64,000 nt of DNA. It comes from a virus (lineage: Duplodnaviria; Heunggongvirae; Uroviricota; Caudoviricetes). The notes beneath the pieces were generated by a model. That model was not told the origin of the DNA. It worked only from the letters and a program-made list of their open reading frames with translations, and did no database searches. Positions 1 through 64,000 of this stretch are shown piece after piece. Position 1 is the first letter of the stretch. The number at the start of each line of letters is the position of its first letter. Location: positions 1 to 64,000 of IMG/VR virus record IMGVR_UViG_3300032245_001763; one strand, given 5' to 3'. The position numbers were made by a program, and so were the translations under genes.

Positions 1-7462: not shown

Positions 7463-7533
7463 GTTATGATTGTGAAAGAAAGTGGTTCACATCTGGTTCA
7501 CATCTGGTTCAGATTGATCTATAATGAATTTGA

Positions 7534-7604
7534 GGGGTTGTGGTGTAAATGAAAACACAATAGATTATGGTCTATATATGGAGGTTTAAATCCTTCCGAC
7601 CCCA
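7534..7604 (+). tRNA. tRNA with a 6-nt anticodon loop (ATAGA-TTATGG-TCTAT); identity uncertain
   Basis: Perfect acceptor GGGGTTG/CGACCCC, D-stem GTGT/ACAC, T-arm GGAGG-TTTAAAT-CCTTC. Confidence 0.5.
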
Positions 7605-7634
7605 TTTACTAAATCTATATTATAAAGATAAAAT

Positions 7635-7880
7635 ATGAATTTATACGCTCCAGTTTATTATCCTTTATTTGGAGAATTAGATGGTGAATTTTCATATATT
7701 ATGGTTGCTAGACAAGGTCAATCAAATGATCAAACATTAAAAGAATGGCAATTATTAATGAAGAATAATGGAATTCTTTTTGAAGAAGGAAATTTAGTTC
7801 TTTCAAAGGATTATGATTTATTTCTTCAAGTTATGTCTAAAGCTGGATGGAAGAAAGAGTTTATCGCTTTCGGTCCATAA
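7635..7880 (+). CDS. hypothetical protein
   Basis: ORF track, 81 aa. Confidence 0.5.
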   Translation: MNLYAPVYYPLFGELDGEFSYIMVARQGQSNDQTLKEWQLLMKNNGILFEEGNLVLSKDYDLFLQVMSKAGWKKEFIAFGP

Positions 7881-7891
7881 TTTATATTCAA

Positions 7892-7965
7892 CGACACATG
7901 GTGTAGTGGTTTCTGCATTTTTGTCTGATAAACAAAAGGTCCTAGTTCGATTCTAGGTGTGTCGA
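7892..7965 (+). tRNA. tRNA-Ile(GAT)
   Basis: Perfect acceptor CGACACA/TGTGTCG, anticodon stem TTTGT/ACAAA with loop CTGATAA, T-arm CCTAG-TTCGATT-CTAGG. Confidence 0.7.
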
Positions 7966-7971
7966 TTTTAA

Positions 7972-8042
7972 GGGAAGGTAGTTTAGCGGTTAAAACACAG
8001 CCAGTTTAGCTGAAGTCGCAGGTTCGAATCCTGCCCTTCCCA
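7972..8042 (+). tRNA. tRNA, probably Asn(GTT)-like. The anticodon stem is only 4 bp (CAGC/GCTG) and position 33 is not U.
   Basis: Perfect acceptor GGGAAGG/CCTTCCC, D-stem GTTT/AAAC, T-arm GCAGG-TTCGAAT-CCTGC. Confidence 0.55.
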
Positions 8043-8266
8043 TAAATACATTTTAGCGGCGACTACCATTTGATATACGATGGATGACGCCCTAAGACAT
8101 GTAACGAAAAGTTATATCTATAAATATAGTGTTTAAAGACACAGTTATAATGAGCTAAAAGTATTTCTAAAAAGAAAGTTTAATAATTTTGTTTTTATCT
8201 GGTCCTCAAGAGAAAGAACAATTTTCAATAAGATAAATTTAAATAAAATTGTGTTAGAAAGTTTAT

Positions 8267-8494
8267 ATGATTAATAAAGTCTTATGTGTTACAAAAATTA
8301 AACATAATTTGTTTAATTTTATATTTGGAAATAATTTATTTATATCACGTGATGGTAATATGTTTAGAACTGACTGCTCTATTAATGGAATAAAAGATTT
8401 TAATTCTGAGACAATTTTACAAATTTCAAGAAATGGAAATGTTGGTTTTTGTTATGCTGAAGAAATAGAGATTGGTGATATTGTTATTTGTTAA
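8267..8494 (+). CDS. hypothetical protein
   Basis: ORF track. A 30-bp leader is shared with gene 8623. Confidence 0.45.
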   Translation: MINKVLCVTKIKHNLFNFIFGNNLFISRDGNMFRTDCSINGIKDFNSETILQISRNGNVGFCYAEEIEIGDIVIC

Positions 8495-8500
8495 ATTTAT

Positions 8501-8572
8501 GTCTGGGTAGCTCAGAGGCAGAGCACTAAGCTGTTAACTTAGGGGTCGAGATTTCGAAATTCTCCCTAGACT
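8501..8572 (+). tRNA. tRNA-Asn(GTT)
   Basis: Acceptor GTCTGGG/CCTAGAC, D-stem GCTC/GAGC, anticodon stem CTAAG/CTTAG with loop CTGTTAA, T-arm GAGAT-TTCGAAA-TTCTC. Confidence 0.7.
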
Positions 8573-8622
8573 CTTTAGATTTTTGTTTATAATGAACTAA
8601 AAGTATTTTTAGAAAGTTTTTT

Positions 8623-9015
8623 ATGTATAAATTAATTTTATGTTTTGTAATGATGTTGTTTTTATCTGGTTGTAAAGATTCATTAAGGCTAGATAATCAG
8701 ATAAAAAATCAAATTGAATATAAAAAAGTTTTTGTTAATTCAGTAAATTCAATTACTGTATTAACAGTTGAACAGGAAAATCCAGAAATAATGGCTTTAA
8801 AAAATATTTGTTCAATAAATGAAATAAAATTTATAACTGGTAGTGATAAAAAGATTATTACTTGGCATACATATGGTACTAATTATAATAGACCAGATGT
8901 AAAAAGTTCTTTAGGACCTTGGGATGTTGTTGTATATCTTACTGATGTTAATGAAATAGAAGCTGGTGAATTAGACAAAGGTAAATTTGGTAAAGAAAAG
9001 TTACATGAGTTGTAA
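8623..9015 (+). CDS. putative lipoprotein
   Basis: N-terminal MYKLILCFVMMLFLSGC with an LSGC lipobox. Confidence 0.55.
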   Translation: MYKLILCFVMMLFLSGCKDSLRLDNQIKNQIEYKKVFVNSVNSITVLTVEQENPEIMALKNICSINEIKFITGSDKKIITWHTYGTNYNRPDVKSSLGPWDVVVYLTDVNEIEAGELDKGKFGKEKLHEL

Positions 9016-9214
9016 TTGAAAAAGTTTATGAATCTGAATCTAAAAAATCAGAAAGAATTGCTTTAACAAGAAAGTTTAATCCATCTAAAGAAGAATTAGA
9101 AAATCTTGTTAAAACAATGCCAATGACAAAAGTTGGTAATTTTTTTTCTGTTTCAGATAAATCAATTAGAAAAAGATGTCGTTTATTAGGTATTTTGTTT
9201 TAAAGTTATATAAT

Positions 9215-9287
9215 GCGTTTATGGTGTAGTGGCTACGCACGAAAGTCTTCCAAATTTTAAGGTCCAGTTCGATTCTGGATAAACGCA
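9215..9287 (+). tRNA. tRNA-Gly(TCC)
   Basis: Perfect acceptor GCGTTTA/TAAACGC, anticodon stem AAAGT/ATTTT with loop CTTCCAA, T-arm TCCAG-TTCGATT-CTGGA. Confidence 0.7.
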
Positions 9288-9306
9288 CTTTTTAAGGTTT
9301 TATATT

Positions 9307-9537
9307 ATGAATAATGCACAATTAGAAATAGCAGCGTTACAATATTGTAATTTGATGAAAATAGATCCAAATGAACAAGTTGAACGCCAAAATGATAATA
9401 ATAAATTTGGCAATATGACTTTTGATGTTTATCAAACAGAGTCAAGATTTGAACAAATTAAAAGAATGATTAAAAATTATTATTTGATTAATAAATCAAT
9501 TGAATTTGCTTTAAATCCTCTTAAAGAAAATTTATGA
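9307..9537 (+). CDS. hypothetical protein
   Basis: ORF track, 76 aa. Confidence 0.5.
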   Translation: MNNAQLEIAALQYCNLMKIDPNEQVERQNDNNKFGNMTFDVYQTESRFEQIKRMIKNYYLINKSIEFALNPLKENL

Positions 9538-9818
9538 AATATAAAATTAAGATTCCAAAACCATCTGCTAAAAGATTAAAAAATAAAAGATTAATTATTA
9601 AATATGTAAATGGTTTATTTGATTCGGAAGAATTTATTCCAGTGGATTGTGATGATTATTTTGAGTTTGAATTTAAAAAACCTTTATCAAGTGAAAATAA
9701 TTATATTATGCATCATGAAATGGAAGATGGTCGTTGGAGATATGATTTTTATATTGAGTTCAGTAATGAAACAAGAACTAGACTTGAAAAATTCAAGGTT
9801 GAATTGGAGATAACATGA
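9534..9818 (+). CDS. hypothetical protein
   Basis: ORF track; ATGA overlap. Confidence 0.5.
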   Translation: MKYKIKIPKPSAKRLKNKRLIIKYVNGLFDSEEFIPVDCDDYFEFEFKKPLSSENNYIMHHEMEDGRWRYDFYIEFSNETRTRLEKFKVELEIT

Positions 9819-10000
9819 TAGATGTTGATACAGATATAATTTTTAAATCTGATTTATTAGATTATTATGCAAAACGTTATTGTAAAATAATGAACATTAA
9901 ATTAACTAAAAAAAATCGTGAAGAAATTTTTAACTTAATTAAAAGTCATTTGGCTGTAAGATTTGCATGTGATGAACATTATCCTTTTTAAGATAAAATT

Positions 10001-10222
10001 ATGTATGATAAATTAAAAAATCCAAAAGATGTTTTTGATTTTGACCAAATGGTTGGAAAAATTGTACTTACATATCAATATGGAACTCATGGTGCCGTAG
10101 AGTTGTGGGACAGGGATTCATTTCCAAAAATTTATGATTCAAAAGAAGAAGCAGAAAAAGATTCACCCGAGGAATGGTTAAAACCAACTGTTGTTAGTGA
10201 TAATTGGCCAAAAATTAAATAA
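10001..10222 (+). CDS. hypothetical protein
   Basis: ORF track, 73 aa. Confidence 0.5.
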   Translation: MYDKLKNPKDVFDFDQMVGKIVLTYQYGTHGAVELWDRDSFPKIYDSKEEAEKDSPEEWLKPTVVSDNWPKIK

Positions 10223-10332
10223 TTAGATTAAAATCAGAATGCTTTGTAGAGTTACTTTTTATTTTCAAAAAACCAACACTTTATAAATTTTTGTCTGATT
10301 GTTTTTAAATCTAATCTTTTAGAAAGTTTAAA

Positions 10333-10680
10333 ATGAAAGAAATAGCTAATTTTTTAAAATCTTTTATTGAAATAGAAGAAATGGATTTTTATGAATTTTC
10401 AAAAGATTCCTATTATAGACCATCTTCTGTTGAAGATTTTTTAAATTCATATAAAAATTTTTTATCTGATTTGACAAATCATTTCAACAAAAATATTTTT
10501 AAAGACATAAGTTATACGTATAATATTGATAAATTAATTTTTCATTTAGATTTTATTAAAGAAAAACTAAATGAAAAGCCAGAGTTTTTTGAATTTTTGT
10601 ACATGGCTATTTTCTATAATATTAAGTTTCAAATGTATAAAATAATTGAAAATAAATTGTCTTCTGAGTGTGCCGGATAG
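10333..10680 (+). CDS. hypothetical protein; its 3' end overlaps tRNA-Arg by 22 nt
   Basis: ORF track. Preceded by a conserved intergenic element at 10232-10310. Confidence 0.5.
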   Translation: MKEIANFLKSFIEIEEMDFYEFSKDSYYRPSSVEDFLNSYKNFLSDLTNHFNKNIFKDISYTYNIDKLIFHLDFIKEKLNEKPEFFEFLYMAIFYNIKFQMYKIIENKLSSECAG

Positions 10681-10730
10681 CACGCAAGACTACGGATCTT
10701 GAAGAATGGGTTCAATTCCTATAGAAGATA
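10659..10730 (+). tRNA. tRNA-Arg(ACG)
   Basis: Acceptor GTCTTCT/AGAAGAT, D-stem GTGT/GCAC, perfect anticodon stem CAAGA/TCTTG with loop CTACGGA, T-arm ATGGG-TTCAATT-CCTAT. Confidence 0.7.
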
Positions 10731-10818
10731 TTAATCAGAATGTTTTGTGGAGTTACTTTTTTATTTGCAAAAAAACCTTATACTTCATAAGTTTTTGTCT
10801 GATTTTTTAGGATTTAAT

Positions 10819-11172
10819 ATGAAAAAAATACAAGAATCTATAAATGCTTATTCATTTCTAGATAAATTAGAATTAAATAATTTTGTTACAAAAGATTATT
10901 ATGATGTTGATTTAAAAGATTATACAAAGATTACATTTTGTATAAGATCAATTATTTCGGATTTAAGATCTTGTTTTTTAAATGAATTCCCAAATATTGA
11001 TTTGATCTGTTATTTAGATAACTTTCAAGGTGAAATGCCTGATTTTGTTAAAAATATTTTAACTTCACAAGATAATTTAAAGATATTGTTGGATCATGCT
11101 TTTTATTTGGGAAAATTAGAAATATACAATTCAATTCAAAAATCTAGTTTAGAAAGTTATAATAATGACTGA
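10819..11172 (+). CDS. hypothetical protein (start moved to ATG 10819, downstream of the repeated intergenic element)
   Basis: The ORF track begins at 10747, but 10733-10805 duplicates the element upstream of gene 10333, so the later ATG with MKKIQESINAY is preferred. Confidence 0.45.
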   Translation: MKKIQESINAYSFLDKLELNNFVTKDYYDVDLKDYTKITFCIRSIISDLRSCFLNEFPNIDLICYLDNFQGEMPDFVKNILTSQDNLKILLDHAFYLGKLEIYNSIQKSSLESYNND

Positions 11173-11512
11173 TCAATTTAAAGTAATTGTTGATTTAGAT
11201 CATATTAAATTTGATGATGTAATCTCTATGTCAAAATTTGAAAACTTTAACATAGAAATTGCAGAAATAAAAAAAATATTAATTGAAATTTCAAAAAATT
11301 TAATTGAGAAATTTAATTCTATTTATAGTGAATTTAATATTCCATATGATGAAAATTTCTTATCAGATGATTCTGGTCTAAAAGATTTGGTTAAAGATTA
11401 TACATCTAATATGGATGATATGATGATTTTTTTTGAAAGTTATTTTTTAATATCGAAATATGCAATATTTCAAATTGTTGATCAATATTATCAAAAATTA
11501 AATAAGTATTAA
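11165..11512 (+). CDS. hypothetical protein
   Basis: ORF track, 115 aa. Confidence 0.5.
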   Translation: MTDQFKVIVDLDHIKFDDVISMSKFENFNIEIAEIKKILIEISKNLIEKFNSIYSEFNIPYDENFLSDDSGLKDLVKDYTSNMDDMMIFFESYFLISKYAIFQIVDQYYQKLNKY

Positions 11513-11526
11513 TATATAGTTTACAT

Positions 11527-11597
11527 GCATCATAGGTGTACTGGCGGCATAAAACTTTGCCAAAGTTTAGGACCGAGTTCAATTCTCGGATGATGCT
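11527..11597 (+). tRNA. tRNA-Gly(GCC)
   Basis: Perfect acceptor GCATCAT/ATGATGC, anticodon stem AAACT/AGTTT with loop TTGCCAA, T-arm CCGAG-TTCAATT-CTCGG. Confidence 0.75.
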
Positions 11598-11601
11598 TTT
11601 T

Positions 11602-11715
11602 TGGGCGTGCAGGCGCTAGACAATAGTCTCTTTTCCACTTGTCTTTATTAGAATGATTAAGGGGATTACATTTTTTCTGTAAAAAAACGAAGTGGTTCGA
11701 TTCCACAACGCCCAA
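11602..11715 (+). tRNA. 114-nt tRNA-like gene with a roughly 40-nt internal insertion (an intron at a non-canonical position?). Candidate anticodon arm TTTTT-CTGTAAA-AAAAA gives GTA (Tyr).
   Basis: Perfect acceptor TGGGCGT/ACGCCCA, T-arm GTGG-TTCGATT-CCAC, D-stem AGGC/GTCT. Confidence 0.4.
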
Positions 11716-11796
11716 TTTTATTTTTAGGAAAATTAGTTATGTTTAATGTAAGAAAAGGTGCTGTCTTTTAGTTTTTTAAACTAAAAGGAGCATTAA

Positions 11797-12168
11797 ATGA
11801 AAAAAAGAAAATATTCTTCTTATAAAAGCGTCTTTTACAGAAGAATAAAAACTACTCAAGAACTTCGTGCAAATCAAGATTGTGAGTTCACAAGGGCTAA
11901 AAGGAAAAATATTCCTAATGCTTATGACGACATAGTTGTTAAAAGTAGAACTTACAAATCTTGGAAAAAAATAAGAAAAAATCAATATAAAGAAGATAAT
12001 TCATCGTATTCTTGGCATCAAATAGAAAGACAGAGATTTAATTATGGTTATTCTAACTATGAACAAATTCTTAAAGAATGTTATAGATTAGGGTATTACA
12101 CAGATCATTTTTATGATACAAAAACTAAAAATTATTATTTAAGATGGTACGGAAGAGACATTTCATGA
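11797..12168 (+). CDS. hypothetical basic protein
   Basis: ORF track, 123 aa, K/R/Y-rich. Confidence 0.5.
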   Translation: MKKRKYSSYKSVFYRRIKTTQELRANQDCEFTRAKRKNIPNAYDDIVVKSRTYKSWKKIRKNQYKEDNSSYSWHQIERQRFNYGYSNYEQILKECYRLGYYTDHFYDTKTKNYYLRWYGRDIS

Positions 12169-12416
12169 AACGAGCAGAAAGAAGACATCAAAAAAGATTA
12201 ATGAAAAATTGGGCTAAAAAAGTAGCTCACACAATATGGAATTATGATTCAAATGATTCTGTAACTGAAATTTTTGTTAAAAATGCTGATAATCTTAAAA
12301 TGTGTAGTTGTGAAGGTTGTAGAAATCCGAGAAGAAGTAAATGGTCTAAAAATAAAGGAAAAACAATAAAGGAAATTTTAGCTGATCATGATTTTAATTA
12401 TGATCAATGTGCTTAA
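12144..12416 (+). CDS. hypothetical basic protein
   Basis: ORF track. A long-stem hairpin follows at 12416-12478. Confidence 0.5.
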   Translation: MVRKRHFMKRAERRHQKRLMKNWAKKVAHTIWNYDSNDSVTEIFVKNADNLKMCSCEGCRNPRRSKWSKNKGKTIKEILADHDFNYDQCA

Positions 12417-12627
12417 AACTTACAATATTCATTTTTGTTGCGACAAGCGAATTGAGTGTTTTTCTGAATATTGTAAGTTTTTAATATATAACTAGAATGC
12501 AAATAGAATTACATTATTTGACTGTAAATCAAACCAACCAAATTTTATTAATTTTGTCTAGTTGATTTTTCATTTTAAAATAAATAAAATTTATACTATA
12601 TAAGTAATAAATTTACTTGGAAATTTT

Positions 12628-13035
12628 ATGAATAAAATATCATTTGTCATTGTTTTGTTTTTGGCATTTTTGTTTACTTTTCTCCTTGCAGAAAAGCCGA
12701 ATACTGTTCTAAATAATCAAATTGAAGATTCATTGAAAAATTCAAATGAAGAAACAATTTTTTGTAAAATAATTAAAATAATTAAAATGGATACTAATGG
12801 AAATGGTGAAATTTTAGTTGAGTGTTTTGAAGCTTCTGTTGATTTTGATAAAAAAATTACAATAATTGGATACCCAACCAATTTAGTTGAAACTAAAATT
12901 GAAATTAGTACGCATAAATATTTACAGGATCTAATTGATTACAAAGAAACCGTAATGATTACTTATCGTAAAGAGAACAATGATTTTGTTGCTTCTTTGA
13001 TTAAATTTCCAATTGAATTTCCAATTTCAATATAG
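12628..13035 (+). CDS. putative secreted protein
   Basis: N-terminal signal-like MNKISFVIVLFLAFLFTFLLA. Confidence 0.5.
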   Translation: MNKISFVIVLFLAFLFTFLLAEKPNTVLNNQIEDSLKNSNEETIFCKIIKIIKMDTNGNGEILVECFEASVDFDKKITIIGYPTNLVETKIEISTHKYLQDLIDYKETVMITYRKENNDFVASLIKFPIEFPISI

Positions 13036-13038
13036 TTT

Positions 13039-13109
13039 GCCTGATTCGTACAATGGTAGTACGTCTATCTCGTAAATAGAAAATTTCAGTTCGATTCTGT
13101 AATTAGGCT
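13039..13109 (+). tRNA. tRNA-Thr(CGT)
   Basis: Acceptor GCCTGAT/ATTAGGC, anticodon stem TCTAT/ATAGA with loop CTCGTAA, T-loop TTCGATT. Confidence 0.65.
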
Positions 13110-13130
13110 TTTTATTAAAAATTAATATTT

Positions 13131-13715
13131 ATGAAAACTTTTAAAGAATGGATATTTAAAGAATCACAACAGTTTTTCCTTGGCAGGAGAGATCTCCAAC
13201 AACAGTATAATAATTATATAAATCAATATGTTTTGAGAGACTTAGACAATGAAATTACCTATGTGGAAATTCCAGAAGATCAAGATCAAATAGAAATTTA
13301 TCTGAAACCCACTACAATTAGTACTAGTGTTGTTCAAAAAATTATTGAAGCCGTGAAGTTTTATTCTGGAGAAATAGGTGTACAATTAGGGCAGTCTTAT
13401 AGAAGCAATGATTCTTTGATTATTCCTATTCAAAAGTATCCAAGATATGATTATGACTTTAGTCGTGTTAAGAACCCAATTGTCAGAAAAAATCTGAGTT
13501 CAGGTAATTTAATTGATGTTAATGATATTGGTTATGAAGTAGAAAATGGCGTGTTTAAATTAAACAGATTTGTTAAAGATGCTAATTATTTTGATTCAAA
13601 AAATAACAAAAACATATTTTCTATTGGAAAAAGTTTGTCTACTGGCGAAATATTCGCTTCACACGATACTCGTTATTATAATAATGATGATTATGATACA
13701 CTATATTTAAGATAA
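13131..13715 (+). CDS. hypothetical protein, MKTFK-family (N-terminus MKTFKEWIFKES shared with 24686 and 32540)
   Basis: ORF track. Three genes begin MKTFK(E/Q/T)(W/Y)(I/L)(F/K). Confidence 0.55.
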   Translation: MKTFKEWIFKESQQFFLGRRDLQQQYNNYINQYVLRDLDNEITYVEIPEDQDQIEIYLKPTTISTSVVQKIIEAVKFYSGEIGVQLGQSYRSNDSLIIPIQKYPRYDYDFSRVKNPIVRKNLSSGNLIDVNDIGYEVENGVFKLNRFVKDANYFDSKNNKNIFSIGKSLSTGEIFASHDTRYYNNDDYDTLYLR

Positions 13716-13852
13716 TTAATTCACAAAAATAGAGTTATCTTTTTGTACACATTGAGTGTTTTTTTTGCCAACAATTTGTTTGTTGTTTTTGTTTAATTTT
13801 TATGTAAAAAATTAAAAAGTTTTTAAGTAGTTTTATTTATAAGTAGGGAATT

Positions 13853-14143
13853 ATGAAGTCTGATGAATTAAAAAATGTTATAAAAAATACATCTGGTTTG
13901 CTTTTAGTAGATTTCTATGCTGATTGGTGTGGACCATGTAAAGTAATTAATCAAATGTTAGAAAAAGTTAAAAACAAACTAACAGTTGTAAAAATAAATG
14001 CCGACACAGATCAGAAGTTGCTTGAAGAATACCATGTATCAGCACTTCCAACTTTGATGTTTTATAAAAATGGTCAATTAGTAGATAAAACTGTTGGTGT
14101 TCCTGGTGGTTCTTTTGAAAGAAAAATAGATTCTTTGTTGTAG
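13853..14143 (+). CDS. trx: thioredoxin
   Basis: WCGPCK active-site motif, about 96 aa, thioredoxin-fold spacing (FYADWCGPCK...ALPTLMFYKNGQ). Confidence 0.85.
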   Translation: MKSDELKNVIKNTSGLLLVDFYADWCGPCKVINQMLEKVKNKLTVVKINADTDQKLLEEYHVSALPTLMFYKNGQLVDKTVGVPGGSFERKIDSLL

Positions 14144-14154
14144 AAAGTTTTTTT

Positions 14155-14787
14155 GTGAATTACAAATATCATGTGAGCTATTCTCCAGTTTATTATAATG
14201 ATTATGATTCTTCTGATGAAGAATCAGGTTATCAATATCAATCAATAGATCATGTAAATTTAGAATATGTTATTAGATTTGATATTTCTTTCTTTAAAAG
14301 AAAATATAAAACATCTAACATTATTGACATTTATTGTTTGGAAAGAATTTATAAATTAAATGGAATTTATGATATTTCTAATTTTGAATATTCAACACGT
14401 AAGGATTATTATGGCGATGAAGTAGATAACATTTCATTTATTAAACAATCTAAACTTGATGTTGATATTCAATTATTTTTAAAATTAAAAACAAATAAAC
14501 AAAAGATAGAATATGTTTTAATGAAAGAATACAATTATATTCTTCCAGAAATAAATAACAAAAAAAGCTGGACTGTAAAGTCAATTTCAATTAAAAATAT
14601 TGTTTTTTCTAATTTAAATCATTTTAATAATTTAAACAATGAAATGTTAGAATTTTATTCTAAATCTAAACTTAATTATCCAGTTTGTATTTGTTTGAAA
14701 GATGGAGAAAAATATAGACTTATAGATGGATATCATAGATTTAAATCTATTCCATCTAATTCAAGAAAGATAAACGTTATATGTTAG
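14155..14787 (+). CDS. hypothetical protein with a ParB/sulfiredoxin-like DGxHR motif near the C-terminus
   Basis: YRLIDGYHRFKSI resembles the ParB-like nuclease domain signature. Alternative (GTG) start. Confidence 0.35.
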   Translation: MNYKYHVSYSPVYYNDYDSSDEESGYQYQSIDHVNLEYVIRFDISFFKRKYKTSNIIDIYCLERIYKLNGIYDISNFEYSTRKDYYGDEVDNISFIKQSKLDVDIQLFLKLKTNKQKIEYVLMKEYNYILPEINNKKSWTVKSISIKNIVFSNLNHFNNLNNEMLEFYSKSKLNYPVCICLKDGEKYRLIDGYHRFKSIPSNSRKINVIC

Positions 14788-15047
14788 AAAGTGATTTTTA
14801 TTTGTTGAATGAAAAGTTGAAAATTATTTCTGATATAAATCATAAAAAAGAATTAACTGAATTGGAAAAAAGTGCTGAATTAGAAAAAACAATCAAAATG
14901 TTTAATTATTTTGAAAATTATTTTTTAGAACATAAAAAAATTAAAAGGCAAAAAATGCTTTTTTCATTAAAAAATTTTTTATTAATATTAATATTTTTTT
15001 TGTTTTTATTTGGTATGAATTTTATTGGAATTTATTTTTTTAAATAA
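14781..15047 (+). CDS. hypothetical protein with a C-terminal TM segment
   Basis: ORF track; FLLILIFFLFLFGMNFIGIYFF. Confidence 0.4.
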   Translation: MLESDFYLLNEKLKIISDINHKKELTELEKSAELEKTIKMFNYFENYFLEHKKIKRQKMLFSLKNFLLILIFFLFLFGMNFIGIYFFK

Positions 15048-15093
15048 AGTGATTCACAAGTCTTAAAAATGAAGTATAGTTAATATATAACAT

Positions 15094-15164
15094 AGCCTCT
15101 TGGTGTAATGGCAGCATATATCGCTTTGAACGATCAGGCGTGGGTTCGATTCCCTCATTGGCTA
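15094..15164 (+). tRNA. tRNA-Gln(TTG) with a weak acceptor stem (2 mismatches); possible pseudogene
   Basis: D-stem GTGT/GCAT, anticodon stem ATCG/CGAT with loop CTTTGAA, T-arm GTGGG-TTCGATT-CCCTC. Confidence 0.5.
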
Positions 15165-15298
15165 CTTAGGATTAAATCATATGATTTTTCGAAAAAAACG
15201 TAGAAATAAATTATCTGCTAAAGGTTTTAAGGCAAGAATGATTTCTCTCTTATTAAAGAGAGAACGGCAAAAAAGATTAGAAAAACAAGGAAAAAGAT

Positions 15299-15324
15299 AA
15301 ACCTGCTTAAAGCAGGTTTTTTTA
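15299..15324 (+). terminator. Rho-independent terminator after the tRNA (AAACCTGC-TTAA-GCAGGTTT plus T7)
   Basis: Perfect 8-bp stem plus T-run. A second hairpin TCTCTC/GAGAGA lies at 15244-15263. Confidence 0.6.
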
Positions 15325-15337
15325 TTGGAGCAATTAA

Positions 15338-15580
15338 ATGCATCAAGTATTTGATATAAATCAAACGCCAATAAATGTTGGTGATACAGTGTTTGTTCAT
15401 TTCACTACGGATTCAGAAATAGGTATAGTGGTAGAGATTACTGATTCTCAAACTGTAAATCATCCTGGTTATTATGTTGATGTTAATATTAACAACCAAG
15501 GTCCAACAGGTATTCCCTCTTACATGATTGAAGTTTTTAAATTGAAAAATTTCAAAGGTAAAATGAAAGGCAAGTCATGA
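15338..15580 (+). CDS. hypothetical protein
   Basis: ORF track, 80 aa. Confidence 0.5.
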   Translation: MHQVFDINQTPINVGDTVFVHFTTDSEIGIVVEITDSQTVNHPGYYVDVNINNQGPTGIPSYMIEVFKLKNFKGKMKGKS

Positions 15581-15777
15581 TTTCTCACAAAAAAAAGTAT
15601 GGAGTGTATCATTGGGATACATTTGATAATGAAACAATTCTTGTTACTGAATCAGATGATTTAAATGATTTAAAAGAACAAGTTTTGAAAAAATACAGAG
15701 TTACACCAAGTGGTGCTGACGTTGTTGAAATTGTAAACAATATTGGAACAATTGTTGCTTCTTATAAAATAGGATAA
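15577..15777 (+). CDS. hypothetical protein
   Basis: ORF track; ATGA overlap. Confidence 0.5.
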   Translation: MISHKKKYGVYHWDTFDNETILVTESDDLNDLKEQVLKKYRVTPSGADVVEIVNNIGTIVASYKIG

Positions 15778-15891
15778 TTATGTTTAATTTATTTTTGTTT
15801 TGTTTATTAATGTTGATATTAATGTTGATATTAATGTTTATAAAAATATTATATGTTAAAAGAAATTTACTTAAAAAATTAAGTAATTTGA

Positions 15892-16296
15892 ATGCTTCTG
15901 AAAATACAGAAGACATTCTGTTTGATAGTGGTTCCGAACATATTAAGGATTAATTTAATGGGCTTGGAGTGGATTTTTCTGTTTGTTATTGTTGGATTGT
16001 ATCTTACCACATGCAGTATGAGTTATAATGATGCTTTTCGTCAAAGTAATTATTACTTGCCTTCTACAATTCTTATAGGACTTTTATGTTCTATCATATG
16101 GAATTGTATGGTTAAATATTTAAATGATAAAAATAAAATTTATTTTTATAGTTTGGTATGGGACGTTTGTTCTATCTTCATATATTATGCTTTTCCATTA
16201 ATTTTCTTAAATGTAAAAATTCATAAATTTGGAATTGTTGGTGTTGCTTTAATTATTATAGGTTTGGTCATAGTTAAAATGAATACTGTTGATTAA
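15892..16296 (+). CDS. hypothetical integral membrane protein (4 predicted TM segments)
   Basis: Hydrophobic stretches throughout. Confidence 0.5.
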   Translation: MLLKIQKTFCLIVVPNILRINLMGLEWIFLFVIVGLYLTTCSMSYNDAFRQSNYYLPSTILIGLLCSIIWNCMVKYLNDKNKIYFYSLVWDVCSIFIYYAFPLIFLNVKIHKFGIVGVALIIIGLVIVKMNTVD

Positions 16297-16307
16297 AGGA
16301 TTTATAA

Positions 16308-16967
16308 ATGAAAATTGGATATAAAGCTTCGTATAATTATACTTGTAGAGATCAAAGATACGAAGTTGGTAAAACTTATGAACTTCCATGTAAACCAGAA
16401 CTTTGTAAAACAGGATTTCATTATTGTCAAGATTTGAATGATATTTTTATATATTATTCGATGAATTATAAAACAAATGTTTTTGAAATTGAAGATTTAA
16501 GTGAAGATACTGTTAATTCTAATGGAGAGAATTGTTTTTTGTTTAACAAATCTGCAACTAACAAAATGAAAATTGTTAGAGAAATTTATGATTTTGAAAT
16601 TGTTGAAAACTTACGTTTAAAACATTATTGGGAAAAAGGAAATATTCCTTTTTGTGAAGAAGTAAAGTTGTTAACCTATAAAGCCATAGGTGGTTATTGG
16701 ATAACTAAAATATATAATCATATTAATGATCCAATTTTTTATGTTGATTCTTTTGGGTTGATGGCTTTTTATAAAGATGTGTGTGGTGAAAATATTTCTC
16801 AAGAAATTGAAAATAAAAAATTAAATATTTTATATAAAAATAAGACAAAAGAAAAAGTTTTTAAAGAAACATATAAAACTGGTCATTTTTTAAAAGATGA
16901 TCATGATCTAGATTTTTTTAAAAATGGATTTCGAAAACAAATGTTAGATTCATTAAGTTTTAAGTAG
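16308..16967 (+). CDS. GFHYC-domain family protein (divergent C-terminus, few repeats)
   Basis: N-terminus MKIGYKASYNYTCRDQRYEVGKTYELPCKPELCKTGFHYC. Confidence 0.6.
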   Translation: MKIGYKASYNYTCRDQRYEVGKTYELPCKPELCKTGFHYCQDLNDIFIYYSMNYKTNVFEIEDLSEDTVNSNGENCFLFNKSATNKMKIVREIYDFEIVENLRLKHYWEKGNIPFCEEVKLLTYKAIGGYWITKIYNHINDPIFYVDSFGLMAFYKDVCGENISQEIENKKLNILYKNKTKEKVFKETYKTGHFLKDDHDLDFFKNGFRKQMLDSLSFK

Positions 16968-16980
16968 AAAGTAATAGAAG

Positions 16981-17604
16981 ATGAAAATTGGATATAAAGC
17001 TACATATGATTTTACTTGTCGTCATCACAAGTTTGAAATTGGTCAAATTTACGAATTGTCAGAAAAACCAATTATGTGTTCACGTGGATTTCATTATTGT
17101 AAAGATGCTAAAAATACGTTAAGACACTACAATTACAATAGTCGATTCAAATTGTTAGAAATTGAAGATTTGGGTTTATATACGATTGAACGATCTGATA
17201 AATCTTGTACAAATAAGATAAGAATTATTAGAGAAATTAATGATCCAAATGAATTAATTCAATTACTTGAAGAACATAGAACTTTTAATGAAAATGGCAA
17301 GGAATTAACATATAAAAATTCCACTGGATATTGGCACGAATACACATATGACCAAGATGGCAAGGAATTAACATTTAAAGATTCCAATGAATATTGGCAT
17401 GAATATACATATGATCAATATGATCAAATATTGACGTATAAAGATTCTACTGGATATCAGTACGAATTTACATATGATAAAGACGGTAATAAATTGACAT
17501 ATAAAGATTCTGATAATTACACTTATAATTATACTTATAATAATTATACTTGTGATCAAGGTGAATATGCAATAGAAAGTAATAAAAATGAAAATTGGAT
17601 ATAA
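16981..17604 (+). CDS. GFHYC-domain plus MORN-variant repeat family protein
   Basis: N-domain MKIGYKATYDFTCRHHKFEIGQIYEL...GFHYC...LLEIEDLG...TNKIRIIREI, followed by GKELTYKNSTGYWHEYTYDQD-type repeats. Confidence 0.65.
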   Translation: MKIGYKATYDFTCRHHKFEIGQIYELSEKPIMCSRGFHYCKDAKNTLRHYNYNSRFKLLEIEDLGLYTIERSDKSCTNKIRIIREINDPNELIQLLEEHRTFNENGKELTYKNSTGYWHEYTYDQDGKELTFKDSNEYWHEYTYDQYDQILTYKDSTGYQYEFTYDKDGNKLTYKDSDNYTYNYTYNNYTCDQGEYAIESNKNENWI

Positions 17605-18436
17605 GGGTACATATGATTTTATTTGTCGTGATCATAAGTTTGAAATTGGTCAAACTTATGAATTGCCTAATAAACCCATTTTGTGTAAATATGGTTTTCA
17701 TTATTGCAAGAATGTTTTAGATGTATTAAGTTACTATAATTTAAAACCAAGTTTTAAATTATTAGAAATTGAAGATTTAGGTCACTCTATAACGGATTCA
17801 GATAAAACAGTTACCAATAAGTTGCGTGTTATTCGTGAGGTTCCAGTAGAAGAATTAAATTTGCTTTTTAATTGTAAAATTGAATTTGATTCAAATAAAA
17901 TTACTATCACACAACCAGATGGTTCTTGGAGTTATTTTATTTTTAATGAAAAAAACAATGGAATTTATCATGAAGATTCAACTGGTTTTTGGAGAAAAAA
18001 GTCATACGATGAAAATGATAATTTAGTTAAATTTGAAAATTCGGATGGTGATTATTACAAGCATGAATATAATGAACATGGTAATGAAATTTATTTTGAA
18101 TCATCAACTGGATTTTGGGAAAAGAAAACTTATAATGAGTTTCAAAGTTTAACTTATCTTGAAAATTCAAGAGGCGAATGGATCAAGTATTCATATGATT
18201 CAAAAAACAATTTTCTTTCTGAAGAAAGATCAAATGGAATTTGGATTAAAAACAAATATGATGAAAATAATAATGAAATTTATCATGAAGATTCGTATAG
18301 AACATGGATAAAAAGTAAATATGATTCTAAAAATAATTTGATTTTTCAAGAATCTTCTTATAATAATTGGTTTGAAAATAAAGTTATAATATTTTTTTAT
18401 TTAATAAAATATTGTTTTAGAAAGCTCATAAAATGA
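17588..18436 (+). CDS. GFHYC-domain plus MORN-variant repeat family protein
   Basis: Same N-domain; C-terminal repeats G.W.K..YDENNN. Confidence 0.65.
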   Translation: MKIGYKGTYDFICRDHKFEIGQTYELPNKPILCKYGFHYCKNVLDVLSYYNLKPSFKLLEIEDLGHSITDSDKTVTNKLRVIREVPVEELNLLFNCKIEFDSNKITITQPDGSWSYFIFNEKNNGIYHEDSTGFWRKKSYDENDNLVKFENSDGDYYKHEYNEHGNEIYFESSTGFWEKKTYNEFQSLTYLENSRGEWIKYSYDSKNNFLSEERSNGIWIKNKYDENNNEIYHEDSYRTWIKSKYDSKNNLIFQESSYNNWFENKVIIFFYLIKYCFRKLIK

Positions 18437-19053
18437 AAGTTGGATATAAGGCAACATATAATTATATGTGTCGTGGATTTAAGTATGAAATTGGTAAAAC
18501 TTATGAAATCGAAGGCAAATCAGAATTGTGCGAACGTGGATTTCATTATTGCGAATTACCACATCAAACACTTGCTTTTTATCCTATAAATCCTTATTTT
18601 AAATTACTTGAAATACAAGATTTAGGTAACACTAAAATAGATAAACAAAAGTGTTCTACAAATAAAATTAAAATATTAAGAGAAATAGAAAATGTTGGCA
18701 CATTAAGCACTGCATTACATGGAATGCATGATGCAATATACAAAAATGACAAAAATTATATTGTTTCATCTGGTCTATTTTCAAAATTTAAAGATATAGA
18801 AGAATTTTCATATACAGATATGTCTATGACTTTTGAGAAAAAAATTAAACTTGATTCAAATTATAGAATTATTGAAGAAGAATCTGATAATTACAAGTAT
18901 AGATTTTTTCATACAAAAAATAAAACATACAAATTTTATTATGATAATTTTCCATCAAAGTGCATTTCATATATTGATTACTTTTTTATTAAAATGTTTA
19001 ATAAAGAATCTGTTTATGTTAATAATGGGTCTATTATAGAGTGTGAAAAATGA
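18433..19053 (+). CDS. GFHYC-domain family protein (repeat-poor)
   Basis: MKVGYKATYNYMCRGFKYEIGKTYEIEGKSELCERGFHYC. Confidence 0.6.
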   Translation: MKVGYKATYNYMCRGFKYEIGKTYEIEGKSELCERGFHYCELPHQTLAFYPINPYFKLLEIQDLGNTKIDKQKCSTNKIKILREIENVGTLSTALHGMHDAIYKNDKNYIVSSGLFSKFKDIEEFSYTDMSMTFEKKIKLDSNYRIIEEESDNYKYRFFHTKNKTYKFYYDNFPSKCISYIDYFFIKMFNKESVYVNNGSIIECEK

Positions 19054-20111
19054 AAACAGGATATATTCCAACATATAAAACATTTAATATAAATGATATC
19101 ATTGATTCTAAATTTACTTATTATAAAGATCCTTATGATTTATCTGAAGTAAGTATTTATAATGAAAATTTTCATTTATATGAAATTGAAGATCTTGGTC
19201 AAACTAAACCAAGCATGTTTAACAATGATTTTTTTACTAATAAAATAAAAATATTAAGAGAAGTTACCAACAAAATTGAATTAGAATCTTTGATTGGTAA
19301 AGTTGAATTGAAAAATGATTTATATACAAAATATTTTCGTGATATGTATGTTAAATACAAATTTGATGAAAATAATAATTGTATTTATTTCGAATATCGA
19401 AATGGTTATTGGTTAAAAAATCAATATGATGAAAGAAATAATAAAATTCATTTTAAAGATTCAAATGGTTACTGTATCGAATATAAATATGATGAAAGAA
19501 ATAATAAAATTTATTCCGAAAGTCCAAATGGTGTTTGGGAAAAACATGAATATGATGAAAGAAATAATAAAATTTATTATGAAAATTCAGATGGTACTTG
19601 GTTCAAAACTCAATTTGATGAAAGAAATAATTGTGTTTATTATGAACATTCAAAAGGTGATTGGGAAAAATGTGAATATGATGAAAACAATAATAAAGTA
19701 AGTTCTGAAACTTCAAGTGGCTTTTGGAAAAAATATTCATATGACGAAAGAAACAATTTAGTTTATTGTGAATTAAAAGATGGATGGGTAAAATATAGAT
19801 ATGATGAACGAAATAATCCTGTTTATGTTGAGCATTCAACTGGTAATTGGATAAAAAAAGAATATGATGAACGAAACAATATGATTTACATAGAATCACA
19901 TGATGGATGGTTTAATAAAATAGGTTATAATGAATATAATCAAATAATTAGTGAATATTTAAAAGGTTATATTTTAAAAAATGTTTATGATGAATTTCAA
20001 AAAGTTAAAATTAAATCTAATGAAATAGGTAGATATTTAACAAAAAGCAAATCTGGTTTACAACAACTGACTTCCCAGTCCAGAATCACTGTAAACGACA
20101 GTCAAATTTGA
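19050..20111 (+). CDS. MORN-variant repeat protein (about 11 YDERNN.IY.E.S.G.W.K repeats) with a degenerate N-domain
   Basis: Repeats such as WLKNQYDERNNKIHFKDSNGYCIEYKYDERNNKIYSESPNG. Confidence 0.65.
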   Translation: MKTGYIPTYKTFNINDIIDSKFTYYKDPYDLSEVSIYNENFHLYEIEDLGQTKPSMFNNDFFTNKIKILREVTNKIELESLIGKVELKNDLYTKYFRDMYVKYKFDENNNCIYFEYRNGYWLKNQYDERNNKIHFKDSNGYCIEYKYDERNNKIYSESPNGVWEKHEYDERNNKIYYENSDGTWFKTQFDERNNCVYYEHSKGDWEKCEYDENNNKVSSETSSGFWKKYSYDERNNLVYCELKDGWVKYRYDERNNPVYVEHSTGNWIKKEYDERNNMIYIESHDGWFNKIGYNEYNQIISEYLKGYILKNVYDEFQKVKIKSNEIGRYLTKSKSGLQQLTSQSRITVNDSQI

Positions 20112-20252
20112 TTCTCAAAAAATTTTTAAAAAACTTTTCAAAATTCGATTCACAACACATAGATACAACCATATAATGAGATATGTTTAGAATGTTCAAG
20201 GAATTACATTAGGAAAAAATTTAAATTTCTTAAATCTTTGTCTAAACAAATT

Positions 20253-20326
20253 GCCGCTGTGCCAGAACTGGATATGGGCTACTCTTGTAAAGTAGATAAA
20301 TGTGGGTTCGAATCCCACCGGCGGCT
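20253..20326 (+). tRNA. tRNA-Thr(TGT)
   Basis: Acceptor GCCGCTG/CGGCGGC, anticodon stem CTACT/AGTAG with loop CTTGTAA, T-arm GTGGG-TTCGAAT-CCCAC. Confidence 0.65.
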
Positions 20327-20486
20327 CTTCAAAATTTTTTATTAAAAGAAAGTTATTAAAATGATCACAATGTTCACAACAATACATATAGCTACAACAA
20401 GCCCAGCTTGTGTGGAAGCGTGCGTAGTTGCTGAACCGATGGCGGAGGCGTTTATGTGATCAACGAGTTCATATGGTATGTATGAA

Positions 20487-20523
20487 AAAGCCTCGTTGGT
20501 CAAAACAACGAGGCTTTTTTTGT
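20487..20523 (+). terminator. Rho-independent terminator (12-bp stem AAAGCCTCGTTG/CAACGAGGCTTT plus T-run)
   Basis: Perfect inverted repeat followed by TTTTTTTGTT, downstream of a GC-rich patch at 20395-20460. Confidence 0.65.
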
Positions 20524-20526
20524 TAT

Positions 20527-20600
20527 AACAACTTGGCTGATTTGGTTTAGGCACCACTCTCATAAGGTGGCTTAGATGGGTTCGAATCCCATAGTTGTTA
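20527..20600 (+). tRNA. tRNA-Met/Ile2(CAT)
   Basis: Acceptor AACAACT/AGTTGTT, anticodon stem CCACT/GGTGG with loop CTCATAA, T-arm ATGGG-TTCGAAT-CCCAT. Confidence 0.65.
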
Positions 20601-20604
20601 CTTT

Positions 20605-20675
20605 CACCGATTAGTAAAATGGTATTATCTCTGTTTGACGTACAGAAGTAAAAGGTTCGATTCCTTTATCGGTGA
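20605..20675 (+). tRNA. tRNA-Val(GAC)
   Basis: Perfect acceptor CACCGAT/ATCGGTG, anticodon stem TCTGT/ACAGA with loop TTGACGT, T-arm AAAGG-TTCGATT-CCTTT. Confidence 0.65.
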
Positions 20676-20677
20676 CT

Positions 20678-20748
20678 TGATCTTTGGTGTAATGTTAGCA
20701 TAATAGCAGATGGTGCTTTAGGAAACGGTTAAATTCCGTTAAGATCAA
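20678..20748 (+). tRNA. tRNA with the unusual anticodon loop AGATGGT (anticodon ATG?, His-like); identity uncertain
   Basis: Perfect acceptor TGATCTT/AAGATCA, D-stem GTGT/GCAT, T-arm AACGG-TTAAATT-CCGTT. Confidence 0.5.
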
Positions 20749-20751
20749 TTT

Positions 20752-20970
20752 ATGTGGTATGGTGGTTCTATAAACAATTATAAATCTTCTAAACAATCTA
20801 TGTCTAAACAAAGATTAAACGCAATTAATCTTTATTTAAAAAAACATAGAAAATTAAAAGATTTTAATGCTTTAGACGAAATTCATTCTTGTCTTGAAAA
20901 TTATGATGATATCATTGTTAATCTAGATAAAAATGCATTTCCTATTCATATAAATTTTATAATCCCTTAA
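20752..20970 (+). CDS. hypothetical protein; its 3' end overlaps tRNA-Val(TAC) by 10 nt
   Basis: ORF track, 72 aa. Confidence 0.4.
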   Translation: MWYGGSINNYKSSKQSMSKQRLNAINLYLKKHRKLKDFNALDEIHSCLENYDDIIVNLDKNAFPIHINFIIP

Positions 20971-21032
20971 TCTAGCGGCTAAGAGATCACTTTTACACAG
21001 TGGTAACGTCAGTTCGAGTCTGACAGGGATTA
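20961..21032 (+). tRNA. tRNA-Val(TAC)
   Basis: Perfect acceptor AATCCCT/AGGGATT, D-stem ATCT/AGAT, anticodon stem CACT/AGTG with loop TTTACAC, T-arm GTCAG-TTCGAGT-CTGAC. Confidence 0.65.
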
Positions 21033-21048
21033 CTTGTTTTTAAATTAT

Positions 21049-21124
21049 CAGGGTGTGGGCTAATTGGTAAGCCACCTAGTTAGGGGCTAGGATATACATG
21101 GGGATTCGACTTCCCCCACCTTGA
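21049..21124 (+). tRNA. tRNA with anticodon loop TTAGGGG (AGG, Pro-like?) and an 8-nt variable region; identity uncertain
   Basis: Acceptor CAGGGTG/CACCTTG, D-stem GGCT/AGCC, anticodon stem CCTAG/CTAGG, T-arm GGGGA-TTCGACT-TCCCC. Overlaps the 3' end of the minus-strand ORF 21080-21826. Confidence 0.45.
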
Positions 21125-21826
21125 CTGTTTTAAATTAATGATGTTAGAGATAATTGTTAAAAATTCTTTAGCTTTATTTTCTTTAAAATGTTTAAAATTT
21201 GATGTGTCAATAATACAAAGTTCAATATTGTTTTCTAAGCAAGCTTGAAATTTTCTATTATCATTATTTTTAATTTGATTTAACTTATTATCACCATAAA
21301 TTGGCTCATAGTGGAAAATTCCATTTAATTCAAAAGCTAATTTTAATGATGGAATGTAAATATCAAGTTCAGAATTGATTGCATCTTTTTTGTTAAATTC
21401 AAAATAAAGTTTTGGATGAAGAATTGGTAATTGCAATTCTAACCAAAATTCTAATTTAGATCTTCTGTAACCTTTTATTTTATGTGTGTTATTATAAGTT
21501 GCAGCACAAGATTTAGAACAGAAATTATTTTTAGTAACTTTAATTTGATTTAATTGTTTGGTAAATTCTATGTTGCATTGAGCACAATTAACTTTTTGTT
21601 GAGTTATTTTTGCTAAGTTGGAACATTTTTTTGAACAGTACAAACAACCGTTTGCGTATTGCATACAGTTTTTTGAACATGGTTTTAAATGATTTTTATG
21701 TAAATTTGTTTGGGAAATATACCTTTTCTTTTTGTAAAATGTACATTTGCATTTCAAACAAATTAAAGATAAGATATCATCCGAATTTGCTAAATTAAAT
21801 TCATCAATTGAAAAGTTAGTTTGCAT
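21080..21826 (-). CDS. Cys-rich zinc-ribbon protein with a C-terminal DUF559/Vsr-like (PD-(D/E)xK-fold) domain
   Basis: N-terminal CxxC pairs (CLKCKCTF, CMQYANGCLYCSKKC, CAQC, CSKSC). C-terminus DIYIPSLKLAFELNGIFHYEP...DNRKFQACLENNIELCII matches the DUF559 core D..iP...laiE.dG..H...D..R...L...G..v.R. Confidence 0.5.
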   Translation of the reverse strand: MQTNFSIDEFNLANSDDILSLICLKCKCTFYKKKRYISQTNLHKNHLKPCSKNCMQYANGCLYCSKKCSNLAKITQQKVNCAQCNIEFTKQLNQIKVTKNNFCSKSCAATYNNTHKIKGYRRSKLEFWLELQLPILHPKLYFEFNKKDAINSELDIYIPSLKLAFELNGIFHYEPIYGDNKLNQIKNNDNRKFQACLENNIELCIIDTSNFKHFKENKAKEFLTIISNIINLKQSRWGKSNPHVYPSP

Positions 21827-21833
21827 AATTTAT

Positions 21834-21877
21834 ATAGTAGTCAGATTCGAAATTTAAATTTCGAATCTGACTACTAT
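21834..21877. other. Perfect 22-bp/22-bp inverted repeat with no loop (ATAGTAGTCAGATTCGAAATTT|AAATTTCGAATCTGACTACTAT)
   Basis: Read directly from the sequence. It sits between the 5' end of the minus-strand gene 21080-21826 and the downstream tRNA block. Confidence 0.6.
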
Positions 21878-21995
21878 GACTGGATTAAATAAAGTAATAC
21901 TTAAATTTGTTACTCTTAAAAGAAATTTCAAGAGTCGAGGCGTGTGACCAAAGCAGCGTAATGGCTTTTCTGTATACGGTAAGCAGAATTTATAT

Positions 21996-22066
21996 CAGGG
22001 TATGGTATAGTGGGAGTACAGGAGATTTGGGATCTTCTAGCAGTTGTTCGATTCAACTTACCCTGA
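21996..22066 (+). tRNA. tRNA-Pro(TGG)
   Basis: Perfect acceptor CAGGGTA/TACCCTG, anticodon stem GGAGA/TCTTC with loop TTTGGGA, perfect T-arm AGTTG-TTCGATT-CAACT. Confidence 0.7.
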
Positions 22067-22160
22067 CTTTATTAGAATGATAGAAGGAATACATTTACAA
22101 TCTCCACCAAAATTAGGGGACTAAATATCTTTTTAGACTTTGTCTAATAAATTTTTATAT

Positions 22161-22229
22161 GGGGCGTCCAACGGGTTGGTACTGTGTTTTGCACATACGG
22201 TTTTATGGGTTCAACTCCCATACGCTCCA
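22161..22229 (+). tRNA. tRNA-Ala(TGC)
   Basis: Acceptor GGGGCGT/ACGCTCC, anticodon stem TGTGT/ATACG with loop TTTGCAC, T-arm ATGGG-TTCAACT-CCCAT. Confidence 0.6.
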
Positions 22230-22246
22230 ATAATTTTTGTTTAAAT

Positions 22247-22329
22247 GGGGTCGGGGGCACTGTTGGGAGTGTCGGCTGATTTGCAATCAGTCTATTTTCG
22301 CGGGTTCGATTCCCGTCTTCTCCACTGGT
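22247..22329 (+). tRNA. tRNA-like paralogue of the two Glu tRNAs with a poor acceptor stem (pseudogene?). Anticodon loop TTTGCAA (TGC).
   Basis: D-stem GCAC/GTGT, anticodon stem GCTGA/TCAGT, T-arm GCGGG-TTCGATT-CCCGT; acceptor GGGGTCG/CTTCTCC pairs only 4-5/7. Confidence 0.35.
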
Positions 22330-22341
22330 TTAGCTTTAAAT

Positions 22342-22417
22342 GGCGTAGCAGTTGCTGTTGGTATGTAATCTCAAGCTTTCAACTTGAAGTTCGCGAGTTC
22401 GATTCTCGTCTACGTCA
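22342..22417 (+). tRNA. tRNA-Glu(TTC)
   Basis: Acceptor GGCGTAG/CTACGTC, perfect anticodon stem TCAAG/CTTGA with loop CTTTCAA, T-arm GCGAG-TTCGATT-CTCGT. Confidence 0.7.
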
Positions 22418-22432
22418 CTTGGTGTTTTAATT

Positions 22433-22508
22433 GGTGCAGTAGTTGTTGTTGGTATATAATTTTAGGCTTTCAACCTGAAGTCCACGGGTTCGATTCCCGT
22501 CTGCATCA
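22433..22508 (+). tRNA. tRNA-Glu(TTC), paralogue of the previous gene
   Basis: Acceptor GGTGCAG/CTGCATC, anticodon stem TTAGG/CCTGA with loop CTTTCAA, T-arm ACGGG-TTCGATT-CCCGT. Confidence 0.7.
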
Positions 22509-22511
22509 TAA

Positions 22512-22545
22512 AAGAGGAATGATTTAAATCATTCCTATTTTTTTA
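22512..22545 (+). terminator. Rho-independent terminator closing the tRNA block (AGGAATGATTT/AAATCATTCCT plus T8)
   Basis: Perfect 11-bp stem followed by TATTTTTTTATT. Confidence 0.7.
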
Positions 22546-22599
22546 TTGAAATTTTTAAAAAATTTTGTAATTTTGTAATTAAAATTACTATAATATAAC

Positions 22600-22902
22600 A
22601 TGAGTAAAATACCAATTTCAATAAGATTAGAAGAAGAAACTATAAATTTATTAAAAGTTGCTGCAATGCAAGAAGCATTGCGACGTGGTAATTATGATTT
22701 AAACTATATTAATTTAATAGAAGAGGCGATTCATGAAGCATATGATGAATCTTTATTTAAAGAAGCAAAGGTAAAAATTTCTGAAAATGCTAAATGTTTG
22801 AAAAATATAATTAAGAAAAATAAAAATAATGGCAAAATTGAATTAGTTAATGACAACACTATAGACAAAGCATTTGTTGATAGCCTTTTAGGAAGCAAAT
22901 GA
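22600..22902 (+). CDS. hypothetical protein
   Basis: ORF track, 100 aa; ATGA overlap with the next gene. Confidence 0.5.
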   Translation: MSKIPISIRLEEETINLLKVAAMQEALRRGNYDLNYINLIEEAIHEAYDESLFKEAKVKISENAKCLKNIIKKNKNNGKIELVNDNTIDKAFVDSLLGSK

Positions 22903-24116
22903 AAAGAGATAAATTAATAGATAATCCAAAATTGATGAATCTTTTTGATTTTGATAAAAATAAAGATTTAGATATCAATAAATTAACTGAAGGTCAAACA
23001 TATAAATTATGGTGGAAGTGTAAATTTAATCATTCATGGCAAGCTAGAATAGCAGATATTGAAAATGGAATTGGTTGTCCACTCTGCTTTAAACAAAAAG
23101 GATCTTCGCTTTATAAGCGTCTTGAATTAATTCACTATTGGCATCCTGATAAAAATGGAATATTATCTCCCGATGATGAGTTTTCTTTTAATAAACAAAA
23201 AATTTGGTGGAAATGTCCAGTTGCCAATGATCATGAATGGCAAACAACTGTAAATTTGAAAAGAGGATGTCCTTTTTGTAACGGTAATAAAGTATGTAAT
23301 TCTAATTGTTTATTAACCACACATCCTGAAACAGCAAAAGAGTGGCATCCTACTAAAAATAATTTAAAACCTAGTGCTGTAACAGCAGGTTCTCATAAAA
23401 AAGTATGGTGGAAGTGTTCAGTTGCTGAAGACCATGAGTGGGAGTCAATAATATCAAAAAGAACTGATGCGTCAAGAAAAAAGCTTAGAGGATGTCCTTG
23501 TTGTAGTGGAAAAAAACTTGTTTTATCTAATTGTGTAGCAACGAAATTTCCAAATCTTTTATTAGAATTTGATTATATTAAAAATTTAAATAAAACGCTT
23601 TATGATGTTGTATTTTCTAGTAAGGAAAAATTTTATTGGAAATGTAAAAAAGGTCATGAGTGGCAAAGTTCTATTTTAGTCAGATGTTCAGGTTCTGGCT
23701 GTCCTGAATGTAAAAATTCTAAAGGTGAAAACAGAGTAAAAGAATATTTGTTATCAAAAAATATTAATTATATATTACAATATAATTTTGGTGATAATAA
23801 ATTGAAAATGCGAGCCGATTTTTTTGTAACTAAAGTTAGACCAAGTATTATTGAGTACAATGGTGGACAACATTATTTTCCTGTAAATTTTGGTTCAAAA
23901 TCTTTTGATGCTAAGGAAAAAAATTTTAAAAAGAATAAAGAACGAGACAAGATTAAATCTGACTATTGTCGAGAGAACAACATAGAATTATTGATCATCC
24001 CATATTGGGACTTTGATAGAATTGAAGAGATATTAGATTCTTGGTTTAATTATGAAGAAGTAAAATTTTCTGAAGAACCAGAAATTGTGAAAAAGTACAA
24101 AGGAAAAAACTTATGA
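22899..24116 (+). CDS. Multi-zinc-ribbon (about 8 WWKC...HEW...GCPxC repeats, DUF4379-like) protein with a C-terminal DUF559/Vsr-like nuclease-fold domain
   Basis: Repeats YKLWWKCKFNHSWQARIADIENGIGCPLC, KIWWKCPVANDHEWQTTVNLKRGCPFC, KVWWKCSVAEDHEWESI...GCPCC and KFYWKCKKGHEWQSSILVRCSGSGCPEC. C-terminus DFFVTKVRPSIIEYNGGQHYFP...ERDKIKSDYCRENNIELLIIPYW. Confidence 0.6.
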   Translation: MKRDKLIDNPKLMNLFDFDKNKDLDINKLTEGQTYKLWWKCKFNHSWQARIADIENGIGCPLCFKQKGSSLYKRLELIHYWHPDKNGILSPDDEFSFNKQKIWWKCPVANDHEWQTTVNLKRGCPFCNGNKVCNSNCLLTTHPETAKEWHPTKNNLKPSAVTAGSHKKVWWKCSVAEDHEWESIISKRTDASRKKLRGCPCCSGKKLVLSNCVATKFPNLLLEFDYIKNLNKTLYDVVFSSKEKFYWKCKKGHEWQSSILVRCSGSGCPECKNSKGENRVKEYLLSKNINYILQYNFGDNKLKMRADFFVTKVRPSIIEYNGGQHYFPVNFGSKSFDAKEKNFKKNKERDKIKSDYCRENNIELLIIPYWDFDRIEEILDSWFNYEEVKFSEEPEIVKKYKGKNL

Positions 24117-24319
24117 ATAACAAAACAAATTCTTTTGGATTAGATATAAGAGATTCAGATGATTACAATTTAAATGGAAAGGAAGGGGTTGGTGATGGAG
24201 AAAGGAAGTTTAATCGTCCTTCCTCAGAAGGAGGAATTTGTATTGGTGGTTATTCTTCAAACATTTTAAATAAATTAAAGTTTAATAAGAGAAAGAATAA
24301 TCATGACAAATCAAAATGA
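24113..24319 (+). CDS. hypothetical protein
   Basis: ORF track, 68 aa. Confidence 0.35.
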   Translation: MNNKTNSFGLDIRDSDDYNLNGKEGVGDGERKFNRPSSEGGICIGGYSSNILNKLKFNKRKNNHDKSK

Positions 24320-24593
24320 ATATAAAGTGCAAAAAAATTTAATAAAAGAAAAAGGTACTAATAAAGTAATTAGAGCTTATTATTCAATTGTTAGATTGGA
24401 GAGATTTTTATTTGATTTAATAGGTCCATATGTTTGGAAAGAATATGTTGAATGGGAATATTGGGCTGATTCATATCATACAAAAAATTGTCATTACGAA
24501 GATATAAATGATGCTATTAATTTAAAAAACAAATTAAATTTTAAGTTATCTAAGAAAGAGATTGAAACGTATGTTGATACGGAGATTTTGTAG
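24303..24593 (+). CDS. hypothetical protein
   Basis: ORF track, 96 aa. Confidence 0.45.
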   Translation: MTNQNEYKVQKNLIKEKGTNKVIRAYYSIVRLERFLFDLIGPYVWKEYVEWEYWADSYHTKNCHYEDINDAINLKNKLNFKLSKKEIETYVDTEIL

Positions 24594-24685
24594 TTATTTA
24601 TTGAAAAAAGTAATATGAGTTTGGTTTAATGACTTTGTAGCAGAATTAACTGCAATTTTTGGCGATTAACAATAAATAGTTTATT

Positions 24686-25198
24686 ATGAAAACATTTAAA
24701 CAATATTTAAAAGAGAATATAGAGCAAGAGGAAAATTTTAGAGACGTTTTTGGGAATCTTTCAAGCGACGATTGGCGTAATATTCTTAAAAGTCTTAAAA
24801 ATATTATACAAAATGCATTTAATTACTTGGATTTAGAAAAAATGAGTGAAGTACATATATTAGATGTTTCCACTTATTTAATGCATAAAAATTATTTAGC
24901 AGCAATTAAGTATTTGTATGATATGGGATATGAACCTGATTCTCGTCGTAAAGATAATTCGAATGATAATGACTATCAAATGTATGTAAATTATTTAAAG
25001 CACATTAAAGATCACAATGTTATATCAGGTAGTGTTGGATTGGTATTCGGTCAAAAGGTTCCAAATGCTTATATTCCTAGACCAAGAATTTCTCCAACAG
25101 AAGAAATTGAAATAAAAAGAACATTTAAATGGCTTAAAGAAAGAAATGAAAAAGACAAAGAAAAAATCAGATCTTATTGGAATAGTCAGTTTAATTAA
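24686..25198 (+). CDS. hypothetical protein, MKTFK-family
   Basis: N-terminus MKTFKQYLKENIEQ. Confidence 0.5.
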   Translation: MKTFKQYLKENIEQEENFRDVFGNLSSDDWRNILKSLKNIIQNAFNYLDLEKMSEVHILDVSTYLMHKNYLAAIKYLYDMGYEPDSRRKDNSNDNDYQMYVNYLKHIKDHNVISGSVGLVFGQKVPNAYIPRPRISPTEEIEIKRTFKWLKERNEKDKEKIRSYWNSQFN

Positions 25199-25480
25199 TT
25201 ATATGTTTTCATGAAAAAATATATTTAATATAGAGAATTGTCTTATTTCTGATGATTTTCAAGAAAAAGTCAACAAACTGGTACGGTTTTGTCATCATTG
25301 AATGTAACATGTTGATGTTTAGAACAATTAAAATGAAATTAGATGATTCTGCGAAGATTAATTTGTTGCTTTTTTAATTTTTATTTTTGACATCACCAAT
25401 CGCTGATCCAGTAATCATTAATAAAATAAATTAAACTGAAAAAGAATGTGCTAATTTCATTATAGTAGATATAAAAAGTT

Positions 25481-25903
25481 TTGGTGCTAGTCGTCTTTAA
25501 AAAGAAAGTGATTTATAAAATGATTAATTGTGTTCATTTTAAGAGTAGTGATAATAGATTTTGGTTACTTATAAATAATGAGATAGAGGAAGAAATTCTT
25601 GAAGAAGATTGGATTGCTTTCAAATCAAGATTTGAAGAGATAACACAAAATAGACCTAGATCTGACCAATTTCCTGAATCTAAACTAGATTTTTTAGAAA
25701 CAAATTTAACAAAAACTTTTTTAAATTTTTATAATGGTTTTTATGTTACAAACGAGGAAATGCAAGAACTTTGTTCGATGTATTTATCAGCATTAAGAAA
25801 TAAATTGAAAAATGAGTCTGATGTTTATATTTTAGGACGTTATCCTGGTCAAAGTTGCAAAGTTCTGATGTCAGATGGTGGTTTTTATACTTTTAATGCT
25901 TAA
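25481..25903 (+). CDS. hypothetical protein
   Basis: ORF track, 140 aa. Confidence 0.45.
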   Translation: MVLVVFKKKVIYKMINCVHFKSSDNRFWLLINNEIEEEILEEDWIAFKSRFEEITQNRPRSDQFPESKLDFLETNLTKTFLNFYNGFYVTNEEMQELCSMYLSALRNKLKNESDVYILGRYPGQSCKVLMSDGGFYTFNA

Positions 25904-25916
25904 TAAGGAATAAATT

Positions 25917-26462
25917 ATGAATAGTTCGAGCGATTGTTATTTTAGTAATGGCGGAATTAATTATTCGGATAAATCAGATTTTAATCATAAAAGAAATAAT
26001 ACGTGGTATCTTGGTTCTGTTGAATATGCTACACAATCTTATTTCAATGATAAAATTATTCAGGAAATTGATAAAAAAGAATGTGATAAAATCATTAGTC
26101 GAATTAATGATAAACCATTTATTGTAGTGAGTGTTGTAACTAGTTTTAATACAATAAAGCATGTTAACTACATAGATAGATTTTCATTTGAGCAGGAAGC
26201 GAAAGAATTTATTTTAAATAAAGAAAAAGCCAGAAAAGAATCTTTTAGAATCAGAAAAGAATACATATATGCTTATCTTAATCGATGTGGTTATGGTGAA
26301 TTAAAAGGTATACAAGCTAAAGTTAAGTATTATACTAGTATTTATAATTTATCTCTTTATCTTTCAGACAATCCATGTTATGATGGACAATTTCCTGGTT
26401 ATGATCCGCCTGAAAGTATTTCAGATGGCATTTATTTTTTTGTTGAAATTAAAGAAAAGTAG
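25917..26462 (+). CDS. hypothetical protein
   Basis: ORF track, 181 aa. Confidence 0.45.
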   Translation: MNSSSDCYFSNGGINYSDKSDFNHKRNNTWYLGSVEYATQSYFNDKIIQEIDKKECDKIISRINDKPFIVVSVVTSFNTIKHVNYIDRFSFEQEAKEFILNKEKARKESFRIRKEYIYAYLNRCGYGELKGIQAKVKYYTSIYNLSLYLSDNPCYDGQFPGYDPPESISDGIYFFVEIKEK

Positions 26463-26523
26463 TAAAAACTAAAACATATAAAAAACTAATATTGTAGTTG
26501 ATTTTGATTTTAAGGAATTTAAA

Positions 26524-26751
26524 ATGAATGAGTTGGAAGATAGTAAATTTGAGTTCAATTTAGTTTTTACCATTTCTAAAGAATATTTAAATATAATTAA
26601 TAGGAATAGAACTGAAGAGGATAAGATTACGTGGGAGAAATTTACTTCTAAAATGAATATTGCTAAAATGCATGAAAACATGAGAAAAATGTGTGATTCG
26701 GCAATTAAAGCTGAGTGTGATTTGGCTTTAGATTATTTTGTAATGTTTTAA
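26524..26751 (+). CDS. hypothetical protein
   Basis: ORF track, 75 aa. Confidence 0.45.
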   Translation: MNELEDSKFEFNLVFTISKEYLNIINRNRTEEDKITWEKFTSKMNIAKMHENMRKMCDSAIKAECDLALDYFVMF

Positions 26752-26761
26752 GGATTTTTTA

Positions 26762-27046
26762 ATGAAAAAGAATTTGTGGTGTAAACTTTTAGATTTTAAT
26801 GGTGATATGAGTACCATAGAGAATCTTTCTGAAGAAAATACAGTTAATCAATTTATTAAATCTTGTCTTTTTGGTAAGCATGCTATGTTATTTGATGGCA
26901 TGACATTGGTTGCGTCTTACGCACATGATGATATATGTAAATGTTTTAGTTTATATGAATATAATCCTGATAATAAATACAAAGAGATTATATCTAGAAT
27001 AAGAAGTGTATTCGCTTCAATCCAAAAATCATTGGAGCCAGTATGA
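26762..27046 (+). CDS. hypothetical protein
   Basis: ORF track, 94 aa. Confidence 0.45.
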   Translation: MKKNLWCKLLDFNGDMSTIENLSEENTVNQFIKSCLFGKHAMLFDGMTLVASYAHDDICKCFSLYEYNPDNKYKEIISRIRSVFASIQKSLEPV

Positions 27047-27441
27047 ATTTGGAAGATTACAATAAGTTAAAAGAAAACTTTGGAATCATAAAATATGATT
27101 CTAATCTTGATAACGCTGTTTTTCAATTTAAACGAATACATATTTCTTTAATAAAAAAAATTATGAAAAATCGTTCTGAAATCAAACCACAACAAGACCC
27201 AGAACAGAAATGATTTACAAATGTTGTTTGGGTTGGTACTATGATGCATTGACTTCATGTTCCGTGTGTTATCAATTTATTGACCAATGTCGTTGTTCCA
27301 GTTTTATTGCCACGTCACATTGATGTTAAAGAGTTTTGTTTAAATAGTGAGAATGAAACAAAAAGTGCTTCCTAGTTATTATAAATTAAAAGACTCAATT
27401 ACATTTCAAACACAAAATTTGTGTGCATAAGGAAAAGTTAA

Positions 27442-28020
27442 ATGAAAACAGGATATAAAGCTACTTATGATTATATTTGTATCAATCATAAGTTTGAAAT
27501 TGGTCATTCTTATGAATTATCACATAAGCCAATTCCTTGTCAATATGGGTTTCATTATTGCGTAAATCCGAAAGATGTTTTGCATTATTACCCAATTCAA
27601 CATAAGTTTCGTTTACTTGAAATTGAAGATTTAGGTGAATCAATTACTGAAGGTGATAAATCGGTAACAAATAAAATTCGAATTATTCGAGAAGTTCCAA
27701 AAGAAGAATATTATCCTTTATTTGGTATTGTTAATAATAAATTAAAGTTTGTTAACATATTTGGTTGTTTGGAAAAACGTGAATTTGATGAAAGAAATAA
27801 TTGTATTTATTATGAAAAATCAAATGGTGATTGGCAAAAATACACATATGATGAAAGAAATAATAAAATTCGTTATGAAGAGTCGGGTGGATATTGGGTA
27901 AAACATGAATATGATGAAAGAAATAATCAAATTTATTATGAAGATTCAAATGGTTATTGGGACAAATACACATATGATGTAAACAATAATTATTTGAAAA
28001 CAGAAAGAGGACATAAATGA
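27442..28020 (+). CDS. GFHYC-domain plus MORN-variant repeat family protein
   Basis: MKTGYKATYDYICINHKFEIGHSYEL...GFHYC...LLEIEDLGESITEGDKSVTNKIRIIREVPKEEYYPLFG, then YDERNN repeats. Confidence 0.65.
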   Translation: MKTGYKATYDYICINHKFEIGHSYELSHKPIPCQYGFHYCVNPKDVLHYYPIQHKFRLLEIEDLGESITEGDKSVTNKIRIIREVPKEEYYPLFGIVNNKLKFVNIFGCLEKREFDERNNCIYYEKSNGDWQKYTYDERNNKIRYEESGGYWVKHEYDERNNQIYYEDSNGYWDKYTYDVNNNYLKTERGHK

Positions 28021-28753
28021 AAACTGGATATAAAGCTACATACGATTTTATTTGTCTAGATCATAAATTTGAAATAGGTCAAACTTATGAATTACAAGGA
28101 ACTCCAATTCCTTGTGAATATGGATTTCATTATTGTGTAAATTCGAAAGATGTGTTGAAATATTATATAATTAAACGTGATTTTCGCGTGATTTTCGATT
28201 ACTGGAAATTGAAGATCTTGGAGAATCAATCGTTAAAGAAGATAAAACTGTAACAAATAAATTACGTGTTGTTCGAGAAGTTCCAAAAGAAGAATATTAT
28301 CCTTTGTTTGGGATTATTAATAACGAATTAACAATTACTAAGTCATCTGGTAATTGGGAAAAACGTAAGTTTGATGAAAGAAATAATTGTATTTATCTTG
28401 AATATTCAAATGGTTTTTGGTCTATACATGAATATGATGAAAATAATAATTTAATTTATGTTGAATATTCAAATGGTGAATGGAAAAAATACAAATATGA
28501 TGAAAATAATAATTTAATTTATGTTGAATATTCAAATGGTGAATGGAAAAAATACAAATATGATGAAAGAAATAATCTAATTTATTCTGAAAGTTCAAGG
28601 GTTTATTGGGTAAAACGAACATATGATGAAAATAATAATGAAATTTATTATGAAGATTCATCTGGTGATTGGAAAAAACGCAAATTTGATCAAAATAATA
28701 ATTGTATTTATTATGAAAAATCAAATGGTTATTGGCAAAAAAAACACATATGA
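28017..28753 (+). pseudogene. GFHYC/MORN-family gene disrupted by an 11-bp tandem duplication (CGTGATTTTCG) at about 28192-28202. It is split into ORFs 28017-28253 and 28304-28753.
   Basis: Actual AAACGTGATTTTCGCGTGATTTTCGATTACTGG versus the paralogue-expected AAACGTGATTTTCGATTACTGG (K-R-D-F-R-L-L-E-I-E-D-L-G). Removing the 11 bp restores LLEIEDLGESIVKEDKTVTNKLRVVREVPKEEYYPLFGIINNELT in frame. Confidence 0.7.
28435..28560 (+). repeat. Perfect 63-bp tandem duplication (2 copies), equal to one 21-aa MORN-variant repeat unit (EYSNGEWKKYKYDENNNLIYV)
   Basis: 28435-28497 is identical to 28498-28560. Confidence 0.8.
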
Positions 28754-28792
28754 TGAAAGCAATAATTGCTTAAAAACAGAAAGAGGACATAA

Positions 28793-29308
28793 GTGAAAAC
28801 TGGATTCAAAGCAACCTATAATTTTATTTGTTTAAATCACAAGTTCGAAATTGGCAAAACTTATGAGTTACCAAGAACTCCAATTCCTTGCGAATATGGT
28901 TTTCATTATTGTGTAAAACCAATTGACGTTCTTGAATATTATCCAATTCAACATGATTTTCGTTTGTTGGAAATTGAAGATCTTGGAGAATCAATCGTTA
29001 AAGAAGATAAAACTGTAACAAATAAGATTCGGATTATTCGAGAAATTCCAAAAGAAGAATATTATCAACTATTTGGAATTATCAATAATGAATTAAAATA
29101 CTTCACCAGATTTGGCAATTGGATAAATCAAAAATTTGATGAAAGAAACAATCCAATTTATTATGAATATCTAACTGGTTATTGGACAAAACGTGAATAT
29201 GATGAAAGAAATAATCTTATTCATTCTGAAGACTCATTTGGCTATTGGGAAAAACATGAATATGATGAAAATAATAATCTTTTAACAAAAGAAATAGGAC
29301 TCAAATGA
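28793..29308 (+). CDS. GFHYC-domain plus MORN-variant repeat family protein
   Basis: MKTGFKATYNFICLNHKFEIGKTYELPRTPIPCEYGFHYC. GTG start; ATGA overlap with the next gene. Confidence 0.6.
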   Translation: MKTGFKATYNFICLNHKFEIGKTYELPRTPIPCEYGFHYCVKPIDVLEYYPIQHDFRLLEIEDLGESIVKEDKTVTNKIRIIREIPKEEYYQLFGIINNELKYFTRFGNWINQKFDERNNPIYYEYLTGYWTKREYDERNNLIHSEDSFGYWEKHEYDENNNLLTKEIGLK

Positions 29309-29910
29309 AAACTGGATATAAAGCTACTTACGATTATATCTGCAGAGATCACAAGTTCGAAATTGGTAAAACTTATGAGTTATCAAGAACTCCAATTCTT
29401 TGCAAATATGGTTTTCATTATTGTCTAAAACCAAAAGACGTTTTAGATTATTATCCAATCAATCAAGAGTTCCATTTATTAGAAATTGAAGATTTAAGTA
29501 GTCAAACACAATTAGATTATTTTAAGCGTATTAGTGTTACTAATAAAATTAGAATTATCAGAGAAATAGTTGATAAAAAAGAATTTTTAAATCTGTTAGG
29601 TAGTTATCATCAGTATGATGATAACAAAAATTTAATTTATTCTGAATATACAAATGGTTATTGGAAAAAGTTTTACTATGACGAATTAAATCGTTTAGTG
29701 TTCAACACGGACTCGGATAATCTGTGGTTTAAACGTAAATATAATAAAAATAGCAGATTAATTTATTATGAAGATTCATTTGGTTATCATGAGTGTTTTG
29801 AGTACGATGAGAATGATTGTAAAACTTATTATAAAAATTCAACTGATGGCGAATTTAGATACACATATGATCAAAATGTTGTAAAAATTCAAAAATTGGA
29901 GTCTAAATGA
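29305..29910 (+). CDS. GFHYC-domain plus MORN-variant repeat family protein
   Basis: MKTGYKATYDYICRDHKFEIGKTYELSRTPILCKYGFHYC. Confidence 0.65.
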   Translation: MKTGYKATYDYICRDHKFEIGKTYELSRTPILCKYGFHYCLKPKDVLDYYPINQEFHLLEIEDLSSQTQLDYFKRISVTNKIRIIREIVDKKEFLNLLGSYHQYDDNKNLIYSEYTNGYWKKFYYDELNRLVFNTDSDNLWFKRKYNKNSRLIYYEDSFGYHECFEYDENDCKTYYKNSTDGEFRYTYDQNVVKIQKLESK

Positions 29911-30398
29911 AAACAGGATATAAAGGTACTTATAATTACGTTTGTAAAAATCAAAAGTATGAAATTGGAAGTTCATATGAATTATTATTTGAACCACGTA
30001 TTTTTTCATGTGGATTTCATTATTGTCAAAAAGCTTCTAATGTTTTATTGCACTATCAAGATTATGTTTTTGAATTTAAACTCTTAGAAATTGAAGATTT
30101 AAGTAATTGTGCAGATACTTATTTTGATTCTGATAATTATTCTACTAACAAAATTAGAATTATTAGAGAAATTAGTGATAAAACTGAGTTATTGAAATTA
30201 CTTGGTAGATATCATGAGTTTAATTCAGACAAAAATGTTACTTATTGGGAATCTTCTGATGGTCGTTGGGCAAAATACAGCTATAATCATCATGGAGACT
30301 TATGTTTTTTAGAAGATTATAACGGTGTTAAGTGTGAATTTATCTATAATTCTGATAGAAGGTTTTTAAAAACAAAAATGTATGAAAACAAATTTTAA
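29907..30398 (+). CDS. GFHYC-domain family protein
   Basis: MKTGYKGTYNYVCKNQKYEIGSSYELLFEPRIFSCGFHYC. Confidence 0.6.
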   Translation: MKTGYKGTYNYVCKNQKYEIGSSYELLFEPRIFSCGFHYCQKASNVLLHYQDYVFEFKLLEIEDLSNCADTYFDSDNYSTNKIRIIREISDKTELLKLLGRYHEFNSDKNVTYWESSDGRWAKYSYNHHGDLCFLEDYNGVKCEFIYNSDRRFLKTKMYENKF

Positions 30399-30600
30399 AT
30401 TTTTATTTGCTATATTTTCAATATTTTTAATATCTGGTTGCAAGCAACATGAGCAACAAGATATTGAAGAACAAAAATTTGTTACTATAAAAGAAAATGG
30501 TGATATATGTACCAACATGTCACTTAGTTATAGAGTTGATGATTATCAGATTGAATCCGAAAAGATTAAAATAACTATAAAAATAGAAAAATTAAAATGA
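30382..30600 (+). CDS. putative small lipoprotein
   Basis: MKTNFKFLFAIFSIFLISGCKQ with an LISGC lipobox. Confidence 0.5.
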   Translation: MKTNFKFLFAIFSIFLISGCKQHEQQDIEEQKFVTIKENGDICTNMSLSYRVDDYQIESEKIKITIKIEKLK

Positions 30601-30911
30601 TTAAAAATTTAAATAATATGTCTGATGAAGAAATTCTAAGCACTTTTGAAATAACTTCAGAAGAGTGTCGTGAAAACACAGAATTGTTTTCTGAATTAGA
30701 TAAAAAATTTCCAAATTCTGTTTTGGATGATTGCTTCATGTCTGTAAAGGAAGCAACATTTTATTTGTTTGCTGGCGTGGGGGCGTGCTCTCCACAATTA
30801 TATCAAATAGGTTTGGAAAAAATATCTGAATTAACAGGTAGAGAATTGGATGATTCTTTAAGAAAAGAAATTAAAGATTATTTGAACGAGTTGCCATGTC
30901 CACTTGATTAA
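30597..30911 (+). CDS. hypothetical protein
   Basis: ORF track, 104 aa. Confidence 0.45.
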   Translation: MIKNLNNMSDEEILSTFEITSEECRENTELFSELDKKFPNSVLDDCFMSVKEATFYLFAGVGACSPQLYQIGLEKISELTGRELDDSLRKEIKDYLNELPCPLD

Positions 30912-30920
30912 GAGGTTTTT

Positions 30921-31334
30921 ATGTTAGAATTAAAAGTTGTTTTAAATGAAAATTATGGTGGTTTTCATTTAACTAAAGAAATGGCTGAATGGTTAGAAAA
31001 AGAATGTTCTTGGACTATTGTAAATCAAAAAGATTATGATTATAAACAAAAGTATCCAATTAATACTTTGTTGGATATGGGTGGAAATATGTTTATGAAT
31101 CCATCTAATAATGATTCAATAGAATTCAGATCAAATCAAGATTTAATTAAATGCGTTTTGCACTTTAAAAAAGTGCATGAAAATGATGATTACATGGAAT
31201 CTCATTATGGGCAAATTCATAATTTGAACATAAAAAATGTACAAATTGAATTGGGAATAAAAGACTATAATGATGGAAAAGAGAAGGTTTATTCTAACGT
31301 TTTAGTAGAAGATTACGAGGAAGATTATGAATGA
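30921..31334 (+). CDS. hypothetical protein
   Basis: ORF track, 137 aa. Confidence 0.45.
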   Translation: MLELKVVLNENYGGFHLTKEMAEWLEKECSWTIVNQKDYDYKQKYPINTLLDMGGNMFMNPSNNDSIEFRSNQDLIKCVLHFKKVHENDDYMESHYGQIHNLNIKNVQIELGIKDYNDGKEKVYSNVLVEDYEEDYE

Positions 31335-31599
31335 ATTTAGAATCAAGAAACATGTTGTTAAAAAAAATGATACTAATGAAATAATAGAAACGTATTATAC
31401 TATTGAAAAATTTTGTGGCAAAATTTTTATTTTTTGGGGTAAAGAGATTTGGGTCGATTATTTAATTCATGTTGATTCTTGTGAATTTTATGATCAATAT
31501 GAAATTATTGAATATGAAAATTTAGAAGAAGCACAAAATGAATGTGCAAGATTGAATGGAATATATTCTTCATATTATGAAGAAACATCAATTATTTGA
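31327..31599 (+). CDS. hypothetical protein
   Basis: ORF track, 90 aa. Confidence 0.45.
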   Translation: MNEFRIKKHVVKKNDTNEIIETYYTIEKFCGKIFIFWGKEIWVDYLIHVDSCEFYDQYEIIEYENLEEAQNECARLNGIYSSYYEETSII

Positions 31600-31967
31600 T
31601 ATATAATTAATATTTATTTTGAAAGGTTTTTTATGAAACGCATAAGAGTGGATATTCCAGATAATTTTTTGTTTGCCTCTTGGTTAACAAAAACTCCAAA
31701 ATTTTTAGTTGGTAAAAGAAGACCAGTAGTTTCTGAAACAAAACCAGATGTGTTAGTTGATTTTTTACTATCATACGATGAAGGTGAGGACAATTATGAC
31801 GAAAACCTTTTCTGAAATTCTTTCTTTTAAAGAAACTAATAAATTTAAAGAGCTTGAAGAAAAAATAAAACAAAAGAATAAAGAAATACAAGAATTGTGG
31901 ACACAATTGAATCGTGAATGTCCTATAGGACCAGATCGTACTTGGGCATTAAGTTTGTCTGACGAAG

Positions 31968-32246
31968 TTGTTTCTTGTTCATTGCAGTATGATTGCAATT
32001 GTTGGGATTGATATTATGAAAAAGCATACTTGCGGCAATTGTGGAAAGCAATATTCAAACCATTATCATGAAGATGAAATTTATTGTTTTGAACACACAA
32101 ATGGTGATGTGTTTTCTTCTGAACCATCACAAGGTGAAATATGCACTTATATGGCTACTTATTATTCTGATTTATATGAAAAAATAATAGAAAATTGGAA
32201 GATTGAAAATGGTCATTTGGATAAGCATTTTGATGAAAAGGCTTAA
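31968..32246 (+). CDS. hypothetical Cys/His-containing protein
   Basis: CGNCGKQYSNHYHEDEIYCFEHTNG suggests a small zinc-binding module. Confidence 0.4.
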   Translation: MFLVHCSMIAIVGIDIMKKHTCGNCGKQYSNHYHEDEIYCFEHTNGDVFSSEPSQGEICTYMATYYSDLYEKIIENWKIENGHLDKHFDEKA

Positions 32247-32252
32247 TTTAAA

Positions 32253-32528
32253 ATGAAAATAAAAATTTTTAATGATTATCATGAAATTCAAGATACAAAA
32301 GCTTGTTATTCTATTGAATTGGGTTGTTTTCCACCAAAAGGTGGTGAGTGTTATAAATATTTTGCTTTATTTTATAATAAAAAATTATCTAAACCAAAAT
32401 ATGAAGATGTTAAAAAAAATCTATTTAAAAAAATAGATTTTGGTGATTTTATACACTATAGAACCGGAAAGAACATTAGTATTTCACAAGAAGAAGTAGA
32501 AAAGTGTGTTAGAGATGCATTGAAATAA
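32253..32528 (+). CDS. hypothetical protein
   Basis: ORF track, 91 aa. Confidence 0.45.
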   Translation: MKIKIFNDYHEIQDTKACYSIELGCFPPKGGECYKYFALFYNKKLSKPKYEDVKKNLFKKIDFGDFIHYRTGKNISISQEEVEKCVRDALK

Positions 32529-32539
32529 ATATATAAATC

Positions 32540-33181
32540 ATGAAAACTTTTAAAACTTGGTTATTTGAATCTTTTAAAGATAATTTTGGAATTTTGTTTA
32601 AAAATGAAGATTTTTTAAATAATTTGAGGTCATTATCTGTAAATGTGAGTATTCCACCTAAAGCGTCCACACATTCAGGTGCATATGGTCAGGTTTATTT
32701 TCTTGGTGATAAAGTAATAAAATTAACCAGAAATAAAAAAGAATATGATGTTTCACAAGTTTTAAAACAAAAGTGTCCTAATGAAGTAGCAATTTTAGGT
32801 TCATTTATTGTTAATCAAGATATTTTTTGTATTGTTCAAAAAAAGTTAGAAATGTCAAATTCAATAATTGACCATCCAGCTTATGCAATTAGATATTATA
32901 TTACAAATAAACCTAAATTAGAAATTGCAAATTTGATTAAAACTGTTTCTGATAATCAAATTTATCAATATTTAAAAGATAATATTAAAACTAATCCTCA
33001 AATTTCTTTTTATATTGATAGAATAGAAACTGAAGAACAAATGAATTATTTGATTGAAATTTGGCAGATGATAAAAAACATTTATTTTTCTACAGGTTTT
33101 ATTTTTACTGATTTAAAATCAGAAAATATAGGAATTGATAATGGAAAATTAAAACTTTTTGATTTTGATGAATTTGTTTGA
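32540..33181 (+). CDS. hypothetical protein, MKTFK-family. A Gly-rich segment SGAYGQVYFLGDKVIKL is reminiscent of a kinase G-loop plus Lys; not asserted.
   Basis: N-terminus MKTFKTWLFESFKD. Confidence 0.45.
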   Translation: MKTFKTWLFESFKDNFGILFKNEDFLNNLRSLSVNVSIPPKASTHSGAYGQVYFLGDKVIKLTRNKKEYDVSQVLKQKCPNEVAILGSFIVNQDIFCIVQKKLEMSNSIIDHPAYAIRYYITNKPKLEIANLIKTVSDNQIYQYLKDNIKTNPQISFYIDRIETEEQMNYLIEIWQMIKNIYFSTGFIFTDLKSENIGIDNGKLKLFDFDEFV

Positions 33182-33241
33182 CTTGCTTTAAAAAGATTAT
33201 TGATTACTTGAGGTTGATTCGTATAATTTAGCTCACAATTA

Positions 33242-33511
33242 ATGGAGTTAACGATGTCAACAAAAGAGCAGAATTTGTTAAATTTTCTGGATTATGTCTG
33301 GTTAAATTTTAATTTTTTGAAAAATTCCTATTTAAAAGAAAATGTATTTTCTATGTCGGAATGTGTAAGGATTTTAAATCCTAGTTCTGATCTAATTGAA
33401 ATTGCCAAAGTTGTTGAACAAAAATTTGTTAAAAATTATTTGAGCAAACAAGAGTTTACAAATGACGTTATGAGCGATAGAGTCGTTGTAGATTTTATGT
33501 ATAAGGAATAG
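33242..33511 (+). CDS. hypothetical protein
   Basis: ORF track, 89 aa. Confidence 0.45.
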   Translation: MELTMSTKEQNLLNFLDYVWLNFNFLKNSYLKENVFSMSECVRILNPSSDLIEIAKVVEQKFVKNYLSKQEFTNDVMSDRVVVDFMYKE

Positions 33512-33515
33512 TGCT

Positions 33516-34145
33516 GTGAATTTGTTAAAACGTATAAAAAACAATCTGTTTAGAGTAGGTTATAAAGCAACATATAATTATATGTGTCGAGATCATAAGT
33601 TCGAAATTGGTCAAACTTATGAATTGCCATATAGACCAGTTACTTGTCATTGTGGTTTTCATTATTGTAAAAATCCAAAAGATGTATTAAGATACTACCC
33701 AATTAATCCAAAATTTAAATTACTGGAAATAAAAGATATTGGGAAAACATCTTGTGAGGGTGATAAGCGTGCTACAAATAAAATTAAAATATTAAGAGAA
33801 ATAACTGATCATTCTGAATTAGAATTTTTGTTAAAATGTAAATTCAAAATTGAAGAAAATTATTATTGTTTGTGGCATGAAGATGGTTTCGATGAATACA
33901 AATGGAATGAGCAAGATCAAATTGTATATTATAACAATCAAAATAATAAATGGTACAAAAAAACATATGATAACAATGGCAGATTGATTTTCATGGAAAA
34001 AAACAATTATATTGAAGAATATAAATATGAAAACCATATGAAATATTTCAGGTTTGTTAGTGGAAACAAAAAAACAAGTAAAGACAAATTGTTTAGAAAA
34101 ATTAGTTATAAAGGTTGGAAATTGTATGATCAACGCTGGCTATAA
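33516..34145 (+). CDS. GFHYC-domain family protein
   Basis: VGYKATYNYMCRDHKFEIGQTYELPYRPVTCHCGFHYC. Confidence 0.6.
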   Translation: MNLLKRIKNNLFRVGYKATYNYMCRDHKFEIGQTYELPYRPVTCHCGFHYCKNPKDVLRYYPINPKFKLLEIKDIGKTSCEGDKRATNKIKILREITDHSELEFLLKCKFKIEENYYCLWHEDGFDEYKWNEQDQIVYYNNQNNKWYKKTYDNNGRLIFMEKNNYIEEYKYENHMKYFRFVSGNKKTSKDKLFRKISYKGWKLYDQRWL

Positions 34146-34275
34146 AGCAACGATTAATTGTAAGTCACTACATGATGATGTACAATATGAAGTTGGAAAA
34201 GAGTATTCTTTAGAGGGTATGCCATTAATTCATTGGCAAGGGTTTCATTATTGTAATTATCCAGAAAGGTTTTGA
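34126..34275 (+). CDS. Short GFHYC-domain-only family member
   Basis: MINAGYKATINCKSLHDDVQYEVGKEYSLEGMPLIHWQGFHYC. Confidence 0.35.
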   Translation: MINAGYKATINCKSLHDDVQYEVGKEYSLEGMPLIHWQGFHYCNYPERF

Positions 34276-34881
34276 ATGTTTAATTTATTTGATATTTATA
34301 AAAGATACAAATATGGAATTGGATATAAATCTACTTATAACTATAAAGGAATGAATGATTTTCAATATAATGTTGGTGAAACATATGAAATTAAACAAAA
34401 GCCTGTAGTTTGTTTTAATGGTTTTCATTATTGTATAAATCCACATGATGTTTTAAATTATTATCCAATTTTTGCTTCATCAAATTTTTTTGAAGTAAAA
34501 GCTTTGGGCAAAATTCATGTTGATCTGCAAGAGGGTAAATTTGCTACTAATAAAATGAAAATTGTTAGAGAAATAACCGATAAAGAAGAAATGAATAATC
34601 TATTTGGATTTTATGTTGAAAAACAAGAAAGCAAAACTATTATTCATTGTAAAAGGAATCCAGATTTTTTCGAAGAATACACTAAGGTGGACCCAACATT
34701 AATTGAACGAGAAGCTTATTTGTGTTTCACAGGTCCGATGATATCTGAATACACAAATAAACATTATGATTACTATATTTATAGTAATAGTCATGGATTT
34801 AGGTATCTTATTGAAACATATAAAGATTCTTCAAGAGCAATTAAAAAATATTATTTCAACAATAATGCAAGGTTTCAATAG
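34276..34881 (+). CDS. GFHYC-domain family protein
   Basis: GIGYKSTYNYKGMNDFQYNVGETYEIKQKPVVCFNGFHYC. Confidence 0.55.
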   Translation: MFNLFDIYKRYKYGIGYKSTYNYKGMNDFQYNVGETYEIKQKPVVCFNGFHYCINPHDVLNYYPIFASSNFFEVKALGKIHVDLQEGKFATNKMKIVREITDKEEMNNLFGFYVEKQESKTIIHCKRNPDFFEEYTKVDPTLIEREAYLCFTGPMISEYTNKHYDYYIYSNSHGFRYLIETYKDSSRAIKKYYFNNNARFQ

Positions 34882-34883
34882 TA

Positions 34884-35681
34884 TTAAACAACAACACCAT
34901 TGTGAAAATTAGTTCGCATCCAATTATTTTCGCTCCAAATTGATCCATCATCAAAGGTATATTTTTGACCTTTTTTATGAGCGAATTTTTCTAGAAAATA
35001 AGTCTGAATTTCAGATAATGTTGGAGAATCTAAACTGCTTGGTAAATTCAGCATTAATACATAAAAATTATTAAAAAATGTAGCCATAGTTTTTTGAGTT
35101 GGTAAAACTTCAGAGGCTACATCTTCAGCAAGTTTTCTTATAGTTTTAACAAATTCGTTCCAATCTGTAATGTTTTTAAATTTTGAACTATATTTGCTAT
35201 CTGTTAAATAATAGATTATTTCATCTTTGGAAGATCCAGCATCATGCATTTCTTTTATATTTTGTTTAATTGTATTATATATTGCTTCAATGCTTCCATA
35301 ACTTTTTAAGTTATTTTTTGTTTGAATAAAAAGATCAGTTAAATAATCCATTCTTTGTTCAGCGCTTAAAGAATTTTTTTTGTACAATTTATTTTTTACT
35401 AATGTTGGTTTTTTGATTTTATCAAAACCAGTTTCTTCATTTGAAAAAAAATATTTTTTTGTTTCTTCAATAAACCAATCAACGGTTGGAGCATGAACTG
35501 GAAATTCTGCATCATTTTTTGCTAATTCAACTTGTTTTAAAAAATCATTGATTTTTGGTGAAAAATTTAAAAAATTTTCCATTATTGATTGTTTTTGTTT
35601 ATATTCTTTGAAGCTTATCATTTTTGTCCTTTTTTTTGTTATATATTGTTTTTTAATGCTTTTTTGAAAAAAAAGTTTCAC
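34884..35681 (-). CDS. hypothetical protein
   Basis: ORF track, 265 aa. The only minus-strand gene in this block. Confidence 0.5.
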   Translation of the reverse strand: MKLFFQKSIKKQYITKKRTKMISFKEYKQKQSIMENFLNFSPKINDFLKQVELAKNDAEFPVHAPTVDWFIEETKKYFFSNEETGFDKIKKPTLVKNKLYKKNSLSAEQRMDYLTDLFIQTKNNLKSYGSIEAIYNTIKQNIKEMHDAGSSKDEIIYYLTDSKYSSKFKNITDWNEFVKTIRKLAEDVASEVLPTQKTMATFFNNFYVLMLNLPSSLDSPTLSEIQTYFLEKFAHKKGQKYTFDDGSIWSENNWMRTNFHNGVVV

Positions 35682-35730
35682 TAAAAGGTCACATTCACTA
35701 CAATCTAACTGTTCTTTTTAAGGATTTTGT

Positions 35731-36549
35731 ATGGCTTATGATTTTTTGGTAATTGATAGTTATAATTTGGCATATAGGCACTGGTGGGCGGTTAGAGATT
35801 TAAAATATAATGATCAATTTGTAGGTTTAGAATATGGATTTATTAAAAAAGTTTTAAGTTATATAAAAAAATATGGTCAAGAAAAAATTTATTTAGCATG
35901 GGATGGTAAGCCTGAACGGTGTCAGGGATTGACAGAAAATTATAAAGCTGGACGTGTAAAAGTAAATGCTAATGAAGGTGATTGGACTCCAAGACTTAAC
36001 AAATTGAAAGATGTTTTTTCACATTTGTGTAATACGTTGTATAATCCTTCTGAAGAGGCAGATGAACAAATTGCTAAATTTGTATTATCTAATAAAGAAA
36101 AAAGAATTTTAATTGTATCTGGAGATAAAGATTTACAACAATTTATTAATTCAATAGTTCATGTTGAAAGTGGTAGCGATTTAATAAACGGAGAAGCAGC
36201 ATTTAATAAGTGGCAAGTTCCAGCTTACAAAATTCCTTTATACAAATCATTAGATGGAGATTCATCTGATAACATTAAAGGCGTTCCTAGATTGGCAACT
36301 AAAACTAAAATTAAGTTAGTTAATATGTCTGCTAATATTGATGAATTGATTTCTAATTTTTCTCTATCTGAATTAACAGAAAAAGAGAAAATTAAATTGA
36401 AAGAACATGAACAAATAGTTCTTAATAACTACAAGTTAGTTAATTTAATGGAATTCAAAGAAAAGCCTGATATTTCAGAACCTGATGGTGATAAAAATCA
36501 TTTAAGTAATTTGATAAATGAATTAAATTTTAAAAGTATAGTTTTTTAG
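35731..36549 (+). CDS. 5'-3' exonuclease / flap endonuclease (T4 RNase H / T5 D15-like, PIN-like fold)
   Basis: N-terminus FLVIDSYNLAYRHWWA, then GKPERCQGLTENYKAGR, ILIVSGDKDLQQ (the conserved SGDKDL motif of 5' nucleases) and a helix-hairpin-helix-like region. Confidence 0.7.
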   Translation: MAYDFLVIDSYNLAYRHWWAVRDLKYNDQFVGLEYGFIKKVLSYIKKYGQEKIYLAWDGKPERCQGLTENYKAGRVKVNANEGDWTPRLNKLKDVFSHLCNTLYNPSEEADEQIAKFVLSNKEKRILIVSGDKDLQQFINSIVHVESGSDLINGEAAFNKWQVPAYKIPLYKSLDGDSSDNIKGVPRLATKTKIKLVNMSANIDELISNFSLSELTEKEKIKLKEHEQIVLNNYKLVNLMEFKEKPDISEPDGDKNHLSNLINELNFKSIVF

Positions 36550-36574
36550 AAAAAAATTTTTAAGGAATATTGTC

Positions 36575-37180
36575 ATGTATGCAAAAGATTTATTAGACAT
36601 AAAAGAACATATAAAAGATAAAAAAGAGAATGAATTTTTAACTAAATCTTTTTCTCTTTTAGAACAAAAAATATATGCTCAAAAAGCACAATCAGAATCT
36701 GGACAACTTGTTAAAGATTTTTGTTCTTTTTTGACACAATATGATCTATTTATAGATCTTATTTCTAAATTTAAACATCTTGATCCACTTCAAAATAAAT
36801 ATTTTGAAGTTAAATCAGATCAGTTTAATATAAAACACTATTTGAGTATCTTTTTTAAAGATTTATATGGACAAGAACATACATTCAGAATAATTGTGTG
36901 TCCAGCACCACAAGCTGATTTTGTGAGAGTTAAATGTATAGATTTATATCTTCCAGATTGGAAGAATGTGAGTTTATATTTTGATGTTTCAAAAGATTTT
37001 GAAAAGGTTATTGTAAATTTGCCAAAAACATTTAATTGTAGTGATTCTTGTGGTTATGATTCTGAATCTATTGTTAGTTTTGATAATTTTATTAAAATTT
37101 TGTTTTCATTAATTTCCAATTTCTTTAGCAATTGTGTTACAACAAAAAATATAACCAGTGTTTGGGATCAAAATAATTGA
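36575..37180 (+). CDS. hypothetical protein
   Basis: ORF track, 201 aa. Confidence 0.45.
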   Translation: MYAKDLLDIKEHIKDKKENEFLTKSFSLLEQKIYAQKAQSESGQLVKDFCSFLTQYDLFIDLISKFKHLDPLQNKYFEVKSDQFNIKHYLSIFFKDLYGQEHTFRIIVCPAPQADFVRVKCIDLYLPDWKNVSLYFDVSKDFEKVIVNLPKTFNCSDSCGYDSESIVSFDNFIKILFSLISNFFSNCVTTKNITSVWDQNN

Positions 37181-37215
37181 TTTTTTTTTAGTCATATTTT
37201 ATAGGAGAATTATTT

Positions 37216-37659
37216 ATGGGTTGGACAAGTTTCGGAATTTATGGTGGCGATAACACTCAATCTCAACATTATGAATTTATTAAAAATGCATGCATTTTTA
37301 AAGATGATGATCAGATATTTGATTGTTTTAAACAAAATAGAACAGTAGTTCCACGCGATAAGAGACATCTTTTGATTGTTAATTACAATAAAATTGTAAA
37401 AAAAATCAAATCTAATATTAAAGATGAATACGATGCGTTATCATGGCAAATGCTTGCAGCGTTATTTTTGGACAATCAAGTCAGACTTCCGGTTTCTTTG
37501 AAGAAAAAGGCAATAGAAGCAACAAATTATTTGATTGAAAATAGTTGTGATGAATTTATTTCGCCTTCTAGAAGAAGAGAAAATTTAAGAAAGTTTTTAA
37601 GAAAAGTTTGTTCTTCTCAAATTTCTTATTCTAAGTTTTCAAAAGTGAAAGGTATTTAA
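37216..37659 (+). CDS. hypothetical protein
   Basis: ORF track, 147 aa. Confidence 0.45.
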   Translation: MGWTSFGIYGGDNTQSQHYEFIKNACIFKDDDQIFDCFKQNRTVVPRDKRHLLIVNYNKIVKKIKSNIKDEYDALSWQMLAALFLDNQVRLPVSLKKKAIEATNYLIENSCDEFISPSRRRENLRKFLRKVCSSQISYSKFSKVKGI

Positions 37660-38088
37660 TTTATGTTTGGCTTTATGGAAGAAAAATATAAACCTGGTAG
37701 CGATTTTACCAATTCACTTTCTTTACTCAAAGATTCAAATGTTGAAATAATATTTGATGAAATGGTAGAAAAATTATGATTTTTTGTTTTGATTTTTTTT
37801 CAAAGGAATTTAATAATGAAGACTCCACATAATTTAAACACAGCGTTAATGGCATCGAAAAGATCTAGCATTTCAAGAGAAGATTTGTTTTCCGTATGGA
37901 TTACAAACATCATCAATAGAGGCTAATTTGAATCAAGGTTCTTCATTTTATGATATGTTACACAGACAAGGAATTTGTGTTGGTGATAATTTAACTAATG
38001 AAGAGTCAGAGTCTTTTATAAAAGAATATTGTAAACAATTAAATATAAAAAATTATTTAGATGCACATATTGCAGAAGGAATTTAATA

Positions 38089-38340
38089 ATGAAAGCATTT
38101 AGTAGATTTAAAGTAAAAAACAAACTTGGTGATTACGCACATGATGCATGGTCAAGATGGATGACACATTTATTTTCTAAATCAATTGAAAACAAAGATG
38201 GTTCTGTAACAATTCCTAAAGAATCAGTTGATAGATGGAAAAGGCAAATTGCTACTTCTTACGAAGATCTTTCAAAAGAAGAACAAAAATCTGATTTAGA
38301 AGAAGCAGAAAAAATGTTGAAAATTATAGAAGAAAATTAA
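38089..38340 (+). CDS. hypothetical protein
   Basis: ORF track, 83 aa. Confidence 0.45.
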   Translation: MKAFSRFKVKNKLGDYAHDAWSRWMTHLFSKSIENKDGSVTIPKESVDRWKRQIATSYEDLSKEEQKSDLEEAEKMLKIIEEN

Positions 38341-40073
38341 TTTGATTTTCCTGTTTTGAATATATTAGCTCTTTCTTCATGATTTTGAGTTTGTTTGAGA
38401 ACTTGTTCTATACTTTTTAAAGTCCAATTTCCACCTTTTTGTGTAGTTAAACTTTTTAAGTTAACACCAAGTGATCTTAAACTTTCTTCATTTCTTCTAG
38501 AAACAAGTCCATTTTGCATTTTTGATAATAATTTATTATAAATAATGCTTGGCAAATTAATTGGATTTTGAAATTTTTCTTGTTTGAAATTTAACCAAAT
38601 ATATTCTTCAATTTCTAATGTTAATTTTTTAAATCTTGCAGGATTGCTCCAATAATAAACATTAATACTATTGTAGCCATCAATTATGTATTTCATTTTT
38701 GATTTAGCTTGAATTGAAATTAATGGTCTTAATTCATTGAATTTTTTCTTTAATGAATAAGTTTCAGAATCCATAGATGGTTCTGCATCATTTCTTTGAT
38801 TTTTAACATGATTTGGACTAAAATAAACAACGTTTGGTTTTGGATCTAAATAGGTCGAAATGCTTTTAAGGTTTTTAATATTTGTTTTTGAAAGCATGTT
38901 TGGGCTAACTCCTAAAAACAATCTAGAATATTCTTCTTGATATTTTTTTAAATTTTCTGGAGTAATTGTAGAAACTAAATTTCTTATTAATTTATAAGCA
39001 ATATTAATATTCATTGGATTATAAAATAAAGATTCATTTGTTTCACTGTTAGAGCCTGAAAAATCATAATTTGCCATTTTTAATTTTTTGAATAAGTTTT
39101 GCAAATATGGATTTATTTTTATTTGATAATTTCTGCCATAATGAGATATTTCAACTATTTCTGTTTGTGGAGCATTTATTAATTGTCCATTTTTTATATA
39201 TCTTATTAAGAGATCATTATATCTTATTTTAAGTGCTCTTGTCCAGTCTTTTAATGGGAACTGTAAAAGATATTTAATATCATTTTCATCAATAAATATT
39301 CTTTCTCTGCTTACAACAGCCATTTCATTTAAAATCCATTCATTAAATGATATTATTTTTTTGCTTTCGGTTGTTTTTAATTTAGCTAAGTTTAACATAG
39401 CTTTATATTCTTGGTTTATTTTGTCACAATTACATCTTGATTTTAATTGTTTTAGTTGTTTTGAATATACTGGACATTCTGGTATATCTTTCCAGTTACA
39501 TACTTGTACAATTATTTTTAATTTCTCTTCTTGATTTCCATAGTGTAATTTTGACATCATGTTGACAAAATCTATTTTTGGACAACCACTTGGATCAGTT
39601 TTTTCTTTTTTATTTTGTAAATCATTATTATCTAAAAATTGATATTTTATATTAGATTCAGTTGGAATAATATTTGTTTCAGTTGATACATTATCTATTT
39701 TTAAAATATATTTTATATCTTTTGATTTATACATATTTTTATTATTATTAATAATAGAACTTAATATTTTATCAATTTTTCCTATATGTCTTTGAGTCCA
39801 AGTTGTAATTAAAACATATTTTTGATTATTTATCTCAAATATTCTTGATATTCTTCCTTCTAAAACAATATCTTCATCTGGTTGAATATTAAAATTTTTC
39901 TCTACATAATTATTTATTTGTGAATGAATTATAAAGTAATCACTTGAAAATACTGTGTTAATATTGTTGTAATATGAAAAGGTCAAGAATCCATTTTCTG
40001 ACTCTTGCATTAAGGAATTAGGAGATGTATATTTTTTAAATATATTGTTTTCTAGCCAAATTTTAAAATTCAT
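38337..40073 (-). CDS. large hypothetical protein (578 aa)
   Basis: Long uninterrupted minus-strand ORF converging on gene 38089-38340. Confidence 0.55.
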   Translation of the reverse strand: MNFKIWLENNIFKKYTSPNSLMQESENGFLTFSYYNNINTVFSSDYFIIHSQINNYVEKNFNIQPDEDIVLEGRISRIFEINNQKYVLITTWTQRHIGKIDKILSSIINNNKNMYKSKDIKYILKIDNVSTETNIIPTESNIKYQFLDNNDLQNKKEKTDPSGCPKIDFVNMMSKLHYGNQEEKLKIIVQVCNWKDIPECPVYSKQLKQLKSRCNCDKINQEYKAMLNLAKLKTTESKKIISFNEWILNEMAVVSRERIFIDENDIKYLLQFPLKDWTRALKIRYNDLLIRYIKNGQLINAPQTEIVEISHYGRNYQIKINPYLQNLFKKLKMANYDFSGSNSETNESLFYNPMNINIAYKLIRNLVSTITPENLKKYQEEYSRLFLGVSPNMLSKTNIKNLKSISTYLDPKPNVVYFSPNHVKNQRNDAEPSMDSETYSLKKKFNELRPLISIQAKSKMKYIIDGYNSINVYYWSNPARFKKLTLEIEEYIWLNFKQEKFQNPINLPSIIYNKLLSKMQNGLVSRRNEESLRSLGVNLKSLTTQKGGNWTLKSIEQVLKQTQNHEERANIFKTGKSN

Positions 40074-40227
40074 TATTTATTTTTGCTCGCATTAAAATAT
40101 TAGAATATTGTTGTTTTATATCTATATATTGTTGAATATACTTTCAATTTTGATTCAATTTTTAAAATTCATTTTAATTTTATTAGCTTATTTATTAATA
40201 AAACTAAAATAATTGGGATAAAATATT

Positions 40228-41547
40228 ATGATAACTATATTTGGAAAAACAAATAAATTCTGTAATTTAAATCGTAGATCATTTTTAAAAATTGGTGGAT
40301 TTAGTATGTCTGCTTTTGGTGGAATGAATGTGTTTTCAAATGAATTTAAGCCTAAATCTAAAAAATCAATTATTCATATATTTTTAGCTGGTGGACCATC
40401 TCACTTGGATACTTGGGATATTAAAAAAGATGCTCCACGTGAAATTAGAGGTGAATTTTCACCAATACAAACATCAATTTCCGGAATTGAAATATGCGAA
40501 TGTTTTCCAAAATTAGCATTATTGATGGATAAAATATCAATTATAAGATCTATTACTGGTTCTTTAGATGCACATGATTCTCATCAATGTTTAACTGGAT
40601 ATGATCGAAAAAACATGGAAAGTATAGGCGGCAGACCATCAATAGGTTCTGTTTTATCAAAAATATATGGTCAAAAAGATTTGTCAGTTCCTTCTTCTGT
40701 AATTTTAAATGAAAGAACTCAGCATTTACCTTGGAGTTATGGAGGCACTGGTGGATTTTTAGGAAATGCATATAATTCATTTAATCCAAATGGAAATGGA
40801 ATGGATGATTTGGTTTTAAATGGTATTTCTCTTGATAGATTAAATGATAGAAAAGCTTTATTATCTTCTTTAGACAAAGTTAATTCAGATTTAGAAAAGT
40901 ATCAATCAGTTAGTAGTTTTAGAGATGCAGCATTTGGAGTATTGACTAGTAGTAAACTTGCAGATGCGTTAAATTTGGATTCTGAATCAGAAGAATTAAA
41001 AGTTAGATATGGAACTGGACGACCTTTTAATTTTCAATACGATGGTGCAACTACTGATAATTCTAAATTATTAATAGCAAGAAGATTAGTCGAAATTGGA
41101 GTACAATCTGTTACATTATCTTATGGAAGATGGGATAGTCATGGAAATAATTTTGATTTAATTAGAGATCATGGATCAAAATTAGACAATTGTTTGTCTG
41201 CCTTAATTGAAGATTTAAATTCTAAATCTATGTTAGATGACACATTAGTTTTGGTTTGGGGTGAATTCGGAAGAACTCCAAGAATAAATAAGGATGGGGG
41301 AAGAGATCATTGGCCATTAGTAAATAGTTGTTTAATGATTGGTGGTGGATTAAAAACGGGACAAATAATAGGTAGTACAAATAGACTTGGAGAATCAGTT
41401 GCTTCTAGACCAGTACATGTACAAGAAGTATTATCTACGGTTTATCATACTTTAGGAATTGATGTTATGAATTCAACAATAAACGATCCAACAGGACGAC
41501 CTCAATTTTTATTGGATAACAGAAATATTATTCCTGAATTGGTTTAA
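40228..41547 (+). CDS. DUF1501-family protein (sulfatase / alkaline-phosphatase superfamily-like) with a twin-arginine (Tat) signal peptide
   Basis: NRRSFLKIGGFSMSAFGG matches the Tat consensus S/T-R-R-x-F-L-K. A GGPSHLDTWD motif and a C-terminal GEFGRTP...GRDHW are typical of DUF1501. Confidence 0.6.
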   Translation: MITIFGKTNKFCNLNRRSFLKIGGFSMSAFGGMNVFSNEFKPKSKKSIIHIFLAGGPSHLDTWDIKKDAPREIRGEFSPIQTSISGIEICECFPKLALLMDKISIIRSITGSLDAHDSHQCLTGYDRKNMESIGGRPSIGSVLSKIYGQKDLSVPSSVILNERTQHLPWSYGGTGGFLGNAYNSFNPNGNGMDDLVLNGISLDRLNDRKALLSSLDKVNSDLEKYQSVSSFRDAAFGVLTSSKLADALNLDSESEELKVRYGTGRPFNFQYDGATTDNSKLLIARRLVEIGVQSVTLSYGRWDSHGNNFDLIRDHGSKLDNCLSALIEDLNSKSMLDDTLVLVWGEFGRTPRINKDGGRDHWPLVNSCLMIGGGLKTGQIIGSTNRLGESVASRPVHVQEVLSTVYHTLGIDVMNSTINDPTGRPQFLLDNRNIIPELV

Positions 41548-41899
41548 ATTTTCTTTCTTCATAAGTTTTAATTCTGTGACAATTAGCGCATAAAACTTGA
41601 CATTTTTTAATTTCATTTTTTATCGTTTCTACACTTAGTCCGAAACAAGCAGCATCTCCCACATTAAATAATTTATCATTTAAGTGATCAAATTCTAAAA
41701 CTCTAAAATCATCATTTTGACAAATTTGACACTTTAATGATTTTTTAAATTCTTCGAGCCATTGAGTTCTTTTTCTTCTTCTTTCATTTTGTTTATTATT
41801 CAGACATTGTTTGCACTGTTTCTTTTGTGATTTATAAGGAAATTCATTGTAATTTTTAGTTAATGTACAACAACTACAAGTTTTTTGTTTTTTCTTCAT
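41528..41899 (-). CDS. HNH endonuclease
   Basis: CxxC...CxxC zinc knuckles (CSCCTL, CKQC, CQIC) and HLNDKLFNVGDAACFGLSVETIKNEIKKCQVLCANCHRIKT (the HNH His-Asn-His core). Confidence 0.65.
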   Translation of the reverse strand: MKKKQKTCSCCTLTKNYNEFPYKSQKKQCKQCLNNKQNERRRKRTQWLEEFKKSLKCQICQNDDFRVLEFDHLNDKLFNVGDAACFGLSVETIKNEIKKCQVLCANCHRIKTYEERKFKPIQE

Positions 41900-41957
41900 T
41901 GTTGAGATTTTACGTAAAAACGATTGACGTTAAAAACGAAATTACATAAAATATTTT

Positions 41958-42578
41958 ATGTGTAACGAAACAACAAAAGCTTCTAAACGAAGAAAAAATG
42001 ATACATTGTTTGTTAACAATGTATTTAAGGGTTTGGGAATTGATATTGGATGTGGACATGATATTCTAAAAAAAGAAGATGGTTTTCCATTAATTGAAAC
42101 GGTTCAATCATTTGATTTAATTGATGGGAATGCTCAGTATATTAATGATTACAAGCCAATTGAAAGTTATGATTTTGTTCATTCTTCACAATGTTTAGAA
42201 CATATGGTAGATCCATACATCGCAATAGTTAATTGGTTTAAATTAGTTAAACCTGGTGGCTATCTTGTAGTTACAGTTCCAGACGAAGATTTATATGAGC
42301 AAGGCGTATTTCCTTCTGCATGGAATACGGATCATAAATGGACTTTTTCTATCTGGAAAGAATTTAGTTGGAGTAATAATCATATTAACATGTTTGATTT
42401 AATTCCACGTTTGGGAAAAAAAGCAGATATAATTAAATTGAGTTTAATAGACACAAATTATGATTACAATTTAATTAATTCAAGACCAAGAGTGGATCAA
42501 ACATTTGCAGATAAAGATGTTGAAGCTTTTATTGAACTTGTTGTAAGAAAAAGATGTAATAATTGGATTTACAACTAA
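41958..42578 (+). CDS. putative SAM-dependent methyltransferase (class I)
   Basis: Motif I-like GIDIGCGHD and motif II-like YDFVHSSQCLEHMVDP, then LVKPGGYLVVTVP. Confidence 0.5.
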   Translation: MCNETTKASKRRKNDTLFVNNVFKGLGIDIGCGHDILKKEDGFPLIETVQSFDLIDGNAQYINDYKPIESYDFVHSSQCLEHMVDPYIAIVNWFKLVKPGGYLVVTVPDEDLYEQGVFPSAWNTDHKWTFSIWKEFSWSNNHINMFDLIPRLGKKADIIKLSLIDTNYDYNLINSRPRVDQTFADKDVEAFIELVVRKRCNNWIYN

Positions 42579-42817
42579 TGTATTGCCTGATTGAAAAACA
42601 AAACAATTCATTATTTGACAAAGCAGATGAATTTAATATAATTTATAAAAGTAAATATAAATTTTTGTGTTTTTTAAAAAAATTTATAATTGAATTTACA
42701 ATTGAGGCTGGTCCCAAATCAATTTTCTCATATTATGTAACTTGTTTAAATTAACAAATAATAAAAATTATAAAAACTCTGTGCTATGTTAGATAGATAA
42801 TAAAACAAGGAGGTTTT

Positions 42818-43711
42818 ATGAAAAAAAATCAATTTATAATTTTGTGCTTTTTTTCTATTTTAATTATTTTGATTTCTTATAACAAGAAAGTTACAAATTT
42901 GGTTGTTGAACAAAAAGAAAATATAAAAATTAATCCAATTCAAGAGAATAAAAAAGAAAATATTGAATTAAGAATTGAACCTCAATTTGTTGAATTTTTA
43001 CCAATAAGAGATGTAAAAAATTTAGGTATTGTTTTAAGTGATATAGAAAGTCATATGCCAGCAGGACATCAGTATGTTGATTCTGATAAGGTCACTTGGG
43101 CACATGAAACAACTCATGGCATAAATTCAGTTATAAGAAATAAATATAATTCAAGAAGAACAATTATAAAAACTGCAACAGAATATAGAAATGTTGTTGG
43201 TGGCGGGAGGATCAATGCATTTTATGTATTAAAAAATAGAGCAGTTGTAATAGAAGAGCCAAATGTTAAAATAAATCAAATTGCTCCATTAATTCCTCCT
43301 TCTTTAAGAGGAAGATCTTACAATTTATATCTTGTTCAACAAACACGTGATTGGAATGATTTTCCTTTATATGTTTTTGATGAATGGGTAGCATATACAA
43401 ATGGAGCAGCATGTCATCTTGATCTTAAAATTAATGATAGATCAGATTCAATTTTAAGTATGTTTAATTTTAATGTTTATTCTATTTGTGTTGCTATGGC
43501 TGTAGAAAAATATGATTCTGATTATGATGATAAACAATTTAAAAAATATTTAACATGGAGTTTAGAGAGATCTTATGAATATTTAAATAATGATCAATTA
43601 TCTTTAAATTATTTGGAAAAGATTAAAACATGTGAAGACGGAAAAGAATTTAGATCTTTTTGTAAAAATTATTTTGGCGAAGAATGGACAAAGAAAATTT
43701 TGAAGTTTTAG
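42818..43711 (+). CDS. putative membrane-anchored zinc metallopeptidase (HExxH)
   Basis: N-terminal TM segment FIILCFFSILIILISY; WAHETTHGINSV contains HExxH. Confidence 0.4.
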   Translation: MKKNQFIILCFFSILIILISYNKKVTNLVVEQKENIKINPIQENKKENIELRIEPQFVEFLPIRDVKNLGIVLSDIESHMPAGHQYVDSDKVTWAHETTHGINSVIRNKYNSRRTIIKTATEYRNVVGGGRINAFYVLKNRAVVIEEPNVKINQIAPLIPPSLRGRSYNLYLVQQTRDWNDFPLYVFDEWVAYTNGAACHLDLKINDRSDSILSMFNFNVYSICVAMAVEKYDSDYDDKQFKKYLTWSLERSYEYLNNDQLSLNYLEKIKTCEDGKEFRSFCKNYFGEEWTKKILKF

Positions 43712-43739
43712 TTTACAATTTTTCAAAACTACTGTAAAG

Positions 43740-44015
43740 TTGTGGAGTGTAATTATGTGTAATATAAATTTTGTAATAAATAATGATTTATTTCTTCCAG
43801 AAGATTATGTTTTTTTATTTAGAATAAAAGATAAAAAGTTCTATAGAGGTGCTAAGTTATTTTTTTGGACTTCTTCGTGGAGACGTGCTGCTTTACTTTC
43901 AAAAAGTGATTGGAAATTTATATTAAAAAATCATTATAAAATTAAAGATGCAACTGAAAGATATGCTTTTGTAGATTTAAATATTTTAAAGAAAGATTTA
44001 AAAATTGATGTTTAA
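43740..44015 (+). CDS. hypothetical protein
   Basis: ORF track, 91 aa. Confidence 0.4.
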   Translation: MWSVIMCNINFVINNDLFLPEDYVFLFRIKDKKFYRGAKLFFWTSSWRRAALLSKSDWKFILKNHYKIKDATERYAFVDLNILKKDLKIDV

Positions 44016-44397
44016 TTTTTTTAAAAAGAAAAAAGTTTCTCGTGTAAAAACATTTGACGATGCAGTTAATTTTTTAATTAAAAATTTTAATAACAAAAAT
44101 TTTAATAATCCTTATTGGCATCATAATGACGGCAGAGATTTGAGAAATGATTTAAATCTATGGTCAAATGAATCACCTATAGTTGTTTTTATGAAAAATA
44201 ATTATGGAATAACTCATGCTGATGATATTTCTGGTTTAATTTTAAATGCAGCAATTGCAAAATTGTCAGACGCAGAGTTTGATCTTAAAGAGCAATCTAA
44301 ATATTATTTAGATTATTGGGATAGCCTTCACAAAACTGGAAGTGCAGAATTAAAATTAAAAGACGGAATTATTAAAATTTATTCAATTAGAAAATAA
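44005..44397 (+). CDS. hypothetical protein
   Basis: ORF track, 130 aa. Confidence 0.4.
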   Translation: MMFNFFKKKKVSRVKTFDDAVNFLIKNFNNKNFNNPYWHHNDGRDLRNDLNLWSNESPIVVFMKNNYGITHADDISGLILNAAIAKLSDAEFDLKEQSKYYLDYWDSLHKTGSAELKLKDGIIKIYSIRK

Positions 44398-44574
44398 TTA
44401 TGTTTAGTTGTATATGTGGTGGAACAATTGAATTGTTTTCATTATTAATGTTGCCGTTCATTTGGTTCATTACTTCTGTTTATAATAAGTTTAAATATAA
44501 AAAATTTATAGATTATAAAAATAAACATTTAACTTGTAAATGTAATTGTCATAAAAATGAAAGATAATTGATTT

Positions 44575-45072
44575 ATGAAAAAGATTGAAGAATATTTTGA
44601 ATTAATTTATCCAGACAGAAGAAATAAATTAATTGAATTTCATAATATGTATTTACATTTGTTTAATGTTTCTAGAGGATCAAATATAAATCACCAATAT
44701 TGGGAAGGTGGTTATAGAGATCATTTGGAACAATTTTTATTTATAGCAGAACATTTATTCAAAATTAATTTTGATTTTAATTTTGATTCTGTTTTTATGG
44801 TTTGTTATTTTCATGATATAGAAAAATTATGGAAATACAGTACAGAATTAAATTTATCTTTTGACAAAGATAATTATCTTAAATACCAATTACCAAAACA
44901 CGGAATAATTTTAACTAATGAAGAGTTGAGTGCAATTAAGTATATACATGGTGAAAATGAAGATTATGGAAAAGTTATAATGAACTCTCTTGGTGCTTTT
45001 TGTCATGCATGTGATGTTTTATCTGCACGTAGTTTTTCACACAAAAAAGAAGTTACTTTTAGATATTGTTAG
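44575..45072 (+). CDS. putative HD-domain phosphohydrolase
   Basis: GGYRDHLEQ ... CYFHDIEK gives the H...HD...D spacing of the HD superfamily. Confidence 0.4.
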   Translation: MKKIEEYFELIYPDRRNKLIEFHNMYLHLFNVSRGSNINHQYWEGGYRDHLEQFLFIAEHLFKINFDFNFDSVFMVCYFHDIEKLWKYSTELNLSFDKDNYLKYQLPKHGIILTNEELSAIKYIHGENEDYGKVIMNSLGAFCHACDVLSARSFSHKKEVTFRYC

Positions 45073-45328
45073 TAGATAAGCCTTTTTCTAAATTCAAAAG
45101 AATTCTTGAATTTATTTCTTTAATTTTATCAAGTTGTTGGATAATTATATTGTGATTATCATGTGTTTGTAATTTATCATTTAAATCTGTTTGAACCTTA
45201 TCATTTTTAATTGATTTCTTTACTTTAATCATTTATTTGATTCTCCAAAAAATAACTTCAATATTTAGTGTTTATGATCAAACATTGAATATAAATTTTT
45301 AATTTTTCTTCTTAAAAAGGATTTTACT

Positions 45329-45682
45329 ATGAAAAAAACATTAATTGCATTATTAACATTAACAATTTTTGTTGGAATTGTTAAAGCTGATTTACTAGGA
45401 TTAGAGGCAGTCAAATCTCAAAGTCCAGTTTATGCTAAATTTAGAGTTAACGGAAACTGTCCAAGTTGTGATGATTGTCCTTCTTGTCCTAAAAACTCAG
45501 ATAAAGTTAAGCCAAAAAATGACATAAGATCACATCTTAGATATAGATATATTGAAAAATATAATTATGATAAAAACAGAAAAGGAATTGAAAACTTCAA
45601 TTACAATGAAAGATTGTCTATTAGAGGTAAAGGAATGAAACCTGATTTTTCTCCAATTCCTAAAAATAATTCAAATAATTAA
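45329..45682 (+). CDS. putative secreted Cys-rich protein
   Basis: Signal-like MKKTLIALLTLTIFVGIVKA; CPSCDDCPSCP. Confidence 0.45.
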   Translation: MKKTLIALLTLTIFVGIVKADLLGLEAVKSQSPVYAKFRVNGNCPSCDDCPSCPKNSDKVKPKNDIRSHLRYRYIEKYNYDKNRKGIENFNYNERLSIRGKGMKPDFSPIPKNNSNN

Positions 45683-45692
45683 TATATAAGCT

Positions 45693-46037
45693 ATGGCGTT
45701 AAAAACATATAACGAATTTACATCTTACCAATCTAAACCTTGGAAAGCTAAAAAGTCGCAAATTCTTCAATTTTGGAAGAATTTGCGACCAAATTTACCT
45801 ATTCAGATGAATGCTGTATCTAAGCATCATAAGGGTACAAGATTTAGATCAGATGGTTTACGTATTACAGGGACGCCTGAATTTATAAATTCTATTATTT
45901 GTAGATTAAAAGAGATGATTTCATTAGAAAACGAAAATACTAGAATTGATATAGAATATCGTCAAGTTGAACCTAAACCTGGTGATTTAGAGAAAAAATA
46001 TGTGTTTTATATGCATTTAATTACAAAGGACGAGTAA
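45693..46037 (+). CDS. hypothetical protein
   Basis: ORF track, 114 aa. Confidence 0.45.
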   Translation: MALKTYNEFTSYQSKPWKAKKSQILQFWKNLRPNLPIQMNAVSKHHKGTRFRSDGLRITGTPEFINSIICRLKEMISLENENTRIDIEYRQVEPKPGDLEKKYVFYMHLITKDE

Positions 46038-46230
46038 AAATGCCTGCTACTTCTGTTACTGGTCGTGGATTGGGTGATTCTCATGGTAAATATAAACCAT
46101 TAAATAATCAAAGAACTGCATATACAGAACAACCAGTAATTAAAAATTCAGTTGTTAAATGTATAAAAAACATTTCTGTGTGTGGTAATAGTCGACACGT
46201 TATTAGTTCTAATGCAAAAATAATAAAAAG

Positions 46231-46740
46231 TTGTGGAATATGAATTTTTCACCATTAAAAAAATACAAATTACCAATAGGAAAAGATCATCCTGGTAATT
46301 TTGGTGCCATAAGAAAATATGATGTTCATACAGGAATAGATTTATATTGTGAACAAGGTTCAGATGTTTATGCAATTGAAGATGGTATGGTTGTAAAAAT
46401 AGATTATTTTACAGGACCAGAAGTAAATTTGCCTTGGTGGGAAACTACATTTGGAGTTATGATTGAAGGAAAATCTGGTGTAATAAATTATGGTGAAATA
46501 TATCCTGAATGTATTTTAAATCAAAAAATATTTGCTGGACAAAAAATTGGTTACGTAATTCCAGTTTTAAAAGAAAATAAAATTCGAAAAGATATAAAAA
46601 ATCACAGTAATTATATGCTTCATTTAGAATTATACAAAATTGGTTTTAGAGATTTTTTGTCTTGGAATTTAAATGAACCTCAACCTGAAAATTTATTAAA
46701 TCCTACTGGTTTACTTTCTGATAGTTTGATTGTACAATAG
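46231..46740 (+). CDS. M23 (LytM-type) peptidase, candidate cell-wall hydrolase
   Basis: HTGIDLYCEQGSDVYAIEDGMVVKI (HxxxD plus the Gly-rich sheet) and a later HLELY (degenerate HxH). Confidence 0.55.
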   Translation: MWNMNFSPLKKYKLPIGKDHPGNFGAIRKYDVHTGIDLYCEQGSDVYAIEDGMVVKIDYFTGPEVNLPWWETTFGVMIEGKSGVINYGEIYPECILNQKIFAGQKIGYVIPVLKENKIRKDIKNHSNYMLHLELYKIGFRDFLSWNLNEPQPENLLNPTGLLSDSLIVQ

Positions 46741-46836
46741 AATTGCCTGGCAGCTTGGGCTATAAAGCGGGGGCTGACAACCAAATGCAGCTACTGATAC
46801 TATCTAGGGAATCGTACTTCGAAAAGTGATAGTGGT

Positions 46837-46936
46837 TAATCTGTGGCATAGACGTGATAATTTAAATATTATGAGGAAGAGTGGGTACTTCTGCCGCCGT
46901 CCGGCTGCTTCGCGAGTTCGAGTCTCGCCAGATTAT
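46837..46936 (+). ncRNA. tRNA-like / structured RNA with a GC-rich hairpin (CTGCCGCCGTCCGGCTGC), a T-arm GCGAG-TTCGAGT-CTCGC and an acceptor-like pairing TAATCTG/CAGATTA. About 100 nt, non-canonical interior.
   Basis: 46741-46936 is markedly GC-rich relative to the window. A T-loop motif lies at 46917-46923. The upstream 5'-GGGGGCTGA at 46770 resembles a tmRNA 5' end, but no matching 3' acceptor was found. Confidence 0.3.
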
Positions 46937-46949
46937 TTCTTGAAAGAAA

Positions 46950-47213
46950 TTGAAAATGTTTATGTATAAAATTAACGAAGTTTTTGATCATTCTGTCATT
47001 AGATCTGAAGCTAATTTCGATCGTGCATCTGATGCAGCATATAAATTTGCACTTTTTAAATTTGAAATTGATGAAGATGGTCATTCTTCTAGAGTAGAAG
47101 GCTGGGAAAGGTCTTCTTGTTCGATTGAAATCGAATTTAAAAAATATATTCGTAATGGTCACGAACATGTTTATAATTTTACCATTGCAGTTAGAAAGAG
47201 TGAAAATGAGTAG
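46950..47213 (+). CDS. hypothetical protein
   Basis: ORF track, 87 aa. Confidence 0.35.
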   Translation: MKMFMYKINEVFDHSVIRSEANFDRASDAAYKFALFKFEIDEDGHSSRVEGWERSSCSIEIEFKKYIRNGHEHVYNFTIAVRKSENE

Positions 47214-47646
47214 TTTATTTGAATTGTTAAAGTCGGATTTGAAGCAAGCAATTTTGAAACAAGATTCTACTAAAAAAAATATTCTTAGAGTTGTATTAGC
47301 TGAATGTGGAAGATTGGGCTTAGGATTATCTAATTCCAATGTTCATGATGCCGATATTCAGAAAATAATTATGAAATCTATTCAAAATAATTTAGAAGTA
47401 ATGTCGATAGCTCCTTCAGAAGAACTTGAAAAAGAAAATGAAATTTTAAAATCTTATGTTCCTAAAATACCAACTCAGCAAGAATATAAAGATTTGTTAA
47501 ACACAGAAGAAGTTAGAAATTTAATTCTTGCTGAATTTAGTGAAGGTTTGGCAATGAAACAAGTTGCATCTTATTTGAAATCAAAAGATATTCCTATGGA
47601 TGGTAAAATTGTTAAATCAATAATTGCTGAAATTAGAAATCAATGA
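47206..47646 (+). CDS. hypothetical protein (start set to ATG 47206, preceded by TTAGAAAGAGTGAAA)
   Basis: The ORF track begins at 47125 inside the previous ORF; the internal ATG with the recurrent AGAAAG leader is preferred. Confidence 0.45.
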   Translation: MSSLFELLKSDLKQAILKQDSTKKNILRVVLAECGRLGLGLSNSNVHDADIQKIIMKSIQNNLEVMSIAPSEELEKENEILKSYVPKIPTQQEYKDLLNTEEVRNLILAEFSEGLAMKQVASYLKSKDIPMDGKIVKSIIAEIRNQ

Positions 47647-48200
47647 TTGATCCAAATAATATTACAAGATACGATTTGTCTGATTATGAACTTGAAGAAA
47701 TTATTTTATTTTGGGTTCTTGCTGCTGGGAAAAAGGCTACAACTGCCTCTTTATCTTTGGATAAATTTCTTGACAACAAATCAATTAAACCTTTTGAATT
47801 AATTAAATTAAAGGGTTTAATTGATTTGCCATTTTTGATGAAAAGTTGTGGAATTGGTTGTTTTAACAATAAATCTATTACTTTTTGGCAATTAGCAAAT
47901 TCAAATTTGGATTTAAGGTCTTGTACAGCAGAAGATCTTGAAAAGATAAAAGGCATTGGAATGAAGACAAGTAGATGTTTTATCATTCACAGTAGGCAGA
48001 ATGCTAGGTATGCTGGTTTGGACACACATGTGTTAAAATATTTGTCTTCATTAGGATATAATGTTCCAAAAAGCACACCAAATGGTAAAAAATATCTTGA
48101 AATAGAAGAAATTTTCTTGCAATTAGCAGAGAAAAGTGGTAAAACAATTGCCGAATTTGATTTGGAAATTTGGCGAAGTTATTCTAACAAAATTATTTAA
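47643..48200 (+). CDS. HhH-GPD superfamily DNA glycosylase-like protein (endonuclease III/AlkA-like)
   Basis: LEKIKGIGMKTSRCFIIHS is a helix-hairpin-helix with a Gly-rich turn, followed by D (GLDTHV). Confidence 0.45.
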   Translation: MIDPNNITRYDLSDYELEEIILFWVLAAGKKATTASLSLDKFLDNKSIKPFELIKLKGLIDLPFLMKSCGIGCFNNKSITFWQLANSNLDLRSCTAEDLEKIKGIGMKTSRCFIIHSRQNARYAGLDTHVLKYLSSLGYNVPKSTPNGKKYLEIEEIFLQLAEKSGKTIAEFDLEIWRSYSNKII

Positions 48201-48211
48201 GGAGTTTTAAA

Positions 48212-48505
48212 ATGAGTGTAAAGTTTATTAAGTTTAAGTGTGGTGATGAAATTATTGGCAAGGTCATTAAGAATGATAAAAAAGATGTTGTAACTATTGA
48301 AAATAGTTTAAGAATTATTCTTACTCATGAAGGTATGGGAACAATTCCATATTTGCCATTTTGTAAAAGTTCAAAACACGATTTTCCAGCAACAGAAATT
48401 CTTGTAATGGATGATGTTGATAAGGAAATGGAAGATAGATATAATCAAAACTTTTCAGAAATTGTGATTCCATCAGCAAATGCAAGCACTATTAAGTTGA
48501 GATAA
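48212..48505 (+). CDS. hypothetical protein
   Basis: ORF track, 97 aa. Confidence 0.45.
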   Translation: MSVKFIKFKCGDEIIGKVIKNDKKDVVTIENSLRIILTHEGMGTIPYLPFCKSSKHDFPATEILVMDDVDKEMEDRYNQNFSEIVIPSANASTIKLR

Positions 48506-48507
48506 TT

Positions 48508-48885
48508 ATGAGTGAACCATTAGTAACCAAACAAGTAATTGTTGTAAGAAAAGATTTGAAAATGAGAAGAGGCAAGGAAATTGCACAATGCAGCCATGCC
48601 TCTATTTCTTTTCTTACTAAAAAAATGCAAAATAATATACCGTTAACAGAAGTAGAAAATACATGGTTAAATGATAGTTTTTCCAAAATATGTTTATATG
48701 TTAATTCTGAAGAAGAATTGCTAAAAGTTCACAATGATGCTCTTGAAAAAGGTTTAGAATCAAATTTAATTACTGATTCTGGTCGTACTGAATTTCATGG
48801 TGTTCCTACAAAAACTTGTTTGGCTATAGGTCCAGACTATTCTGTTAAAATTGATGAAGTAACAAGAAGTTTACCCTTGTATTAA
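48508..48885 (+). CDS. pth2: peptidyl-tRNA hydrolase, PTH2 family
   Basis: VIVVRKDLKMRRGKEIAQCSHAS matches the PTH2 signature (vVRtDL.MgkGKiaAQcsHA). Size is about 115-125 aa. Confidence 0.7.
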   Translation: MSEPLVTKQVIVVRKDLKMRRGKEIAQCSHASISFLTKKMQNNIPLTEVENTWLNDSFSKICLYVNSEEELLKVHNDALEKGLESNLITDSGRTEFHGVPTKTCLAIGPDYSVKIDEVTRSLPLY

Positions 48886-48900
48886 AGAAGTTGAATTCAA

Positions 48901-49605
48901 ATGAAAATTGGATATAAAGCTACCTACGACTATATTTGCAAAGATCATAAATTTGAAATAGGTCAATCTTATGAACTAAAAAAACCTCCAATTCTTTGCA
49001 AATATGGTTTTCATTATTGTGTAAATTCAAAAGATGTTTTAGAGCATTATCCAATTCGACATAATTTCCGTCTATTGGAAATTGAAGATCTTGGTGAATG
49101 TATTCATTCTGACGATAAATCAGTAACGAACAAAATTCGTATTGTAAGAGAAATTTCAAAAGAAGAATATTATTCTTTGTTTAATGTGGTTAATAACGAA
49201 TTAACAATTACTAATAAACATGGCAGTTGGGAAAGACGTACGTTTGATAAAAACAATAATGAAATTTTCTACCAAACTTCATTTGGAAATTCGGAAAAAC
49301 GAGAATATGATGAAAGAAATAATCAAATTTATTTTGAAAATTCAAATGGTTTTTGGATAAAATATGAATATGATAAAAACAATAATATAATTTATTTATA
49401 TAATAAATGTGGTTTTTGGGAAAAATATGAATATGATAAAAACAATAATATAATTTATTTTGAAAATTCAGATGGTTATTGCCTAAAACGCGAATACGAT
49501 GAAAATAACAATATTATTTTTTATGAAGATAGTGAAGGCAATTGGACAAAGCGTTCATACGATGAAAATAACAATTGTATAAAAGTAGAAAGAAATAAAA
49601 CATGA
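48901..49605 (+). CDS. GFHYC-domain plus MORN-variant repeat family protein
   Basis: MKIGYKATYDYICKDHKFEIGQSYELKKPPILCKYGFHYC, then YDKNNNIIY repeats. Confidence 0.65.
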   Translation: MKIGYKATYDYICKDHKFEIGQSYELKKPPILCKYGFHYCVNSKDVLEHYPIRHNFRLLEIEDLGECIHSDDKSVTNKIRIVREISKEEYYSLFNVVNNELTITNKHGSWERRTFDKNNNEIFYQTSFGNSEKREYDERNNQIYFENSNGFWIKYEYDKNNNIIYLYNKCGFWEKYEYDKNNNIIYFENSDGYCLKREYDENNNIIFYEDSEGNWTKRSYDENNNCIKVERNKT

Positions 49606-50189
49606 AAATTGGATATAAAGCTACCTACGACTATATTTGCAGAGATCATAAATTTGAAATAGGTCAATCTTATGAATTACAAGGAACACCAATTCCTTGC
49701 GTTTATGGATTTCACTATTGTCAAAATCCAATCGATGTTTTACATTATTATCCAATTCAACATGATTTCCGTCTATTAGAAATCGAAGATATTGGCGAAT
49801 CAATTACTCAAGGTAATAAATCAGTAACAAATAAGATCCGTATTATTCGTGAAGTTCCAAAGGAAGAATATTACCAGCTATTTGGTGTTGTTAATAATAA
49901 ACTGACAATAAGTGCTGGTATATTTGGTGCTTGGGAAAGACGAACATTTGATGAAAATAACAATGAAATTTTTTATCAAAATTCAGATGGTAATTGGGAA
50001 AAACGTGAATATGATGAAAGAAATAATTGTATTTATTATGCAACTTTATCTGGGTTTTGGATAAAACGTGAATATGATGAAAGAAATAACGAAGTTCGTT
50101 TTGAAAATTCAAGTGGTTTTTGGATAAAACAAACATTTGATAAAAATAATCGTAGAATTAATTATGAATCTAATTATGACAAAGTTTGA
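49602..50189 (+). CDS. GFHYC-domain plus MORN-variant repeat family protein
   Basis: MKIGYKATYDYICRDHKFEIGQSYELQGTPIPCVYGFHYC. Confidence 0.65.
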   Translation: MKIGYKATYDYICRDHKFEIGQSYELQGTPIPCVYGFHYCQNPIDVLHYYPIQHDFRLLEIEDIGESITQGNKSVTNKIRIIREVPKEEYYQLFGVVNNKLTISAGIFGAWERRTFDENNNEIFYQNSDGNWEKREYDERNNCIYYATLSGFWIKREYDERNNEVRFENSSGFWIKQTFDKNNRRINYESNYDKV

Positions 50190-50244
50190 TTGTACAATGT
50201 TCTTTGGAGGAATTATTTTGAACGTTTAGATTGAAAGAGCTAAA

Positions 50245-50889
50245 ATGGGAATTTTATTAAAAAATCGATGTTTAGTTTTAAACAAAAGTTGGAGTCCTAT
50301 TGGGATAATATCATTACAAAGAGCAATTACTTTACTTTGTTCTTATGATGAAAAAGATAATCCAAAAGCAAAAATAATTGATGGTGGATCTGGTTCATAT
50401 CAATTATTTTCTTGGAATGAATGGTCAAAATTAACTCCATCTGAAAATGAACTTTTTATTCAAAGTTCTCATACAAGATATAGAGTGCCAGAAATAATTA
50501 TTTTAACTGGATTTGATAAAATTCCATCTCCAAGAGTGCATTTTAGCAGGTCTACTATCTTCAAAAGAGATAATTATATTTGCCAATATTGTGGTAAAAA
50601 AGTTGATAAGGATTCTGGAACAATTGATCATATTTTGCCAAGAGCACAAGGTGGCGTTACAAGTTGGACAAATTGTATTTTAGCTTGTATGGGATGTAAT
50701 TCTCAAAAAGCGGATCGTAGACCTGAACAGGCTTTTAGAACAGATAAAAATAAGAATTGGAACGGACCTTCTCCAATGAAATTAATGTCTATTCCTAAAA
50801 AGCCAAAATTTAATTTAATTAAATATGATAAAGGTCAGATGCCAAAATCATGGACTAATTTTATCCAAGATGGATCTTTTCATGAATGA
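50245..50889 (+). CDS. HNH endonuclease
   Basis: CQYCGKKVDKDSGTIDHILPRAQGGVTSWTNCILACMGCNSQKADRRP is the HNH core (C..C...H...N...C..C). Confidence 0.7.
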   Translation: MGILLKNRCLVLNKSWSPIGIISLQRAITLLCSYDEKDNPKAKIIDGGSGSYQLFSWNEWSKLTPSENELFIQSSHTRYRVPEIIILTGFDKIPSPRVHFSRSTIFKRDNYICQYCGKKVDKDSGTIDHILPRAQGGVTSWTNCILACMGCNSQKADRRPEQAFRTDKNKNWNGPSPMKLMSIPKKPKFNLIKYDKGQMPKSWTNFIQDGSFHE

Positions 50890-51482
50890 TAAAAAGCCAA
50901 CATCTTACAATAAGATGTTGGCTTTTTTTAAGGATTATTATGATTAATTTTAAATTAATTTCTGATTCAATTGATTTTTATTCTAAATATTCTTTTGTTA
51001 GAATAGAAACACCTTGGATTGTTCCGTCTTATATAGACAATATTACTAAGCCAAAAGATGCTATTCCATTTTCTTTAAATAATAAAGATGCTAGATTGGT
51101 TGGCTCAGGTGAGCAAAGTTTTTTGCTTCAATATATGAATGGATATCTGCCAAAAGGCAAATTTCAAACTGTTACACCTTGTTTTAGAGAAGAAAATCTT
51201 GATTTTCTTCATAGAAATTATTTTATTAAAAATGAATTAATTCAAACTTGTGATGTTAACGAATCTAATTTAAAAATAATTGTTTCTATTTGTTTTGATT
51301 TTTATAATCAATATTTAAATGGTAAAGCTGAAATTTTAAAAACTAATGAAGGTTATGATATAACTTTTAATGGAATAGAATTGGGATCTTATGGAATAAG
51401 AAGTTGTGATTTTTTAGATTGGATTTATGCAACAGGATGTGCGGAACCAAGATTAAGTTCTATTTTAAATTTAAAGGAGTAA
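50886..51482 (+). CDS. Class II aminoacyl-tRNA-synthetase-like catalytic core (PheS/PylS-like class IIc), truncated to 198 aa
   Basis: A motif-2-like FQTVTPCFREENLDFLHRNYFIKNELIQ (compare PheS R.E....H...F.Q.E) and a motif-3-like GIELGSYGIRS. Confidence 0.35.
   Translation: MIKSQHLTIRCWLFLRIIMINFKLISDSIDFYSKYSFVRIETPWIVPSYIDNITKPKDAIPFSLNNKDARLVGSGEQSFLLQYMNGYLPKGKFQTVTPCFREENLDFLHRNYFIKNELIQTCDVNESNLKIIVSICFDFYNQYLNGKAEILKTNEGYDITFNGIELGSYGIRSCDFLDWIYATGCAEPRLSSILNLKE
50891..50930 (+). terminator. Rho-independent terminator (AAAAGCCAACATCTTA/TAAGATGTTGGCTTTT plus T-run)
   Basis: Perfect 16-bp stem followed by TTTTTTTA. Confidence 0.65.
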
Positions 51483-51484
51483 TT

Positions 51485-51742
51485 ATGGGATATCATCTTT
51501 CAACAATACCAAAAGGTATTGTTGGTGAATTTTCTAAAATTGAAGAAGAATTTTTTGAAGCTAAAGATGCATCTATGCAAAACGATTCTGTTTTAATGTT
51601 AGTTGAATTATCAGATATGATTGGTGCAATAGAAGAATATGTTAAAAAATGGAATATGTCTATTGATGATTTAAAGAGTTTTTCAGATAAAACTAAATTA
51701 GCCTTTAAGGATGGAACGAGAGTTTCTAAACAATCTCTATAA
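51485..51742 (+). CDS. putative MazG-like all-alpha nucleotide pyrophosphohydrolase
   Basis: EFSKIEEEFFEAKD...LVELSDMIGAIEEYVKKW carries the paired EExxE/ExxD helices. Start moved to ATG 51485 after the upstream stop. Confidence 0.3.
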   Translation: MGYHLSTIPKGIVGEFSKIEEEFFEAKDASMQNDSVLMLVELSDMIGAIEEYVKKWNMSIDDLKSFSDKTKLAFKDGTRVSKQSL

Positions 51743-53000
51743 AATTTTCTTTTTTCAAAACATCTTTTATAAAGTCAAGATATCTATCAGCAGTTTTTTC
51801 CCAAATATTTTCTTGTATATATTTGTTGTTTAATGATATTAAATTGTTTTTATAATTATGATCTGAAAATATTTTATCAATTTCTTTTGAAAGTTCTTCA
51901 GCACTGCTTGGTCTGGGTACAACATTATTTAAATCATCAAACATATTGCTTTCTGATGTTATTACTGGTATTTGGTTTGCCATTGCAACACGCACCGCAC
52001 CAGATGCTCCGTAAACAATATTATTTGGATTAGTTACATAAGGAAATAATGCTAATTTTGCTGTTCTTAAATAATTGTTAATTATTTCGTCTGAATTATA
52101 TTTTCTTATAATTGCTATATTGTCATATAAGTTAAATTTTTCAATAATTGATTCAAGATAATTTTGGTATTCAGCATGTGTTCCAACTGCATTTGCTGAT
52201 TCAGAGCAAAGATAACAATAAAATATATCTTTGTATTTTTCTGGAAATTTATTTTTTAATATTCCTACTGCTTCAATTGCCCTATCTACACCTTTGTAGA
52301 AAAATCCAAAACCAAATTGTACTATTGCATATGGTGTTTGGAAAGTATTCCACAATTCTTTTACATCGTTAAATTCTACACAACCATGAGGTATAACACG
52401 TATTAAATTATTGGTGTGTCCAAGGTTTTCAAGAGCACCTTTTCCAGAATTAGAATGAACAATAATATTTTTTGCTACAGATGTGAATATTGTTTTATCC
52501 ATGTGAGATTTATACACAGAATGTAAAACAATAGCATATGGAATATTTTCTAATTCTTGAATAAACTTCAAATAATGGGTGGCTTTTGGAAATATTCCAA
52601 ATTCATGCTGAATAATTACAAAATTTGGCTTCCAATCTTTTATTTCTTTTGAAAGATTTTTTAAAGTTTCACCTCTTACCCAGCATCTTGAAACATTTTC
52701 TTCAACATCATGTGATAAATCAGCTTTTTCTTCAATTTCTGAAAATATTTTTATTTCATTTACTTTAGATCTAAGTGCGTCAACCAAATATTTTGAATAT
52801 GTAGAAATTCCACAAGGAGTTCTCCAATTACATACAACTGCAATTTTCATTTTTTCTGGACTCATTGTACCTATTCTTTTTCCAATAATATTTTCTTCTA
52901 CATTATCTACTTTGTACAAATTATCTAAATTTGATACTTGAACTTCTCTATCAAATACACCTTTAATACGATCATTGTTATCAGTAAATATATACTTCAT
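51726..53000 (-). CDS. Glycosyltransferase, GT4-like (GT-B fold)
   Basis: C-terminal FPYVTNPNNIVYGASGAVRVAMANQIPVITSE resembles the GT4 E..G..l.EAma.G.PvI motif. Confidence 0.45.
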   Translation of the reverse strand: MKYIFTDNNDRIKGVFDREVQVSNLDNLYKVDNVEENIIGKRIGTMSPEKMKIAVVCNWRTPCGISTYSKYLVDALRSKVNEIKIFSEIEEKADLSHDVEENVSRCWVRGETLKNLSKEIKDWKPNFVIIQHEFGIFPKATHYLKFIQELENIPYAIVLHSVYKSHMDKTIFTSVAKNIIVHSNSGKGALENLGHTNNLIRVIPHGCVEFNDVKELWNTFQTPYAIVQFGFGFFYKGVDRAIEAVGILKNKFPEKYKDIFYCYLCSESANAVGTHAEYQNYLESIIEKFNLYDNIAIIRKYNSDEIINNYLRTAKLALFPYVTNPNNIVYGASGAVRVAMANQIPVITSESNMFDDLNNVVPRPSSAEELSKEIDKIFSDHNYKNNLISLNNKYIQENIWEKTADRYLDFIKDVLKKENFIEIV

Positions 53001-53055
53001 ATTGTATAACTTTCTTTATTATTTGTTGAAATAATAGAGTTAATTAATTAAGATT

Positions 53056-54513
53056 TTAAGATTTATTCTTTATTCCAGCTTTAATTGCATTTAAAGCTGT
53101 CGCTGTCCAAGCGTTTGATGTTTCGGGATTTGCATCAAATGCCTCTACATTATATGGTGTTGTTGATTGTAAAATTCCAGTAACAGTCTTGTTCGATCCA
53201 ATCTCATTACCGTTCATTACAAATTTAACAGTACCAGTCACGCCAGATTGAGCTTCAGTAAACAGAGAATTGAATTGAACGCCTTTAACATCATTGATTG
53301 TTGACAAATTTGACATGTTAAATTGTGCCAAATCACCATTAGTGTTTGAGGTAATAAATTTACTTAACGTACTGTGAGTCTGACTCATATCTCTAGCAGA
53401 CAAGGAGCCTGTATAATCTAATGATAAATCATCAATATAAATAGCAGATCCTGTTGCAAGTGGACCAAATCTAATTACTGATTGAGGCGTTAATGAATAT
53501 GTGAATTGTTGATAAGTTGTTGTTAAATTTAAAGTGTTTGTTGTTCCATTTATGATTATTGGAAAAGTTGAAGTTGATGCACTTCTAGCCCAAAACGACA
53601 TTGATACTGCATCTGTTGTAAATTCCATCCATACAGAAGTGTTATTAAAAGCAAGACAGGCTGGAGAAGTACGAAAACTGCTTGTTGATCTTGCAATATA
53701 TCTAAAATTGAAAGCTGTCTCATTTAAATAGCTAATATTTGTAACTCCAAGAGGAATTAAAAATTCATGTGGATCAGTAAATGTTGCATCAAATGATGTT
53801 GATAATACAGTTCCATTGCTGTTTGTGAAATTTACTGTATCATCAGTTGTTGGCGATAACATTTCAATTCTTGGAATATACAACTCTGTTCCAATTTTTG
53901 CATTATTTCTTGTTCCTGTATTATCAACGACATAAAAGTCATCGACTCGATATTCGCTGTTTCCAGCAATATAGAGTGTGAAAGTACCATCATAATTCAT
54001 TGATGTGCTACTTGTCCCGCGTTCAGTTCCATCAACATAAAGTCTAATTGGAGTTCCGGCAGATGGAGTAATCGGAATTAATAATTCAATGTGTCTCCAG
54101 GTATTTGCAAGTCCAGAGTATGGTGTTGAATAAACTGCAACTGAATTTAAGCTAAATCTATAATCAAGACTGTTAATTAGAATTCTCAATCCCTTTGTCG
54201 TGTCAGTTGGAGTTGAATTAGTCAATCTAATATCAATGTTACTTTCTTGACTTCCAAATCTCAGATTAAATCCAACAACAAAATAAGTTACACCAGAAGA
54301 AGAAACTGCTTTTTTTAATTGTCCTGGATTTTTACCTGGAACAACAGATGCAGAGTTTCCGCCAAATCTTCCAGGTTTAGCAATCCAAGAGCCAGCAACA
54401 GTATTAAAATTTCTTGCCAGTCCAGTAGTAATTGAATCAGTTGGATCATTTCCTGCCGTGTTTAATGCGTAATGTCCGTAATTTTCAAATCCTTCTAAAA
54501 ACCTAATTGCCAT
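53056..54513 (-). CDS. Large structural (fibre/receptor-binding-like) protein, paralogue of 57715-59499
   Basis: The N-termini MAIRFLEGFENYGHY and MGIIFFDSFDHYTHH are alike. Both are S/T/N-rich with a beta-rich composition. Confidence 0.45.
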   Translation of the reverse strand: MAIRFLEGFENYGHYALNTAGNDPTDSITTGLARNFNTVAGSWIAKPGRFGGNSASVVPGKNPGQLKKAVSSSGVTYFVVGFNLRFGSQESNIDIRLTNSTPTDTTKGLRILINSLDYRFSLNSVAVYSTPYSGLANTWRHIELLIPITPSAGTPIRLYVDGTERGTSSTSMNYDGTFTLYIAGNSEYRVDDFYVVDNTGTRNNAKIGTELYIPRIEMLSPTTDDTVNFTNSNGTVLSTSFDATFTDPHEFLIPLGVTNISYLNETAFNFRYIARSTSSFRTSPACLAFNNTSVWMEFTTDAVSMSFWARSASTSTFPIIINGTTNTLNLTTTYQQFTYSLTPQSVIRFGPLATGSAIYIDDLSLDYTGSLSARDMSQTHSTLSKFITSNTNGDLAQFNMSNLSTINDVKGVQFNSLFTEAQSGVTGTVKFVMNGNEIGSNKTVTGILQSTTPYNVEAFDANPETSNAWTATALNAIKAGIKNKS

Positions 54514-55129
54514 TGTTTATACTCCAATCACTGTAGCCAGCGTAATCTGAATTCCATAATGTCTTTAATTTGTTTTCTCTTTCTGTTGTCCATAGTTCGT
54601 TTGCTTGATTGTCTGTACTTCCAATTTCTGGATAAGCAATTGCAGGATTGACCCATGTGCCAGTAATTGGAGTAAAGTAATCAAGGAAATCAAGATTAAT
54701 ACCATTCAATTGATTTCTGTAATGGCTTTGAGATCTATAGAAATGAACAACTTCATTGCCTATTAATTTGTGCATCGGGCAAAACACATTGGGAATGACT
54801 GGATTATTTTCTAACAGAAAAGGATTACTTTCATTTGCTGTCAAAAAATCTAAATAAGAATCAATTGATTCCCAGTATTTTTGATATCCAGAATCATACA
54901 TTTCTTTTGATGCAGCATACATTGAACAAAGTCTATCCCAAGGATGACGTTTTGATACATATACATGTGTATATTCAATATTGTTTAATTCTGAAATATC
55001 GCAACTATGTCGATGAGATCCTAATCTGTAATTATCAGGATCATGTAAATCTAAATATTGTTCAGTTGATCTGCTCGCTGTTCTTTCAACAGGGCAGTAT
55101 ACTATTTTTAAATTTGGGTAATATATCAT
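54503..55129 (-). CDS. Sulfotransferase-family protein
   Basis: A 3'-PB-like KRHPWDRLCS (R.P.DR..S) and an N-terminal YCPVERTASRS (5'-PSB-like). Confidence 0.45.
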   Translation of the reverse strand: MIYYPNLKIVYCPVERTASRSTEQYLDLHDPDNYRLGSHRHSCDISELNNIEYTHVYVSKRHPWDRLCSMYAASKEMYDSGYQKYWESIDSYLDFLTANESNPFLLENNPVIPNVFCPMHKLIGNEVVHFYRSQSHYRNQLNGINLDFLDYFTPITGTWVNPAIAYPEIGSTDNQANELWTTERENKLKTLWNSDYAGYSDWSINNGN

Positions 55130-55136
55130 ATTTTAT

Positions 55137-56069
55137 TTATTCCTCTAAAATTTCTAAACAAAAAATTTCTAAATTATTTTTAGCAAATATTGCATCTTTT
55201 CCATAAAGAAAAAATTCATCATTGTGTTTTAGTGTTTTATTGTATCCTTTAACTTGTGTTGTTTGAGTTATTGCTATATTTTCATCAACATTATTTTTCT
55301 TAAAATTAACTTTAAATTTTATTTTTGGATTAATTCCATTTTTTTCGTGTTCAGATATATAGTTGAATATAATGGGATTCCCGTTAAGTGGAAGTTGAGA
55401 TGTTACTGATATTTCTGATTCACCTTGATAAAAAGGAATATATTTAAATTCATATATTTTAGTATCATTATATGATATATTTTTAATATTTTCAAATTTT
55501 GCATTTTTATCACTTGATTTTAATTCAAATTCTACAGTTTGATTAGTTTCAAATGTTATTCTAAAATCAGTTAAATAATAACCATTATTTTGACCACCTG
55601 TGAAATAATAATTTATTTCACCATTATCTATCTTTGATATAGATAATCCAGATAATATTAAATTTCCAGAACTTAATGCTAAAAAACTTTGTTGTGAATT
55701 TGATAAAATCAAACTTATATTGCTTAAACCAGATAATAGTAAACTACCAGAACTATAACTATTATAGTTTTGTTTTATAATAGAATCACCAGATAATATT
55801 AAACTACCAGAACTATAATTATTATAGTTTTGTTTTATGATAGAATCACCAGATAATATTAAACTACCAGAACTATAATTATTATAGTTTTGTTTTATGA
55901 TAGAATCACCAGATAATATTAAACTACCAGAAGGGGTGAAATTCTCATTAAATGGAGGAACATAATCGGTTCCAAGGACATAAATTGAATTTTGGTATAA
56001 ATTTAAATTTATAGGTTGTTGTTCAACTGCTCCAAGGACATAAATTGAATTTTGATATAAATTTATCAT
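55137..56069 (-). CDS. Repeat-containing structural protein (tandem SGSLILSGDSIIKQNYNNYS repeats)
   Basis: Three perfect 60-bp DNA repeats at 55741-55920, plus a duplicated N-terminal INLYQNSIYVLG segment. Confidence 0.5.
   Translation of the reverse strand: MINLYQNSIYVLGAVEQQPINLNLYQNSIYVLGTDYVPPFNENFTPSGSLILSGDSIIKQNYNNYSSGSLILSGDSIIKQNYNNYSSGSLILSGDSIIKQNYNSYSSGSLLLSGLSNISLILSNSQQSFLALSSGNLILSGLSISKIDNGEINYYFTGGQNNGYYLTDFRITFETNQTVEFELKSSDKNAKFENIKNISYNDTKIYEFKYIPFYQGESEISVTSQLPLNGNPIIFNYISEHEKNGINPKIKFKVNFKKNNVDENIAITQTTQVKGYNKTLKHNDEFFLYGKDAIFAKNNLEIFCLEILEE
55741..55920 (-). repeat. Three perfect 60-bp tandem repeats in a coding region
   Basis: AACTACCAGAACTATAATTATTATAGTTTTGTTTTATGATAGAATCACCAGATAATATTA repeated three times. 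A fourth, diverged copy lies upstream. Confidence 0.8.
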
Positions 56070-56096
56070 AAACTATTTATGAAATTTTTAATAAAC

Positions 56097-57116
56097 TTAT
56101 TTATTAAATTTAATTTTAATTGTTTCATCTTGAATAAATTTATTCCAATATTCATGTTCTTTGTGTTTTTGAATATTTGTCAATTCATTAATTTTATTTT
56201 TTAAAATTCTATTATCAAAATTCCAATATGAAATAGAATTATTAGATTTTCCTATTACATTAAGAAAAGATTCATTTTTGCTATGATGTGTTAGATCAAT
56301 AAAATTAGTTCCAGTTACATAACTAAAAATGCTTGAATGTAATCTTGAACTAATTGTTAAATCGCATGCCGAAATGATATCTAACGCATTTGAATAAGAT
56401 ATTTTATCATAAATTACATGATTTTTTTTCCAAAATTTACATTTAGAGGCAATCCAAGAATTAGATGCTCTATCATCGTTTGGTACTTGAGTGCTGAATG
56501 GTATAAAAATGAAACTAGCAGGTGTTTCATCAATTGTTTTTGCAATATCATAACTAAATTTCATAAAGTTAAAAACATCTCTTGAAAGTGAATCAGATGA
56601 TGAATGACTCATATAACTGTTAATTATTACAGCTATTTTTTTAGAATATAAATCTAAATCATTTTTTTTGAACATTTCATTTATGATTTTTGTTCCATTT
56701 ATTGGATTGCCTGATAAAGTTAACGCAGAATCTGGTATAAAAGTACAATTAATGTTTTTACTTTTTAATATATCAATTGTTCTGTAATCTCTTGCATAAA
56801 TGTGTTCAAAAATATATAAATCATCTATATTTTCTTCTTCTATGCCAACAGAATATGCATAAATTTTTTTATTTTTTACTTTTTTTAATTCATTAATATA
56901 ATGTTTTCTTAAAACGTTACCTCCACCTAATAACACAACTTCACTTTTGTTAATCAATTCTTCATTTAATTGATTAACAAAAGTGAAGTTGTGTTGTGGA
57001 AATAAGTTTTTAAAAGTATCTTTATATGTTTCGTCACCATGATTTGATTTATCATAAAAACCTAATGTTAACACTTCCATGATAAATCCTTTATTGTTTA
57101 ATATTTCACCATCCAA
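56097..57116 (-). CDS. Putative polysaccharide pyruvyl transferase-like protein
   Basis: N-terminal LTLGFYDKSNHGDETY...VVLLGGGNVL resembles the CsaB/PS_pyruv_trans N-terminus. Confidence 0.3.
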   Translation of the reverse strand: MDGEILNNKGFIMEVLTLGFYDKSNHGDETYKDTFKNLFPQHNFTFVNQLNEELINKSEVVLLGGGNVLRKHYINELKKVKNKKIYAYSVGIEEENIDDLYIFEHIYARDYRTIDILKSKNINCTFIPDSALTLSGNPINGTKIINEMFKKNDLDLYSKKIAVIINSYMSHSSSDSLSRDVFNFMKFSYDIAKTIDETPASFIFIPFSTQVPNDDRASNSWIASKCKFWKKNHVIYDKISYSNALDIISACDLTISSRLHSSIFSYVTGTNFIDLTHHSKNESFLNVIGKSNNSISYWNFDNRILKNKINELTNIQKHKEHEYWNKFIQDETIKIKFNK

Positions 57117-57370
57117 TTTATTTTACACTTACTGCTTTTTATATTCGTGAAAAATATAAATCCTTTTTTGGTCAAAATGTATCCAAAAGCGTCTATTTTA
57201 TTTTGTCCACAGCCACTATATTTTCCACTTTTTGTATTTATCCAAATAGATTTTGGATTTCTTTTTAATTTTATTAAAATGTTATTATGTTTGCCTTGAG
57301 CTAACTCAAAGCTTCCATATTCTTTTTTTAATATATAAGCTAATATCGTTTTCCATATTGATTTAAACAT
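57098..57370 (-). CDS. small protein, paralogue of 57383-57670
   Basis: Shared C-termini SKCKINWMVKY and DSCKISWLAFK, and internal CG...KI..FGY/GC. Confidence 0.45.
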   Translation of the reverse strand: MFKSIWKTILAYILKKEYGSFELAQGKHNNILIKLKRNPKSIWINTKSGKYSGCGQNKIDAFGYILTKKGFIFFTNIKSSKCKINWMVKY

Positions 57371-57382
57371 TTTTAATTCCTT

Positions 57383-57670
57383 TTATTTAAAAGCTAACCA
57401 ACTTATTTTGCATGAGTCAGTTTCAATTTCTGCTTCAAAAATTAATTGATTTTTGATTAATGTACATCCTATTTTATTAACTGGTATATTTCCACAACCA
57501 TCTGCCACAGATTCTTCTGTAGATGTCCAAACTTTTTCTGGATCTATTTCTGTTGTAACAACAAATTTGTGATTTCCACGAGATAATTCAAATTCACCTG
57601 TTTCAAATCCAATTATTCTACCAAAAAATTTTGCTAAAGTATTATTTACTCTACTAACTATTTGTCCCAT
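57383..57670 (-). CDS. small protein, paralogue of 57098-57370
   Basis: ORF track, 95 aa. Confidence 0.45.
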   Translation of the reverse strand: MGQIVSRVNNTLAKFFGRIIGFETGEFELSRGNHKFVVTTEIDPEKVWTSTEESVADGCGNIPVNKIGCTLIKNQLIFEAEIETDSCKISWLAFK

Positions 57671-57714
57671 TTTTTTCCTTACTCACTTAAAAGTTTTTTT
57701 GTTTAACTATCTAT

Positions 57715-59499
57715 TTAAATTCCTATTAAAAAATTAAATTTAATTACTCCAAATACGCTGGAGCCAGATACATTCATGCTATCAGAGTATAATGAAGTTC
57801 CAGTATCATAATTTATTGATGTAAATTCAGTATTTTTATAATAAAAAGCATTTCCAGTAGAATTTCCATTATACCCATTTACACTAGTCCACGCAGATGT
57901 GTTTGTAACATTTAAATTATTTCCATTACCCAAAATAATTCTTAATGGTCTAATTGTGTAACATTTTTCACTTGTTCCTCCAAATGTATATTCAAAATTA
58001 CCAAAAGGAGCAGAATTTGAATCTGGTTCAGAACCATTTGGAATATCATAAGTAATTTTGCTTGATGTTATGAAAAGCATTGATGCGTCATTTCCTGTAG
58101 AAACTAACATTGTATTATTTTCATTTCCATTTAATGTTCGTTTAAAAACACGATAATATATGGAACCAGCAATTCCACTATCTATTTGATCCCATTCGTT
58201 TTCGTTTACTGTTGGTACACTACTTTGTTTTTTAACTAATAAGTAAGCTGTATACCCAGAATTCATTTTGGATGAATCTGGTGCTGGAAAATATAAATCT
58301 TGTGTTAATTTTGCATCAACATGTGTGATATTAATTGAATAATCTTTAGAAATATATCCTAATTCTAAATTATTTATATTAACAACATCCCAAGGATTAT
58401 TGTCAGATGGATTTAAAGAAAATATATTTGAGTTTAAAGTTCCTAATTTTTCTATTGCTCCACTTGATTTTTCATAATTTAATTCTCCAATTGATTTATA
58501 ATTAGGACCAAACTCGATGTTATCTTTTATTAATCTAAAACATGAGTGTCCAGATTCGCCATTTGGCCAAGTATATAAATTGTAATAATTATTTGTGGTT
58601 GCTGATAATATAACTGGTTTTATTGCTCCAACTACTTGAATTTTCTGTAAATTGTTTATTTCATACAATGATGACACATTAGTTGCATTTGTATATACAT
58701 ATTGTGTTTCATTATGTGGTATATTATCTTGAGATTGTGCCCCTATAGCTGGATGAGTATTTTTTTTAATCATATTAACGGTTTTATCTTTGAATGCAAA
58801 TAAAGTTTCAATACGAACTAATGGTCCTAAAAAATCATTGAAACTTGCACCCAAATTATCTAATAGATATAGATCATCAATTAACCATCCAGAATCATTA
58901 TGGTCAGTACTTGTTGATTCTTGTCCTATTCCAAATGTTCTATTTAGTGTTTCGTTAATATCTTCAAGAAATAATGCTTCTGGTGAGATTATATAATCGT
59001 CAATTCCGTCAATTCTTATTTGCCAAGGTTGGCTTGGGTGTGATATTTGAATTTTAACTTCTAAATGATGCCAATTACCATCATCCGAAATTGTGGTTAA
59101 ATAAGTTTCTGAAGTTCTTGATGTGATATATAAGTCATTTCCAGATAGTTTAATTCCTTTGTGTATTCCCGTGTTATCTTTAAATCCTATTAATGTTGGA
59201 CTTCCGCTTTTATATTTTTTTATTTGACATCCTATAATTAGTTGTACAACTCCACTGTTTGGAATATTTACTGATATTGATTTGTCTAAAAATGTATTTG
59301 AAGTATAAGTTGGCGGAACATAAAATCCATTTAATAGAAGAGCACATGAAGAGTTTCTTCCTGCGAATAATTTTGGACCATTAGTTAAATTTTTATAAGC
59401 TTCTATATTTGGTAAAGAATATTCTCTTGCCAATTCTTCGTATACATATCCTCCATGATGTGTGTAATGATCAAAACTGTCAAAAAATATAATTCCCAT
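57715..59499 (-). CDS. Large structural (fibre/receptor-binding-like) protein, paralogue of 53056-54513
   Basis: 594 aa, N/S/T/G-rich; conserved N-terminal 25 aa. Confidence 0.45.
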   Translation of the reverse strand: MGIIFFDSFDHYTHHGGYVYEELAREYSLPNIEAYKNLTNGPKLFAGRNSSCALLLNGFYVPPTYTSNTFLDKSISVNIPNSGVVQLIIGCQIKKYKSGSPTLIGFKDNTGIHKGIKLSGNDLYITSRTSETYLTTISDDGNWHHLEVKIQISHPSQPWQIRIDGIDDYIISPEALFLEDINETLNRTFGIGQESTSTDHNDSGWLIDDLYLLDNLGASFNDFLGPLVRIETLFAFKDKTVNMIKKNTHPAIGAQSQDNIPHNETQYVYTNATNVSSLYEINNLQKIQVVGAIKPVILSATTNNYYNLYTWPNGESGHSCFRLIKDNIEFGPNYKSIGELNYEKSSGAIEKLGTLNSNIFSLNPSDNNPWDVVNINNLELGYISKDYSINITHVDAKLTQDLYFPAPDSSKMNSGYTAYLLVKKQSSVPTVNENEWDQIDSGIAGSIYYRVFKRTLNGNENNTMLVSTGNDASMLFITSSKITYDIPNGSEPDSNSAPFGNFEYTFGGTSEKCYTIRPLRIILGNGNNLNVTNTSAWTSVNGYNGNSTGNAFYYKNTEFTSINYDTGTSLYSDSMNVSGSSVFGVIKFNFLIGI

Positions 59500-59512
59500 A
59501 ATTTTCCTAATT

Positions 59513-60364
59513 TTAAATAAATTTTATTGTTTTATTTTTAATATTTAAATTTTCAATTATATTTATGGTTTCATTTTTATTATTGATATTTTCTTTAAAA
59601 GAAAGTGTTTTCTCTTCTAGATCTTTTATTGTAAAACATTGAGTTTTATAAAATATTTTATAAAACTCAATTAATTCTTCTCTGTGTCGTTCTGGAATAG
59701 CACATAAAACTATATTTGTATTGACTTTTAAAGCGCCAGCTAAATGCGATAATCCAGAATCTATTCCTGTAAATGAATAGCAATTTATCATTTTTTGTGC
59801 TATTTCTTTTATTGAAGAGCAAATTTCAAATGGATATTCTTGCAAATATATTTTTGTGTTTGGACCACCAATTCCTACTGGAACTTGATTTTTTGAAAAT
59901 GTTTCTATGATATATTTCATTTCATTTTGTGTAAATAATCTTTTTTGATTTGGATGTATAGATCTTGAATCGAATTGGAAGTAACATATATCATTTTTTT
60001 GTAAATCTGGTTTAATTTTAATGGATGGTAGTTTTATTTCTTTGATTCTTTTTCCATTTGGATTAAATTCTGTTCGAAACATATGTTTCATGTTTAGAAA
60101 CGCCACCTGCGCCTGATTCCATCTTAATGGACCTCTTCTATATTGTGGCATGATTTGAGAAATTGAATTTCCTGTATAATTTGTTGTTGTTTCTCCACAA
60201 TATCTTAAATTATGAAAATCAAAAATTTCAAATAATTCTTCAGTAAATTTATTTCCATATATTTTTATAATCCAATTATTTTCTATAGCTCTATTGTAAG
60301 CTAATATTAATATAGCTACATAGTCTCCCAAATGTGCCTTATTGTCTATAATAAACGTTTCCAT
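59513..60364 (-). CDS. Glycosyltransferase family 9 (heptosyltransferase-like)
   Basis: FTGIDSGLSHLAGALKVNTNIVL matches the GT9 D.G..HLAaA.g.P.v.LfG motif. Confidence 0.5.
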   Translation of the reverse strand: METFIIDNKAHLGDYVAILILAYNRAIENNWIIKIYGNKFTEELFEIFDFHNLRYCGETTTNYTGNSISQIMPQYRRGPLRWNQAQVAFLNMKHMFRTEFNPNGKRIKEIKLPSIKIKPDLQKNDICYFQFDSRSIHPNQKRLFTQNEMKYIIETFSKNQVPVGIGGPNTKIYLQEYPFEICSSIKEIAQKMINCYSFTGIDSGLSHLAGALKVNTNIVLCAIPERHREELIEFYKIFYKTQCFTIKDLEEKTLSFKENINNKNETINIIENLNIKNKTIKFI

Positions 60365-60366
60365 AA

Positions 60367-61245
60367 TTATTTCTTAATTAATTTATAATCTATGAAATTG
60401 ATAGACATTTGAAATTCCGGAAAATCATTAAATCCTATTTTATTTTTTATTAAATTAGATATTTTTTCACTTTTGAAAAAATCTTCAGGCTTTTCTGTTA
60501 TTTCAATTCTTTCATTTATTATAAATCCAGAATTTCTAATATATTCTTCATATGTTCTAATTGGTCTTGTTGGTCCATTATTTTGAATAAAATCATCATT
60601 ATTTAAAAATTGTAATAATTCATCATTATTTAATACTAAATGGGCATAAGCTTTATTTAATTTATGATAACAATGTATGGCACTTCTTGATGTATAAGGA
60701 TGGAATCTTACGTATAATCTACCATTTTTTTTCATTATAGAGTTTATTTTTTTTAAAACATCTTCTGGATTTTCATTTATTAAGTGATCTAACACATCAA
60801 ACAATAAGACAACATCATATTCTTCATGGTTTTTTATTTTTTCAAAATCTGTTGTGAAATTTTCATTATTCCAAGATTCATGATGTTTTATATCGTATCC
60901 AATTGCAATTTTAGCACCAGATTTTAATGCTGGATCTATTGTGTATCCATCTCCACAACCATAATCTAAAAAATTTAAATCTTTTAAATTTTCTTCAATA
61001 TAATTATGAACTATATTACATCCTCTTTCTTTTTTTTCATTCAAATCAGAAGGATGTATTAAAAGCTCAGATTTAACTGCTTCTGGCCAATCTTCAGATT
61101 TGATTAAATCAATTATTGATATGTTGTTTAAATAATTAAATTTTTGATAATTATTATTTTTTATTTCAGTTAATAATTCCAATATTTGATTGTTTAAATT
61201 TACGCTGGTGTTTAATAATTGTTTTAGTTTATTTTCTATATTCAT
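60367..61245 (-). CDS. SAM-dependent methyltransferase (class I)
   Basis: Motif I FLDYGCGDGY, an acidic residue at the end of beta2 (GYDIKHHE), and VVLLFDVLDHL (motif II/III-like). Confidence 0.55.
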   Translation of the reverse strand: MNIENKLKQLLNTSVNLNNQILELLTEIKNNNYQKFNYLNNISIIDLIKSEDWPEAVKSELLIHPSDLNEKKERGCNIVHNYIEENLKDLNFLDYGCGDGYTIDPALKSGAKIAIGYDIKHHESWNNENFTTDFEKIKNHEEYDVVLLFDVLDHLINENPEDVLKKINSIMKKNGRLYVRFHPYTSRSAIHCYHKLNKAYAHLVLNNDELLQFLNNDDFIQNNGPTRPIRTYEEYIRNSGFIINERIEITEKPEDFFKSEKISNLIKNKIGFNDFPEFQMSINFIDYKLIKK

Positions 61246-61967
61246 AGATATCCATATTTATTTATTGTATTTAAAAAATCTTTTTTTATGCTTCCATTTG
61301 GAATATCTTTTATTTTAAAATCTTCTATTCTTTTATTAATTGTATTTACATTATTTGGTAAATTTATTTCTGTTTTTTCTTTATTTATAAATTTGAAAAA
61401 ATATAAATTATTTGTAATGTTTTCAATTTTACAAATAATTGTATTATCTTTGTTGGATTTTTTTTCAATTAAATTATTCCAATTTACATAATAATAACAC
61501 GCACGTTCGATCGGATTGTTTATTTTTTTTAATTCTGGTAGTGTTTCAAAAATCTTTTGTTCCCATTCATTATTTGGATTTGAATCATTGAAATAATTTA
61601 GACTTTTTAAAAAAGAACTAATTACTTTGATTGGATTTCGAACAATATGTATAATTTTAACATGATTTAATATTACCATGTTTAAATAAGGTGCAGCCAT
61701 ATAGCTTGAATCAGCAATAGTTTTTTCGGCGTCTACCCATTGTTCTAATTCTTCATATATTTCACTCTTTAATTCTAAATTGTGTGTTGAACAAAAACTT
61801 AATTTTCTTAAATGTGGATGATATATTTTTTTTATGATTTTATCTAAAGGTTCGAAATCAAATATACACTCATGTCCACATGGAATATCTAATTTTGTTA
61901 ACATTTTTGCTACAAAATTAGTACCACAACGACCAGTTCCAGTTACTATGTATTGTAAATTATTCAT
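61242..61967 (-). CDS. Sulfotransferase-family protein
   Basis: A 5'-PSB-like IVTGTGRCGTNFV and a 3'-PB-like IIHIVRNPIKVISS. Confidence 0.45.
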   Translation of the reverse strand: MNNLQYIVTGTGRCGTNFVAKMLTKLDIPCGHECIFDFEPLDKIIKKIYHPHLRKLSFCSTHNLELKSEIYEELEQWVDAEKTIADSSYMAAPYLNMVILNHVKIIHIVRNPIKVISSFLKSLNYFNDSNPNNEWEQKIFETLPELKKINNPIERACYYYVNWNNLIEKKSNKDNTIICKIENITNNLYFFKFINKEKTEINLPNNVNTINKRIEDFKIKDIPNGSIKKDFLNTINKYGYL

Positions 61968-62017
61968 TTTTACCTTTAACTAAGTTGATTATTTTTGAAT
62001 GATACTATAATATAATT

Positions 62018-63079
62018 ATGTATGATATTCAATTTATAATACCAATTTCAGCTTCAAAAGAAATTTATAAAACAAGAATTAATTCTTTAAAAAAATATGG
62101 AATACTAAATGTAAAAAACAACAAAGTGTTATTAACGTTGTTGGTAGGAACAGAAACTATTCCAGATTTGGACAAAGATTGGAATCCAAATATTACAGTT
62201 GAATGTATTCCTTCTGTTTATAATTATCATGCACAAAAAATTTATGATTATTTATCTTCATTAAAGTCTGTTAAGGCTAAATGGATTGCTAAAATTGACG
62301 ATGATAGTTTTAATGATGTTGACTCTTTGATTTCCAATTTAGAAACTCATTTTCAAGATTCTAATTGTTATATTTGCAGTTGTATTAACAATGTAGATCA
62401 TATTATAGAAAAAAATCTTTTAATAGAATCGGGTTATAGTAAATTTTTAACTCCAAGAAATACACTCTGGCATGAGTGGGAAGCTTCTTTTTTATCAAAA
62501 AAATCTTTAGAGAAAATTATTTCTTGCGAAGACGCAATGCTTTTGATGAAAAAAAGAAGTAAGATATCATCTGGTGTTACAGATGCTTGTTTTGCATATG
62601 CTGCAAAAATTGCAGGAATTCATCCTGTTGATTGTCACTTTTCCACAAAAGAACCATTAATAGCTCATTTTAGTTATTTTGGTGGAGTTTATAGTCATAT
62701 ACATTATATGTATTCTTCATGTTCAGATAATGCAAGAGAAAAAGCAGGAGTTGACGCTCATTTATTTGCAAGCAAAATTTTGGATGAAAAATATGATAAA
62801 TTTAATTATAATAAATTAATTGATAAACAATACGTTTTTTGTGATCAATATGATAGAGTTATATCTCTTTTAACTTTTAAAGAATTTGGTCTTGTAAAAA
62901 ACAATAATCATGAAAATGAATCTTTATGGCTTGTTGATGATAAACATTTAGAATTTTATAATACTAAAGGTACTTTAATTAGTAGATTTATGTTTGAAGA
63001 TGTTGAATTAAATAAAATGAAAGGTTGGTTGTTAACTAAGCCAGAAAATATTCTTTATTTGAAAAGAGTAATTGCATGA
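62018..63079 (+). CDS. Hypothetical protein, possible glycosyltransferase-like (DxD)
   Basis: AKIDDDSFNDVD contains an acidic DxD-like triplet; otherwise unassigned. Confidence 0.35.
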   Translation: MYDIQFIIPISASKEIYKTRINSLKKYGILNVKNNKVLLTLLVGTETIPDLDKDWNPNITVECIPSVYNYHAQKIYDYLSSLKSVKAKWIAKIDDDSFNDVDSLISNLETHFQDSNCYICSCINNVDHIIEKNLLIESGYSKFLTPRNTLWHEWEASFLSKKSLEKIISCEDAMLLMKKRSKISSGVTDACFAYAAKIAGIHPVDCHFSTKEPLIAHFSYFGGVYSHIHYMYSSCSDNAREKAGVDAHLFASKILDEKYDKFNYNKLIDKQYVFCDQYDRVISLLTFKEFGLVKNNNHENESLWLVDDKHLEFYNTKGTLISRFMFEDVELNKMKGWLLTKPENILYLKRVIA

Positions 63080-63888
63080 AAATTTCAGTACTAGTTAACA
63101 CACATGAATGTGACATTTTTTTAGACACAATTGATTCAATTAGAACTTATGTATCTAATGATATATTAACTGTTGTCGATGCCAAAAATTGGGATAGTTG
63201 GGGAGAAAATTTACCTCAAGATATAAATGCAATAAAAGGTTTTTATCATGGTTACAATAAGGCACCATATAAAAATTATACATATGGATTAAAAAAAATA
63301 TATGAAAAATATCCTGATTCTGATTGGTATTGTTATTGTGAACCAGATGTGATTTTTGCTTCAGATAAATTTAAAAAAGTATTATCTGAAGATGATTCTG
63401 TTTGGATGTATGGAAATGATTTGAGATATTATGATAAAATTAAATTTCCTTTTTTGGAAAATATGCTAAATATCAAATTTAATATAACTTCTTATTTTTT
63501 AGGATGTTGTTTATTTTTTAATAAAATTTTTATAAAAAAACTTAATGAAATTAATTTTTTTGATACTTTTTTAAAAGAAGTATCCATTTTTAAAAATGGA
63601 TACTTCCCAGATTGTGATGAACAAAATGTTTATGATATTGGTGAAAATTTATATCCAACATTAGCGTTTCATTTAGGCGGAAAATTAAAACAATTTGCAT
63701 GTTGGAACCAAACTTTTAATCATTGGACTGGTAATTTTAAAGAATATCCTATGAGATGGAGACCCGAATTGACTTTTGAAGACAATTATCCAGAAGCATG
63801 TATTTTACATCCAGTGAAAAACACATCTGGATTAAGACAATTTCATAAAACTTTAAGAAAGAGAAAAAATGTTGCAAAATATGTCTAG
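63076..63888 (+). CDS. hypothetical protein (possible glycan-modification enzyme by context)
   Basis: ATGA overlap with the upstream gene; genomic context only. Confidence 0.35.
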   Translation: MKISVLVNTHECDIFLDTIDSIRTYVSNDILTVVDAKNWDSWGENLPQDINAIKGFYHGYNKAPYKNYTYGLKKIYEKYPDSDWYCYCEPDVIFASDKFKKVLSEDDSVWMYGNDLRYYDKIKFPFLENMLNIKFNITSYFLGCCLFFNKIFIKKLNEINFFDTFLKEVSIFKNGYFPDCDEQNVYDIGENLYPTLAFHLGGKLKQFACWNQTFNHWTGNFKEYPMRWRPELTFEDNYPEACILHPVKNTSGLRQFHKTLRKRKNVAKYV

Positions 63889-64000
63889 TAAGTTCTTTTT
63901 TTATGTAATAGATTTAGAAAAAAAAGATGAATTTATAAAAAAATTTGTTGAATTTAATTCATTTTTAAATGAAGATGATGGTGTTTACTTAATAAATGAA

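Follow-up and report, generated by a model that had tools for sequence, protein, structure and literature searches.

What is a 114-nt gene that has the two ends of a tRNA and some 40 nt too many between them: a precursor from which an intron is removed, an irregular tRNA that keeps its extra sequence, or a tRNA gene in decay? The question is raised by positions 11602-11715 of a 64,000-nt stretch of phage DNA, which we analysed over its full length and refer to as the window. The window has a G+C content of 25% and matches a 530,789-bp metagenomic scaffold (ena:ERZ28594238, KRAE22-1 scaffold_3). Its genes are small and densely packed, and for most of them no function could be assigned; those that are recognisable comprise many DUF7666 paralogues, HNH endonucleases, a 5'-3' exonuclease, glycosyl-, methyl- and sulfotransferases, a YqeY-like protein and a class II aaRS fragment. 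This gene content fits a huge phage, here one of about 530 kb.

Between 1.1 and 22.5 kb of the window ARAGORN called 31 tRNA genes, each of them on the plus strand, and 23 of them reach the gathering score of the Rfam tRNA model (29 bits for RF00005). The array contains duplicates (four genes for Asn, three each for Lys and Thr, and two each for Glu, Ala, Pro, Val, Gly and Arg) as well as members that are odd in shape yet score highly, namely a 92-nt tRNA-Asn(GUU) and an 86-nt tRNA-His(GUG), both with long variable arms, and a tRNA-Trp of the 8/4 type. Sub-threshold tRNA-like remnants lie at 516-585, 3090-3171, 5510-5551, 20678-20748 and 46837-46936, and a gene for a homing-type endonuclease (HNH/DUF4379) is found downstream of the array. 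No tRNA for Leu, Ser, Tyr or Phe was called by ARAGORN in the window, and none with an anticodon for a stop codon. The 114-nt gene is the sole Tyr-type gene among the more than 31 tRNA genes of the window, and no canonical tRNA-Tyr was found in the window together with the 7.6 kb upstream of it. It sits between tRNA-Gly(GCC) and an ORF at 11797-12168, and the tRNA-Gly gene is its likely partner in transcription; scans for promoters and terminators near the locus gave nothing above shuffled sequences.

The ends of the gene are those of a tRNA (Table 1). The earlier note had described a 114-nt gene with a perfect acceptor, TGGGCGT/ACGCCCA, and a T arm, and this description holds: all seven acceptor pairs form, the T loop is TTCGATT, the discriminator is A, and only the T stem falls short of the canonical form, with four pairs and an A·A mismatch. 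We scanned 128 kb on both strands for a T-loop motif and a T stem of at least 4 bp, including at least two G-C pairs, combined with a 7/7 acceptor. This strict scan returned essentially the known tRNAs, a few cross-pairings of adjacent tRNAs and three new loci, at 3090, 11602 and 46837, with zero matches on the minus strand, and it is because of this selectivity that we do not regard the tRNA-like ends of the gene as a product of chance.

The interior is another matter. In the window allele, the hairpin next to the acceptor strand (AGGC...GTCT or AGAC-AATA-GTCT) has no GG, and the hairpin that does have one begins 43 nt (11609-11651) past the acceptor strand; its GGGG is the sole GG run free for pairing with the T loop. 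Within the intervening 39 nt that our best model treats as surplus, AGGCGCT (11611-11617) nearly repeats the acceptor strand and AGAC-AATA-GTCT (11618-11629) forms a hairpin of 4 bp, the remainder being pyrimidine-rich and unpaired. The loop CTGTAAA occupies 11677-11683, with the anticodon GTA (Tyr) at 11679-11681. Bacterial tRNA-Tyr is normally a class II tRNA with a long variable arm; the 114-nt gene has GUA and A73, but its variable region is 3-4 nt (CGA or CGAA) and thus class I-like.

Table 1. Coordinates of the 114-nt gene, its parts and related features in the window.
Feature	Position	Strand	Basis or remarks
5' acceptor strand TGGGCGT	11602..11608	+	7/7 Watson-Crick pairs with 11708-11714
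Surplus of 39 nt in the best model (gene nt 8-46)	11609..11647	+	virtual deletion
D-arm-like hairpin AATG-ATTAAGGGGATTA-CATT	11652..11672	+	D arm in ARAGORN after deletion and in the R1 covariance model on the window allele
Anticodon arm: T-run, CTGTAAA, A-run	11672..11688	+	sequence; ARAGORN after deletion; covariance-model parse
T arm AGTGG-TTCGATT-CCACA	11691..11707	+	4 bp and A·A mismatch at 49:65; TTCGATT is the consensus T loop
3' acceptor strand ACGCCCA (11708-11714) and discriminator A (11715)	11708..11715	+	no encoded CCA
Paralogous segment within the 114-nt gene	11640..11673	+	alignment to 22064-22096; exact 15-mer CTTTATTAGAATGAT
Paralogue of the inserted segment	22064..22096	+	from the final bases of tRNA-Pro(TGG) into its trailer/spacer
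Canonical tRNA-Gly(GCC)	11527..11597	+	ARAGORN; 4 nt upstream of the 114-nt gene
tRNA with 6-nt anticodon loop TTATGG	7534..7604	+	Rfam tRNA 51.4 bits; ARAGORN 'tRNA-???'; R1 40.8 bits
tRNA with 8-nt loop AATATTGT or 6-nt loop ATATTG	3012..3085	+	Rfam alignment 38 bits; R1 48.8 bits
82-nt tRNA-like gene	3090..3171	+	7/7 acceptor, perfect T arm, irregular interior; Rfam 22.1 bits; R1 23.2 bits

The anticodon arm differs between two alleles. The window allele reads T6-CTGT-A7, so that its stem consists of four A-U pairs and a T·C mismatch, whereas the allele of a sister strain has a run of eight A (A8) and a perfect stem of five A-U pairs. The arm that had been proposed from the sequence, TTTTT-CTGTAAA-AAAAA with GTA for Tyr, therefore keeps its loop in both alleles; its 5-bp stem needs A8, and the window has A7. 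The sister strain is represented by two other assemblies, L005 and L042, and is 94.9% identical to the window over 7.7 kb. Its allele also has ACGCCTA as the 3' acceptor strand, which gives one G·U pair instead of a G-C pair. Both differences between the strains are compatible with the structure, since the first exchanges G-C for G·U and the second, the longer A-run, completes the anticodon stem.

The intact locus is not recognised as a tRNA by any of the tools that we used. ARAGORN at default settings left 11602-11715 uncalled with or without its intron mode, and the Rfam tRNA model gave no match at its gathering score, nor at E≤10 on 25 kb, nor at E≤10 on 131 nt; the intron-aware, covariance-model search that the earlier note had put forward as a check thus came back empty, both in the default intron mode of ARAGORN and with Rfam at E≤10. 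We also built a custom covariance model, R1, from 20 canonical tRNAs of the same array. R1 scores its own members at 56-73 bits (67 bits for the neighbouring tRNA-Gly(GCC) at 11527-11597, a training member whose match holds by construction) and the tRNAs with odd loops at 40-49 bits. On the window allele of the 114-nt gene it reaches 11.3 bits, which is noise level in a search of the whole window, and the match is limited to 11639-11715, with four of the seven acceptor pairs non-standard. On the A8 allele it reaches 17 bits, with a partial parse that lacks a D arm and places GUA in the anticodon loop. Because ARAGORN, Rfam and R1 either fail on the gene or match it in part, we regard its 3' two-thirds as tRNA-like and its 5' third as disrupted. 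Folding agrees with a departure from the canonical shape: the minimum free energy (MFE) fold of the gene (-28 kcal/mol; MFE z = -1.5) is not a cloverleaf, folds constrained to a cloverleaf are 6-10 kcal/mol poorer, and the insert is predicted to be mostly unstructured.

Where the surplus lies was approached by virtual deletion. Every internal segment of 15-59 nt was removed from both alleles (about 3,300 deletions in total, half of them in A8), and the products were given to ARAGORN at graded thresholds. The best deletion takes out exactly nt 8-46 of the gene (11609-11647) and turns the A8 allele into a tRNA-Tyr(GTA) that still passes with the ARAGORN default threshold raised to 104%; for genuine tRNAs of the array the limit lies at 100-120%. 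A close second, at 98%, is the junction of D arm and anticodon arm, where the alternative surplus would be about 41 nt, lying between the first D-like hairpin and the anticodon arm. The earlier note had placed about 40 extra nucleotides at that junction: the surplus stands, and its placement there comes second best. The A7 of the window allele weakens the anticodon stem, and the deletion products of this allele pass only with the called anticodon shifted to TGT or CTG. R1 takes the downstream hairpin as the D arm on the window allele and none on the A8 allele. In the ARAGORN drawing after deletion, the acceptor has 8 bp and the T stem 4 bp; in the intact gene the eighth acceptor pair would span the 39-nt insert, and an arrangement of 7 pairs, a mismatch and 4 pairs is equally possible. 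Since many distinct deletions score nearly alike, no excision boundary is defined by this approach. The position of the surplus is ambiguous, and in these models it fits better directly after the 5' acceptor strand than at the junction of D and anticodon arms.

Part of the extra sequence has a counterpart elsewhere in the array. No part of the window matches the surplus region better than 22064-22096, in an alignment of about 33 nt with a core of 15/15 exact matches; its score of 37 compares with 28.4 ± 2.5 for dinucleotide shuffles and was reached by 1 of 150 shuffles. In the same spacer the paralogue is followed by a tRNA-Ala (22160-22230) whose acceptor, TGGGGCGT/ACGCTCCA, is one base pair off that of the 114-nt gene. 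We infer that the insert arose within the array, by illegitimate recombination or duplication. A dispersed motif was considered for the repeated 15-mer and rejected, as there are two exact copies only. A structured RNA or ribozyme was likewise rejected for the tRNA-Pro spacer (z = -1.6, no Rfam match) and for the region upstream of 46837 (z = -1.0, no match in a gathering-level Rfam scan).

The insert is present in five of the five assemblies seen (at least three ENA assembly accessions and one Logan run), and we reject an assembly artefact on that ground. Comparison of the strains is less telling. The 114-nt locus differs at 2 of 114 nt, against 0 of 287 nt in canonical tRNAs, 3.9% in intergenic DNA and 5.95% in coding sequence; however, the divergence is mosaic and 45% of all 114-nt segments have two differences or fewer, so that the comparison is uninformative on function. 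Further relatives were sought in several ways. A blastn search with 9000-14000 against 50,697 phage records gave no match, the 3' end of the gene, searched as an exact string, was absent from IMG/VR and turned up among metagenome contigs only in the known sister contig, and a degenerate pattern of a Tyr anticodon arm plus T loop had no match in IMG/VR. Protein homologues of three flanking ORFs had identities of 89-97% only, and the contigs that cover the locus yield the one sister allele (L005, L042). In L004, a strain of 89% identity, an IS605 TnpB stands in place of the neighbouring gene and the locus is absent. Among related huge-phage loci retrieved via SPFH and DUF7666 proteins, only L010 has an array at that place; it contains an irregular gene with a CTGTAAA loop (L010:232-343) that is without sequence homology to 11602-11715. 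With homologues from only one other strain, conservation is uninformative.

The reading that we prefer, and hold with middling confidence, is that the 114-nt gene derives from a tRNA-Tyr gene disrupted by local rearrangement in a tRNA array that evolves by birth and death, and that its RNA is probably still excised and is a poor or dead decoder. The starting point would be a tRNA-Tyr(GUA) gene in the array of a phage of about 530 kb. About 39 nt of DNA would have lodged just after the 5' acceptor strand, upstream of the D-arm region, leaving the anticodon arm, T arm and acceptor strand on the 3' side still tRNA-like, and this DNA would in part be a copy of the 'tRNA 3' end plus spacer' that follows tRNA-Pro, beside a tRNA-Ala with a near-identical acceptor. 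Transcription would probably be joint with tRNA-Gly(GCC), and the intact acceptor/T minihelix may still permit excision by RNase P and RNase Z. The insert would not be removed, and the resulting RNA of about 114 nt would be poor or inactive as an elongator tRNA, with the gene en route to becoming a pseudogene as one of several irregular members of the array. The anatomy of the locus, the failure of every tRNA model on the intact gene, the rescue by virtual deletion, the paralogy and the absence of splice motifs are observed; how the gene arose, that it is transcribed and processed, and that it has lost its function are inferred.

Long tRNA arrays of a comparable kind, with members that fail tRNA models or are not expressed, are known from bacteria, plasmids and phages. 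The Anabaena trn operon exemplifies bacterial tRNA arrays with undetectable, pseudogene-like members and neighbouring homing endonucleases (PMC8421152), and the phage array resembles it in being dense, in its duplicates, in its members that fail tRNA models and in the adjoining homing endonuclease gene. Unlike the pseudogenes of Anabaena-type arrays, the 114-nt gene keeps a perfect acceptor and a canonical anticodon loop and is the sole gene of the Tyr type. These features weigh against decay, together with the consensus T loop, the canonical C-U-GUA-A-A loop, A73, the structure-compatible differences between the alleles and the recurrence of the insert in all five assemblies; a long-dead tRNA gene is expected to be more decayed. 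If the gene is inactive, it would be an ordinary by-product of the fast duplication and decay in phage tRNA arrays, and it would call for caution in annotation, as tRNA finders miss it and relaxed settings mislabel it.

Several of these features speak for the main rival, a functional irregular tRNA-Tyr that retains the extra segment as an enlarged 'E-loop' between the acceptor and D stems, a reading that we regard as possible but doubtful. The E-loop might replace the long variable arm spatially, or confer resistance to host tRNA nucleases. The acceptor, T loop, CUGUAAA loop and A73 are intact, the gene is the only one for Tyr in the array, and the allele differences are compatible with the structure. 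In addition, the body that remains after deletion scores like the weaker genuine tRNAs of the array, which has other odd, high-scoring members (the 92-nt Asn, 86-nt His and 8/4 Trp tRNAs), and phage tRNAs have been reported to evade tRNA-targeting defences (PMC10264068, PMC11555353). There are also precedents for the shape. Mukai et al. 2017 (PMC5389517; review PMC7609411) describe irregular bacterial and phage tRNAs, including (8/4) tRNA-Ser and tRNA-His in phage tRNA clusters, and irregular tRNAs from polycistrons in which an additional 'E-loop' separates the acceptor stem from the D stem and which are transcribed in nature; (8/4) and E-loop tRNAs are thus documented, some of them in phages.

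Set against these published tRNAs, the 114-nt gene shows both likeness and difference. Like the E-loop and (8/4) tRNAs, it lies in a tRNA cluster, 4 nt past a tRNA-Gly and among other irregular members, and its neighbours include other non-canonical tRNAs, as the published systems include His and (8/4) types in phages. As in the E-loop tRNAs, our best model puts unpaired extra sequence between the acceptor and D stems, and an 8-bp acceptor with a 4-bp T stem may form in that model. In contrast to the E-loop tRNAs, the 39-nt surplus is a whole segment, partly a copy of array spacer, with an ambiguous insertion point, and unlike the allo-tRNAs published there the gene is without sequence similarity to them and without a family of homologues. 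Several points argue against function: the insert by itself forms no stable structure apart from the 4-bp hairpin, the D arm is poor, the anticodon stem is all A-U and is broken in the window allele, none of the covariance models tried recognises the intact locus, and neither IMG/VR, metagenome contigs nor protein homologues yielded a diverged homologue that would show selection. Moreover, the E-loop tRNA that Mukai et al. tested was not aminoacylated in vitro (PMC5389517). Were the RNA of the 114-nt gene to prove stable and charged, elongator tRNAs would tolerate more structural change than is known so far, here a large extra arm beside the acceptor stem. Taken with the long variable arms of the Asn and His tRNAs and with the 6-nt loops in the array, such a result would suggest that the phage remodels its tRNAs systematically, possibly against tRNA-targeting defences.

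A bolder version of the functional reading, which we consider unlikely, is that the phage may encode a set of functional tRNAs of deliberately altered design: a Tyr tRNA with a domain added beside the acceptor stem, long-armed Asn(GUU) and His(GUG) tRNAs, an (8/4) Trp tRNA, and tRNAs of Ile, Leu or His type with 6-nt loops, whose shapes would let them escape host anticodon nucleases or turn them into orthogonal substrates of charging factors of the phage. Genes for a class II aaRS fragment and a YqeY-like protein lie nearby. If this were true, the 114-nt gene would provide the first case in nature of an elongator tRNA with an extra arm of about 39 nt at the junction of acceptor and D stems.

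Alternatively, the locus may give rise to a tRNA-like RNA that does not decode, serving either as a punctuation site for RNase P and RNase Z that parts tRNA-Gly from the mRNA of ORF 11797-12168, or as a decoy for host anticodon nucleases that target tRNAs with GUN anticodons. What is preserved in the gene is the acceptor/T minihelix, the element recognised by RNase P, RNase Z and the CCA-adding enzyme; the same minihelix is preserved in 3090-3171 and 46837-46936, and the locus does lie between a tRNA and an ORF. We think such a role improbable, as the proposal is purely inferential, comes without a conserved motif or relatives and, for punctuation, makes superfluous a canonical anticodon loop that is nevertheless preserved.

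Excision of the surplus from a precursor, by contrast, is very improbable. The earlier note had suggested an intron or an insertion at a non-canonical position; the insertion is upheld, while a spliced intron finds neither a working bulge-helix-bulge (BHB) motif, nor a call by the intron mode of ARAGORN at default, nor an Rfam intron match. In this scheme, protein splicing by an endonuclease and an RNA ligase of phage or host would remove 39-41 nt and leave a tRNA-Tyr of 73-76 nt, and it is true that the A8 allele without 11609-11647 passes ARAGORN as tRNA-Tyr. Non-canonical intron positions also exist in archaea (PMC4090602), and the locus is like the archaeal pre-tRNAs with such introns (PMC4090602, PMC3241643) in having a short intervening sequence outside position 37/38 of a recognisable tRNA. 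However, it differs from them in the missing BHB motif, the bacterial-type phage context and the absence of splicing enzymes among our finds: none of the 35-36 relaxed BHB candidates gives an ARAGORN tRNA on excision, even at 90% thresholds; the matched proteins are of bacterial or phage type; and no RNA ligase or splicing endonuclease occurs among the 58 ORFs of the window that were scanned. The boundaries are also undefined, with many deletions scoring almost equally, and part of the supposed intron is a copy of spacer DNA. A group I intron was rejected, since a surplus of 39-41 nt on the 5' side of the anticodon arm, with no Rfam intron or ribozyme match at the locus, does not fit group I introns, which are typically longer than 200 nt and sit in the anticodon loop.

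We give almost no credence to a class II tRNA in which the T6-CTGT-A6 hairpin is a long variable arm and an upstream anticodon loop is split by an 18-nt intron: ARAGORN in intron mode does give this as a tRNA-Ile(GAT), weakly and at thresholds strongly relaxed to 80%, and other tRNAs of the array have unexpected long variable arms, but the anticodon stem would consist of one U-A, three U·G and one C-G pair, the intron would fall at 32/33, the variable region would have 26 nt, tRNA-Ile does not belong to class II, and CTGTAAA is the anticodon loop in both covariance-model parses.

The odd loops of other tRNAs in the array had been linked in the earlier note to frameshift suppression or recoding, a link that the data do not bear out. 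The standard code fits the window: 76% of it lies in stop-to-stop ORFs that are 100 codons or longer, all three stops end long ORFs, and ARAGORN called no tRNA with a stop-codon anticodon. Reassignment of a stop codon is rejected by this ORF coverage and stop usage, and the same coarse test of stop-to-stop coverage gave no sign of ORFs in the window that are interrupted or recoded. Nothing ties the odd anticodon loops to recoding.

The 8-nt loop that had been described for 3012-3084 can be drawn as AATATTGT on a 5-bp stem, as in the Rfam alignment of 3012-3084/5, and a 6-bp stem with a 6-nt loop (ATATTG), as drawn by ARAGORN, is equally good; the choice hinges on one A-T pair. Anticodon loops of 8 nt are found in frameshift suppressors and in organellar tRNAs such as the yeast mt-tRNA-Thr(UAG) (PMC7609411), and in the first drawing 3012-3084 would be like them. 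Unlike frameshift-suppressor tRNAs, though, it lacks the layout of U33, a four-base anticodon and a purine: the loop AATATTGT has an A at the U33 position, and the drawing with 6 nt serves equally well. The remaining observations on irregular genes are in line with what had been seen in the sequence. The gene at 3090-3171 is 82 nt long with a non-canonical interior, and at 22.1 bits it stays below the Rfam gathering score of 29 and is uncalled by ARAGORN. The 6-nt anticodon loop of 7534-7604 is TTATGG, as that length had been given, and a 6-nt anticodon loop also occurs at 46837-46936, together with an intact acceptor/T minihelix.

The tRNA-Asn(GUU) gene joins an Asn anticodon to a long variable arm, which is an unusual combination, and the arm is reminiscent of both the Ser-identity ‘allo-tRNAs’ and the nematode V-arm tRNAs. 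The gene is still called at 120% of the ARAGORN threshold, and its Rfam score is high (50 bits). In the tRNA-His(GUG) gene, nt 8 is able to pair with nt 65, which would permit an acceptor/T arrangement of the 8/4 kind; phages are among the reported sources of (8/4) tRNA-His (PMC5389517). In tRNA-Trp(CCA), which has a mismatch at 49:65 and an anticodon stem of 6 bp, nt 8 is paired with nt 65, giving an 8/4 structure; against its top Rfam model this gene scores 43.8 bits, slightly below the gathering score of 47.

Features of the window and of one related locus (L010). CM bits refer to our covariance model of 20 canonical tRNAs from the array, whose members score 56-73 bits.
Feature	Position	Size	Details
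tRNA-Trp(CCA)	1181-1260	80 nt	top Rfam model tRNA-Sec
tRNA-Asn(GUU)	1619-1710	92 nt	class-II-type variable arm, 6-bp stem; discriminator G
tRNA-His(GUG)	5554-5639	86 nt	variable-arm hairpin; G-1 not encoded
tRNA-like remnant, weak	516-585		CM 25 bits
tRNA-like remnant, weak	5510-5551		CM 19 bits
tRNA-like gene, no call	20678-20748		immediately 3’ of tRNA-Val(GAC); CM 40.5 bits
tRNA-like gene	46837-46936	~100 nt	distant from array; acceptor 7/7
HNH-type homing endonuclease	22899-24116	405 aa	four DUF4379 zinc-finger repeats
DUF7666 paralogues	16308-19053, 27442-30398, 33516-34881, 48901-50189	at least 12 genes	tandem blocks
YqeY/GatB-like protein	47125-47646		
aaRS fragment	50886-51482	198 aa	class II aaRS match (Asp/Lys/Asn type), E = 9e-6
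Irregular gene	L010:232-343 (IMGVR_UViG_3300013121_000010)	~110 nt	CTGTAAA loop; 4 nt 3’ of tRNA-Arg(TCT)

The tRNA-like gene outside the array sits shortly upstream of the YqeY-like ORF and is called by ARAGORN only once 13-17 nt are removed; it has a G+C-rich T arm, a variable region with two hairpins and a 6-nt loop (TTAAAT) of Leu or Phe type. The uncalled gene next to tRNA-Val(GAC) carries the anticodon loop AGATGGT, with G at position 33. On visual comparison, it appears to be a paralogue of the array tRNA with a 6-nt anticodon loop (7534-7604), as the D arms are alike and the T loops are A/T-rich (TTAAATT and TTTAAAT). The stronger-scoring of the weak remnants is reported by ARAGORN as tRNA-Met(CAT) at 95% thresholds only.

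The irregular gene of L010, a related huge phage whose SPFH protein is 58% identical, is returned by ARAGORN as tRNA-Tyr only when 95% thresholds are combined with a 12-13-nt deletion, and no sequence homology was found between it and the tRNA-Tyr-like gene at 11602-11715. At another related locus (L004:1-1700, logan SRR32414321; strain protein identity 89%), the position of the window’s ORF 11797-12168 is occupied by TnpB sequences of the IS605 family, which are split and run in both orientations; they reflect an insertion or else a chimeric assembly. The coordinate offsets from L001 and L002 imply that the window extends about 8 kb (positions ~55,900-64,000) beyond the start of the ENA scaffold, and hence that it derives from another assembly or a circularised version of the genome.

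The homing endonuclease gene lies directly 3’ of the last tRNA of the array and is a plausible driver of its rearrangement. For the DUF7666 genes, a relative with 55% identity is found on a 320-kb IMG/VR contig (L008/L009). The array holds tRNA genes for Asn (four) and Lys (three).

Follow-up and report, generated by a model that had tools for sequence, protein, structure and literature searches.

The window, by which we mean the whole 64-kb stretch of phage DNA that was analyzed (64,000 nucleotides), carries 15 members of one gene family, and the ~531-kb circular phage genome holds at least 33 copies. Thirteen of the window members are intact, and the other two are a frameshifted gene (28017-28795) and an N-terminal fragment (34054-34275). 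They form four tandem clusters on the + strand (16308-20111, 27442-30398, 33516-34881, and 48901-50189), in which six junctions of adjacent member genes are 4-nt ATGA overlaps. Common to all members in alignment A1 is the N-terminal motif M-K-x-G-Y-K-A-T-Y...C...G-F-H-Y-C...L-L-E-I-E-D-L-G...T-N-K-I-R-I-I-R-E. A family HMM searched against the six-frame translation of the window found every member with E values of 1e-21 to 1e-49 (4e-9 for the fragment) and matched nothing else. A preliminary description of this DNA had already noted the four clusters, the tandem arrangement with ATGA overlaps, the shared Cys/His motif, and one inactivated member, all of which we recovered; its count of more than 17 genes must be corrected to the 15 given above.

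Each intact protein consists of an N-terminal domain of ~95 aa, termed here the head, followed by 21-aa YD-type repeat units or by a nonrepeat C-terminus. The members are as follows.

16308..16967, + strand: 219 aa; DUF7666 head and nonrepeat C-terminus, zero YD units found (Pfam DUF7666 E 2.6e-16; family HMM E 2e-39)
16981..17604, + strand: 207 aa; head and 4 YDQDGKELTYKDS-type YD units (Pfam; family HMM; TRF 63-nt period at 17294-17510)
17588..18436, + strand: 282 aa; head, 7 YD units, and a short hydrophobic tail (Pfam; family HMM; NCBIfam RHS_core E 4.9e-8); ortholog P0124 is 92% identical and of equal length
18433..19053, + strand: 206 aa; head and nonrepeat C-terminus (Pfam DUF7666 E 1e-20; family HMM)
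19050..20111, + strand: 353 aa; degenerate head and 11 YD units, the longest array (family HMM E 3e-21; RHS_repeat 27.8 bits, cutoff 22)
27442..28020, + strand: 192 aa; head and 4 YD units (Pfam; family HMM)
28017..28795, + strand: frameshifted member (11-bp tandem duplication at 28177; A8 tract at 28737-28744; exact 63-bp duplication at 28435-28560); removal of the 11-bp duplication and the A8-tract disruption yields 256 aa and 7 YD units
28793..29308, + strand: 171 aa, GTG start; head and 3 YD units (family HMM; protein P0004 is 99% identical)
29305..29910, + strand: 201 aa; head and about 4-5 diverged YD units (Pfam; family HMM; ortholog P0122 is 87% identical)
29907..30398, + strand: 163 aa; head and about 2 diverged YD units, counted by eye (one unit by regex; repeat-HMM match not significant, E 2.4; family HMM; ortholog P0027 is 95% identical)
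33516..34145, + strand: 209 aa; N-terminus extended by 12 aa, then head and 2-3 diverged YD units (Pfam; family HMM); ortholog P0121 is 88% identical and of equal length
34054..34275, + strand: N-terminal fragment that ends just past the GFHYC motif (family HMM E 4e-9, profile positions 3-43 only)
34276..34881, + strand: 201 aa; head without C13 and nonrepeat C-terminus (the top-scoring member in Pfam, E 2.7e-24; family HMM)
48901..49605, + strand: 234 aa; head and 6 YD units, the protein chosen for AlphaFold (Pfam; family HMM)
49602..50189, + strand: 195 aa; head and 4 YD units (family HMM)

Identity and conserved residues of the head

A profile check of the N-terminal domain identified it as a named Pfam family, DUF7666 (PF24703; E about 1e-15 to 1e-24), which the preliminary description had missed and which is widespread in phages. 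The gathering score of 27 bits is exceeded by 12 of the 13 intact members, and nine of the ten scanned members reach 57.6-85.9 bits; the exception, member 19050-20111, yielded no DUF7666 match in the Pfam scan. All 126 members in alignment A3 match DUF7666, which also corresponds to PHROGs 14105, 4433, and 9215. A literature search found no paper on the family and no member with a known function.

Over 259 domains, K6, H38, and C40 are each conserved at 99%, followed by Y50 (98%), E60 (94%), K73 (93%), R83 (92%), and E62 (83%), and N77 is also conserved. The residues C13, C33, H38, and C40 are conserved at 95-99% over the same domains, and together these residues may form a metal site. Judged from conservation, K6, C13, C33, H38, C40, Y50, and E60 would fit either a noncanonical active site or a Cys3His zinc site. 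The cysteine of position 33 is displaced by two residues in member 29907..30398. In member 19050-20111, K6, C13, C33, H38, and C40 are all lost, and this paralog looks like a pseudo-enzyme in which the conserved site is gone and the array is longest.

Repeat type, copy number, and selection

The tails are YD/Rhs-type repeats. The 45 units repeat with a period of exactly 21 aa (63 nt), where a range of 21-24 aa was first described, and the unit signature is G-x-W...Y-D-x-x-[GN]-x-[LIV]; arrays range from 0 to 11 units, in agreement with the earlier estimate of 0 to about 11. The repeats match Pfam RHS_repeat (PF05593), NCBIfam RHS_core (E 4.9e-8 to 1e-4), and solved Rhs structures. RHS_repeat scores above its cutoff in member 19050 only and below it in the other members; the same protein matches the Rhs structure 8h8a with an E value of 9.5e-9. 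In the predicted structure of member 48901..49605, there are two strands per 21 residues, such that residues 100-232 form one beta-hairpin per unit, and Foldseek matches the model to Rhs proteins, teneurins, TcB/TcC, and the single-layer sheet of OspA.

The repeats had previously been likened to MORN_2 (YwqK-type) repeats. We rejected this assignment given the 21-aa period, the YD signature, and the complete lack of MORN-family matches at E<=1 in ten members; moreover, no MORN protein is present among the top 50 Foldseek matches.

An Rhs-type polymorphic toxin was likewise considered and rejected. The largest array has 11 units, against many tens in a closed Rhs shell, RHS_core scores are only 20-31 bits (cutoff 2000), and the DPxGL autoproteolysis motif, an N-terminal plug, and a C-terminal toxin domain are absent from every member.

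The evidence supports a lineage-specific paralog expansion in this phage, with a constant N-terminal domain and a repeat number that varies from protein to protein. The copies, at least 33 in number, would have arisen by tandem gene duplication, and arrays would lengthen by duplication of 63-bp units. One such duplication at 28435-28560, which had been reported as fresh, is indeed exact, and period-63 identity spans 75 nt. However, another assembly of the same genome has a 100-N scaffold gap at window position 28549, on the duplication itself, and therefore the repeat count there is uncertain and may be an assembly effect.

Between paralogs, dN/dS of the N-terminal domain is 0.12-0.4 and dS ranges from 0.5 to over 1; the paralogs are old and under purifying selection. 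Orthologs that are 87-95% identical have the same length or differ by two residues, with repeats and head equally well conserved. Because orthologs keep their repeat number, the family is not rapidly diversifying, contrary to what had been proposed.

Predicted fold and genomic context

AlphaFold produced a confident model for member 48901..49605 (pLDDT 91.4, pTM 0.80; head alone pLDDT 94.1). It revealed a likeness, overlooked in the preliminary description, of the head to ADP-ribosyltransferases (ARTs). The two best Foldseek matches of the head model are Arr (probability 0.97, TM 0.55-0.57), with E values of 0.06-0.09 that are not significant alone, and the closest solved structures are BC2332 (PDB 2aua), the NAD lobe of Tpt1/KptA, and Arr. 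Our reference for the superfamily was SCOP d.166.1, and SCOP places the BC2332-like and Tpt1/KptA families within the ADP-ribosylation superfamily (PMC3000352). From the model, the DUF7666 head is predicted to be a minimal ART fold with a split beta-sheet.

Profile methods gave no corresponding signal. The hhalign comparison of the family with Arr and Tpt1 profiles gave probabilities below 1%, Pfam matches down to E<=10 included no ART family, and hmmsearch against solved structures recovered no ART chain. Canonical ARTs carry H-Y-E, R-S-E, or H-H-h motifs on strands 1, 2, and 5. In the head, the near-invariant candidates K6-x-T8, H38-x-C40, and E60-x-E62 lie on the expected strands, as judged by secondary-structure order only, and would form a noncanonical motif.

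In other phages, the DUF7666 gene is nearly always single-copy and lies just after a cro-like gene in the early operon. In 76 viral contigs, it follows the cro-like HTH gene, precedes SNF2/replication genes, and is opposite a cI-like repressor, and in Pseudomonas phage phi2 the homolog is in the early region beside repressors. This location by the cI/cro switch in ordinary phages fits the host-interaction role suggested earlier, and expression in this phage is probably early as well. No conserved macro-domain or antitoxin neighbor of the gene was found. The members lack signal peptides and transmembrane segments. In the window, the clusters are found amid small + strand ORFs and tRNA genes, and the flanking genes with Pfam matches on record encode thioredoxin, a kinase-like protein, PTH2, and HNH, while most others have none.

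Elsewhere in the genome, a WGR+PARP gene lies at a distance of 1.3 kb from one DUF7666 cluster, and a gene for an ADP-ribosylglycohydrolase (ARH) is 6 kb from the same cluster; other clusters adjoin RNA ligases and are found 3 kb from an NAPRTase. Note that proximity to PARP and ARH genes is weak evidence in so densely packed a phage genome.

Interpretation and comparison with known systems

We favor, with a probability of about 0.4, the reading that the members are early cytoplasmic effectors in which an ART-fold head with putative catalytic activity is joined to target-selecting YD arrays. The ~95-aa head would be the constant module of each effector, probably made early. Its functional site, we infer, would comprise G4-K6-T8, G36-H38-C40, and E60-x-E62 on the same faces of three strands, together with Y50, K73, N77, and R83, and the tail of 0-11 YD units would give each paralog its own binding partner. 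The most likely chemistry would be an NAD+-dependent transfer of ADP-ribose onto a protein of the host or onto a nucleic acid, or at minimum NAD+/ADP-ribose binding, and the outcome would serve host takeover or counter-defense. The joint loss of K6, C13, C33, H38, and C40 in member 19050 is consistent with this reading. Weighing against it are the lack of a sequence-level link to any ART family, a K/H/E-x-E triad that is not a canonical ART motif, and the lack of a conserved macro-domain or antitoxin partner. In addition, the highly conserved Cys3His set resembles a structural zinc site, and because H38 and C40 share a strand face, a zinc role would leave no catalytic histidine.

That last concern leads to a possible, if rather unlikely, alternative wherein the head is a noncatalytic adaptor or inhibitor, a pseudo-ART whose fold is held by the Cys3His zinc site and which performs no NAD+ chemistry. 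Acting together, head and array would then be stoichiometric binders of host proteins or nucleic acids, such as decoys or inhibitors directed at host defense or replication factors. The conservation of C13, C33, H38, and C40, the i, i+2 spacing of H38 and C40 on one strand, and the absence of both a canonical motif and sequence similarity to ARTs agree with such a protein, as do the modules paired with DUF7666 in the wider family (YD, pentapeptide, and MORN_2), which are all elongated beta-repeat scaffolds of the sort that typically serve binding or mimicry. However, the near-invariant polar residues K6, Y50, E60, E62, K73, N77, and R83 exceed the needs of a purely structural site, and the domain persists in one lineage that lacks C13. 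The ortholog P0141 of that lineage also has Ser for C40, which is the residue at the matching position of the Tpt1 VHLS motif. An RNA-directed Tpt1-like enzyme, using NAD+ on RNA or DNA phosphate ends for phage tRNA repair or protection, is improbable: the Tpt1 catalytic tetrad lies largely in a separate RNA-binding lobe that is missing from the head, the hhalign comparison with Tpt1 is not significant, at least 33 paralogs with differing arrays are hard to fit to a single repair reaction, and ordinary phages place the gene by the cI/cro switch rather than beside RNA-repair genes. What recommends it is the neighborhood: outside the window, PF09414 RNA ligase genes are immediate neighbors of two DUF7666 clusters, and in the window 31 tRNA genes form an array around cluster 1, and a gene for the peptidyl-tRNA hydrolase PTH2 precedes cluster 4. 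Such an enzyme would remove 2'-phosphates or ADP-ribosylate 5'-phosphates in concert with the adjacent RNA ligases and the phage's very large complement of tRNAs, its YD arrays holding RNA or a partner protein.

We consider it quite improbable that the members are virion or adhesion components, with YD arrays as carbohydrate- or receptor-binding strips and the head as an attachment module. Families of paralogous virion proteins are common in huge phages, and teneurins and Rhs proteins display their YD repeats outside the cell or at a surface, but the window members are small, at 163-353 aa, and contain no recognizable tail-fiber domains. Moreover, the gene in ordinary phages lies between cro and replication genes, far from structural modules, and in the window the glycosyltransferase/structural-like block is on the other strand, at 51.7-62 kb. 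The MORN_2/YwqK-like immunity or superinfection-exclusion function of a polymorphic-toxin-like system, as envisaged in the preliminary description, is highly improbable. The tandem expansion of the family in a mobile genome suits it, and the distant family member P0147 (1149 aa) joins DUF7666 heads to repeats that by eye are MORN_2-like. Yet the repeats here are of the YD type, the recorded Pfam matches of the cluster-flanking genes include no toxin-like domain, no PADLOC model matches, and selection has been purifying.

The preferred effector reading has a stronger form that we advance tentatively and regard as unlikely, in which DUF7666 is a hitherto unrecognized family of very small ART-fold enzymes whose site is K...H-x-C...E-x-E and whose genes phages keep at the front of the early operon, and in which the YD-array paralogs of this phage are a combinatorial ADP-ribosylation toolkit. 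If true, this toolkit would mark many different host proteins or nucleic acids in takeover or counter-defense. For this widespread phage family, which has no assigned function, the predicted ART-like fold offers a lead that biochemistry can test.

The nearest relatives are DUF7666 proteins of other phages, including Rheinheimera phage Barba19A gp048 ('pentapeptide'), Pseudomonas phage phi2 gp13, and a Clostridioides phage AR1086-1 hypothetical protein. These small proteins share the ~95-aa N-terminal domain, the invariant K6, G36, H38, and C40, and a beta-repeat module behind the domain. They are single-copy and often have pentapeptide repeats and a further C-terminal domain, whereas the genome studied here has 15 copies in 64 kb, and nearly all of its copies carry YD repeats. 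Compared with BC2332, Tpt1/KptA, and Arr, the head has no detectable sequence similarity, is even smaller, has Lys where those ARTs have His or Arg at the first motif position, and bears three conserved cysteines without counterpart. The phage ARTs T4 Alt, ModA, and ModB and the anti-CRISPR AcrIF11 differ in having canonical catalytic motifs, no repeat arrays, and one to three copies per genome.

Rhs/YD polymorphic toxins and teneurins share the unit of about 21 aa with one beta-hairpin each, but arrays of 2-11 units are too few for a closed shell, and the ART domain of Rhs toxins is variable C-terminal cargo, whereas the ART-like domain here is N-terminal and constant. Giant viruses have repeat-protein multigene families (ankyrin, MORN, FNIP, and others) that likewise show massive tandem amplification inside a single, very large genome. 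Those families belong to eukaryotic viruses and use other repeat types, without the constant enzyme-like head that is present in the phage family described here.

Family members and the genome that carries them

The window shows a real and extensive expansion of a phage family that is known but uncharacterized, in which a DUF7666 head is joined in most members to a tail of YD (Rhs-type) units. By running an HMM built from the first 100 residues of the members on a six-frame translation of the whole window, we recovered exactly 15 loci (E values of 1e-9 to 1e-49) and no further ones. Therefore, the window contains 13 intact genes, which occupy 13% of its length, one frameshifted gene, and one N-terminal fragment, rather than the more than 17 genes counted in the preliminary description of this DNA. 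The N-terminal consensus reported there agrees with the member alignment, and the ATGA overlaps (4 nt) are found at six junctions between neighboring genes.

Family clusters in the window (ORF listing)
16308–20111, + strand: cluster 1, five tandem genes
27442–30398, + strand: cluster 2, five tandem genes, one of them broken
33516–34881, + strand: cluster 3, two genes and a fragment
48901–50189, + strand: cluster 4, two tandem genes

One member (17588–18436) has a short hydrophobic C-terminal tail (VIIFFYLIKYCF, at 18380–18436) that is kept in its orthologue P0124 and is present in no other member.

The window proteins are also encoded on a 530,789-bp ENA scaffold (KRAE22-1_SAMEA4981813_METAG-scaffold_3) and on an ~102-kb contig from another assembly. 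Positions 12899–28548 and 28549–34016 are identical to the scaffold apart from a 100-N gap at 28549, and positions 59018–64000 are identical to its far end. Because the window bridges both scaffold ends (~1–55.8 kb maps to the near end, with the join at ~55.83–55.88 kb), the overlap implies an ~531-kb genome that is circular or circularly permuted. Within the ~150 kb of this genome examined, the HMM count gives a total of at least 33 members, including those on four scaffold pieces.

Family members on pieces of the scaffold
L001, scaffold 445–466 kb: 4 members
L085, scaffold 363–383 kb: 5 members and a fragment
L087, scaffold 498–518 kb: 4 members
L089, scaffold 429–449 kb: 3 new members and one divergent member

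A 320-kb IMG/VR contig (IMGVR_UViG_3300032245_001746) appears to belong to the same phage because its genes score identically to those of one scaffold cluster. A search with 20 kb of the window matched no nucleotide-level relatives among deposited phages. The G+C content of the window is 26.7%, and its + strand encodes 31 tRNAs (1181–22509), an array that encloses family cluster 1. Among the phage-type genes, HNH and PTH2 lie in the window, and GP88, HU, RNA ligases, and TnpB lie in other parts of the scaffold. Several tRNAs are longer than usual (Trp, 80 nt; Asn, 92 nt; His, 86 nt), and a 2-base anticodon is given in two of the ARAGORN calls (3012–3085 and 7534–7604). Two Cys-rich proteins are encoded inside the tRNA array (21080–21826, − strand; 22899–24116, + strand), and the larger matches DUF4379. 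Near the window start, an ORF translation (91–549, − strand) with four copies of R/Q-IK(I/M)LFCIFCT points to a tandem DNA repeat.

The inactivated member noted previously is gene 28017–28795, which has two frameshifting lesions: an 11-bp tandem duplication (GTGATTTTCGC/GTGATTTTCGA) at 28177 (28177–28198) and an A8 tract at 28737–28744. Taking out the duplication and one A yields a 256-aa, seven-unit protein whose reading frame closes with a GTGA overlap into the following gene. The 531-kb scaffold shows the two lesions as well; the two assemblies have different ENA analysis accessions, and the lesions may derive from sequencing or assembly error. The same gene carries the 63-bp duplication at 28435–28560 that had been described as fresh. 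The duplication is indeed exact; however, the scaffold gap at 28549 falls precisely within it, which leaves the unit count at this point uncertain and perhaps an assembly effect.

YD repeat arrays and their evolution

All well-preserved arrays have a period of exactly 21 aa (63 nt). Seven intact genes carry 3 to 11 clear units each, and the frameshifted gene carries seven; in another three genes the units have diverged, and genes 16308, 18433, and 34276 (named by start coordinate) have none. The unit consensus, S-x-G-x-W-x-K-x-x-Y-D-E-[RN]-N-N-x-I-Y-x-E-x, reads as the YD signature with Asn replacing Gly/Arg. Repeats of the 11-unit protein match Pfam RHS_repeat (27.8 bits versus a cutoff of 22), and repeats of the family match NCBIfam RHS_core (E values down to 4.9e-8) and solved Rhs proteins (8h8a, E value of 9.5e-9). 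Given these matches and the absence of any MORN-family match at E≤1 in ten members, the earlier reading of the units as MORN_2/YwqK-type repeats is ruled out, and the proposed immunity role falls with it to the extent that it rested on that classification. The repeat HMM found no ORFs in the window consisting of YD repeats only. A 162-aa protein that consists solely of YD-type repeats and has no DUF7666 head adjoins the family cluster of L001 (11405–11893).

Unit types differ from gene to gene, and Tandem Repeats Finder (TRF) reports periods of 63, 126, and 189 nt, which fits array growth through duplication of units inside individual genes. Between paralogues, the N-terminal domains show dS values from 0.5 to >1 and dN/dS ratios of 0.12 to 0.4. 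Orthologues from related contigs are 87 to 95% identical; of the four, one differs in length by 2 residues and the others match exactly in length. The repeats of these orthologues show no less conservation than the head (for example, 11 differences in 187 residues compared with 12 in 95). Judged by these values and the array unit types, the family is old, kept by selection, and sub-functionalized, and it does not show the rapid diversification originally proposed.

Predicted fold and conserved residues of the DUF7666 head

The head matches Pfam DUF7666 (PF24703; E values of 1e-15 to 2.7e-24) as well as PHROGs 14105, 4433, and 9215, all of which are annotated as having unknown function. Our literature search on DUF7666 found nothing relevant and no description of its function, and PADLOC models gave no match that would place the members in a defense system. 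An AlphaFold model of member 48901–49605 (234 aa; 99-sequence alignment; pLDDT 91.4, pTM 0.80) has a compact head (residues 1–95) followed by two strands per repeat, and its Foldseek matches as a whole are to Rhs, teneurin, TcB/TcC, and OspA-type sheets. For the head alone (126-sequence alignment; pLDDT 94.1), nearly all of the 60 matches listed in a structure search have the ADP-ribosyltransferase (ART) fold. Independently, Foldseek ranks Arr first and second, with a probability of 0.97, TM scores of 0.55 to 0.57, and E values of only 0.06 to 0.09. SCOP places the BC2332-like, Tpt1/KptA, and CC0527-like families in the ADP-ribosylation superfamily (PMC3000352), and an earlier structure-based analysis matched the local site of BC2332 to that of diphtheria toxin (PMC3024214). 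The models, the structural matches, and the SCOP grouping together make it likely that DUF7666 has an ART-like fold. Note that no significant link to ARTs was obtained with hmmsearch of the family profile against solved structures, with hhalign against Arr-2 alone, an Arr family profile (120 homologues), or a Tpt1 NAD-lobe profile (three sequences), or with 126 members compared against Pfam at E≤10.

Conservation was computed across 259 unique DUF7666 domains. The most constant positions are K6, G21, G36, H38, and C40 (99% each), followed by Y50 (98%), C13 and Y24 (97% each), C33 (95%), E60 (94%), K73 (93%), R83 (92%), N77 (85%), and E62 (83%). The residues in each of three sets (G4/K6/T8, G36/H38/C40, and E60/E62) share one face of a single predicted strand, and the order of secondary structure elements parallels that of Arr and of the Tpt1 NAD lobe when compared by eye. 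In the same visual comparison, GYKAT aligns with (Y/L)HGT, GFHYC and the following helix with VHLS or IYIT and a helix, and LLEIE with LLIV or FIVE. These strand faces and this parallel order suggest a candidate K...H-x-C...E-x-E active site.

The same residues can be read another way. A set of three Cys and one His conserved this strongly would be compatible with a structural Cys3His zinc site, and a metal site is what the preliminary description itself had suggested. The main rival is a zinc-stabilized, noncatalytic version of the head, which we hold to be somewhat less probable than the best explanation given below. The profile comparisons with Arr and Tpt1 were not significant and give no sequence support for catalysis. 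In paralogue 19050, which has the longest array, K6, C13, C33, H38, and C40 are lost together and the fold-determining residues are kept. The 34276 lineage lacks C13, and in its orthologue P0141 C40 is also replaced by Ser.

Phage context and proposed role

The DUF7666 profile is matched by ~4,600 clusters at 50% identity, and the domain is nearly always N-terminal in proteins of 130 to 390 aa. Partner modules across the wider family are YD repeats and pentapeptide-like repeats. Among P0129, P0147, P0166, P0169, and P0174, homologues from the wider family, the head is found joined to pentapeptide-like N-x-G-x-x repeats and a conserved C-terminal domain, and some proteins have two heads; in one case (P0147), the partner repeats instead resemble MORN_2 by eye. 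The domain is not the widespread housekeeping one against which the preliminary description had weighed a mobile or defense association, because a pattern-limited scan of 185,579 bacterial species genomes returned only 33 loci, mostly in Firmicutes.

The domain occurs in 190 records of cultured phages, whose hosts include Pseudomonas, Salmonella, Clostridioides, Bacteroides, and Vibrio, and nearly all of these genomes carry a single copy. The gene lies in the early region beside repressor genes in Pseudomonas phage phi2 and amid small early-type genes in Rheinheimera Barba phages. At 76 IMG/VR loci, the conserved neighbors are a divergent cI-like HTH+S24 repressor, a cro-like HTH gene that is adjacent on the upstream side, Bro/KilAC antirepressors, and, immediately downstream, an SNF2 helicase; no conserved macro-domain or antitoxin partner was found at these loci. 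By gene order, the DUF7666 gene sits at the start of the early lytic operon, in a conserved position right after the lysis–lysogeny switch.

Further genes were observed near the clusters of the ~531-kb phage. In the L087 region 1741–17557 (~13–22 kb past the window 3′ end), a PF09414 RNA ligase lies between the genes of the four-gene cluster, and a PRPP-synthetase-like gene lies upstream. The cluster is followed at 1.3 kb by a gene for a WGR+PARP protein of 529 aa and at 6 kb by one for an ADP-ribosylglycohydrolase of 331 aa. A second DUF4379 protein adjoins the PARP gene. On L089, a NAPRTase-family gene (13139–14338) is 3 kb downstream of the cluster, and on L001 another PF09414 RNA ligase (8392–9378) is directly upstream of the cluster, such that two clusters abut RNA ligases. 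Just upstream of cluster 3 in the window, a 213-aa protein (32540–33181) weakly matches protein kinases (PF00069). In so densely packed a phage genome, the NAD+/ADP-ribose theme near the clusters is weakly suggestive.

Our best explanation, to which we assign a probability of roughly 40%, is that the family would constitute a set of early cytoplasmic effectors in which a constant head with an ART fold is combined with YD arrays that may select the targets. New here are the prediction of an ART-like fold for DUF7666, the finding that its place in the early operon is conserved across phages, and the scale of its expansion in an ~531-kb phage. With this confident fold prediction, a domain lacking a known function becomes a matter for biochemistry in tractable phages. 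If the head is an enzyme, then it would be a new minimal ART class in the phage–host conflict repertoire, and its expansion would be an unusual case of a single phage deploying dozens of modifiers with different targets. Should the head be a zinc-stabilized pseudo-ART, it would remain an early phage adaptor that is widespread and merits characterization. Unlike Rhs toxins, the family proteins are without a DPxGL motif or a toxin domain, and their YD arrays have 11 units at most.

What the first reader, a model, noticed from the sequence alone, without database searches (positions are those of the whole stretch)
21080..24116. Two multi-zinc-ribbon proteins with DUF559/Vsr-like nuclease-fold C-termini flanking a tRNA sub-cluster and a 44-bp perfect palindrome
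The minus-strand gene 21080-21826 and the plus-strand gene 22899-24116 diverge from the block containing tRNA-Pro/Ala/Glu/Glu and the loop-less 22/22-bp inverted repeat at 21834-21877. Both proteins have repeated Cys pairs. The larger has about 8 copies of a tryptophan-containing zinc-ribbon (W-W-K-C ... H-E-W ... G-C-P-x-C). Both end in a domain with the D..iP...l.iE.NG..H...(D/E)..R...L...G/N..l..I pattern of DUF559/very-short-patch-repair-like endonucleases. The pairing of a sequence-reading zinc-ribbon array with a nuclease fold suggests site-specific nucleases (homing, restriction-like or anti-defence), possibly acting on the adjacent palindrome.
Basis: partly seen in the sequence, partly recalled or inferred. 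Interest (0 to 1): 0.55.

Follow-up and report, generated by a model that had tools for sequence, protein, structure and literature searches.

The report
Mobile nuclease genes in tRNA array
Two unrelated selfish nuclease genes sit in a giant phage's tRNA gene cluster; one is an ordinary homing-endonuclease type, while the other belongs to a large unnamed family of about 0.75-kb cassettes found right after tRNA genes, flanked by a copy of the tRNA's last 20 bases.

Summary

ORF2 (22899-24116) is a free-standing Vsr/EDxHD-type homing endonuclease of a kind common in phages.

ORF1 (21080-21826) belongs to an unnamed family (940 clusters at 50% identity, absent from GenBank phages). Of 102 non-redundant members, 95 have tRNAs within 3 kb, antisense to the gene in 90. 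In 71 a tRNA starts within 100 nt of the stop.

Two empty-versus-filled site comparisons show a ~0.74-kb insertion exactly after the tRNA discriminator base. One has an exact 20-bp duplication (T-loop to base 73), the other a decayed copy. Thirteen further loci at different tRNAs show such a repeat.

The palindrome is this cassette's 5' junction: a tRNA-3'-end-like arm plus its mirror image, shorter in relatives. The insertion mechanism is inferred, not shown.

The parts
21049..21125 (+). tRNA-Pro(agg). The ORF1 cassette begins immediately after its discriminator base.
   Evidence: ARAGORN. Rfam tRNA model, 47 bits. Homology between the cassettes of the window and L118 starts at 21126.
21080..21826 (-). 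ORF1, 248 aa: two MYM/FCS-like zinc fingers plus a Vsr/EDxHD-fold nuclease. It has no stop codon inside the cassette and reads 14 codons into the antisense strand of tRNA-Pro(agg).
21485..21775 (-). ORF1 zinc fingers. Finger 1 uses C23, C26, C64 and C68. Finger 2 uses C81, C84, C103 and C107.
   Evidence: These Cys residues are invariant in 34 homologues. Weak profile match to the MYM-type finger 2das.
21122..21469 (-). ORF1 nuclease domain (about residues 120-235). E153, D155, E166, N168, G169, H172, E174, N188 and D189 are invariant.
21126..21859 (-). Inferred mobile cassette, about 734 bp: ORF1, its upstream TATATAA-type element and the cassette-borne arm of the palindrome.
   Evidence: Boundaries come from the alignment to L118 and by analogy with the L078/L127 filled and empty pair.
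21834..21877 (.). Perfect 44-bp palindrome with two TTCGAA hexamers 8 bp apart. It starts 8 nt upstream of the ORF1 start codon.
   Evidence: Relatives have shorter versions, with 11-nt arms in L118 and 17-nt arms in L117. L117 carries a compensatory TTTGAA/TTCAAA change.
21860..21879 (+). tRNA-3'-end-like segment TTCGAAT-CTGAC-TACTATG-A (T-loop, T-stem 3' strand, acceptor 3' strand, discriminator). It occupies the position where family members carry the duplicated tRNA end.
   Evidence: In this window it does not match tRNA-Pro(agg) or any other tRNA in the window.
21996..22067 (+). tRNA-Pro(tgg), followed at 22068 by TTTATTAGAATG. This is an EMPTY site for the related cassette that is inserted at this same tRNA in L118.
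   Evidence: Alignment of the window with L118. Rfam, 57 bits.
22160..22509 (+). Four further tRNA calls (Ala, Ala, Glu, Glu). Only 22433-22508 passes Rfam's threshold.
22515..22546 (+). Intrinsic-terminator-like hairpin plus T-run that ends the tRNA block.
   Evidence: (I15). Conserved in L121.
22565..22594 (+). Sigma-70-like promoter match (TTGTAA-18-TATAAT) in front of the operon made of the 100-aa gene and ORF2.
   Evidence: consensus match only.
22600..22902 (+). 100-aa gene whose stop overlaps the ORF2 start (ATGA). It is conserved together with ORF2 in a related phage (85% identity). A weak ribbon-helix-helix-like hit only.
   Evidence: (DUF6290, E 0.085).
22899..24116 (+). ORF2, 405 aa: 4 DUF4379 treble-clef zinc modules plus a C-terminal Vsr/EDxHD-fold nuclease.
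22962..23714 (+). ORF2's four DUF4379 modules. The Cys/His ligand sets are C41/H45/C60/C63, C106/H112/C124/C127, C173/H179/C199/C202 and C249/H253/C268/C271.
   Evidence: Pfam PF14311, 4 stretches. Invariant columns. PDB matches to DUF4379 mitoribosomal proteins.
23721..24053 (+). ORF2 nuclease domain, with D307, E319, G322, H325, D350 and K353.

Best explanation
The region holds two independent selfish nuclease genes lodged in the tRNA gene array of a phage-like genome assembled as a 530,789-bp scaffold.

ORF2 is a free-standing Vsr/EDxHD-type homing endonuclease. Its four DUF4379 zinc modules read DNA, and its C-terminal nuclease cuts. It is expressed from its own operon with a small upstream gene.

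ORF1 is the cargo of a ~0.74-kb mobile cassette of a large, so far unnamed family. The cassette is found immediately after base 73 of tRNA genes, antisense to them.
- The tRNA stays intact on one side.
- A ~20-bp copy of the tRNA's end (T-loop position 54 to the discriminator) lies on the other side, next to the gene's promoter region.

The 44-bp palindrome is that junction. One arm has the layout of a displaced tRNA end. The other arm is the cassette's own inverted T-loop-like terminus. In this lineage the symmetry has spread outward to 22-nt arms and has overwritten the original duplicate.

Inferred mechanism: the zinc fingers recognise the universally conserved T-loop box (GTTCRANTC) as DNA. 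The nuclease then makes cuts about 20 bp apart, at 53/54 on one strand and 73/74 on the other. Fill-in or repair around the incoming cassette produces the repeat. The palindromic double TTCGAA site created at the junction may serve as an operator for the nuclease, by analogy with I-TevI autorepression.
For: Shown by tool results:
- Fold and residues.
- ORF2 matches phage homing-endonuclease families (phrog_559 at 1.9e-45, phrog_9084 at 1.1e-21). It also matches phage genes annotated as homing or 'VSR homing' endonucleases.
- DUF4379-nuclease gene copy number differs between related phages: 1 in the window, 3 in L121.
- ORF1 family size: 4813 homologues and 940 clusters at 50% identity with E <= 1e-30.
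- tRNA association, in 102 non-redundant genes:
  - 95 have tRNAs within 3 kb, all antisense in 90 of them (647 antisense against 35 sense tRNAs).
  - 71 have a tRNA starting within 100 nt of the stop codon, antisense in 69.
  - In 33 the tRNA overlaps the ORF.
  - At least 15 tRNA identities are involved.
- Repeat of the tRNA end: the tRNA-specific last 13 nt recur at >= 11/13 upstream of the start codon in 14 of 44 loci, against 0.4% for mismatched pairings. One of the 14 (L076) is an artefact. Identity begins at the T-loop.
- Empty and filled sites:
  - L127 is empty and L078 is filled with a 742-bp insert plus an exact 20-bp repeat TTCGATTCTGGTAGTCGCAA.
  - The window's tRNA-Pro(tgg) is empty, and the same tRNA in L118 is filled.
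- Several copies occur per contig.
- An antisense T-loop motif upstream of the start codon is seen in most family members by eye. A TATTTAT element was counted in 34 of 66 upstream regions.
- The palindrome grows across close relatives and carries a compensatory change in L117.

From the literature:
- I-Bth0305I is a dimer that cuts a pseudo-palindromic TTxG...CxAA site (PMC3239194).
- T4 SegB cuts tRNA genes and mobilises the tRNA region (cited in PMC8421152; PMC13096335).
Against: - No nuclease activity, target or cut positions are known for either protein. The staggered-cut model is only the simplest way to obtain a 20-bp duplication.
- In the window itself, the tRNA-like arm of the palindrome does not match the adjacent tRNA-Pro(agg) or any other tRNA in the window. 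The duplication is therefore inferred here from relatives.
- About two thirds of family loci show no recognisable matching repeat. This could be decay, or transfer together with flanking DNA.
- The related phage L121 has a different gene, not a clean empty site, at the window's insertion point.
- Three of 102 genes have only sense-strand tRNAs nearby, and two have both orientations.
- The double TTCGAA-N8-TTCGAA site is present in only about 12% of upstream regions.
Confidence: 0.7

Rival explanations
1. ORF1 and ORF2 form one two-nuclease system (restriction-like, defence or anti-defence) that acts on the palindrome lying between them.
For: Both proteins have the same nuclease fold and zinc fingers. 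They diverge from the same tRNA block.
Against: - None of 113 loci with an ORF1 relative has a DUF4379 gene within 3 kb.
- The related phage L121 keeps ORF2 but lacks ORF1.
- A terminator and a promoter-like site separate ORF2 from the tRNA block.
- The palindrome travels with ORF1 relatives only.
Confidence: 0.04
2. The ORF1 family is a classical free-standing homing endonuclease, like T4 SegB. It cuts tRNA genes of competing phages and spreads only by homologous repair. On this view the tRNA-end repeats are by-products of recombination among tandem tRNA genes, not duplications made at insertion.
For: - Vsr/EDxHD fold.
- Precedent of SegB in the T4 tRNA region.
- Tandem duplicate tRNAs are common in these arrays.
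- Two thirds of loci lack a matching repeat.
Against: - Two empty-versus-filled comparisons show one tRNA at the empty site, and tRNA + cassette + a second copy of the tRNA end + the same flank at the filled site.
- Matching repeats occur at 13 loci on different tRNAs, and all begin at the T-loop.
- Several copies occur per contig.
Confidence: 0.17
3. The ORF1 protein acts on RNA or serves the tRNA array. For example, it could be a Vsr/RAP-like endoribonuclease or a processing factor for the polycistronic tRNA transcript. On this view its position in the arrays reflects function, not mobility.
For: - RAP-domain and FASTKD4 RNA-binding proteins appear among the fold matches.
- The association with tRNA arrays is strict.
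- A subset of cassettes carries a hairpin shaped like the top half of a tRNA, right after the tRNA.
Against: - The gene is antisense to the tRNAs.
- Its presence is patchy among close relatives, and its position among homologous tRNAs varies.
- Clean insertions exist with duplicated target sequence.
- The best fold matches are DNA nucleases, with the same conserved metal-binding and general-base residues.
Confidence: 0.06
4. The full tRNA plus a partial 3' copy is the footprint of integrase-mediated integration of a larger island. ORF1 is merely cargo at the edge of that island.
For: A whole tRNA at one end and a 3' fragment at the other, in direct orientation, is the classic signature of att sites of tRNA-integrating elements. 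This rests on established knowledge, not on a tool result here.
Against: - The two repeats are only about 700-890 bp apart and enclose a single ORF.
- No integrase appears in the gene lists of the loci examined.
- The empty and filled sites differ only by the 742-bp cassette plus the repeat.
Confidence: 0.03

Closest known systems
I-Bth0305I and the 'EDxHD' (Vsr-like) homing endonuclease family (Dassa et al. 2009, PMC2677866; Taylor et al. 2011, PMC3239194)
   Different: I-Bth0305I uses NUMOD/HTH modules and lives in a group I intron inside recA. ORF2 uses four DUF4379 zinc modules and is free-standing. ORF1 uses two MYM/FCS-like fingers, sits at tRNA 3' ends and is flanked by a ~20-bp duplication, which homing does not normally produce.
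Phage T4 SegB (a GIY-YIG free-standing homing endonuclease in the tRNA gene region)
   Same: It is a selfish nuclease gene embedded in a phage tRNA cluster. It cuts within tRNA genes and drives inheritance, and as reported recently amplification, of the tRNA region.
   Different: The fold is different (GIY-YIG). No fixed insertion point at tRNA base 73 has been reported, and no duplication of the tRNA end. SegB is a single gene in T-even phages, not a family spread over more than 15 tRNA identities.
Integrase-borne genomic islands and prophages that integrate into tRNA or tmRNA genes
   Same: The tRNA gene stays intact, and a displaced 3' fragment in direct orientation marks the other end of the insert.
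   Different: Those elements are kilobases to hundreds of kilobases long and carry a tyrosine or serine recombinase. Here the insert is ~0.74 kb, and its only gene is a Vsr-fold nuclease.
DUF559 (PF04480), Vsr and REase_MTES_1575 (PF18741) nuclease domains fused to DUF4379 in bacteria and phages
   Same: ORF2's architecture is the common one. Many of its homologues carry PF14311 together with PF04480, PF18741 or PF10881 hits.
   Different: ORF2's own C-terminus falls below the Pfam thresholds. ORF1 has no DUF4379 module at all.
I-TevI autorepression (a homing endonuclease that binds an operator resembling its homing site at its own promoter; Edgell et al. 2004, recalled from memory)
   Same: A target-like, partly symmetric sequence lies directly upstream of the nuclease gene's start, overlapping a late-promoter-like TATAAAT-type element.
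   Different: Binding is untested here. The palindrome is far longer and perfect, and it is partly built from duplicated target DNA.

Membership tests
Vsr-like / EDxHD homing endonucleases | Vsr-type variant of the PD-(D/E)xK fold in the catalytic domain | tested here: met
Vsr-like / EDxHD homing endonucleases | Conserved composite motif: acidic residue, metal-binding Asp, general-base His and second Asp | tested here: met
   ORF1: D155, E166, H172 and D189 in 34/34 homologues. ORF2: D307, E319 and D350 in 24/24, and H325 in 21/24. The correspondence to I-Bth0305I D196/H213 is by motif order and fold. No residue-level superposition was done.
Vsr-like / EDxHD homing endonucleases | Site-specific DNA cleavage that promotes inheritance of the gene | not testable with these tools
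   Indirect evidence only. Insertion polymorphism. Copy-number variation.
Vsr-like / EDxHD homing endonucleases | Residence in a group I intron or intein, or free-standing between conserved genes, with no target duplication | tested here: inconclusive
   ORF2 is free-standing in an operon, and no intron was found by Rfam. ORF1 is free-standing between tRNA genes, but a ~20-bp duplication flanks the insert. That departs from classical homing.
DUF4379 (PF14311) zinc-ribbon proteins | Match to the PF14311 profile above its gathering score | tested here: met
ORF2: 203 bits against a cutoff of 24.5, in 4 stretches.
DUF559 (PF04480) | Match to the PF04480 profile | tested here: not met
   Neither ORF hits PF04480 at E <= 1. 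Some ORF2 homologues do. The resemblance is at the level of fold and motif only (3hrl).
Integrase-mediated tRNA-integrating islands | A tyrosine or serine recombinase gene inside the element | tested here: not met
   The insert is 742 bp and holds one ORF. No recombinase appears in the gene tables of the neighbourhood.
Integrase-mediated tRNA-integrating islands | An intact tRNA at one end and a direct repeat of its 3' part at the other | tested here: met
   for the family. In the window the repeat is replaced by the palindrome arm.
MYM/FCS-type zinc fingers (PF06467) | C-x2-C ... F-C-S-x2-C pattern and a profile match | tested here: inconclusive
   The pattern is present twice and is invariant. 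Precomputed PF06467 hits exist on only a few homologues. The profile match to ZMYM5 2das has E 0.019.

The most novel reading that the evidence does not exclude
The ORF1 family is a previously unrecognised class of minimal mobile element. It is a ~0.75-kb cassette whose only protein is a zinc-finger Vsr-fold nuclease.
- It recognises the universal T-loop box of any tRNA gene.
- It inserts exactly at the tRNA 3' end.
- It duplicates the last 20 bp, so the tRNA survives.

By hopping among tRNA genes within and between genomes, it would be a driver of the growth, shuffling and horizontal spread of tRNA arrays in huge phages and filamentous cyanobacteria.
Probability: 0.5. Interest if true: 0.85.

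Novelty: new variant of a known kind. Interest (0 to 1): 0.7.

Why it matters
- Huge phages and some cyanobacteria carry long tRNA arrays, and how these arise and spread is an open question. A recent report ties a homing endonuclease in the T4-type tRNA region to amplification of tRNAs that counter tRNA-cleaving defences (PMC13096335).
- A very common nuclease cassette that targets the 3' end of any tRNA gene, yet had gone unnoticed, would give a concrete agent for array remodelling.
- It would also be a homing-endonuclease-type gene that leaves a long target duplication. That blurs the line between homing and transposition.
- It could provide a compact protein that reads the conserved T-loop box as DNA and cuts at a fixed distance, which is of practical interest.
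- ORF2, by contrast, is an ordinary member of a known class.

Tried and rejected
- Sequence profiles gave nothing for ORF1. Pfam, NCBIfam (only a spurious SagB hit at E 0.0099) and a PDB sequence search were all empty. Only PHROGs gave weak hits to homing-endonuclease families.
- A DNA search of the region against 50,697 phage records found no match. ORF1 as a protein matched only a 54-residue piece in four Staphylococcus phages.
- I looked for the source of the palindrome's tRNA-like arm among all 31 tRNAs in the window. The best match was 14/20 to tRNA-Val(tac), in the T-arm only, so none is convincing.
- I expected phage L121 to show a clean empty site for the window's cassette. Instead a different 99-aa gene sits there, and the tRNA-Pro(agg) 3' half differs.
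- Probes for other empty sites returned only the filled loci themselves or nothing. One probe succeeded.
- I tested whether the double TTCGAA-N8-TTCGAA site is a family-wide feature. It is enriched but present in only 8 of 65 upstream regions. The long palindrome is therefore a lineage-specific elaboration.
- I considered a giant eukaryotic virus as the source (low GC, many tRNAs, DUF7666). I set this aside in favour of a phage-like genome. The genes are small, tightly packed and overlapping; there are PHROG hits; and the identical ORF2 lies on a 530,789-bp metagenome scaffold.
- No group I intron or other Rfam family surrounds ORF2. Hits of the palindrome to microRNA families are far below threshold and reflect only the long hairpin.

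Full report
**1. What is there**

The window is AT-rich (about 26% GC). It carries 31 ARAGORN tRNA calls, all on the + strand, and small, tightly packed genes. A protein identical to ORF2 lies on a 530,789-bp metagenome scaffold whose local gene order matches the window. The source is therefore a very large phage-like genome.

- ORF1 (21080-21826, minus strand, 248 aa) and ORF2 (22899-24116, plus strand, 405 aa) exist as described.
- The 44-bp perfect palindrome at 21834-21877 also exists. It starts 8 nt upstream of the ORF1 start codon.
- Between the two genes ARAGORN calls Pro(tgg), Ala, Ala, Glu and Glu. Rfam supports only Pro(tgg) and the second Glu at its threshold.
- ORF1's stop codon and last 14 codons lie inside tRNA-Pro(agg) 21049-21125 on the other strand. 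That tRNA is real by Rfam (47 bits).

**2. The proteins**

ORF2:
- It has four DUF4379 modules, not eight (PF14311, E 4.5e-61). Each module has a Cys-His-Cys-Cys ligand set.
- D307, E319, G322 and D350 are present in 24 of 24 homologues that have the domain. K353 is present in 23 and H325 in 21.

ORF1:
- It has no Pfam hit.
- Its 34-sequence alignment shows two invariant C-x2-C...[FY]-C-S-x2-C fingers. It also shows an invariant E153/D155...E166-x-N-G-x-x-H172...N188-D189 core.
- The fingers match a MYM-type finger weakly.
- The two nuclease cores align with each other at 30% identity over 71 aa.

It rests on structure and motif, not on profile hits.

**3. ORF2 is ordinary**

- ORF2 matches PHROG families annotated as homing or HNH endonucleases (phrog_559 at 1.9e-45, phrog_9084 at 1.1e-21).
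- It matches 375 GenBank phage records, several annotated as homing endonuclease. One is annotated 'group I intron-associated VSR homing endonuclease'.
- Many of its 2415 homologues combine PF14311 with PF04480, PF18741 or PF10881.
- It follows a terminator-like hairpin and a promoter-like site. It overlaps the stop of a 100-aa gene that accompanies it in a related phage (85% and 78% identity).
- That relative carries three DUF4379-nuclease genes where the window has one. Such copy-number variation is typical of free-standing homing endonuclease genes.

**4. ORF1 belongs to a large unnamed family tied to tRNA genes**

Size and distribution:
- The search found 4813 homologues of about 225 aa at 50-60% identity, with essentially no annotation.
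- A profile search counts 940 clusters at 50% identity with E <= 1e-30.
- The family is absent from the 50,697 GenBank phage records, apart from a 54-residue partial match in four Staphylococcus phage records.
- Among 185,579 species genomes it appears 32 times. These are mostly short contigs of metagenome bins of scattered taxonomy. It also occurs inside the long tRNA arrays of filamentous cyanobacteria, and next to tRNA-Pro(ggg) in Acidobacteriota.
- IMG/VR holds 269 relatives, on contigs of up to 452 kb.

Association with tRNAs, across 102 non-redundant genes:
- 95 have tRNAs within 3 kb.
- In 90 of these, every tRNA is antisense to the gene (647 antisense tRNAs against 35 sense).
- In 71 a tRNA starts within 100 nt of the stop codon, and it is antisense in 69.
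- In 33 the ORF overlaps the tRNA.
- The neighbouring tRNA can be any of at least 15 identities.

The C-terminal tails of many homologues are simply antisense tRNA read as protein.

**5. The cassette is an insertion with a duplicated tRNA end**

Upstream of the start codons, family members share an antisense T-loop motif (GGATTCGAAA...). This motif was seen in most members by eye. A TATTTAT-like element about 10-15 nt before the ATG was counted in 34 of 66 upstream regions. The T-loop motif is preceded by sequence that reads, on the tRNA strand, as T-stem 3' strand + acceptor 3' strand + discriminator.

In 14 of 44 non-redundant loci (one of them, L076, is an artefact), the tRNA-specific last 13 nt of the tRNA abutting the stop codon recur there at >= 11/13. 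The rate for mismatched pairings is 0.4%. The identity starts at the T-loop and ends at or one base before the discriminator.

Two comparisons of related contigs show the event directly.

First comparison:
- In L127 a tRNA-Met is followed directly by CAAAAAA... and a conserved flank.
- In L078 the same tRNA-Met is followed by a 742-bp cassette, then by TTCGATTCTGGTAGTCGCAA (an exact 20-bp copy of T54 to A73), then by the same flank.

Second comparison:
- In L118 a cassette 84% identical in protein to the window's sits after a tRNA-Pro(tgg). It is followed by a decayed copy of that tRNA's end and then TTTTATTAGAATG.
- In the window the homologous tRNA-Pro(tgg) (21996-22067) is followed directly by TTTATTAGAATG. 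This is an empty site.
- The window's cassette sits instead after tRNA-Pro(agg). The homology between the two cassettes begins at the base after the discriminator (21126).
- Hence the ORF has no stop codon of its own in this lineage.

A third relative (L117) has the cassette after yet another Pro tRNA. Several contigs carry two copies. No recombinase is linked to the cassette.

**6. The palindrome**

On the + strand the right arm reads AAATT-TCGAAT-CTGAC-TACTATG-A. That is the layout of a tRNA 3' end from the T-loop onward, and it sits exactly where relatives carry the duplicated tRNA end. The left arm is its mirror image, and it is homologous to the cassette-borne sequence of relatives.

Arm length increases across close relatives:
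- L118: 11 nt, with a recognisable Pro(tgg) duplicate beyond the arm.
- L117: 17 nt, with only CTTGAC of the duplicate left, and with TTCGAA changed to TTTGAA/TTCAAA in both arms.
- The window and L116: 22 nt.

The palindrome is therefore the cassette's 5' junction. Its symmetry has spread outward, most simply by conversion between the arms or by fold-back repair, and it has overwritten the original repeat. This explains why the arm matches no tRNA in the window.

A shorter double TTCGAA-N8-TTCGAA site occurs in about 12% of family members, against a background of 0.008 per 100 nt.

**7. How it probably works (inference)**

- Every tRNA has exactly 20 nt from T54 to base 73. The only sequence shared by the many target tRNAs is the T-loop box.
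- The simplest model is that the zinc fingers bind that box as DNA. The Vsr-type nuclease then cuts at the two ends of the 20-bp segment on opposite strands. Its relatives are nickases or dimers that cut pseudo-palindromes.
- Repair around an incoming cassette then duplicates the segment and leaves the tRNA intact.
- The junction palindrome, which lies next to a promoter-like TATATAA/TATTTAT element, may be an operator for the nuclease.

None of this is shown. Classical homing with recombination by-products, an RNA-directed role and an unseen recombinase remain as rivals, in that order.

**8. The two genes are not a system**

None of 113 loci with an ORF1 relative has a DUF4379 gene within 3 kb. 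A related phage keeps ORF2 and lacks ORF1.

**9. Literature**

- The Vsr-like/EDxHD homing endonuclease family is known (PMC2677866, PMC3239194).
- Homing endonucleases near tRNA arrays have been noted: HNH genes beside cyanobacterial arrays, 'protein-encoding genes embedded' in them, and T4 SegB (PMC8421152; PMC13096335).
- Full-text searches found no description of a Vsr-fold, MYM-finger family inserted at tRNA 3' ends with a 20-bp duplication. The search covers only open-access papers.

**10. Verdict**

- ORF2 is a new member of a known kind.
- ORF1 and its palindrome lead to a new variant: a tRNA-end-specific nuclease cassette family. This is the interesting part.

Noticed in passing
L106 3640-3697, L059, L084, L085, L070, L057, L053, L074, L011, L029, L103 (between the tRNA 3' end and the ORF stop); not present in the window: In a subset of ORF1-family cassettes (at least 12 of 70), a ~41-nt hairpin directly follows the tRNA. 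It has a 7-bp outer stem that covaries between loci, a ~10-nt linker, then a 5-bp stem with a 7-nt loop T(G/C/T)(C/T)ACGT that runs straight into the outer 3' strand. On the tRNA strand this is the geometry of a tRNA acceptor/T-arm 'top half'. It may preserve 3' processing of the neighbouring tRNA, or it may be a protein-binding site.
   Followed up: partly
window 22160-22230, 22247-22325, 22342-22418: Three ARAGORN tRNA calls (Ala, Ala, Glu; 71-79 nt) fall below Rfam's tRNA threshold. One gets only a weak tmRNA-clan hit. Even so, 22247-22325 is almost identical in the related contig L118, so it is conserved. These may be atypical tRNAs or tRNA-like RNAs.
   Followed up: partly
window 1619-1710, 5554-5639, 1181-1260, 3012-3085, 7534-7604: Several tRNA calls are unusually long (Asn 92 nt, His 86 nt, Trp 80 nt). 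Two have an undetermined 2-nt 'anticodon'. tRNA-Pro(agg) and tRNA-Arg(acg) carry A34 anticodons.
   Followed up: no
window 18433-20111, 27442-30398: A run of paralogous genes carries DUF7666-type N-termini and Y-D-E-R-N-N-K repeats (weak RHS/YD-shell hits in the related locus L121). They flank the tRNA block on both sides.
   Followed up: no
L121 2636-2935: In a related phage, a different 99-aa plus-strand gene occupies the slot between tRNA-Pro(agg) and tRNA-Pro(tgg), where the window has the ORF1 cassette. This inter-tRNA slot is a hot spot for gene replacement.
   Followed up: partly
L005, L047, L048, L050: In a small clade, the ORF1-family gene lies on the same strand as the tRNA array, and its 3' end runs through a tRNA-Trp(cca) call. 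This may be an inverted cassette, or a mirror-image call of an antisense tRNA-Pro(tgg).
   Followed up: no
L044, L059, L062, L094: tRNAs with anticodon CTA (called 'Pyl', i.e. amber suppressors) occur next to family members on some contigs. Some host phages may therefore read TAG as sense. The window itself shows no suppressor tRNA.
   Followed up: no
L008, L010, L014, L020-L028, L033, L035 (Microcoleus, Nostoc, Tolypothrix, Microseira and related): Cyanobacterial long tRNA arrays contain a shorter version of the ORF1 protein, with one finger (it matches residues 63/74-240). It is antisense to the array and usually overlaps tRNA-His by 20-29 nt. These may be the unnamed 'embedded protein-coding genes' mentioned in PMC8421152.
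   Followed up: partly
window 3422-4309: An SPFH/Band-7 family protein (PF01145, E 1.6e-17) is encoded among the tRNA genes.
   Followed up: no

Follow-up and report, generated by a model that had tools for sequence, protein, structure and literature searches.

Locus architecture and limits of the RNA block

The window analyzed here, a 64-kb stretch out of the 530-kb genome of a giant AT-rich phage, carries on its plus strand a conserved RNA block of ~190 nt (about 193 nt) that follows a gene for an M23 peptidase and precedes, in order, a small open reading frame (ORF85) and genes for YqeY-like, Ogg-like and PTH2 proteins (Table 1). The first-pass annotation of this DNA had singled out the region as GC-rich in AT-rich surroundings, and its composition bears this out: GC content rises to 52.5% when measured over 80 nt and to 41-46% over 100 nt, against 26.7% for the window as a whole, and the strings cited at the time are all in place (GCCTGGCAGCTTGGGC at 46745-46760, GGGGGCTGAC at 46769-46778 and CTGCCGCC...CTCGCC at 46891-46929). 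Islands of at least 45% GC number 20 in the window and 15 of them overlap called tRNAs; in very AT-rich phage genomes, such islands are a good guide to structured RNAs missed by standard tools.

The GC island starts 6 nt 3′ of an exact copy of a 16-nt promoter-like motif, which is 100% conserved in the related genomes L002, L003 and L220 and occurs three times in the window without a mismatch (at 497, 46723 and 50183). The same motif stands 3 nt 5′ of a tRNA-Met-like gene at 516, and a related 320-kb phage contig (IMGVR_UViG_3300032245_001746) holds more than 60 copies of it, which precede tRNAs by 8-12 nt and small ORFs by 25-40 nt. The motif spacing before tRNAs, in both the window and the 320-kb contig, would place the transcript start at ~46744. 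At the opposite border, the block end originally assigned to 46936 is upheld by the hypervariability of the following 19 nt: the near-identical strains differ from the window by 2-3 changes in the RNA’s 195 nt versus 4 in those next 19 nt, and conservation stops exactly at the discriminator-like U46936.

Table 1. Coordinates of the RNA block, its predicted structural elements and its immediate flanks in the window
Feature	Position	Strand	Remarks
Promoter-like motif AGTTTGATTGTACAAT	46723..46738	+	Overlapping the M23 peptidase gene at its end (TAG stop codon, 46738-46740)
Conserved RNA block, whole	46744..46936	+	5′ end inferred from promoter spacing; 3′ end is the discriminator-like U
Invariant 5′ segment UGCCUGGCA	46744..46752	+	Identical in all 4 sequences; single-stranded in the preferred fold
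Hairpin Ha, GCUU-GGGCUAUA-AAGC	46753..46768	+	Stem invariant; loop holds two substitutions
Hairpin Hb, GCUG-A-CA-ACCAAA-UG-CAGC	46773..46791	+	Compensatory change in L220
Hairpin Hc, ACUAUC ... GAUAGU, inner stem ACUU-CGAA-AAGU	46799..46833	+	Predicted fold
Acceptor-like stem, 5′ strand UAAUCUG	46837..46843	+	Pairs with 46929-46935; invariant in all 4 sequences
U8-like U46844 and 30-nt insertion	46844..46874	+	Insertion: conserved GGCAUAGACG and extra hairpin H1
D-arm GAAG-AGUGGGUA-CUUC (46876-46891)	46875..46892	+	Possible extra G46875.U46892 pair
Hairpin H3 GCCG-CCGUC-CGGC, at the anticodon-arm position	46893..46905	+	4-bp stem, 5-nt loop
Invariant linker UGCUUC	46906..46911	+	C46911 at the C48 position, partner of G15
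T-arm GCGAG-UUCGAGU-CUCGC	46912..46928	+	Strict T-arm pattern
Acceptor-like stem, 3′ strand CAGAUUA, and discriminator-like U46936	46929..46936	+	CCA not encoded
Hypervariable spacer, outside the RNA	46937..46955	+	Precedes the 85-aa ORF (ORF85), ATG at 46956

Distribution, conservation and covariation

Relatives of the RNA comprise one diverged homologue (L220), reached by synteny via the Ogg-like protein, and two near-identical strains (L002 and L003), giving an alignment of four sequences of which three are near-identical. Synteny via M23 homologues led to no usable relative and YqeY was without homologues, blastn and megablast searches of phage GenBank entries gave no usable relative of the RNA, a protein query and six sequence patterns run against IMG/VR returned chance matches or unrelated tRNA-Ser only, and a scan of JGI/ENA metagenomes produced no additional relative. 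The RNA was found in two closely related sub-lineages only and represents, on present evidence, one small family of narrow distribution. The block formed by the M23 gene, the RNA and ORF85 is missing from the relatives L221, L223 and L224 and constitutes a lineage-specific insertion; M23 homologues in other megaphage contigs adjoin tRNA genes, and the RNA gene most likely evolved from a tRNA gene traveling with the neighboring M23 peptidase gene.

Comparison of the window with L220 shows that the RNA, at 91.3% identity, is the best-conserved segment of the locus, the corresponding values being 78.6% for the M23 end, 61.8% for ORF85, 68.1% for YqeY, 82.3% for Ogg and 68.4% for the spacer. This excess is significant in a binomial test (p=4e-10) and also when set against Ogg alone (p=0.0026). 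The substitutions include two compensatory pair changes, CG>UA at 46774:46790 and GC>AU at 46893:46905, plus one GC>GU change in the T-stem, and the 17 variable sites partition into 11 unpaired positions, 5 at which pairing is kept and 1 that breaks a terminal pair (P ~0.017-0.05). The acceptor stem, T-arm, Ha, Hc, H1 and D-stem are near-invariant, so that the alignment hardly tests these particular helices, in which variation is limited to the T-stem pair G46912:C46928, which becomes G.U in L002 and L003, and to U46827G in L002, which breaks a terminal pair of the Hc inner stem. As judged from these alignments, the combination of conservation and covariation identifies a constrained structured RNA despite the lack of an Rfam match.

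Such constraint bears directly on whether the locus is a relic in decay, left by one or several tRNA genes and without present function. The failure of ARAGORN and Rfam to recognize the sequence, the abnormal anticodon arm, the several tRNA-fragment-like pieces and the narrow distribution within a lineage-specific insertion all fit that description. We nevertheless regard decay as improbable: the putative remnant is the most conserved segment of the locus, its substitutions lie in loops or are compensated, it keeps 45-52% GC in a 26.7% GC genome, and its conservation ends sharply at the discriminator position.

A tRNA-shaped 3′ domain that cannot decode

The 3′ 100 nt (46837-46936) contain a 7-bp acceptor stem, U8, a consensus D-arm and a T-arm, and are best explained by a modeled architecture in which the acceptor stem is stacked on the T-arm and the D-arm GG can dock on the T-loop. 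The canonical T-arm recognized in the first pass is confirmed as GCGAG-TTCGAGT-CTCGC, with 5 pairs, G53-C61 and a TTCRANN loop, and the strict T-arm pattern is observed 25 times in the window versus 0.17 in composition-matched shuffles, 22 of the 25 falling in called tRNAs. A genome scan with a 20-mer of the T-arm found it to be common to many tRNA isotypes and one tmRNA, and this generic sequence is therefore uninformative on origin. All 7 pairs of the acceptor stem, formed with the 7 nt that follow the T-arm, are Watson-Crick (U-A, A-U, A-U, U-A, C-G, U-A, G-C; p~0.010 against shuffled upstream sequence). The D-arm, in turn, fits the expected pattern of A14, R15, G18G19 and A21 with near-canonical spacing (p~0.028 against shuffled interior sequence), and its loop in L220, AGAGGGCA, is changed at positions 16 and 20 only, which are variable positions in tRNAs, with A14, G15, GG and A21 all kept.

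Two departures from tRNA stand out, namely an additional hairpin of 30 nt that separates nt 8 from nt 9, and an arm of 4 bp and a 5-nt loop that replaces the anticodon arm. The stem of the former (H1; AUAAU 46857-61, AUUAU 46868-72) is invariant, and the 2 nt 5′ of it are changed in L220. The latter corresponds to the GC hairpin of the original annotation (GCCG-CCGTC-CGGC, 46893-46905), which proves to be real and is backed by a compensatory change of G46893:C46905 to A:U in L220, where the first loop base also changes from C to A. ARAGORN’s 5-bp/6-nt-loop register for H3 was rejected, as two pairs would break in L220, and so was a reading of H1 as an ochre-suppressor anticodon arm (loop AUUUAAA), whose loop and register are not kept in L220. 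A search for an anticodon arm (5-bp stem, conserved 7-nt loop, U33, purine 37) gave a negative result throughout the domain: the H1 loop goes from 6 to 8 nt, the H2 loop is changed at two positions, and H3, whose register is fixed by covariation, has a 5-nt loop. With no arm carrying a conserved 7-nt loop, the domain cannot decode; and since decoding is lost while constraint is stronger than in the surrounding protein genes, the RNA must do something else.

Known detectors and the tmRNA and Ser/Sec readings

The earlier statement that neither a canonical tRNA nor a full tmRNA fits the region was borne out, as default ARAGORN and Rfam 15 identified no tRNA, tmRNA, tRNA-Sec or other family and the Rfam matches obtained were local and confined to the T-arm. 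The tRNA model RF00005 gave no match at E<=10 with either 451-nt or 81-nt queries, the Rfam tmRNA models reached 9.5 bits versus a gathering score of 47 over an 18-nt T-arm match, the YrlA model RF02553 reached 11.4 bits versus a gathering score of 69, again over the T-arm only, and the remaining Rfam families, permuted and variant tmRNA models included, gave none at E<=10. ARAGORN calls at lowered thresholds were used as leads only and are mutually inconsistent (Gly with a 115-nt intron, ‘tmRNAp’, a 2-nt anticodon). Deletion of the 30-nt insertion results in a default ARAGORN call, on which we do not rely because 9 of 15 shuffled interiors also yield at least one call. Elsewhere in the window, an ARAGORN ‘tRNA-Pyl(cta)’ with a 611-nt intron at 51500-52200 was dismissed as a false positive.

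A Ser- or Sec-type tRNA of unusual fold, offered as one option in the first pass, finds no counterpart in the data: no Rfam tRNA or tRNA-Sec match appears at E<=10, there is no conserved 7-nt loop, the acceptor/T geometry is 7/5 (Sec being 8/5 or 9/4), and the GC hairpin occupies the anticodon-arm position rather than lying beside an anticodon arm.

The degenerate or two-piece tmRNA proposed alongside it would be a reduced tmRNA-like ribosome-rescue RNA with the tag AATDTI*. The suggested check with ARAGORN -m returned no tmRNA at the default or 80% threshold and, at 60%, a ‘tmRNAp’ with this very tag; the T-arm locally matches the tmRNA model, the PTH2 peptidyl-tRNA hydrolase gene lies 1.6 kb downstream, and huge phages can encode tmRNAs (PMC7162821). 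Against these points, the Rfam score is far below gathering and restricted to the T-arm, the acceptor pairs U1-A72/A2-U71/A3-U70 provide no G3:U70, no pseudoknots were found, and the supposed tag precedes the tRNA-like domain and is not enclosed by its closing helix. The tag is, moreover, altered non-synonymously in L220 (A to T) by G46790A, a change that is compensatory in Hb, and PTH2 is swapped for another gene in L002 and L003, both of which keep the RNA. No SmpB was detected among the neighboring genes scanned, which lie in a window that covers 64 kb of the 530-kb genome. We consider the tmRNA-like reading largely refuted and assign it hardly any residual probability. The remaining option of the first pass, a novel tRNA-like noncoding RNA, does fit: the RNA matches no described RNA family and is neither a tmRNA nor an ordinary tRNA.

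The 5′ domain and alternative folds

The 5′ 93 nt are best explained by a predicted fold of three hairpins (Ha, Hb and Hc) around highly conserved single-stranded segments. Substitutions in the Ha loop of L220 are 46760 C>U and 46763 U>A, and in Hb the pair C46774:G46790 becomes U:A in L220, with the bulged A46777 changed to C. The 64-nt stretch 46791-46854, which contains Hc, is the same throughout in the window and L220, and L002 differs from it once, at 46827. The Hc stem, a predicted pairing, shows no variation between the window and L220, and RNAalifold gives a different pairing for this stretch. The string GGGGGCTGA, initially likened to a tmRNA 5′ start, is indeed present, but it does not form a tmRNA-like 5′ end, as it lies ~25 nt inside the transcript and is without a complementary 3′ strand, its GCUG being instead the 5′ strand of the covariation-backed local hairpin. 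We also rejected two ideas on the origin of the 5′ domain, namely paralogy with one of the tRNAs in the window and duplication from the 5′ portion of the 3′ domain.

Thermodynamic stability does not exceed that of shuffled sequences (z = 0.06 for the whole RNA and -0.38 for the 3′ domain). The RNAalifold consensus prefers another global fold, which pairs 46747-46761 with 46915-46931 across the T-arm; the 5′ segment 46744-46752 is complementary to the T-arm 3′ strand in this arrangement, which is compatible with every substitution, the one-sided changes C46760U and C46928U both staying G.U. The unconstrained minimum free energy is -55.9 kcal/mol versus -52.2 kcal/mol with the T-arm enforced. 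These features would suit a cis-acting 5′ leader of the ORF85/YqeY/Ogg/PTH2 transcript, in which the tRNA shape serves only as a processing or stability signal (‘tRNA punctuation’) or takes part in a switch between tRNA-like and T-arm-sequestering folds that controls downstream expression. No strong terminator is found between the RNA and ORF85, the sole terminator-like call being the T-arm with its U-rich tail, the next copy of the promoter motif (50183) is 3.4 kb downstream, and the minihelix at 5507-5551, just before tRNA-His, resembles a bare processing signal. On the other hand, the RNA is 91% conserved where ORF85 retains 62% nucleotide and 54% amino acid identity and the joining spacer 68%, conservation over 193 nt and the identity of a 64-nt block between the window and L220 exceed what a bare processing signal would require, and the duplex of the 5′ end with the T-arm is of marginal energy relative to shuffles (p=0.064). 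We therefore view a leader or switch as an unlikely explanation.

A different partition of the same sequence is prompted by Lak megaphages, whose tRNAs carry inserts of 79-114 nt at position 37/38 with an acceptor/T-arm element (Devoto et al. 2019, PMC6784885). Rfam recognized none of these inserts apart from that of tRNA-Thr, where it reported a tRNA (PMC6784885). By analogy, the 5′ domain could be exon 1 of an intron-containing tRNA (acceptor GCCUGGC, D-arm, loop CUGACAA, anticodon GAC), from which a ~110-nt insert with a tRNA-like element would be removed to leave a decoding tRNA. The comparable Lak inserts (PMC6784885) lend this some appeal: 46837-46936 supplies the acceptor/T-arm element expected inside a Lak-type insert (compared with PMC6784885 Table S6), the 5′ domain starts at a tRNA-typical distance from the promoter motif, and ARAGORN run with introns calls a tRNA-Gly(gcc) with a 115-nt intron at the 90% threshold. 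We find it very improbable, however, as only one T-arm is present and the 7 nt that follow it find their perfect complement in 46837-43 rather than in the 5′ end, the outer acceptor pairing is broken by U46743C in L220, and no matching 3′ exon exists anywhere in the window. In addition, none of 1,955 single excisions reaches the ARAGORN default, the best attaining 94-97% with mismatched stems, and the supposed anticodon loop changes from CUGACAA to UUGCCAA in L220, where C46774U is compensated by G46790A in Hb.

A proposed non-decoding tRNA mimic and its relation to known RNAs

Our preferred interpretation, held with roughly even confidence, is that the promoter-like motif at 46723-46738 drives transcription of a tRNA-derived RNA of ~193 nt that is functional but does not decode. 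The features of a processing substrate, a 12-bp acceptor/T-arm minihelix and an intact D/T elbow, are predicted from sequence and conserved, and would make the 3′ domain a substrate of tRNA-processing enzymes. In this scenario, the source transcript would run on into ORF85, YqeY-like, Ogg-like and PTH2, RNase P would cut at 46836/46837, and the 3′ tRNA-processing enzyme would trim after U46936, with CCA added thereafter, to release a stable tRNA mimic and a ~93-nt 5′ RNA. The mimic might then engage some tRNA-binding partner outside decoding.

With class I tRNAs (RF00005), the RNA shares a 7-bp acceptor stem coaxial with a 5-bp T-arm, the UUCGAGU loop, G53-C61, U8, a D-arm with A14, G15, GG and A21, C48, an unpaired base after the acceptor stem and the promoter type of tRNAs in this phage group. 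It differs in the hairpin insertion of 30 nt between nt 8/9, in an arm of 13 nt (5-nt loop) where tRNAs have an anticodon arm of 17 nt, in a conserved structured 5′ extension of 93 nt, and in the absence of an RF00005 score at E<=10 or a default ARAGORN call. The tRNA-like domain of tmRNA (RF00023) is likewise non-decoding, has an acceptor stem and T-arm, and shows a GG-containing single strand after the acceptor strand, which reads GGAUUCGAC in E. coli tmRNA and UGGCAUAGACG here; in contrast to tmRNA, the present RNA has no G3:U70 and no mRNA-like module or pseudoknots inside the closing helix, and is half the size.

YrlA and bacterial and phage Y RNA-like RNAs (RF02553), the latter reportedly known in phages, similarly couple a tRNA-like part, comprising T-arm, D-arm and acceptor-like stem, with another structured part. 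In YrlA, it is the Ro-binding stem that is built from the 5′ and 3′ ends, and the acceptor-like stem is loop-closed; in the phage RNA, the acceptor stem is built from the two ends of the tRNA-like domain, and the additional module is attached as a 5′ extension. The scan of neighboring genes revealed no Ro/TROVE domain. Among eukaryotic tRNA-like processing signals, mascRNA at the MALAT1 3′ end and mitochondrial tRNA punctuation provide a further parallel, as they too involve a cloverleaf with intact acceptor/T/D features and a defective anticodon arm inside a longer transcript, at whose borders RNase P and RNase Z would cut, as predicted here. Conservation in the phage RNA, however, extends well past what a processing signal needs.

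Megaphages of this kind encode dozens of tRNAs, many of them non-canonical, and megaphage tRNA ‘introns’ remain, to our knowledge, unexplained. The ‘enigmatic introns’ of Lak phages resemble our RNA in their setting in a huge AT-rich phage and in an acceptor stem and T-arm that frame a non-canonical interior, and two further T-arm/acceptor elements in the window that are not called as tRNAs (3089-3171 and 5507-5551) are similar elements that stand free. Unlike those inserts, the RNA does not interrupt the anticodon loop of a host tRNA, exons cannot be assembled around it, and it possesses a complete D-arm and an extensive conserved 5′ domain. It shows no sequence similarity to the published Lak inserts, whose hairpin is accompanied by an AAAUUAAA motif missing from our RNA. 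A function, if found, would add a phage case to the few functional tRNA mimics (the tmRNA tRNA-like domain, Y RNA-like RNAs and viral tRNA-like structures) and might illuminate the tRNA-like inserts of Lak phages.

More tentatively, the RNA could be the founding member of a new phage class of tRNA mimics, built from a non-decoding tRNA-shaped handle and a conserved effector domain and acting in trans on the tRNA/translation machinery or as a decoy for host tRNA-targeting defenses, with the Lak inserts and the free-standing acceptor/T-arm elements of the window belonging to the same repertoire; this broader possibility deserves mention at low confidence. The effector domain in such a class would correspond to the 64-nt stretch identical in the window and L220 together with the 5′ hairpins.

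Genomic setting of a GC-rich RNA candidate

The window matches ENA metagenome scaffold KRAE22-1_SAMEA4981813 scaffold_3 (530,789 bp) and is part of a very AT-rich, megaphage-like genome (26.7% GC in the window); ARAGORN places 31 tRNAs within the initial 22.5 kb of the window. The GC-rich block at 46744-46936 (+), hereafter "the RNA", stands between an M23 peptidase gene and an 85-aa ORF (ORF85), beyond which YqeY-like, Ogg/HhH-like, 97-aa and PTH2 genes follow on the same strand. All strings quoted in the first-pass annotation were recovered in place, and the GC-richness it had reported is borne out by values of up to 52.5% GC in 80-nt windows. Outside the tRNA clusters this region is the longest GC island of the window, and 15 of the 20 islands of at least 45% GC overlap called tRNAs; further islands free of such overlap lie at 30716-30797, 53996-54077 and 54317-54403.

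The canonical T-arm noticed earlier (GCGAG-TTCGAGT-CTCGC) fits a strict T-arm pattern with 25 matches in the window, against 0.17 expected from shuffles (128 kb, both strands). All but three of these matches (22/25) fall inside called tRNAs, the others being the RNA's own and those at 3147-3163 and 5527-5543. In its T-arm the RNA is similar to tRNA-Glu and tRNA-Asp of the phage itself, which fits an origin from a tRNA gene.

The YqeY-like protein (47206-47646) matches the PHROG 'tRNA amidotransferase' at 1e-11; a word-indexed search of 5.8 billion proteins recovered only its own strain variant, yet diverged copies (30-60% aa identity) occur in the related contigs L220, L221, L223 and L224. PTH2 (48508-48885) is swapped for an unrelated gene of ~290 aa in the near-identical strains L002 and L003, and the abrupt collapse of identity to these strains past ~48500 indicates a probable recombination or cassette boundary.

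Features of the RNA and its flanking genes
Feature	Position	Strand	Remark
M23 peptidase gene	46240-46740	+	5' of the RNA
Ha	46753-68	+	local helix
Hb	46773-91	+	local helix; compensatory pair
Hc	46799-46833	+	local helix
Acceptor-like stem	46837-43/46929-35	+	perfect complement
H1	46857-61/46868-72	+	local helix
D-arm	46876-91	+	consensus match
H3	46893-46905	+	local helix; compensatory pair
T-arm	46912-46928	+	strict pattern
ORF85	46956-47213	+	3' of the RNA

Relatives and conservation

A first pass through public collections returned near-identical copies only (L002 and L003), and further searches of phage GenBank, IMG/VR, a metagenome collection and a genome collection added no relatives of the RNA. 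Nor does the RNA follow M23 homologues at 64% identity or below; in other megaphage contigs these often adjoin tRNA genes. A clear homologue was reached via the Ogg-like protein (81% aa identity) in one diverged contig, L220, with the same gene order. In three more distant relatives (L221, L223 and L224) the flanking 114-aa, 67-aa and YqeY/Ogg genes keep one order, with the 114-aa and 67-aa genes leading directly into the YqeY region without M23, the RNA or ORF85; the M23-RNA-ORF85 block (46240-47213) is therefore lineage-specific.

The RNA of the window shares 91.3% identity with its L220 homologue, as against 78.6% for the M23 3' end, 68.4% for the spacer, 61.8% for ORF85, 68.1% for YqeY and 82.3% for Ogg (binomial 4e-10 versus pooled flanks, p=0.0026 versus Ogg alone), a conservation that argues strongly against a decaying pseudogene. 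Among the near-identical strains, 2-3 changes fall in the RNA's 195 nt versus 4 in the next 19 nt (p~0.001), and the constraint thus stops exactly at U46936. The 64 nt at 46791-46854, which span the predicted cleavage site discussed below, show no difference between the window and L220. A micro-ORF, MQLLILSRESYFEK (46785-46829), lies almost wholly within this identical stretch; its G46790A change is synonymous and its stop is shifted by one codon in L002. Constraint at the RNA level seems to explain the stretch better than coding does, since the invariance runs 25 nt past the ORF.

Fold and covariation

Local helices were fixed before L220 was found, and substitutions were then scored across the four sequences. 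Eleven of the 17 variable sites are unpaired (P ~0.017-0.05), four belong to two compensatory changes (in Hb, a hairpin of the 5' domain, C46774:G46790 becomes U:A; in H3, G46893:C46905 becomes A:U), one turns a T-stem pair into G.U without loss of pairing, and one disrupts a terminal pair in one strain only. Covariation fixes H3 at 4 bp with a loop of 5 nt, against ARAGORN's register of 5 bp and a 6-nt loop. Likewise, the 5' string GGGGGCUGA, taken in the first-pass annotation for a tmRNA-like beginning, gives up its terminal GCUG to the 5' strand of Hb. The main stems of the acceptor, D-stem, Ha, Hc and H1 do not vary, so that the alignment is uninformative on them, and the T-stem shows the single G.U change only.

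RNAalifold favours a different structure, with the invariant 5' end (46747-61) paired across the T-arm (46915-31), and this alternative fits the substitutions equally well. The complementarity behind it is marginal (p=0.064), the perfect acceptor complement has p~0.01 and the consensus D-arm p~0.03. We prefer the tRNA-like fold because T-arm, acceptor complement and D-arm are each improbable by chance and jointly characteristic of tRNA; the 5'-end/T-arm pairing may represent a second conformer. The predicted folding energy of the RNA is not better than that of shuffles.

A tRNA-like 3' domain and the readings tested

Read as a tRNA, the 3' domain (46837-46936) has acceptor pairs U1-A72 to G7-C66, U8 at 46844 followed by a 30-nt insertion that holds the extra hairpin H1, a D-arm with A14, G15, GGG and A21, U26, H3 in the place of the anticodon arm, a linker UGCUUC whose final C takes the C48 position, and the canonical T-arm followed by U73. 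As in the other tRNAs of the window, no CCA is encoded. The D-loop in L220 differs only at 16 and 20, positions that also vary among real tRNAs. In the comparison with L220, no arm of the domain holds a conserved 7-nt loop: H1 has a loop of 6 nt in the window but of 8 nt in L220, the D-loop differs at two positions, and the H3 loop measures 5 nt. The domain therefore retains the acceptor/T minihelix and D/T elbow and is unable to present an anticodon.

Neither ARAGORN at default settings nor Rfam 15 at gathering thresholds reports anything at the RNA, and at E<=10 a 451-nt search gave no tRNA, tmRNA or tRNA-Sec match. With an 81-nt query the T-arm hairpin was the sole local match (tmRNA, 9.5 bits, gathering score 47; YrlA, 11.4 bits, gathering score 69, T-arm hairpin only). 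The calls of ARAGORN at lowered thresholds contradict one another: at 90% it reports a tRNA-Gly containing a 115-nt intron, at 70% a tRNA with a 2-nt anticodon, and at 60% a 'tmRNAp' whose tag would be AATDTI*.

A spliced tRNA, with the 5' domain joined to the 3' end, gave a default ARAGORN call in 0 of 1,955 single excisions; its supposed anticodon loop changes from CUGACAA to UUGCCAA in L220, its outer acceptor pairing is broken by U46743C, and no 3' exon was found within the window. Deleting 46845-46873 in silico does yield a default call, but 9 of 15 shuffled interiors likewise produced one or more calls, and the result is not taken as evidence. The tmRNA-like element proposed in the first-pass annotation is not borne out by the features tested, with G3:U70 absent, neither pseudoknots nor a model match found, and the supposed tag frame outside the tRNA-like domain; the proposed Ser/Sec tRNA has neither a model match nor an anticodon arm. 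The annotation's remaining option, a novel tRNA-like ncRNA, fits.

The nearest known counterparts of the RNA are tRNA itself, the tRNA-like domain of tmRNA, YrlA-type Y RNAs and the tRNA-like elements carried within the 'enigmatic introns' of Lak megaphage tRNAs (PMC6784885). By the tests applied it belongs to none of them; with all of them it shares a tRNA-shaped module joined to something else. On this comparative evidence it is a constrained, structured, tRNA-derived, non-decoding RNA that belongs to no described family, known so far from two closely related megaphage sub-lineages.

Putative promoter, processing and role

The 16-mer AGTTTGATTGTACAAT ends 6 nt 5' of the GC-rich block and has exactly three copies in the window (497-512, 46723-46738 and 50183-50198), the first lying 3 nt 5' of a tRNA-Met(CAT) that scores below threshold (516-585) and the third preceding an HNH gene at 50245. 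This tRNA-Met scores 20.9 bits in Rfam (gathering score 29), is called by ARAGORN only at the 80% threshold and carries G.G and C.A mismatches at the top of its acceptor stem. The 15-mer core GTTTGATTGTACAAT has more than 60 copies in one 320-kb contig (IMGVR_UViG_3300032245_001746), which precede tRNA genes by 8-12 nt and small ORFs by 25-40 nt. From position and repetition we infer that AGTTTGATTGTACAAT is a phage promoter, apparently common to a group of huge phages, which would place the transcript start at ~46744. No convincing terminator was found between the RNA and ORF85, so a longer transcript that opens with the RNA is probable.

An intact elbow combined with a 12-bp acceptor/T minihelix is what is recognized by RNase P, by 3' tRNA-processing enzymes and by the CCA-adding enzyme. 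Since the RNA offers this combination, cleavage would be expected at 46836/46837 and after U46936, releasing a ~100-nt tRNA mimic and a ~93-nt 5' RNA from a parent transcript that would continue through ORF85, YqeY, Ogg and PTH2. The identical 64-nt stretch, together with the invariant single-stranded segments UGCCUGGCA, GGCAUAGACG and UGCUUC, suggests that the RNA acts in trans and is more than a signal for processing.

Other unusual tRNA-like elements in the window

An ARAGORN intron-mode tRNA(cta) with a 611-nt intron (51500-52200) was dismissed as a false positive, being AT-rich, with a non-canonical T-loop, and spanning coding sequence. Directly 3' of an odd tRNA (3012-3085), a tRNA-like element at 3089-3171, not called by ARAGORN, combines a canonical T-arm with an acceptor stem (containing G3.U70) and an internal arm of 8 bp each, and lacks a D-arm (z = -2.1). 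A bare acceptor/T-arm minihelix (5507-5551; CAAACAG ... ATAAG-TTCGATT-CTTAT ... CTGTTTG) sits 3 nt upstream of tRNA-His (5554-5639). The tRNAs at 7534-7604 and 3012-3085 have non-standard anticodon loops, one of 6 nt (UUAUGG) in a tRNA that nevertheless scores 51 bits in Rfam and the other of 8 nt (AAUAUUGU), and several tRNAs are unusually long, with 92 nt at 1619-1710 and 86 nt for tRNA-His.
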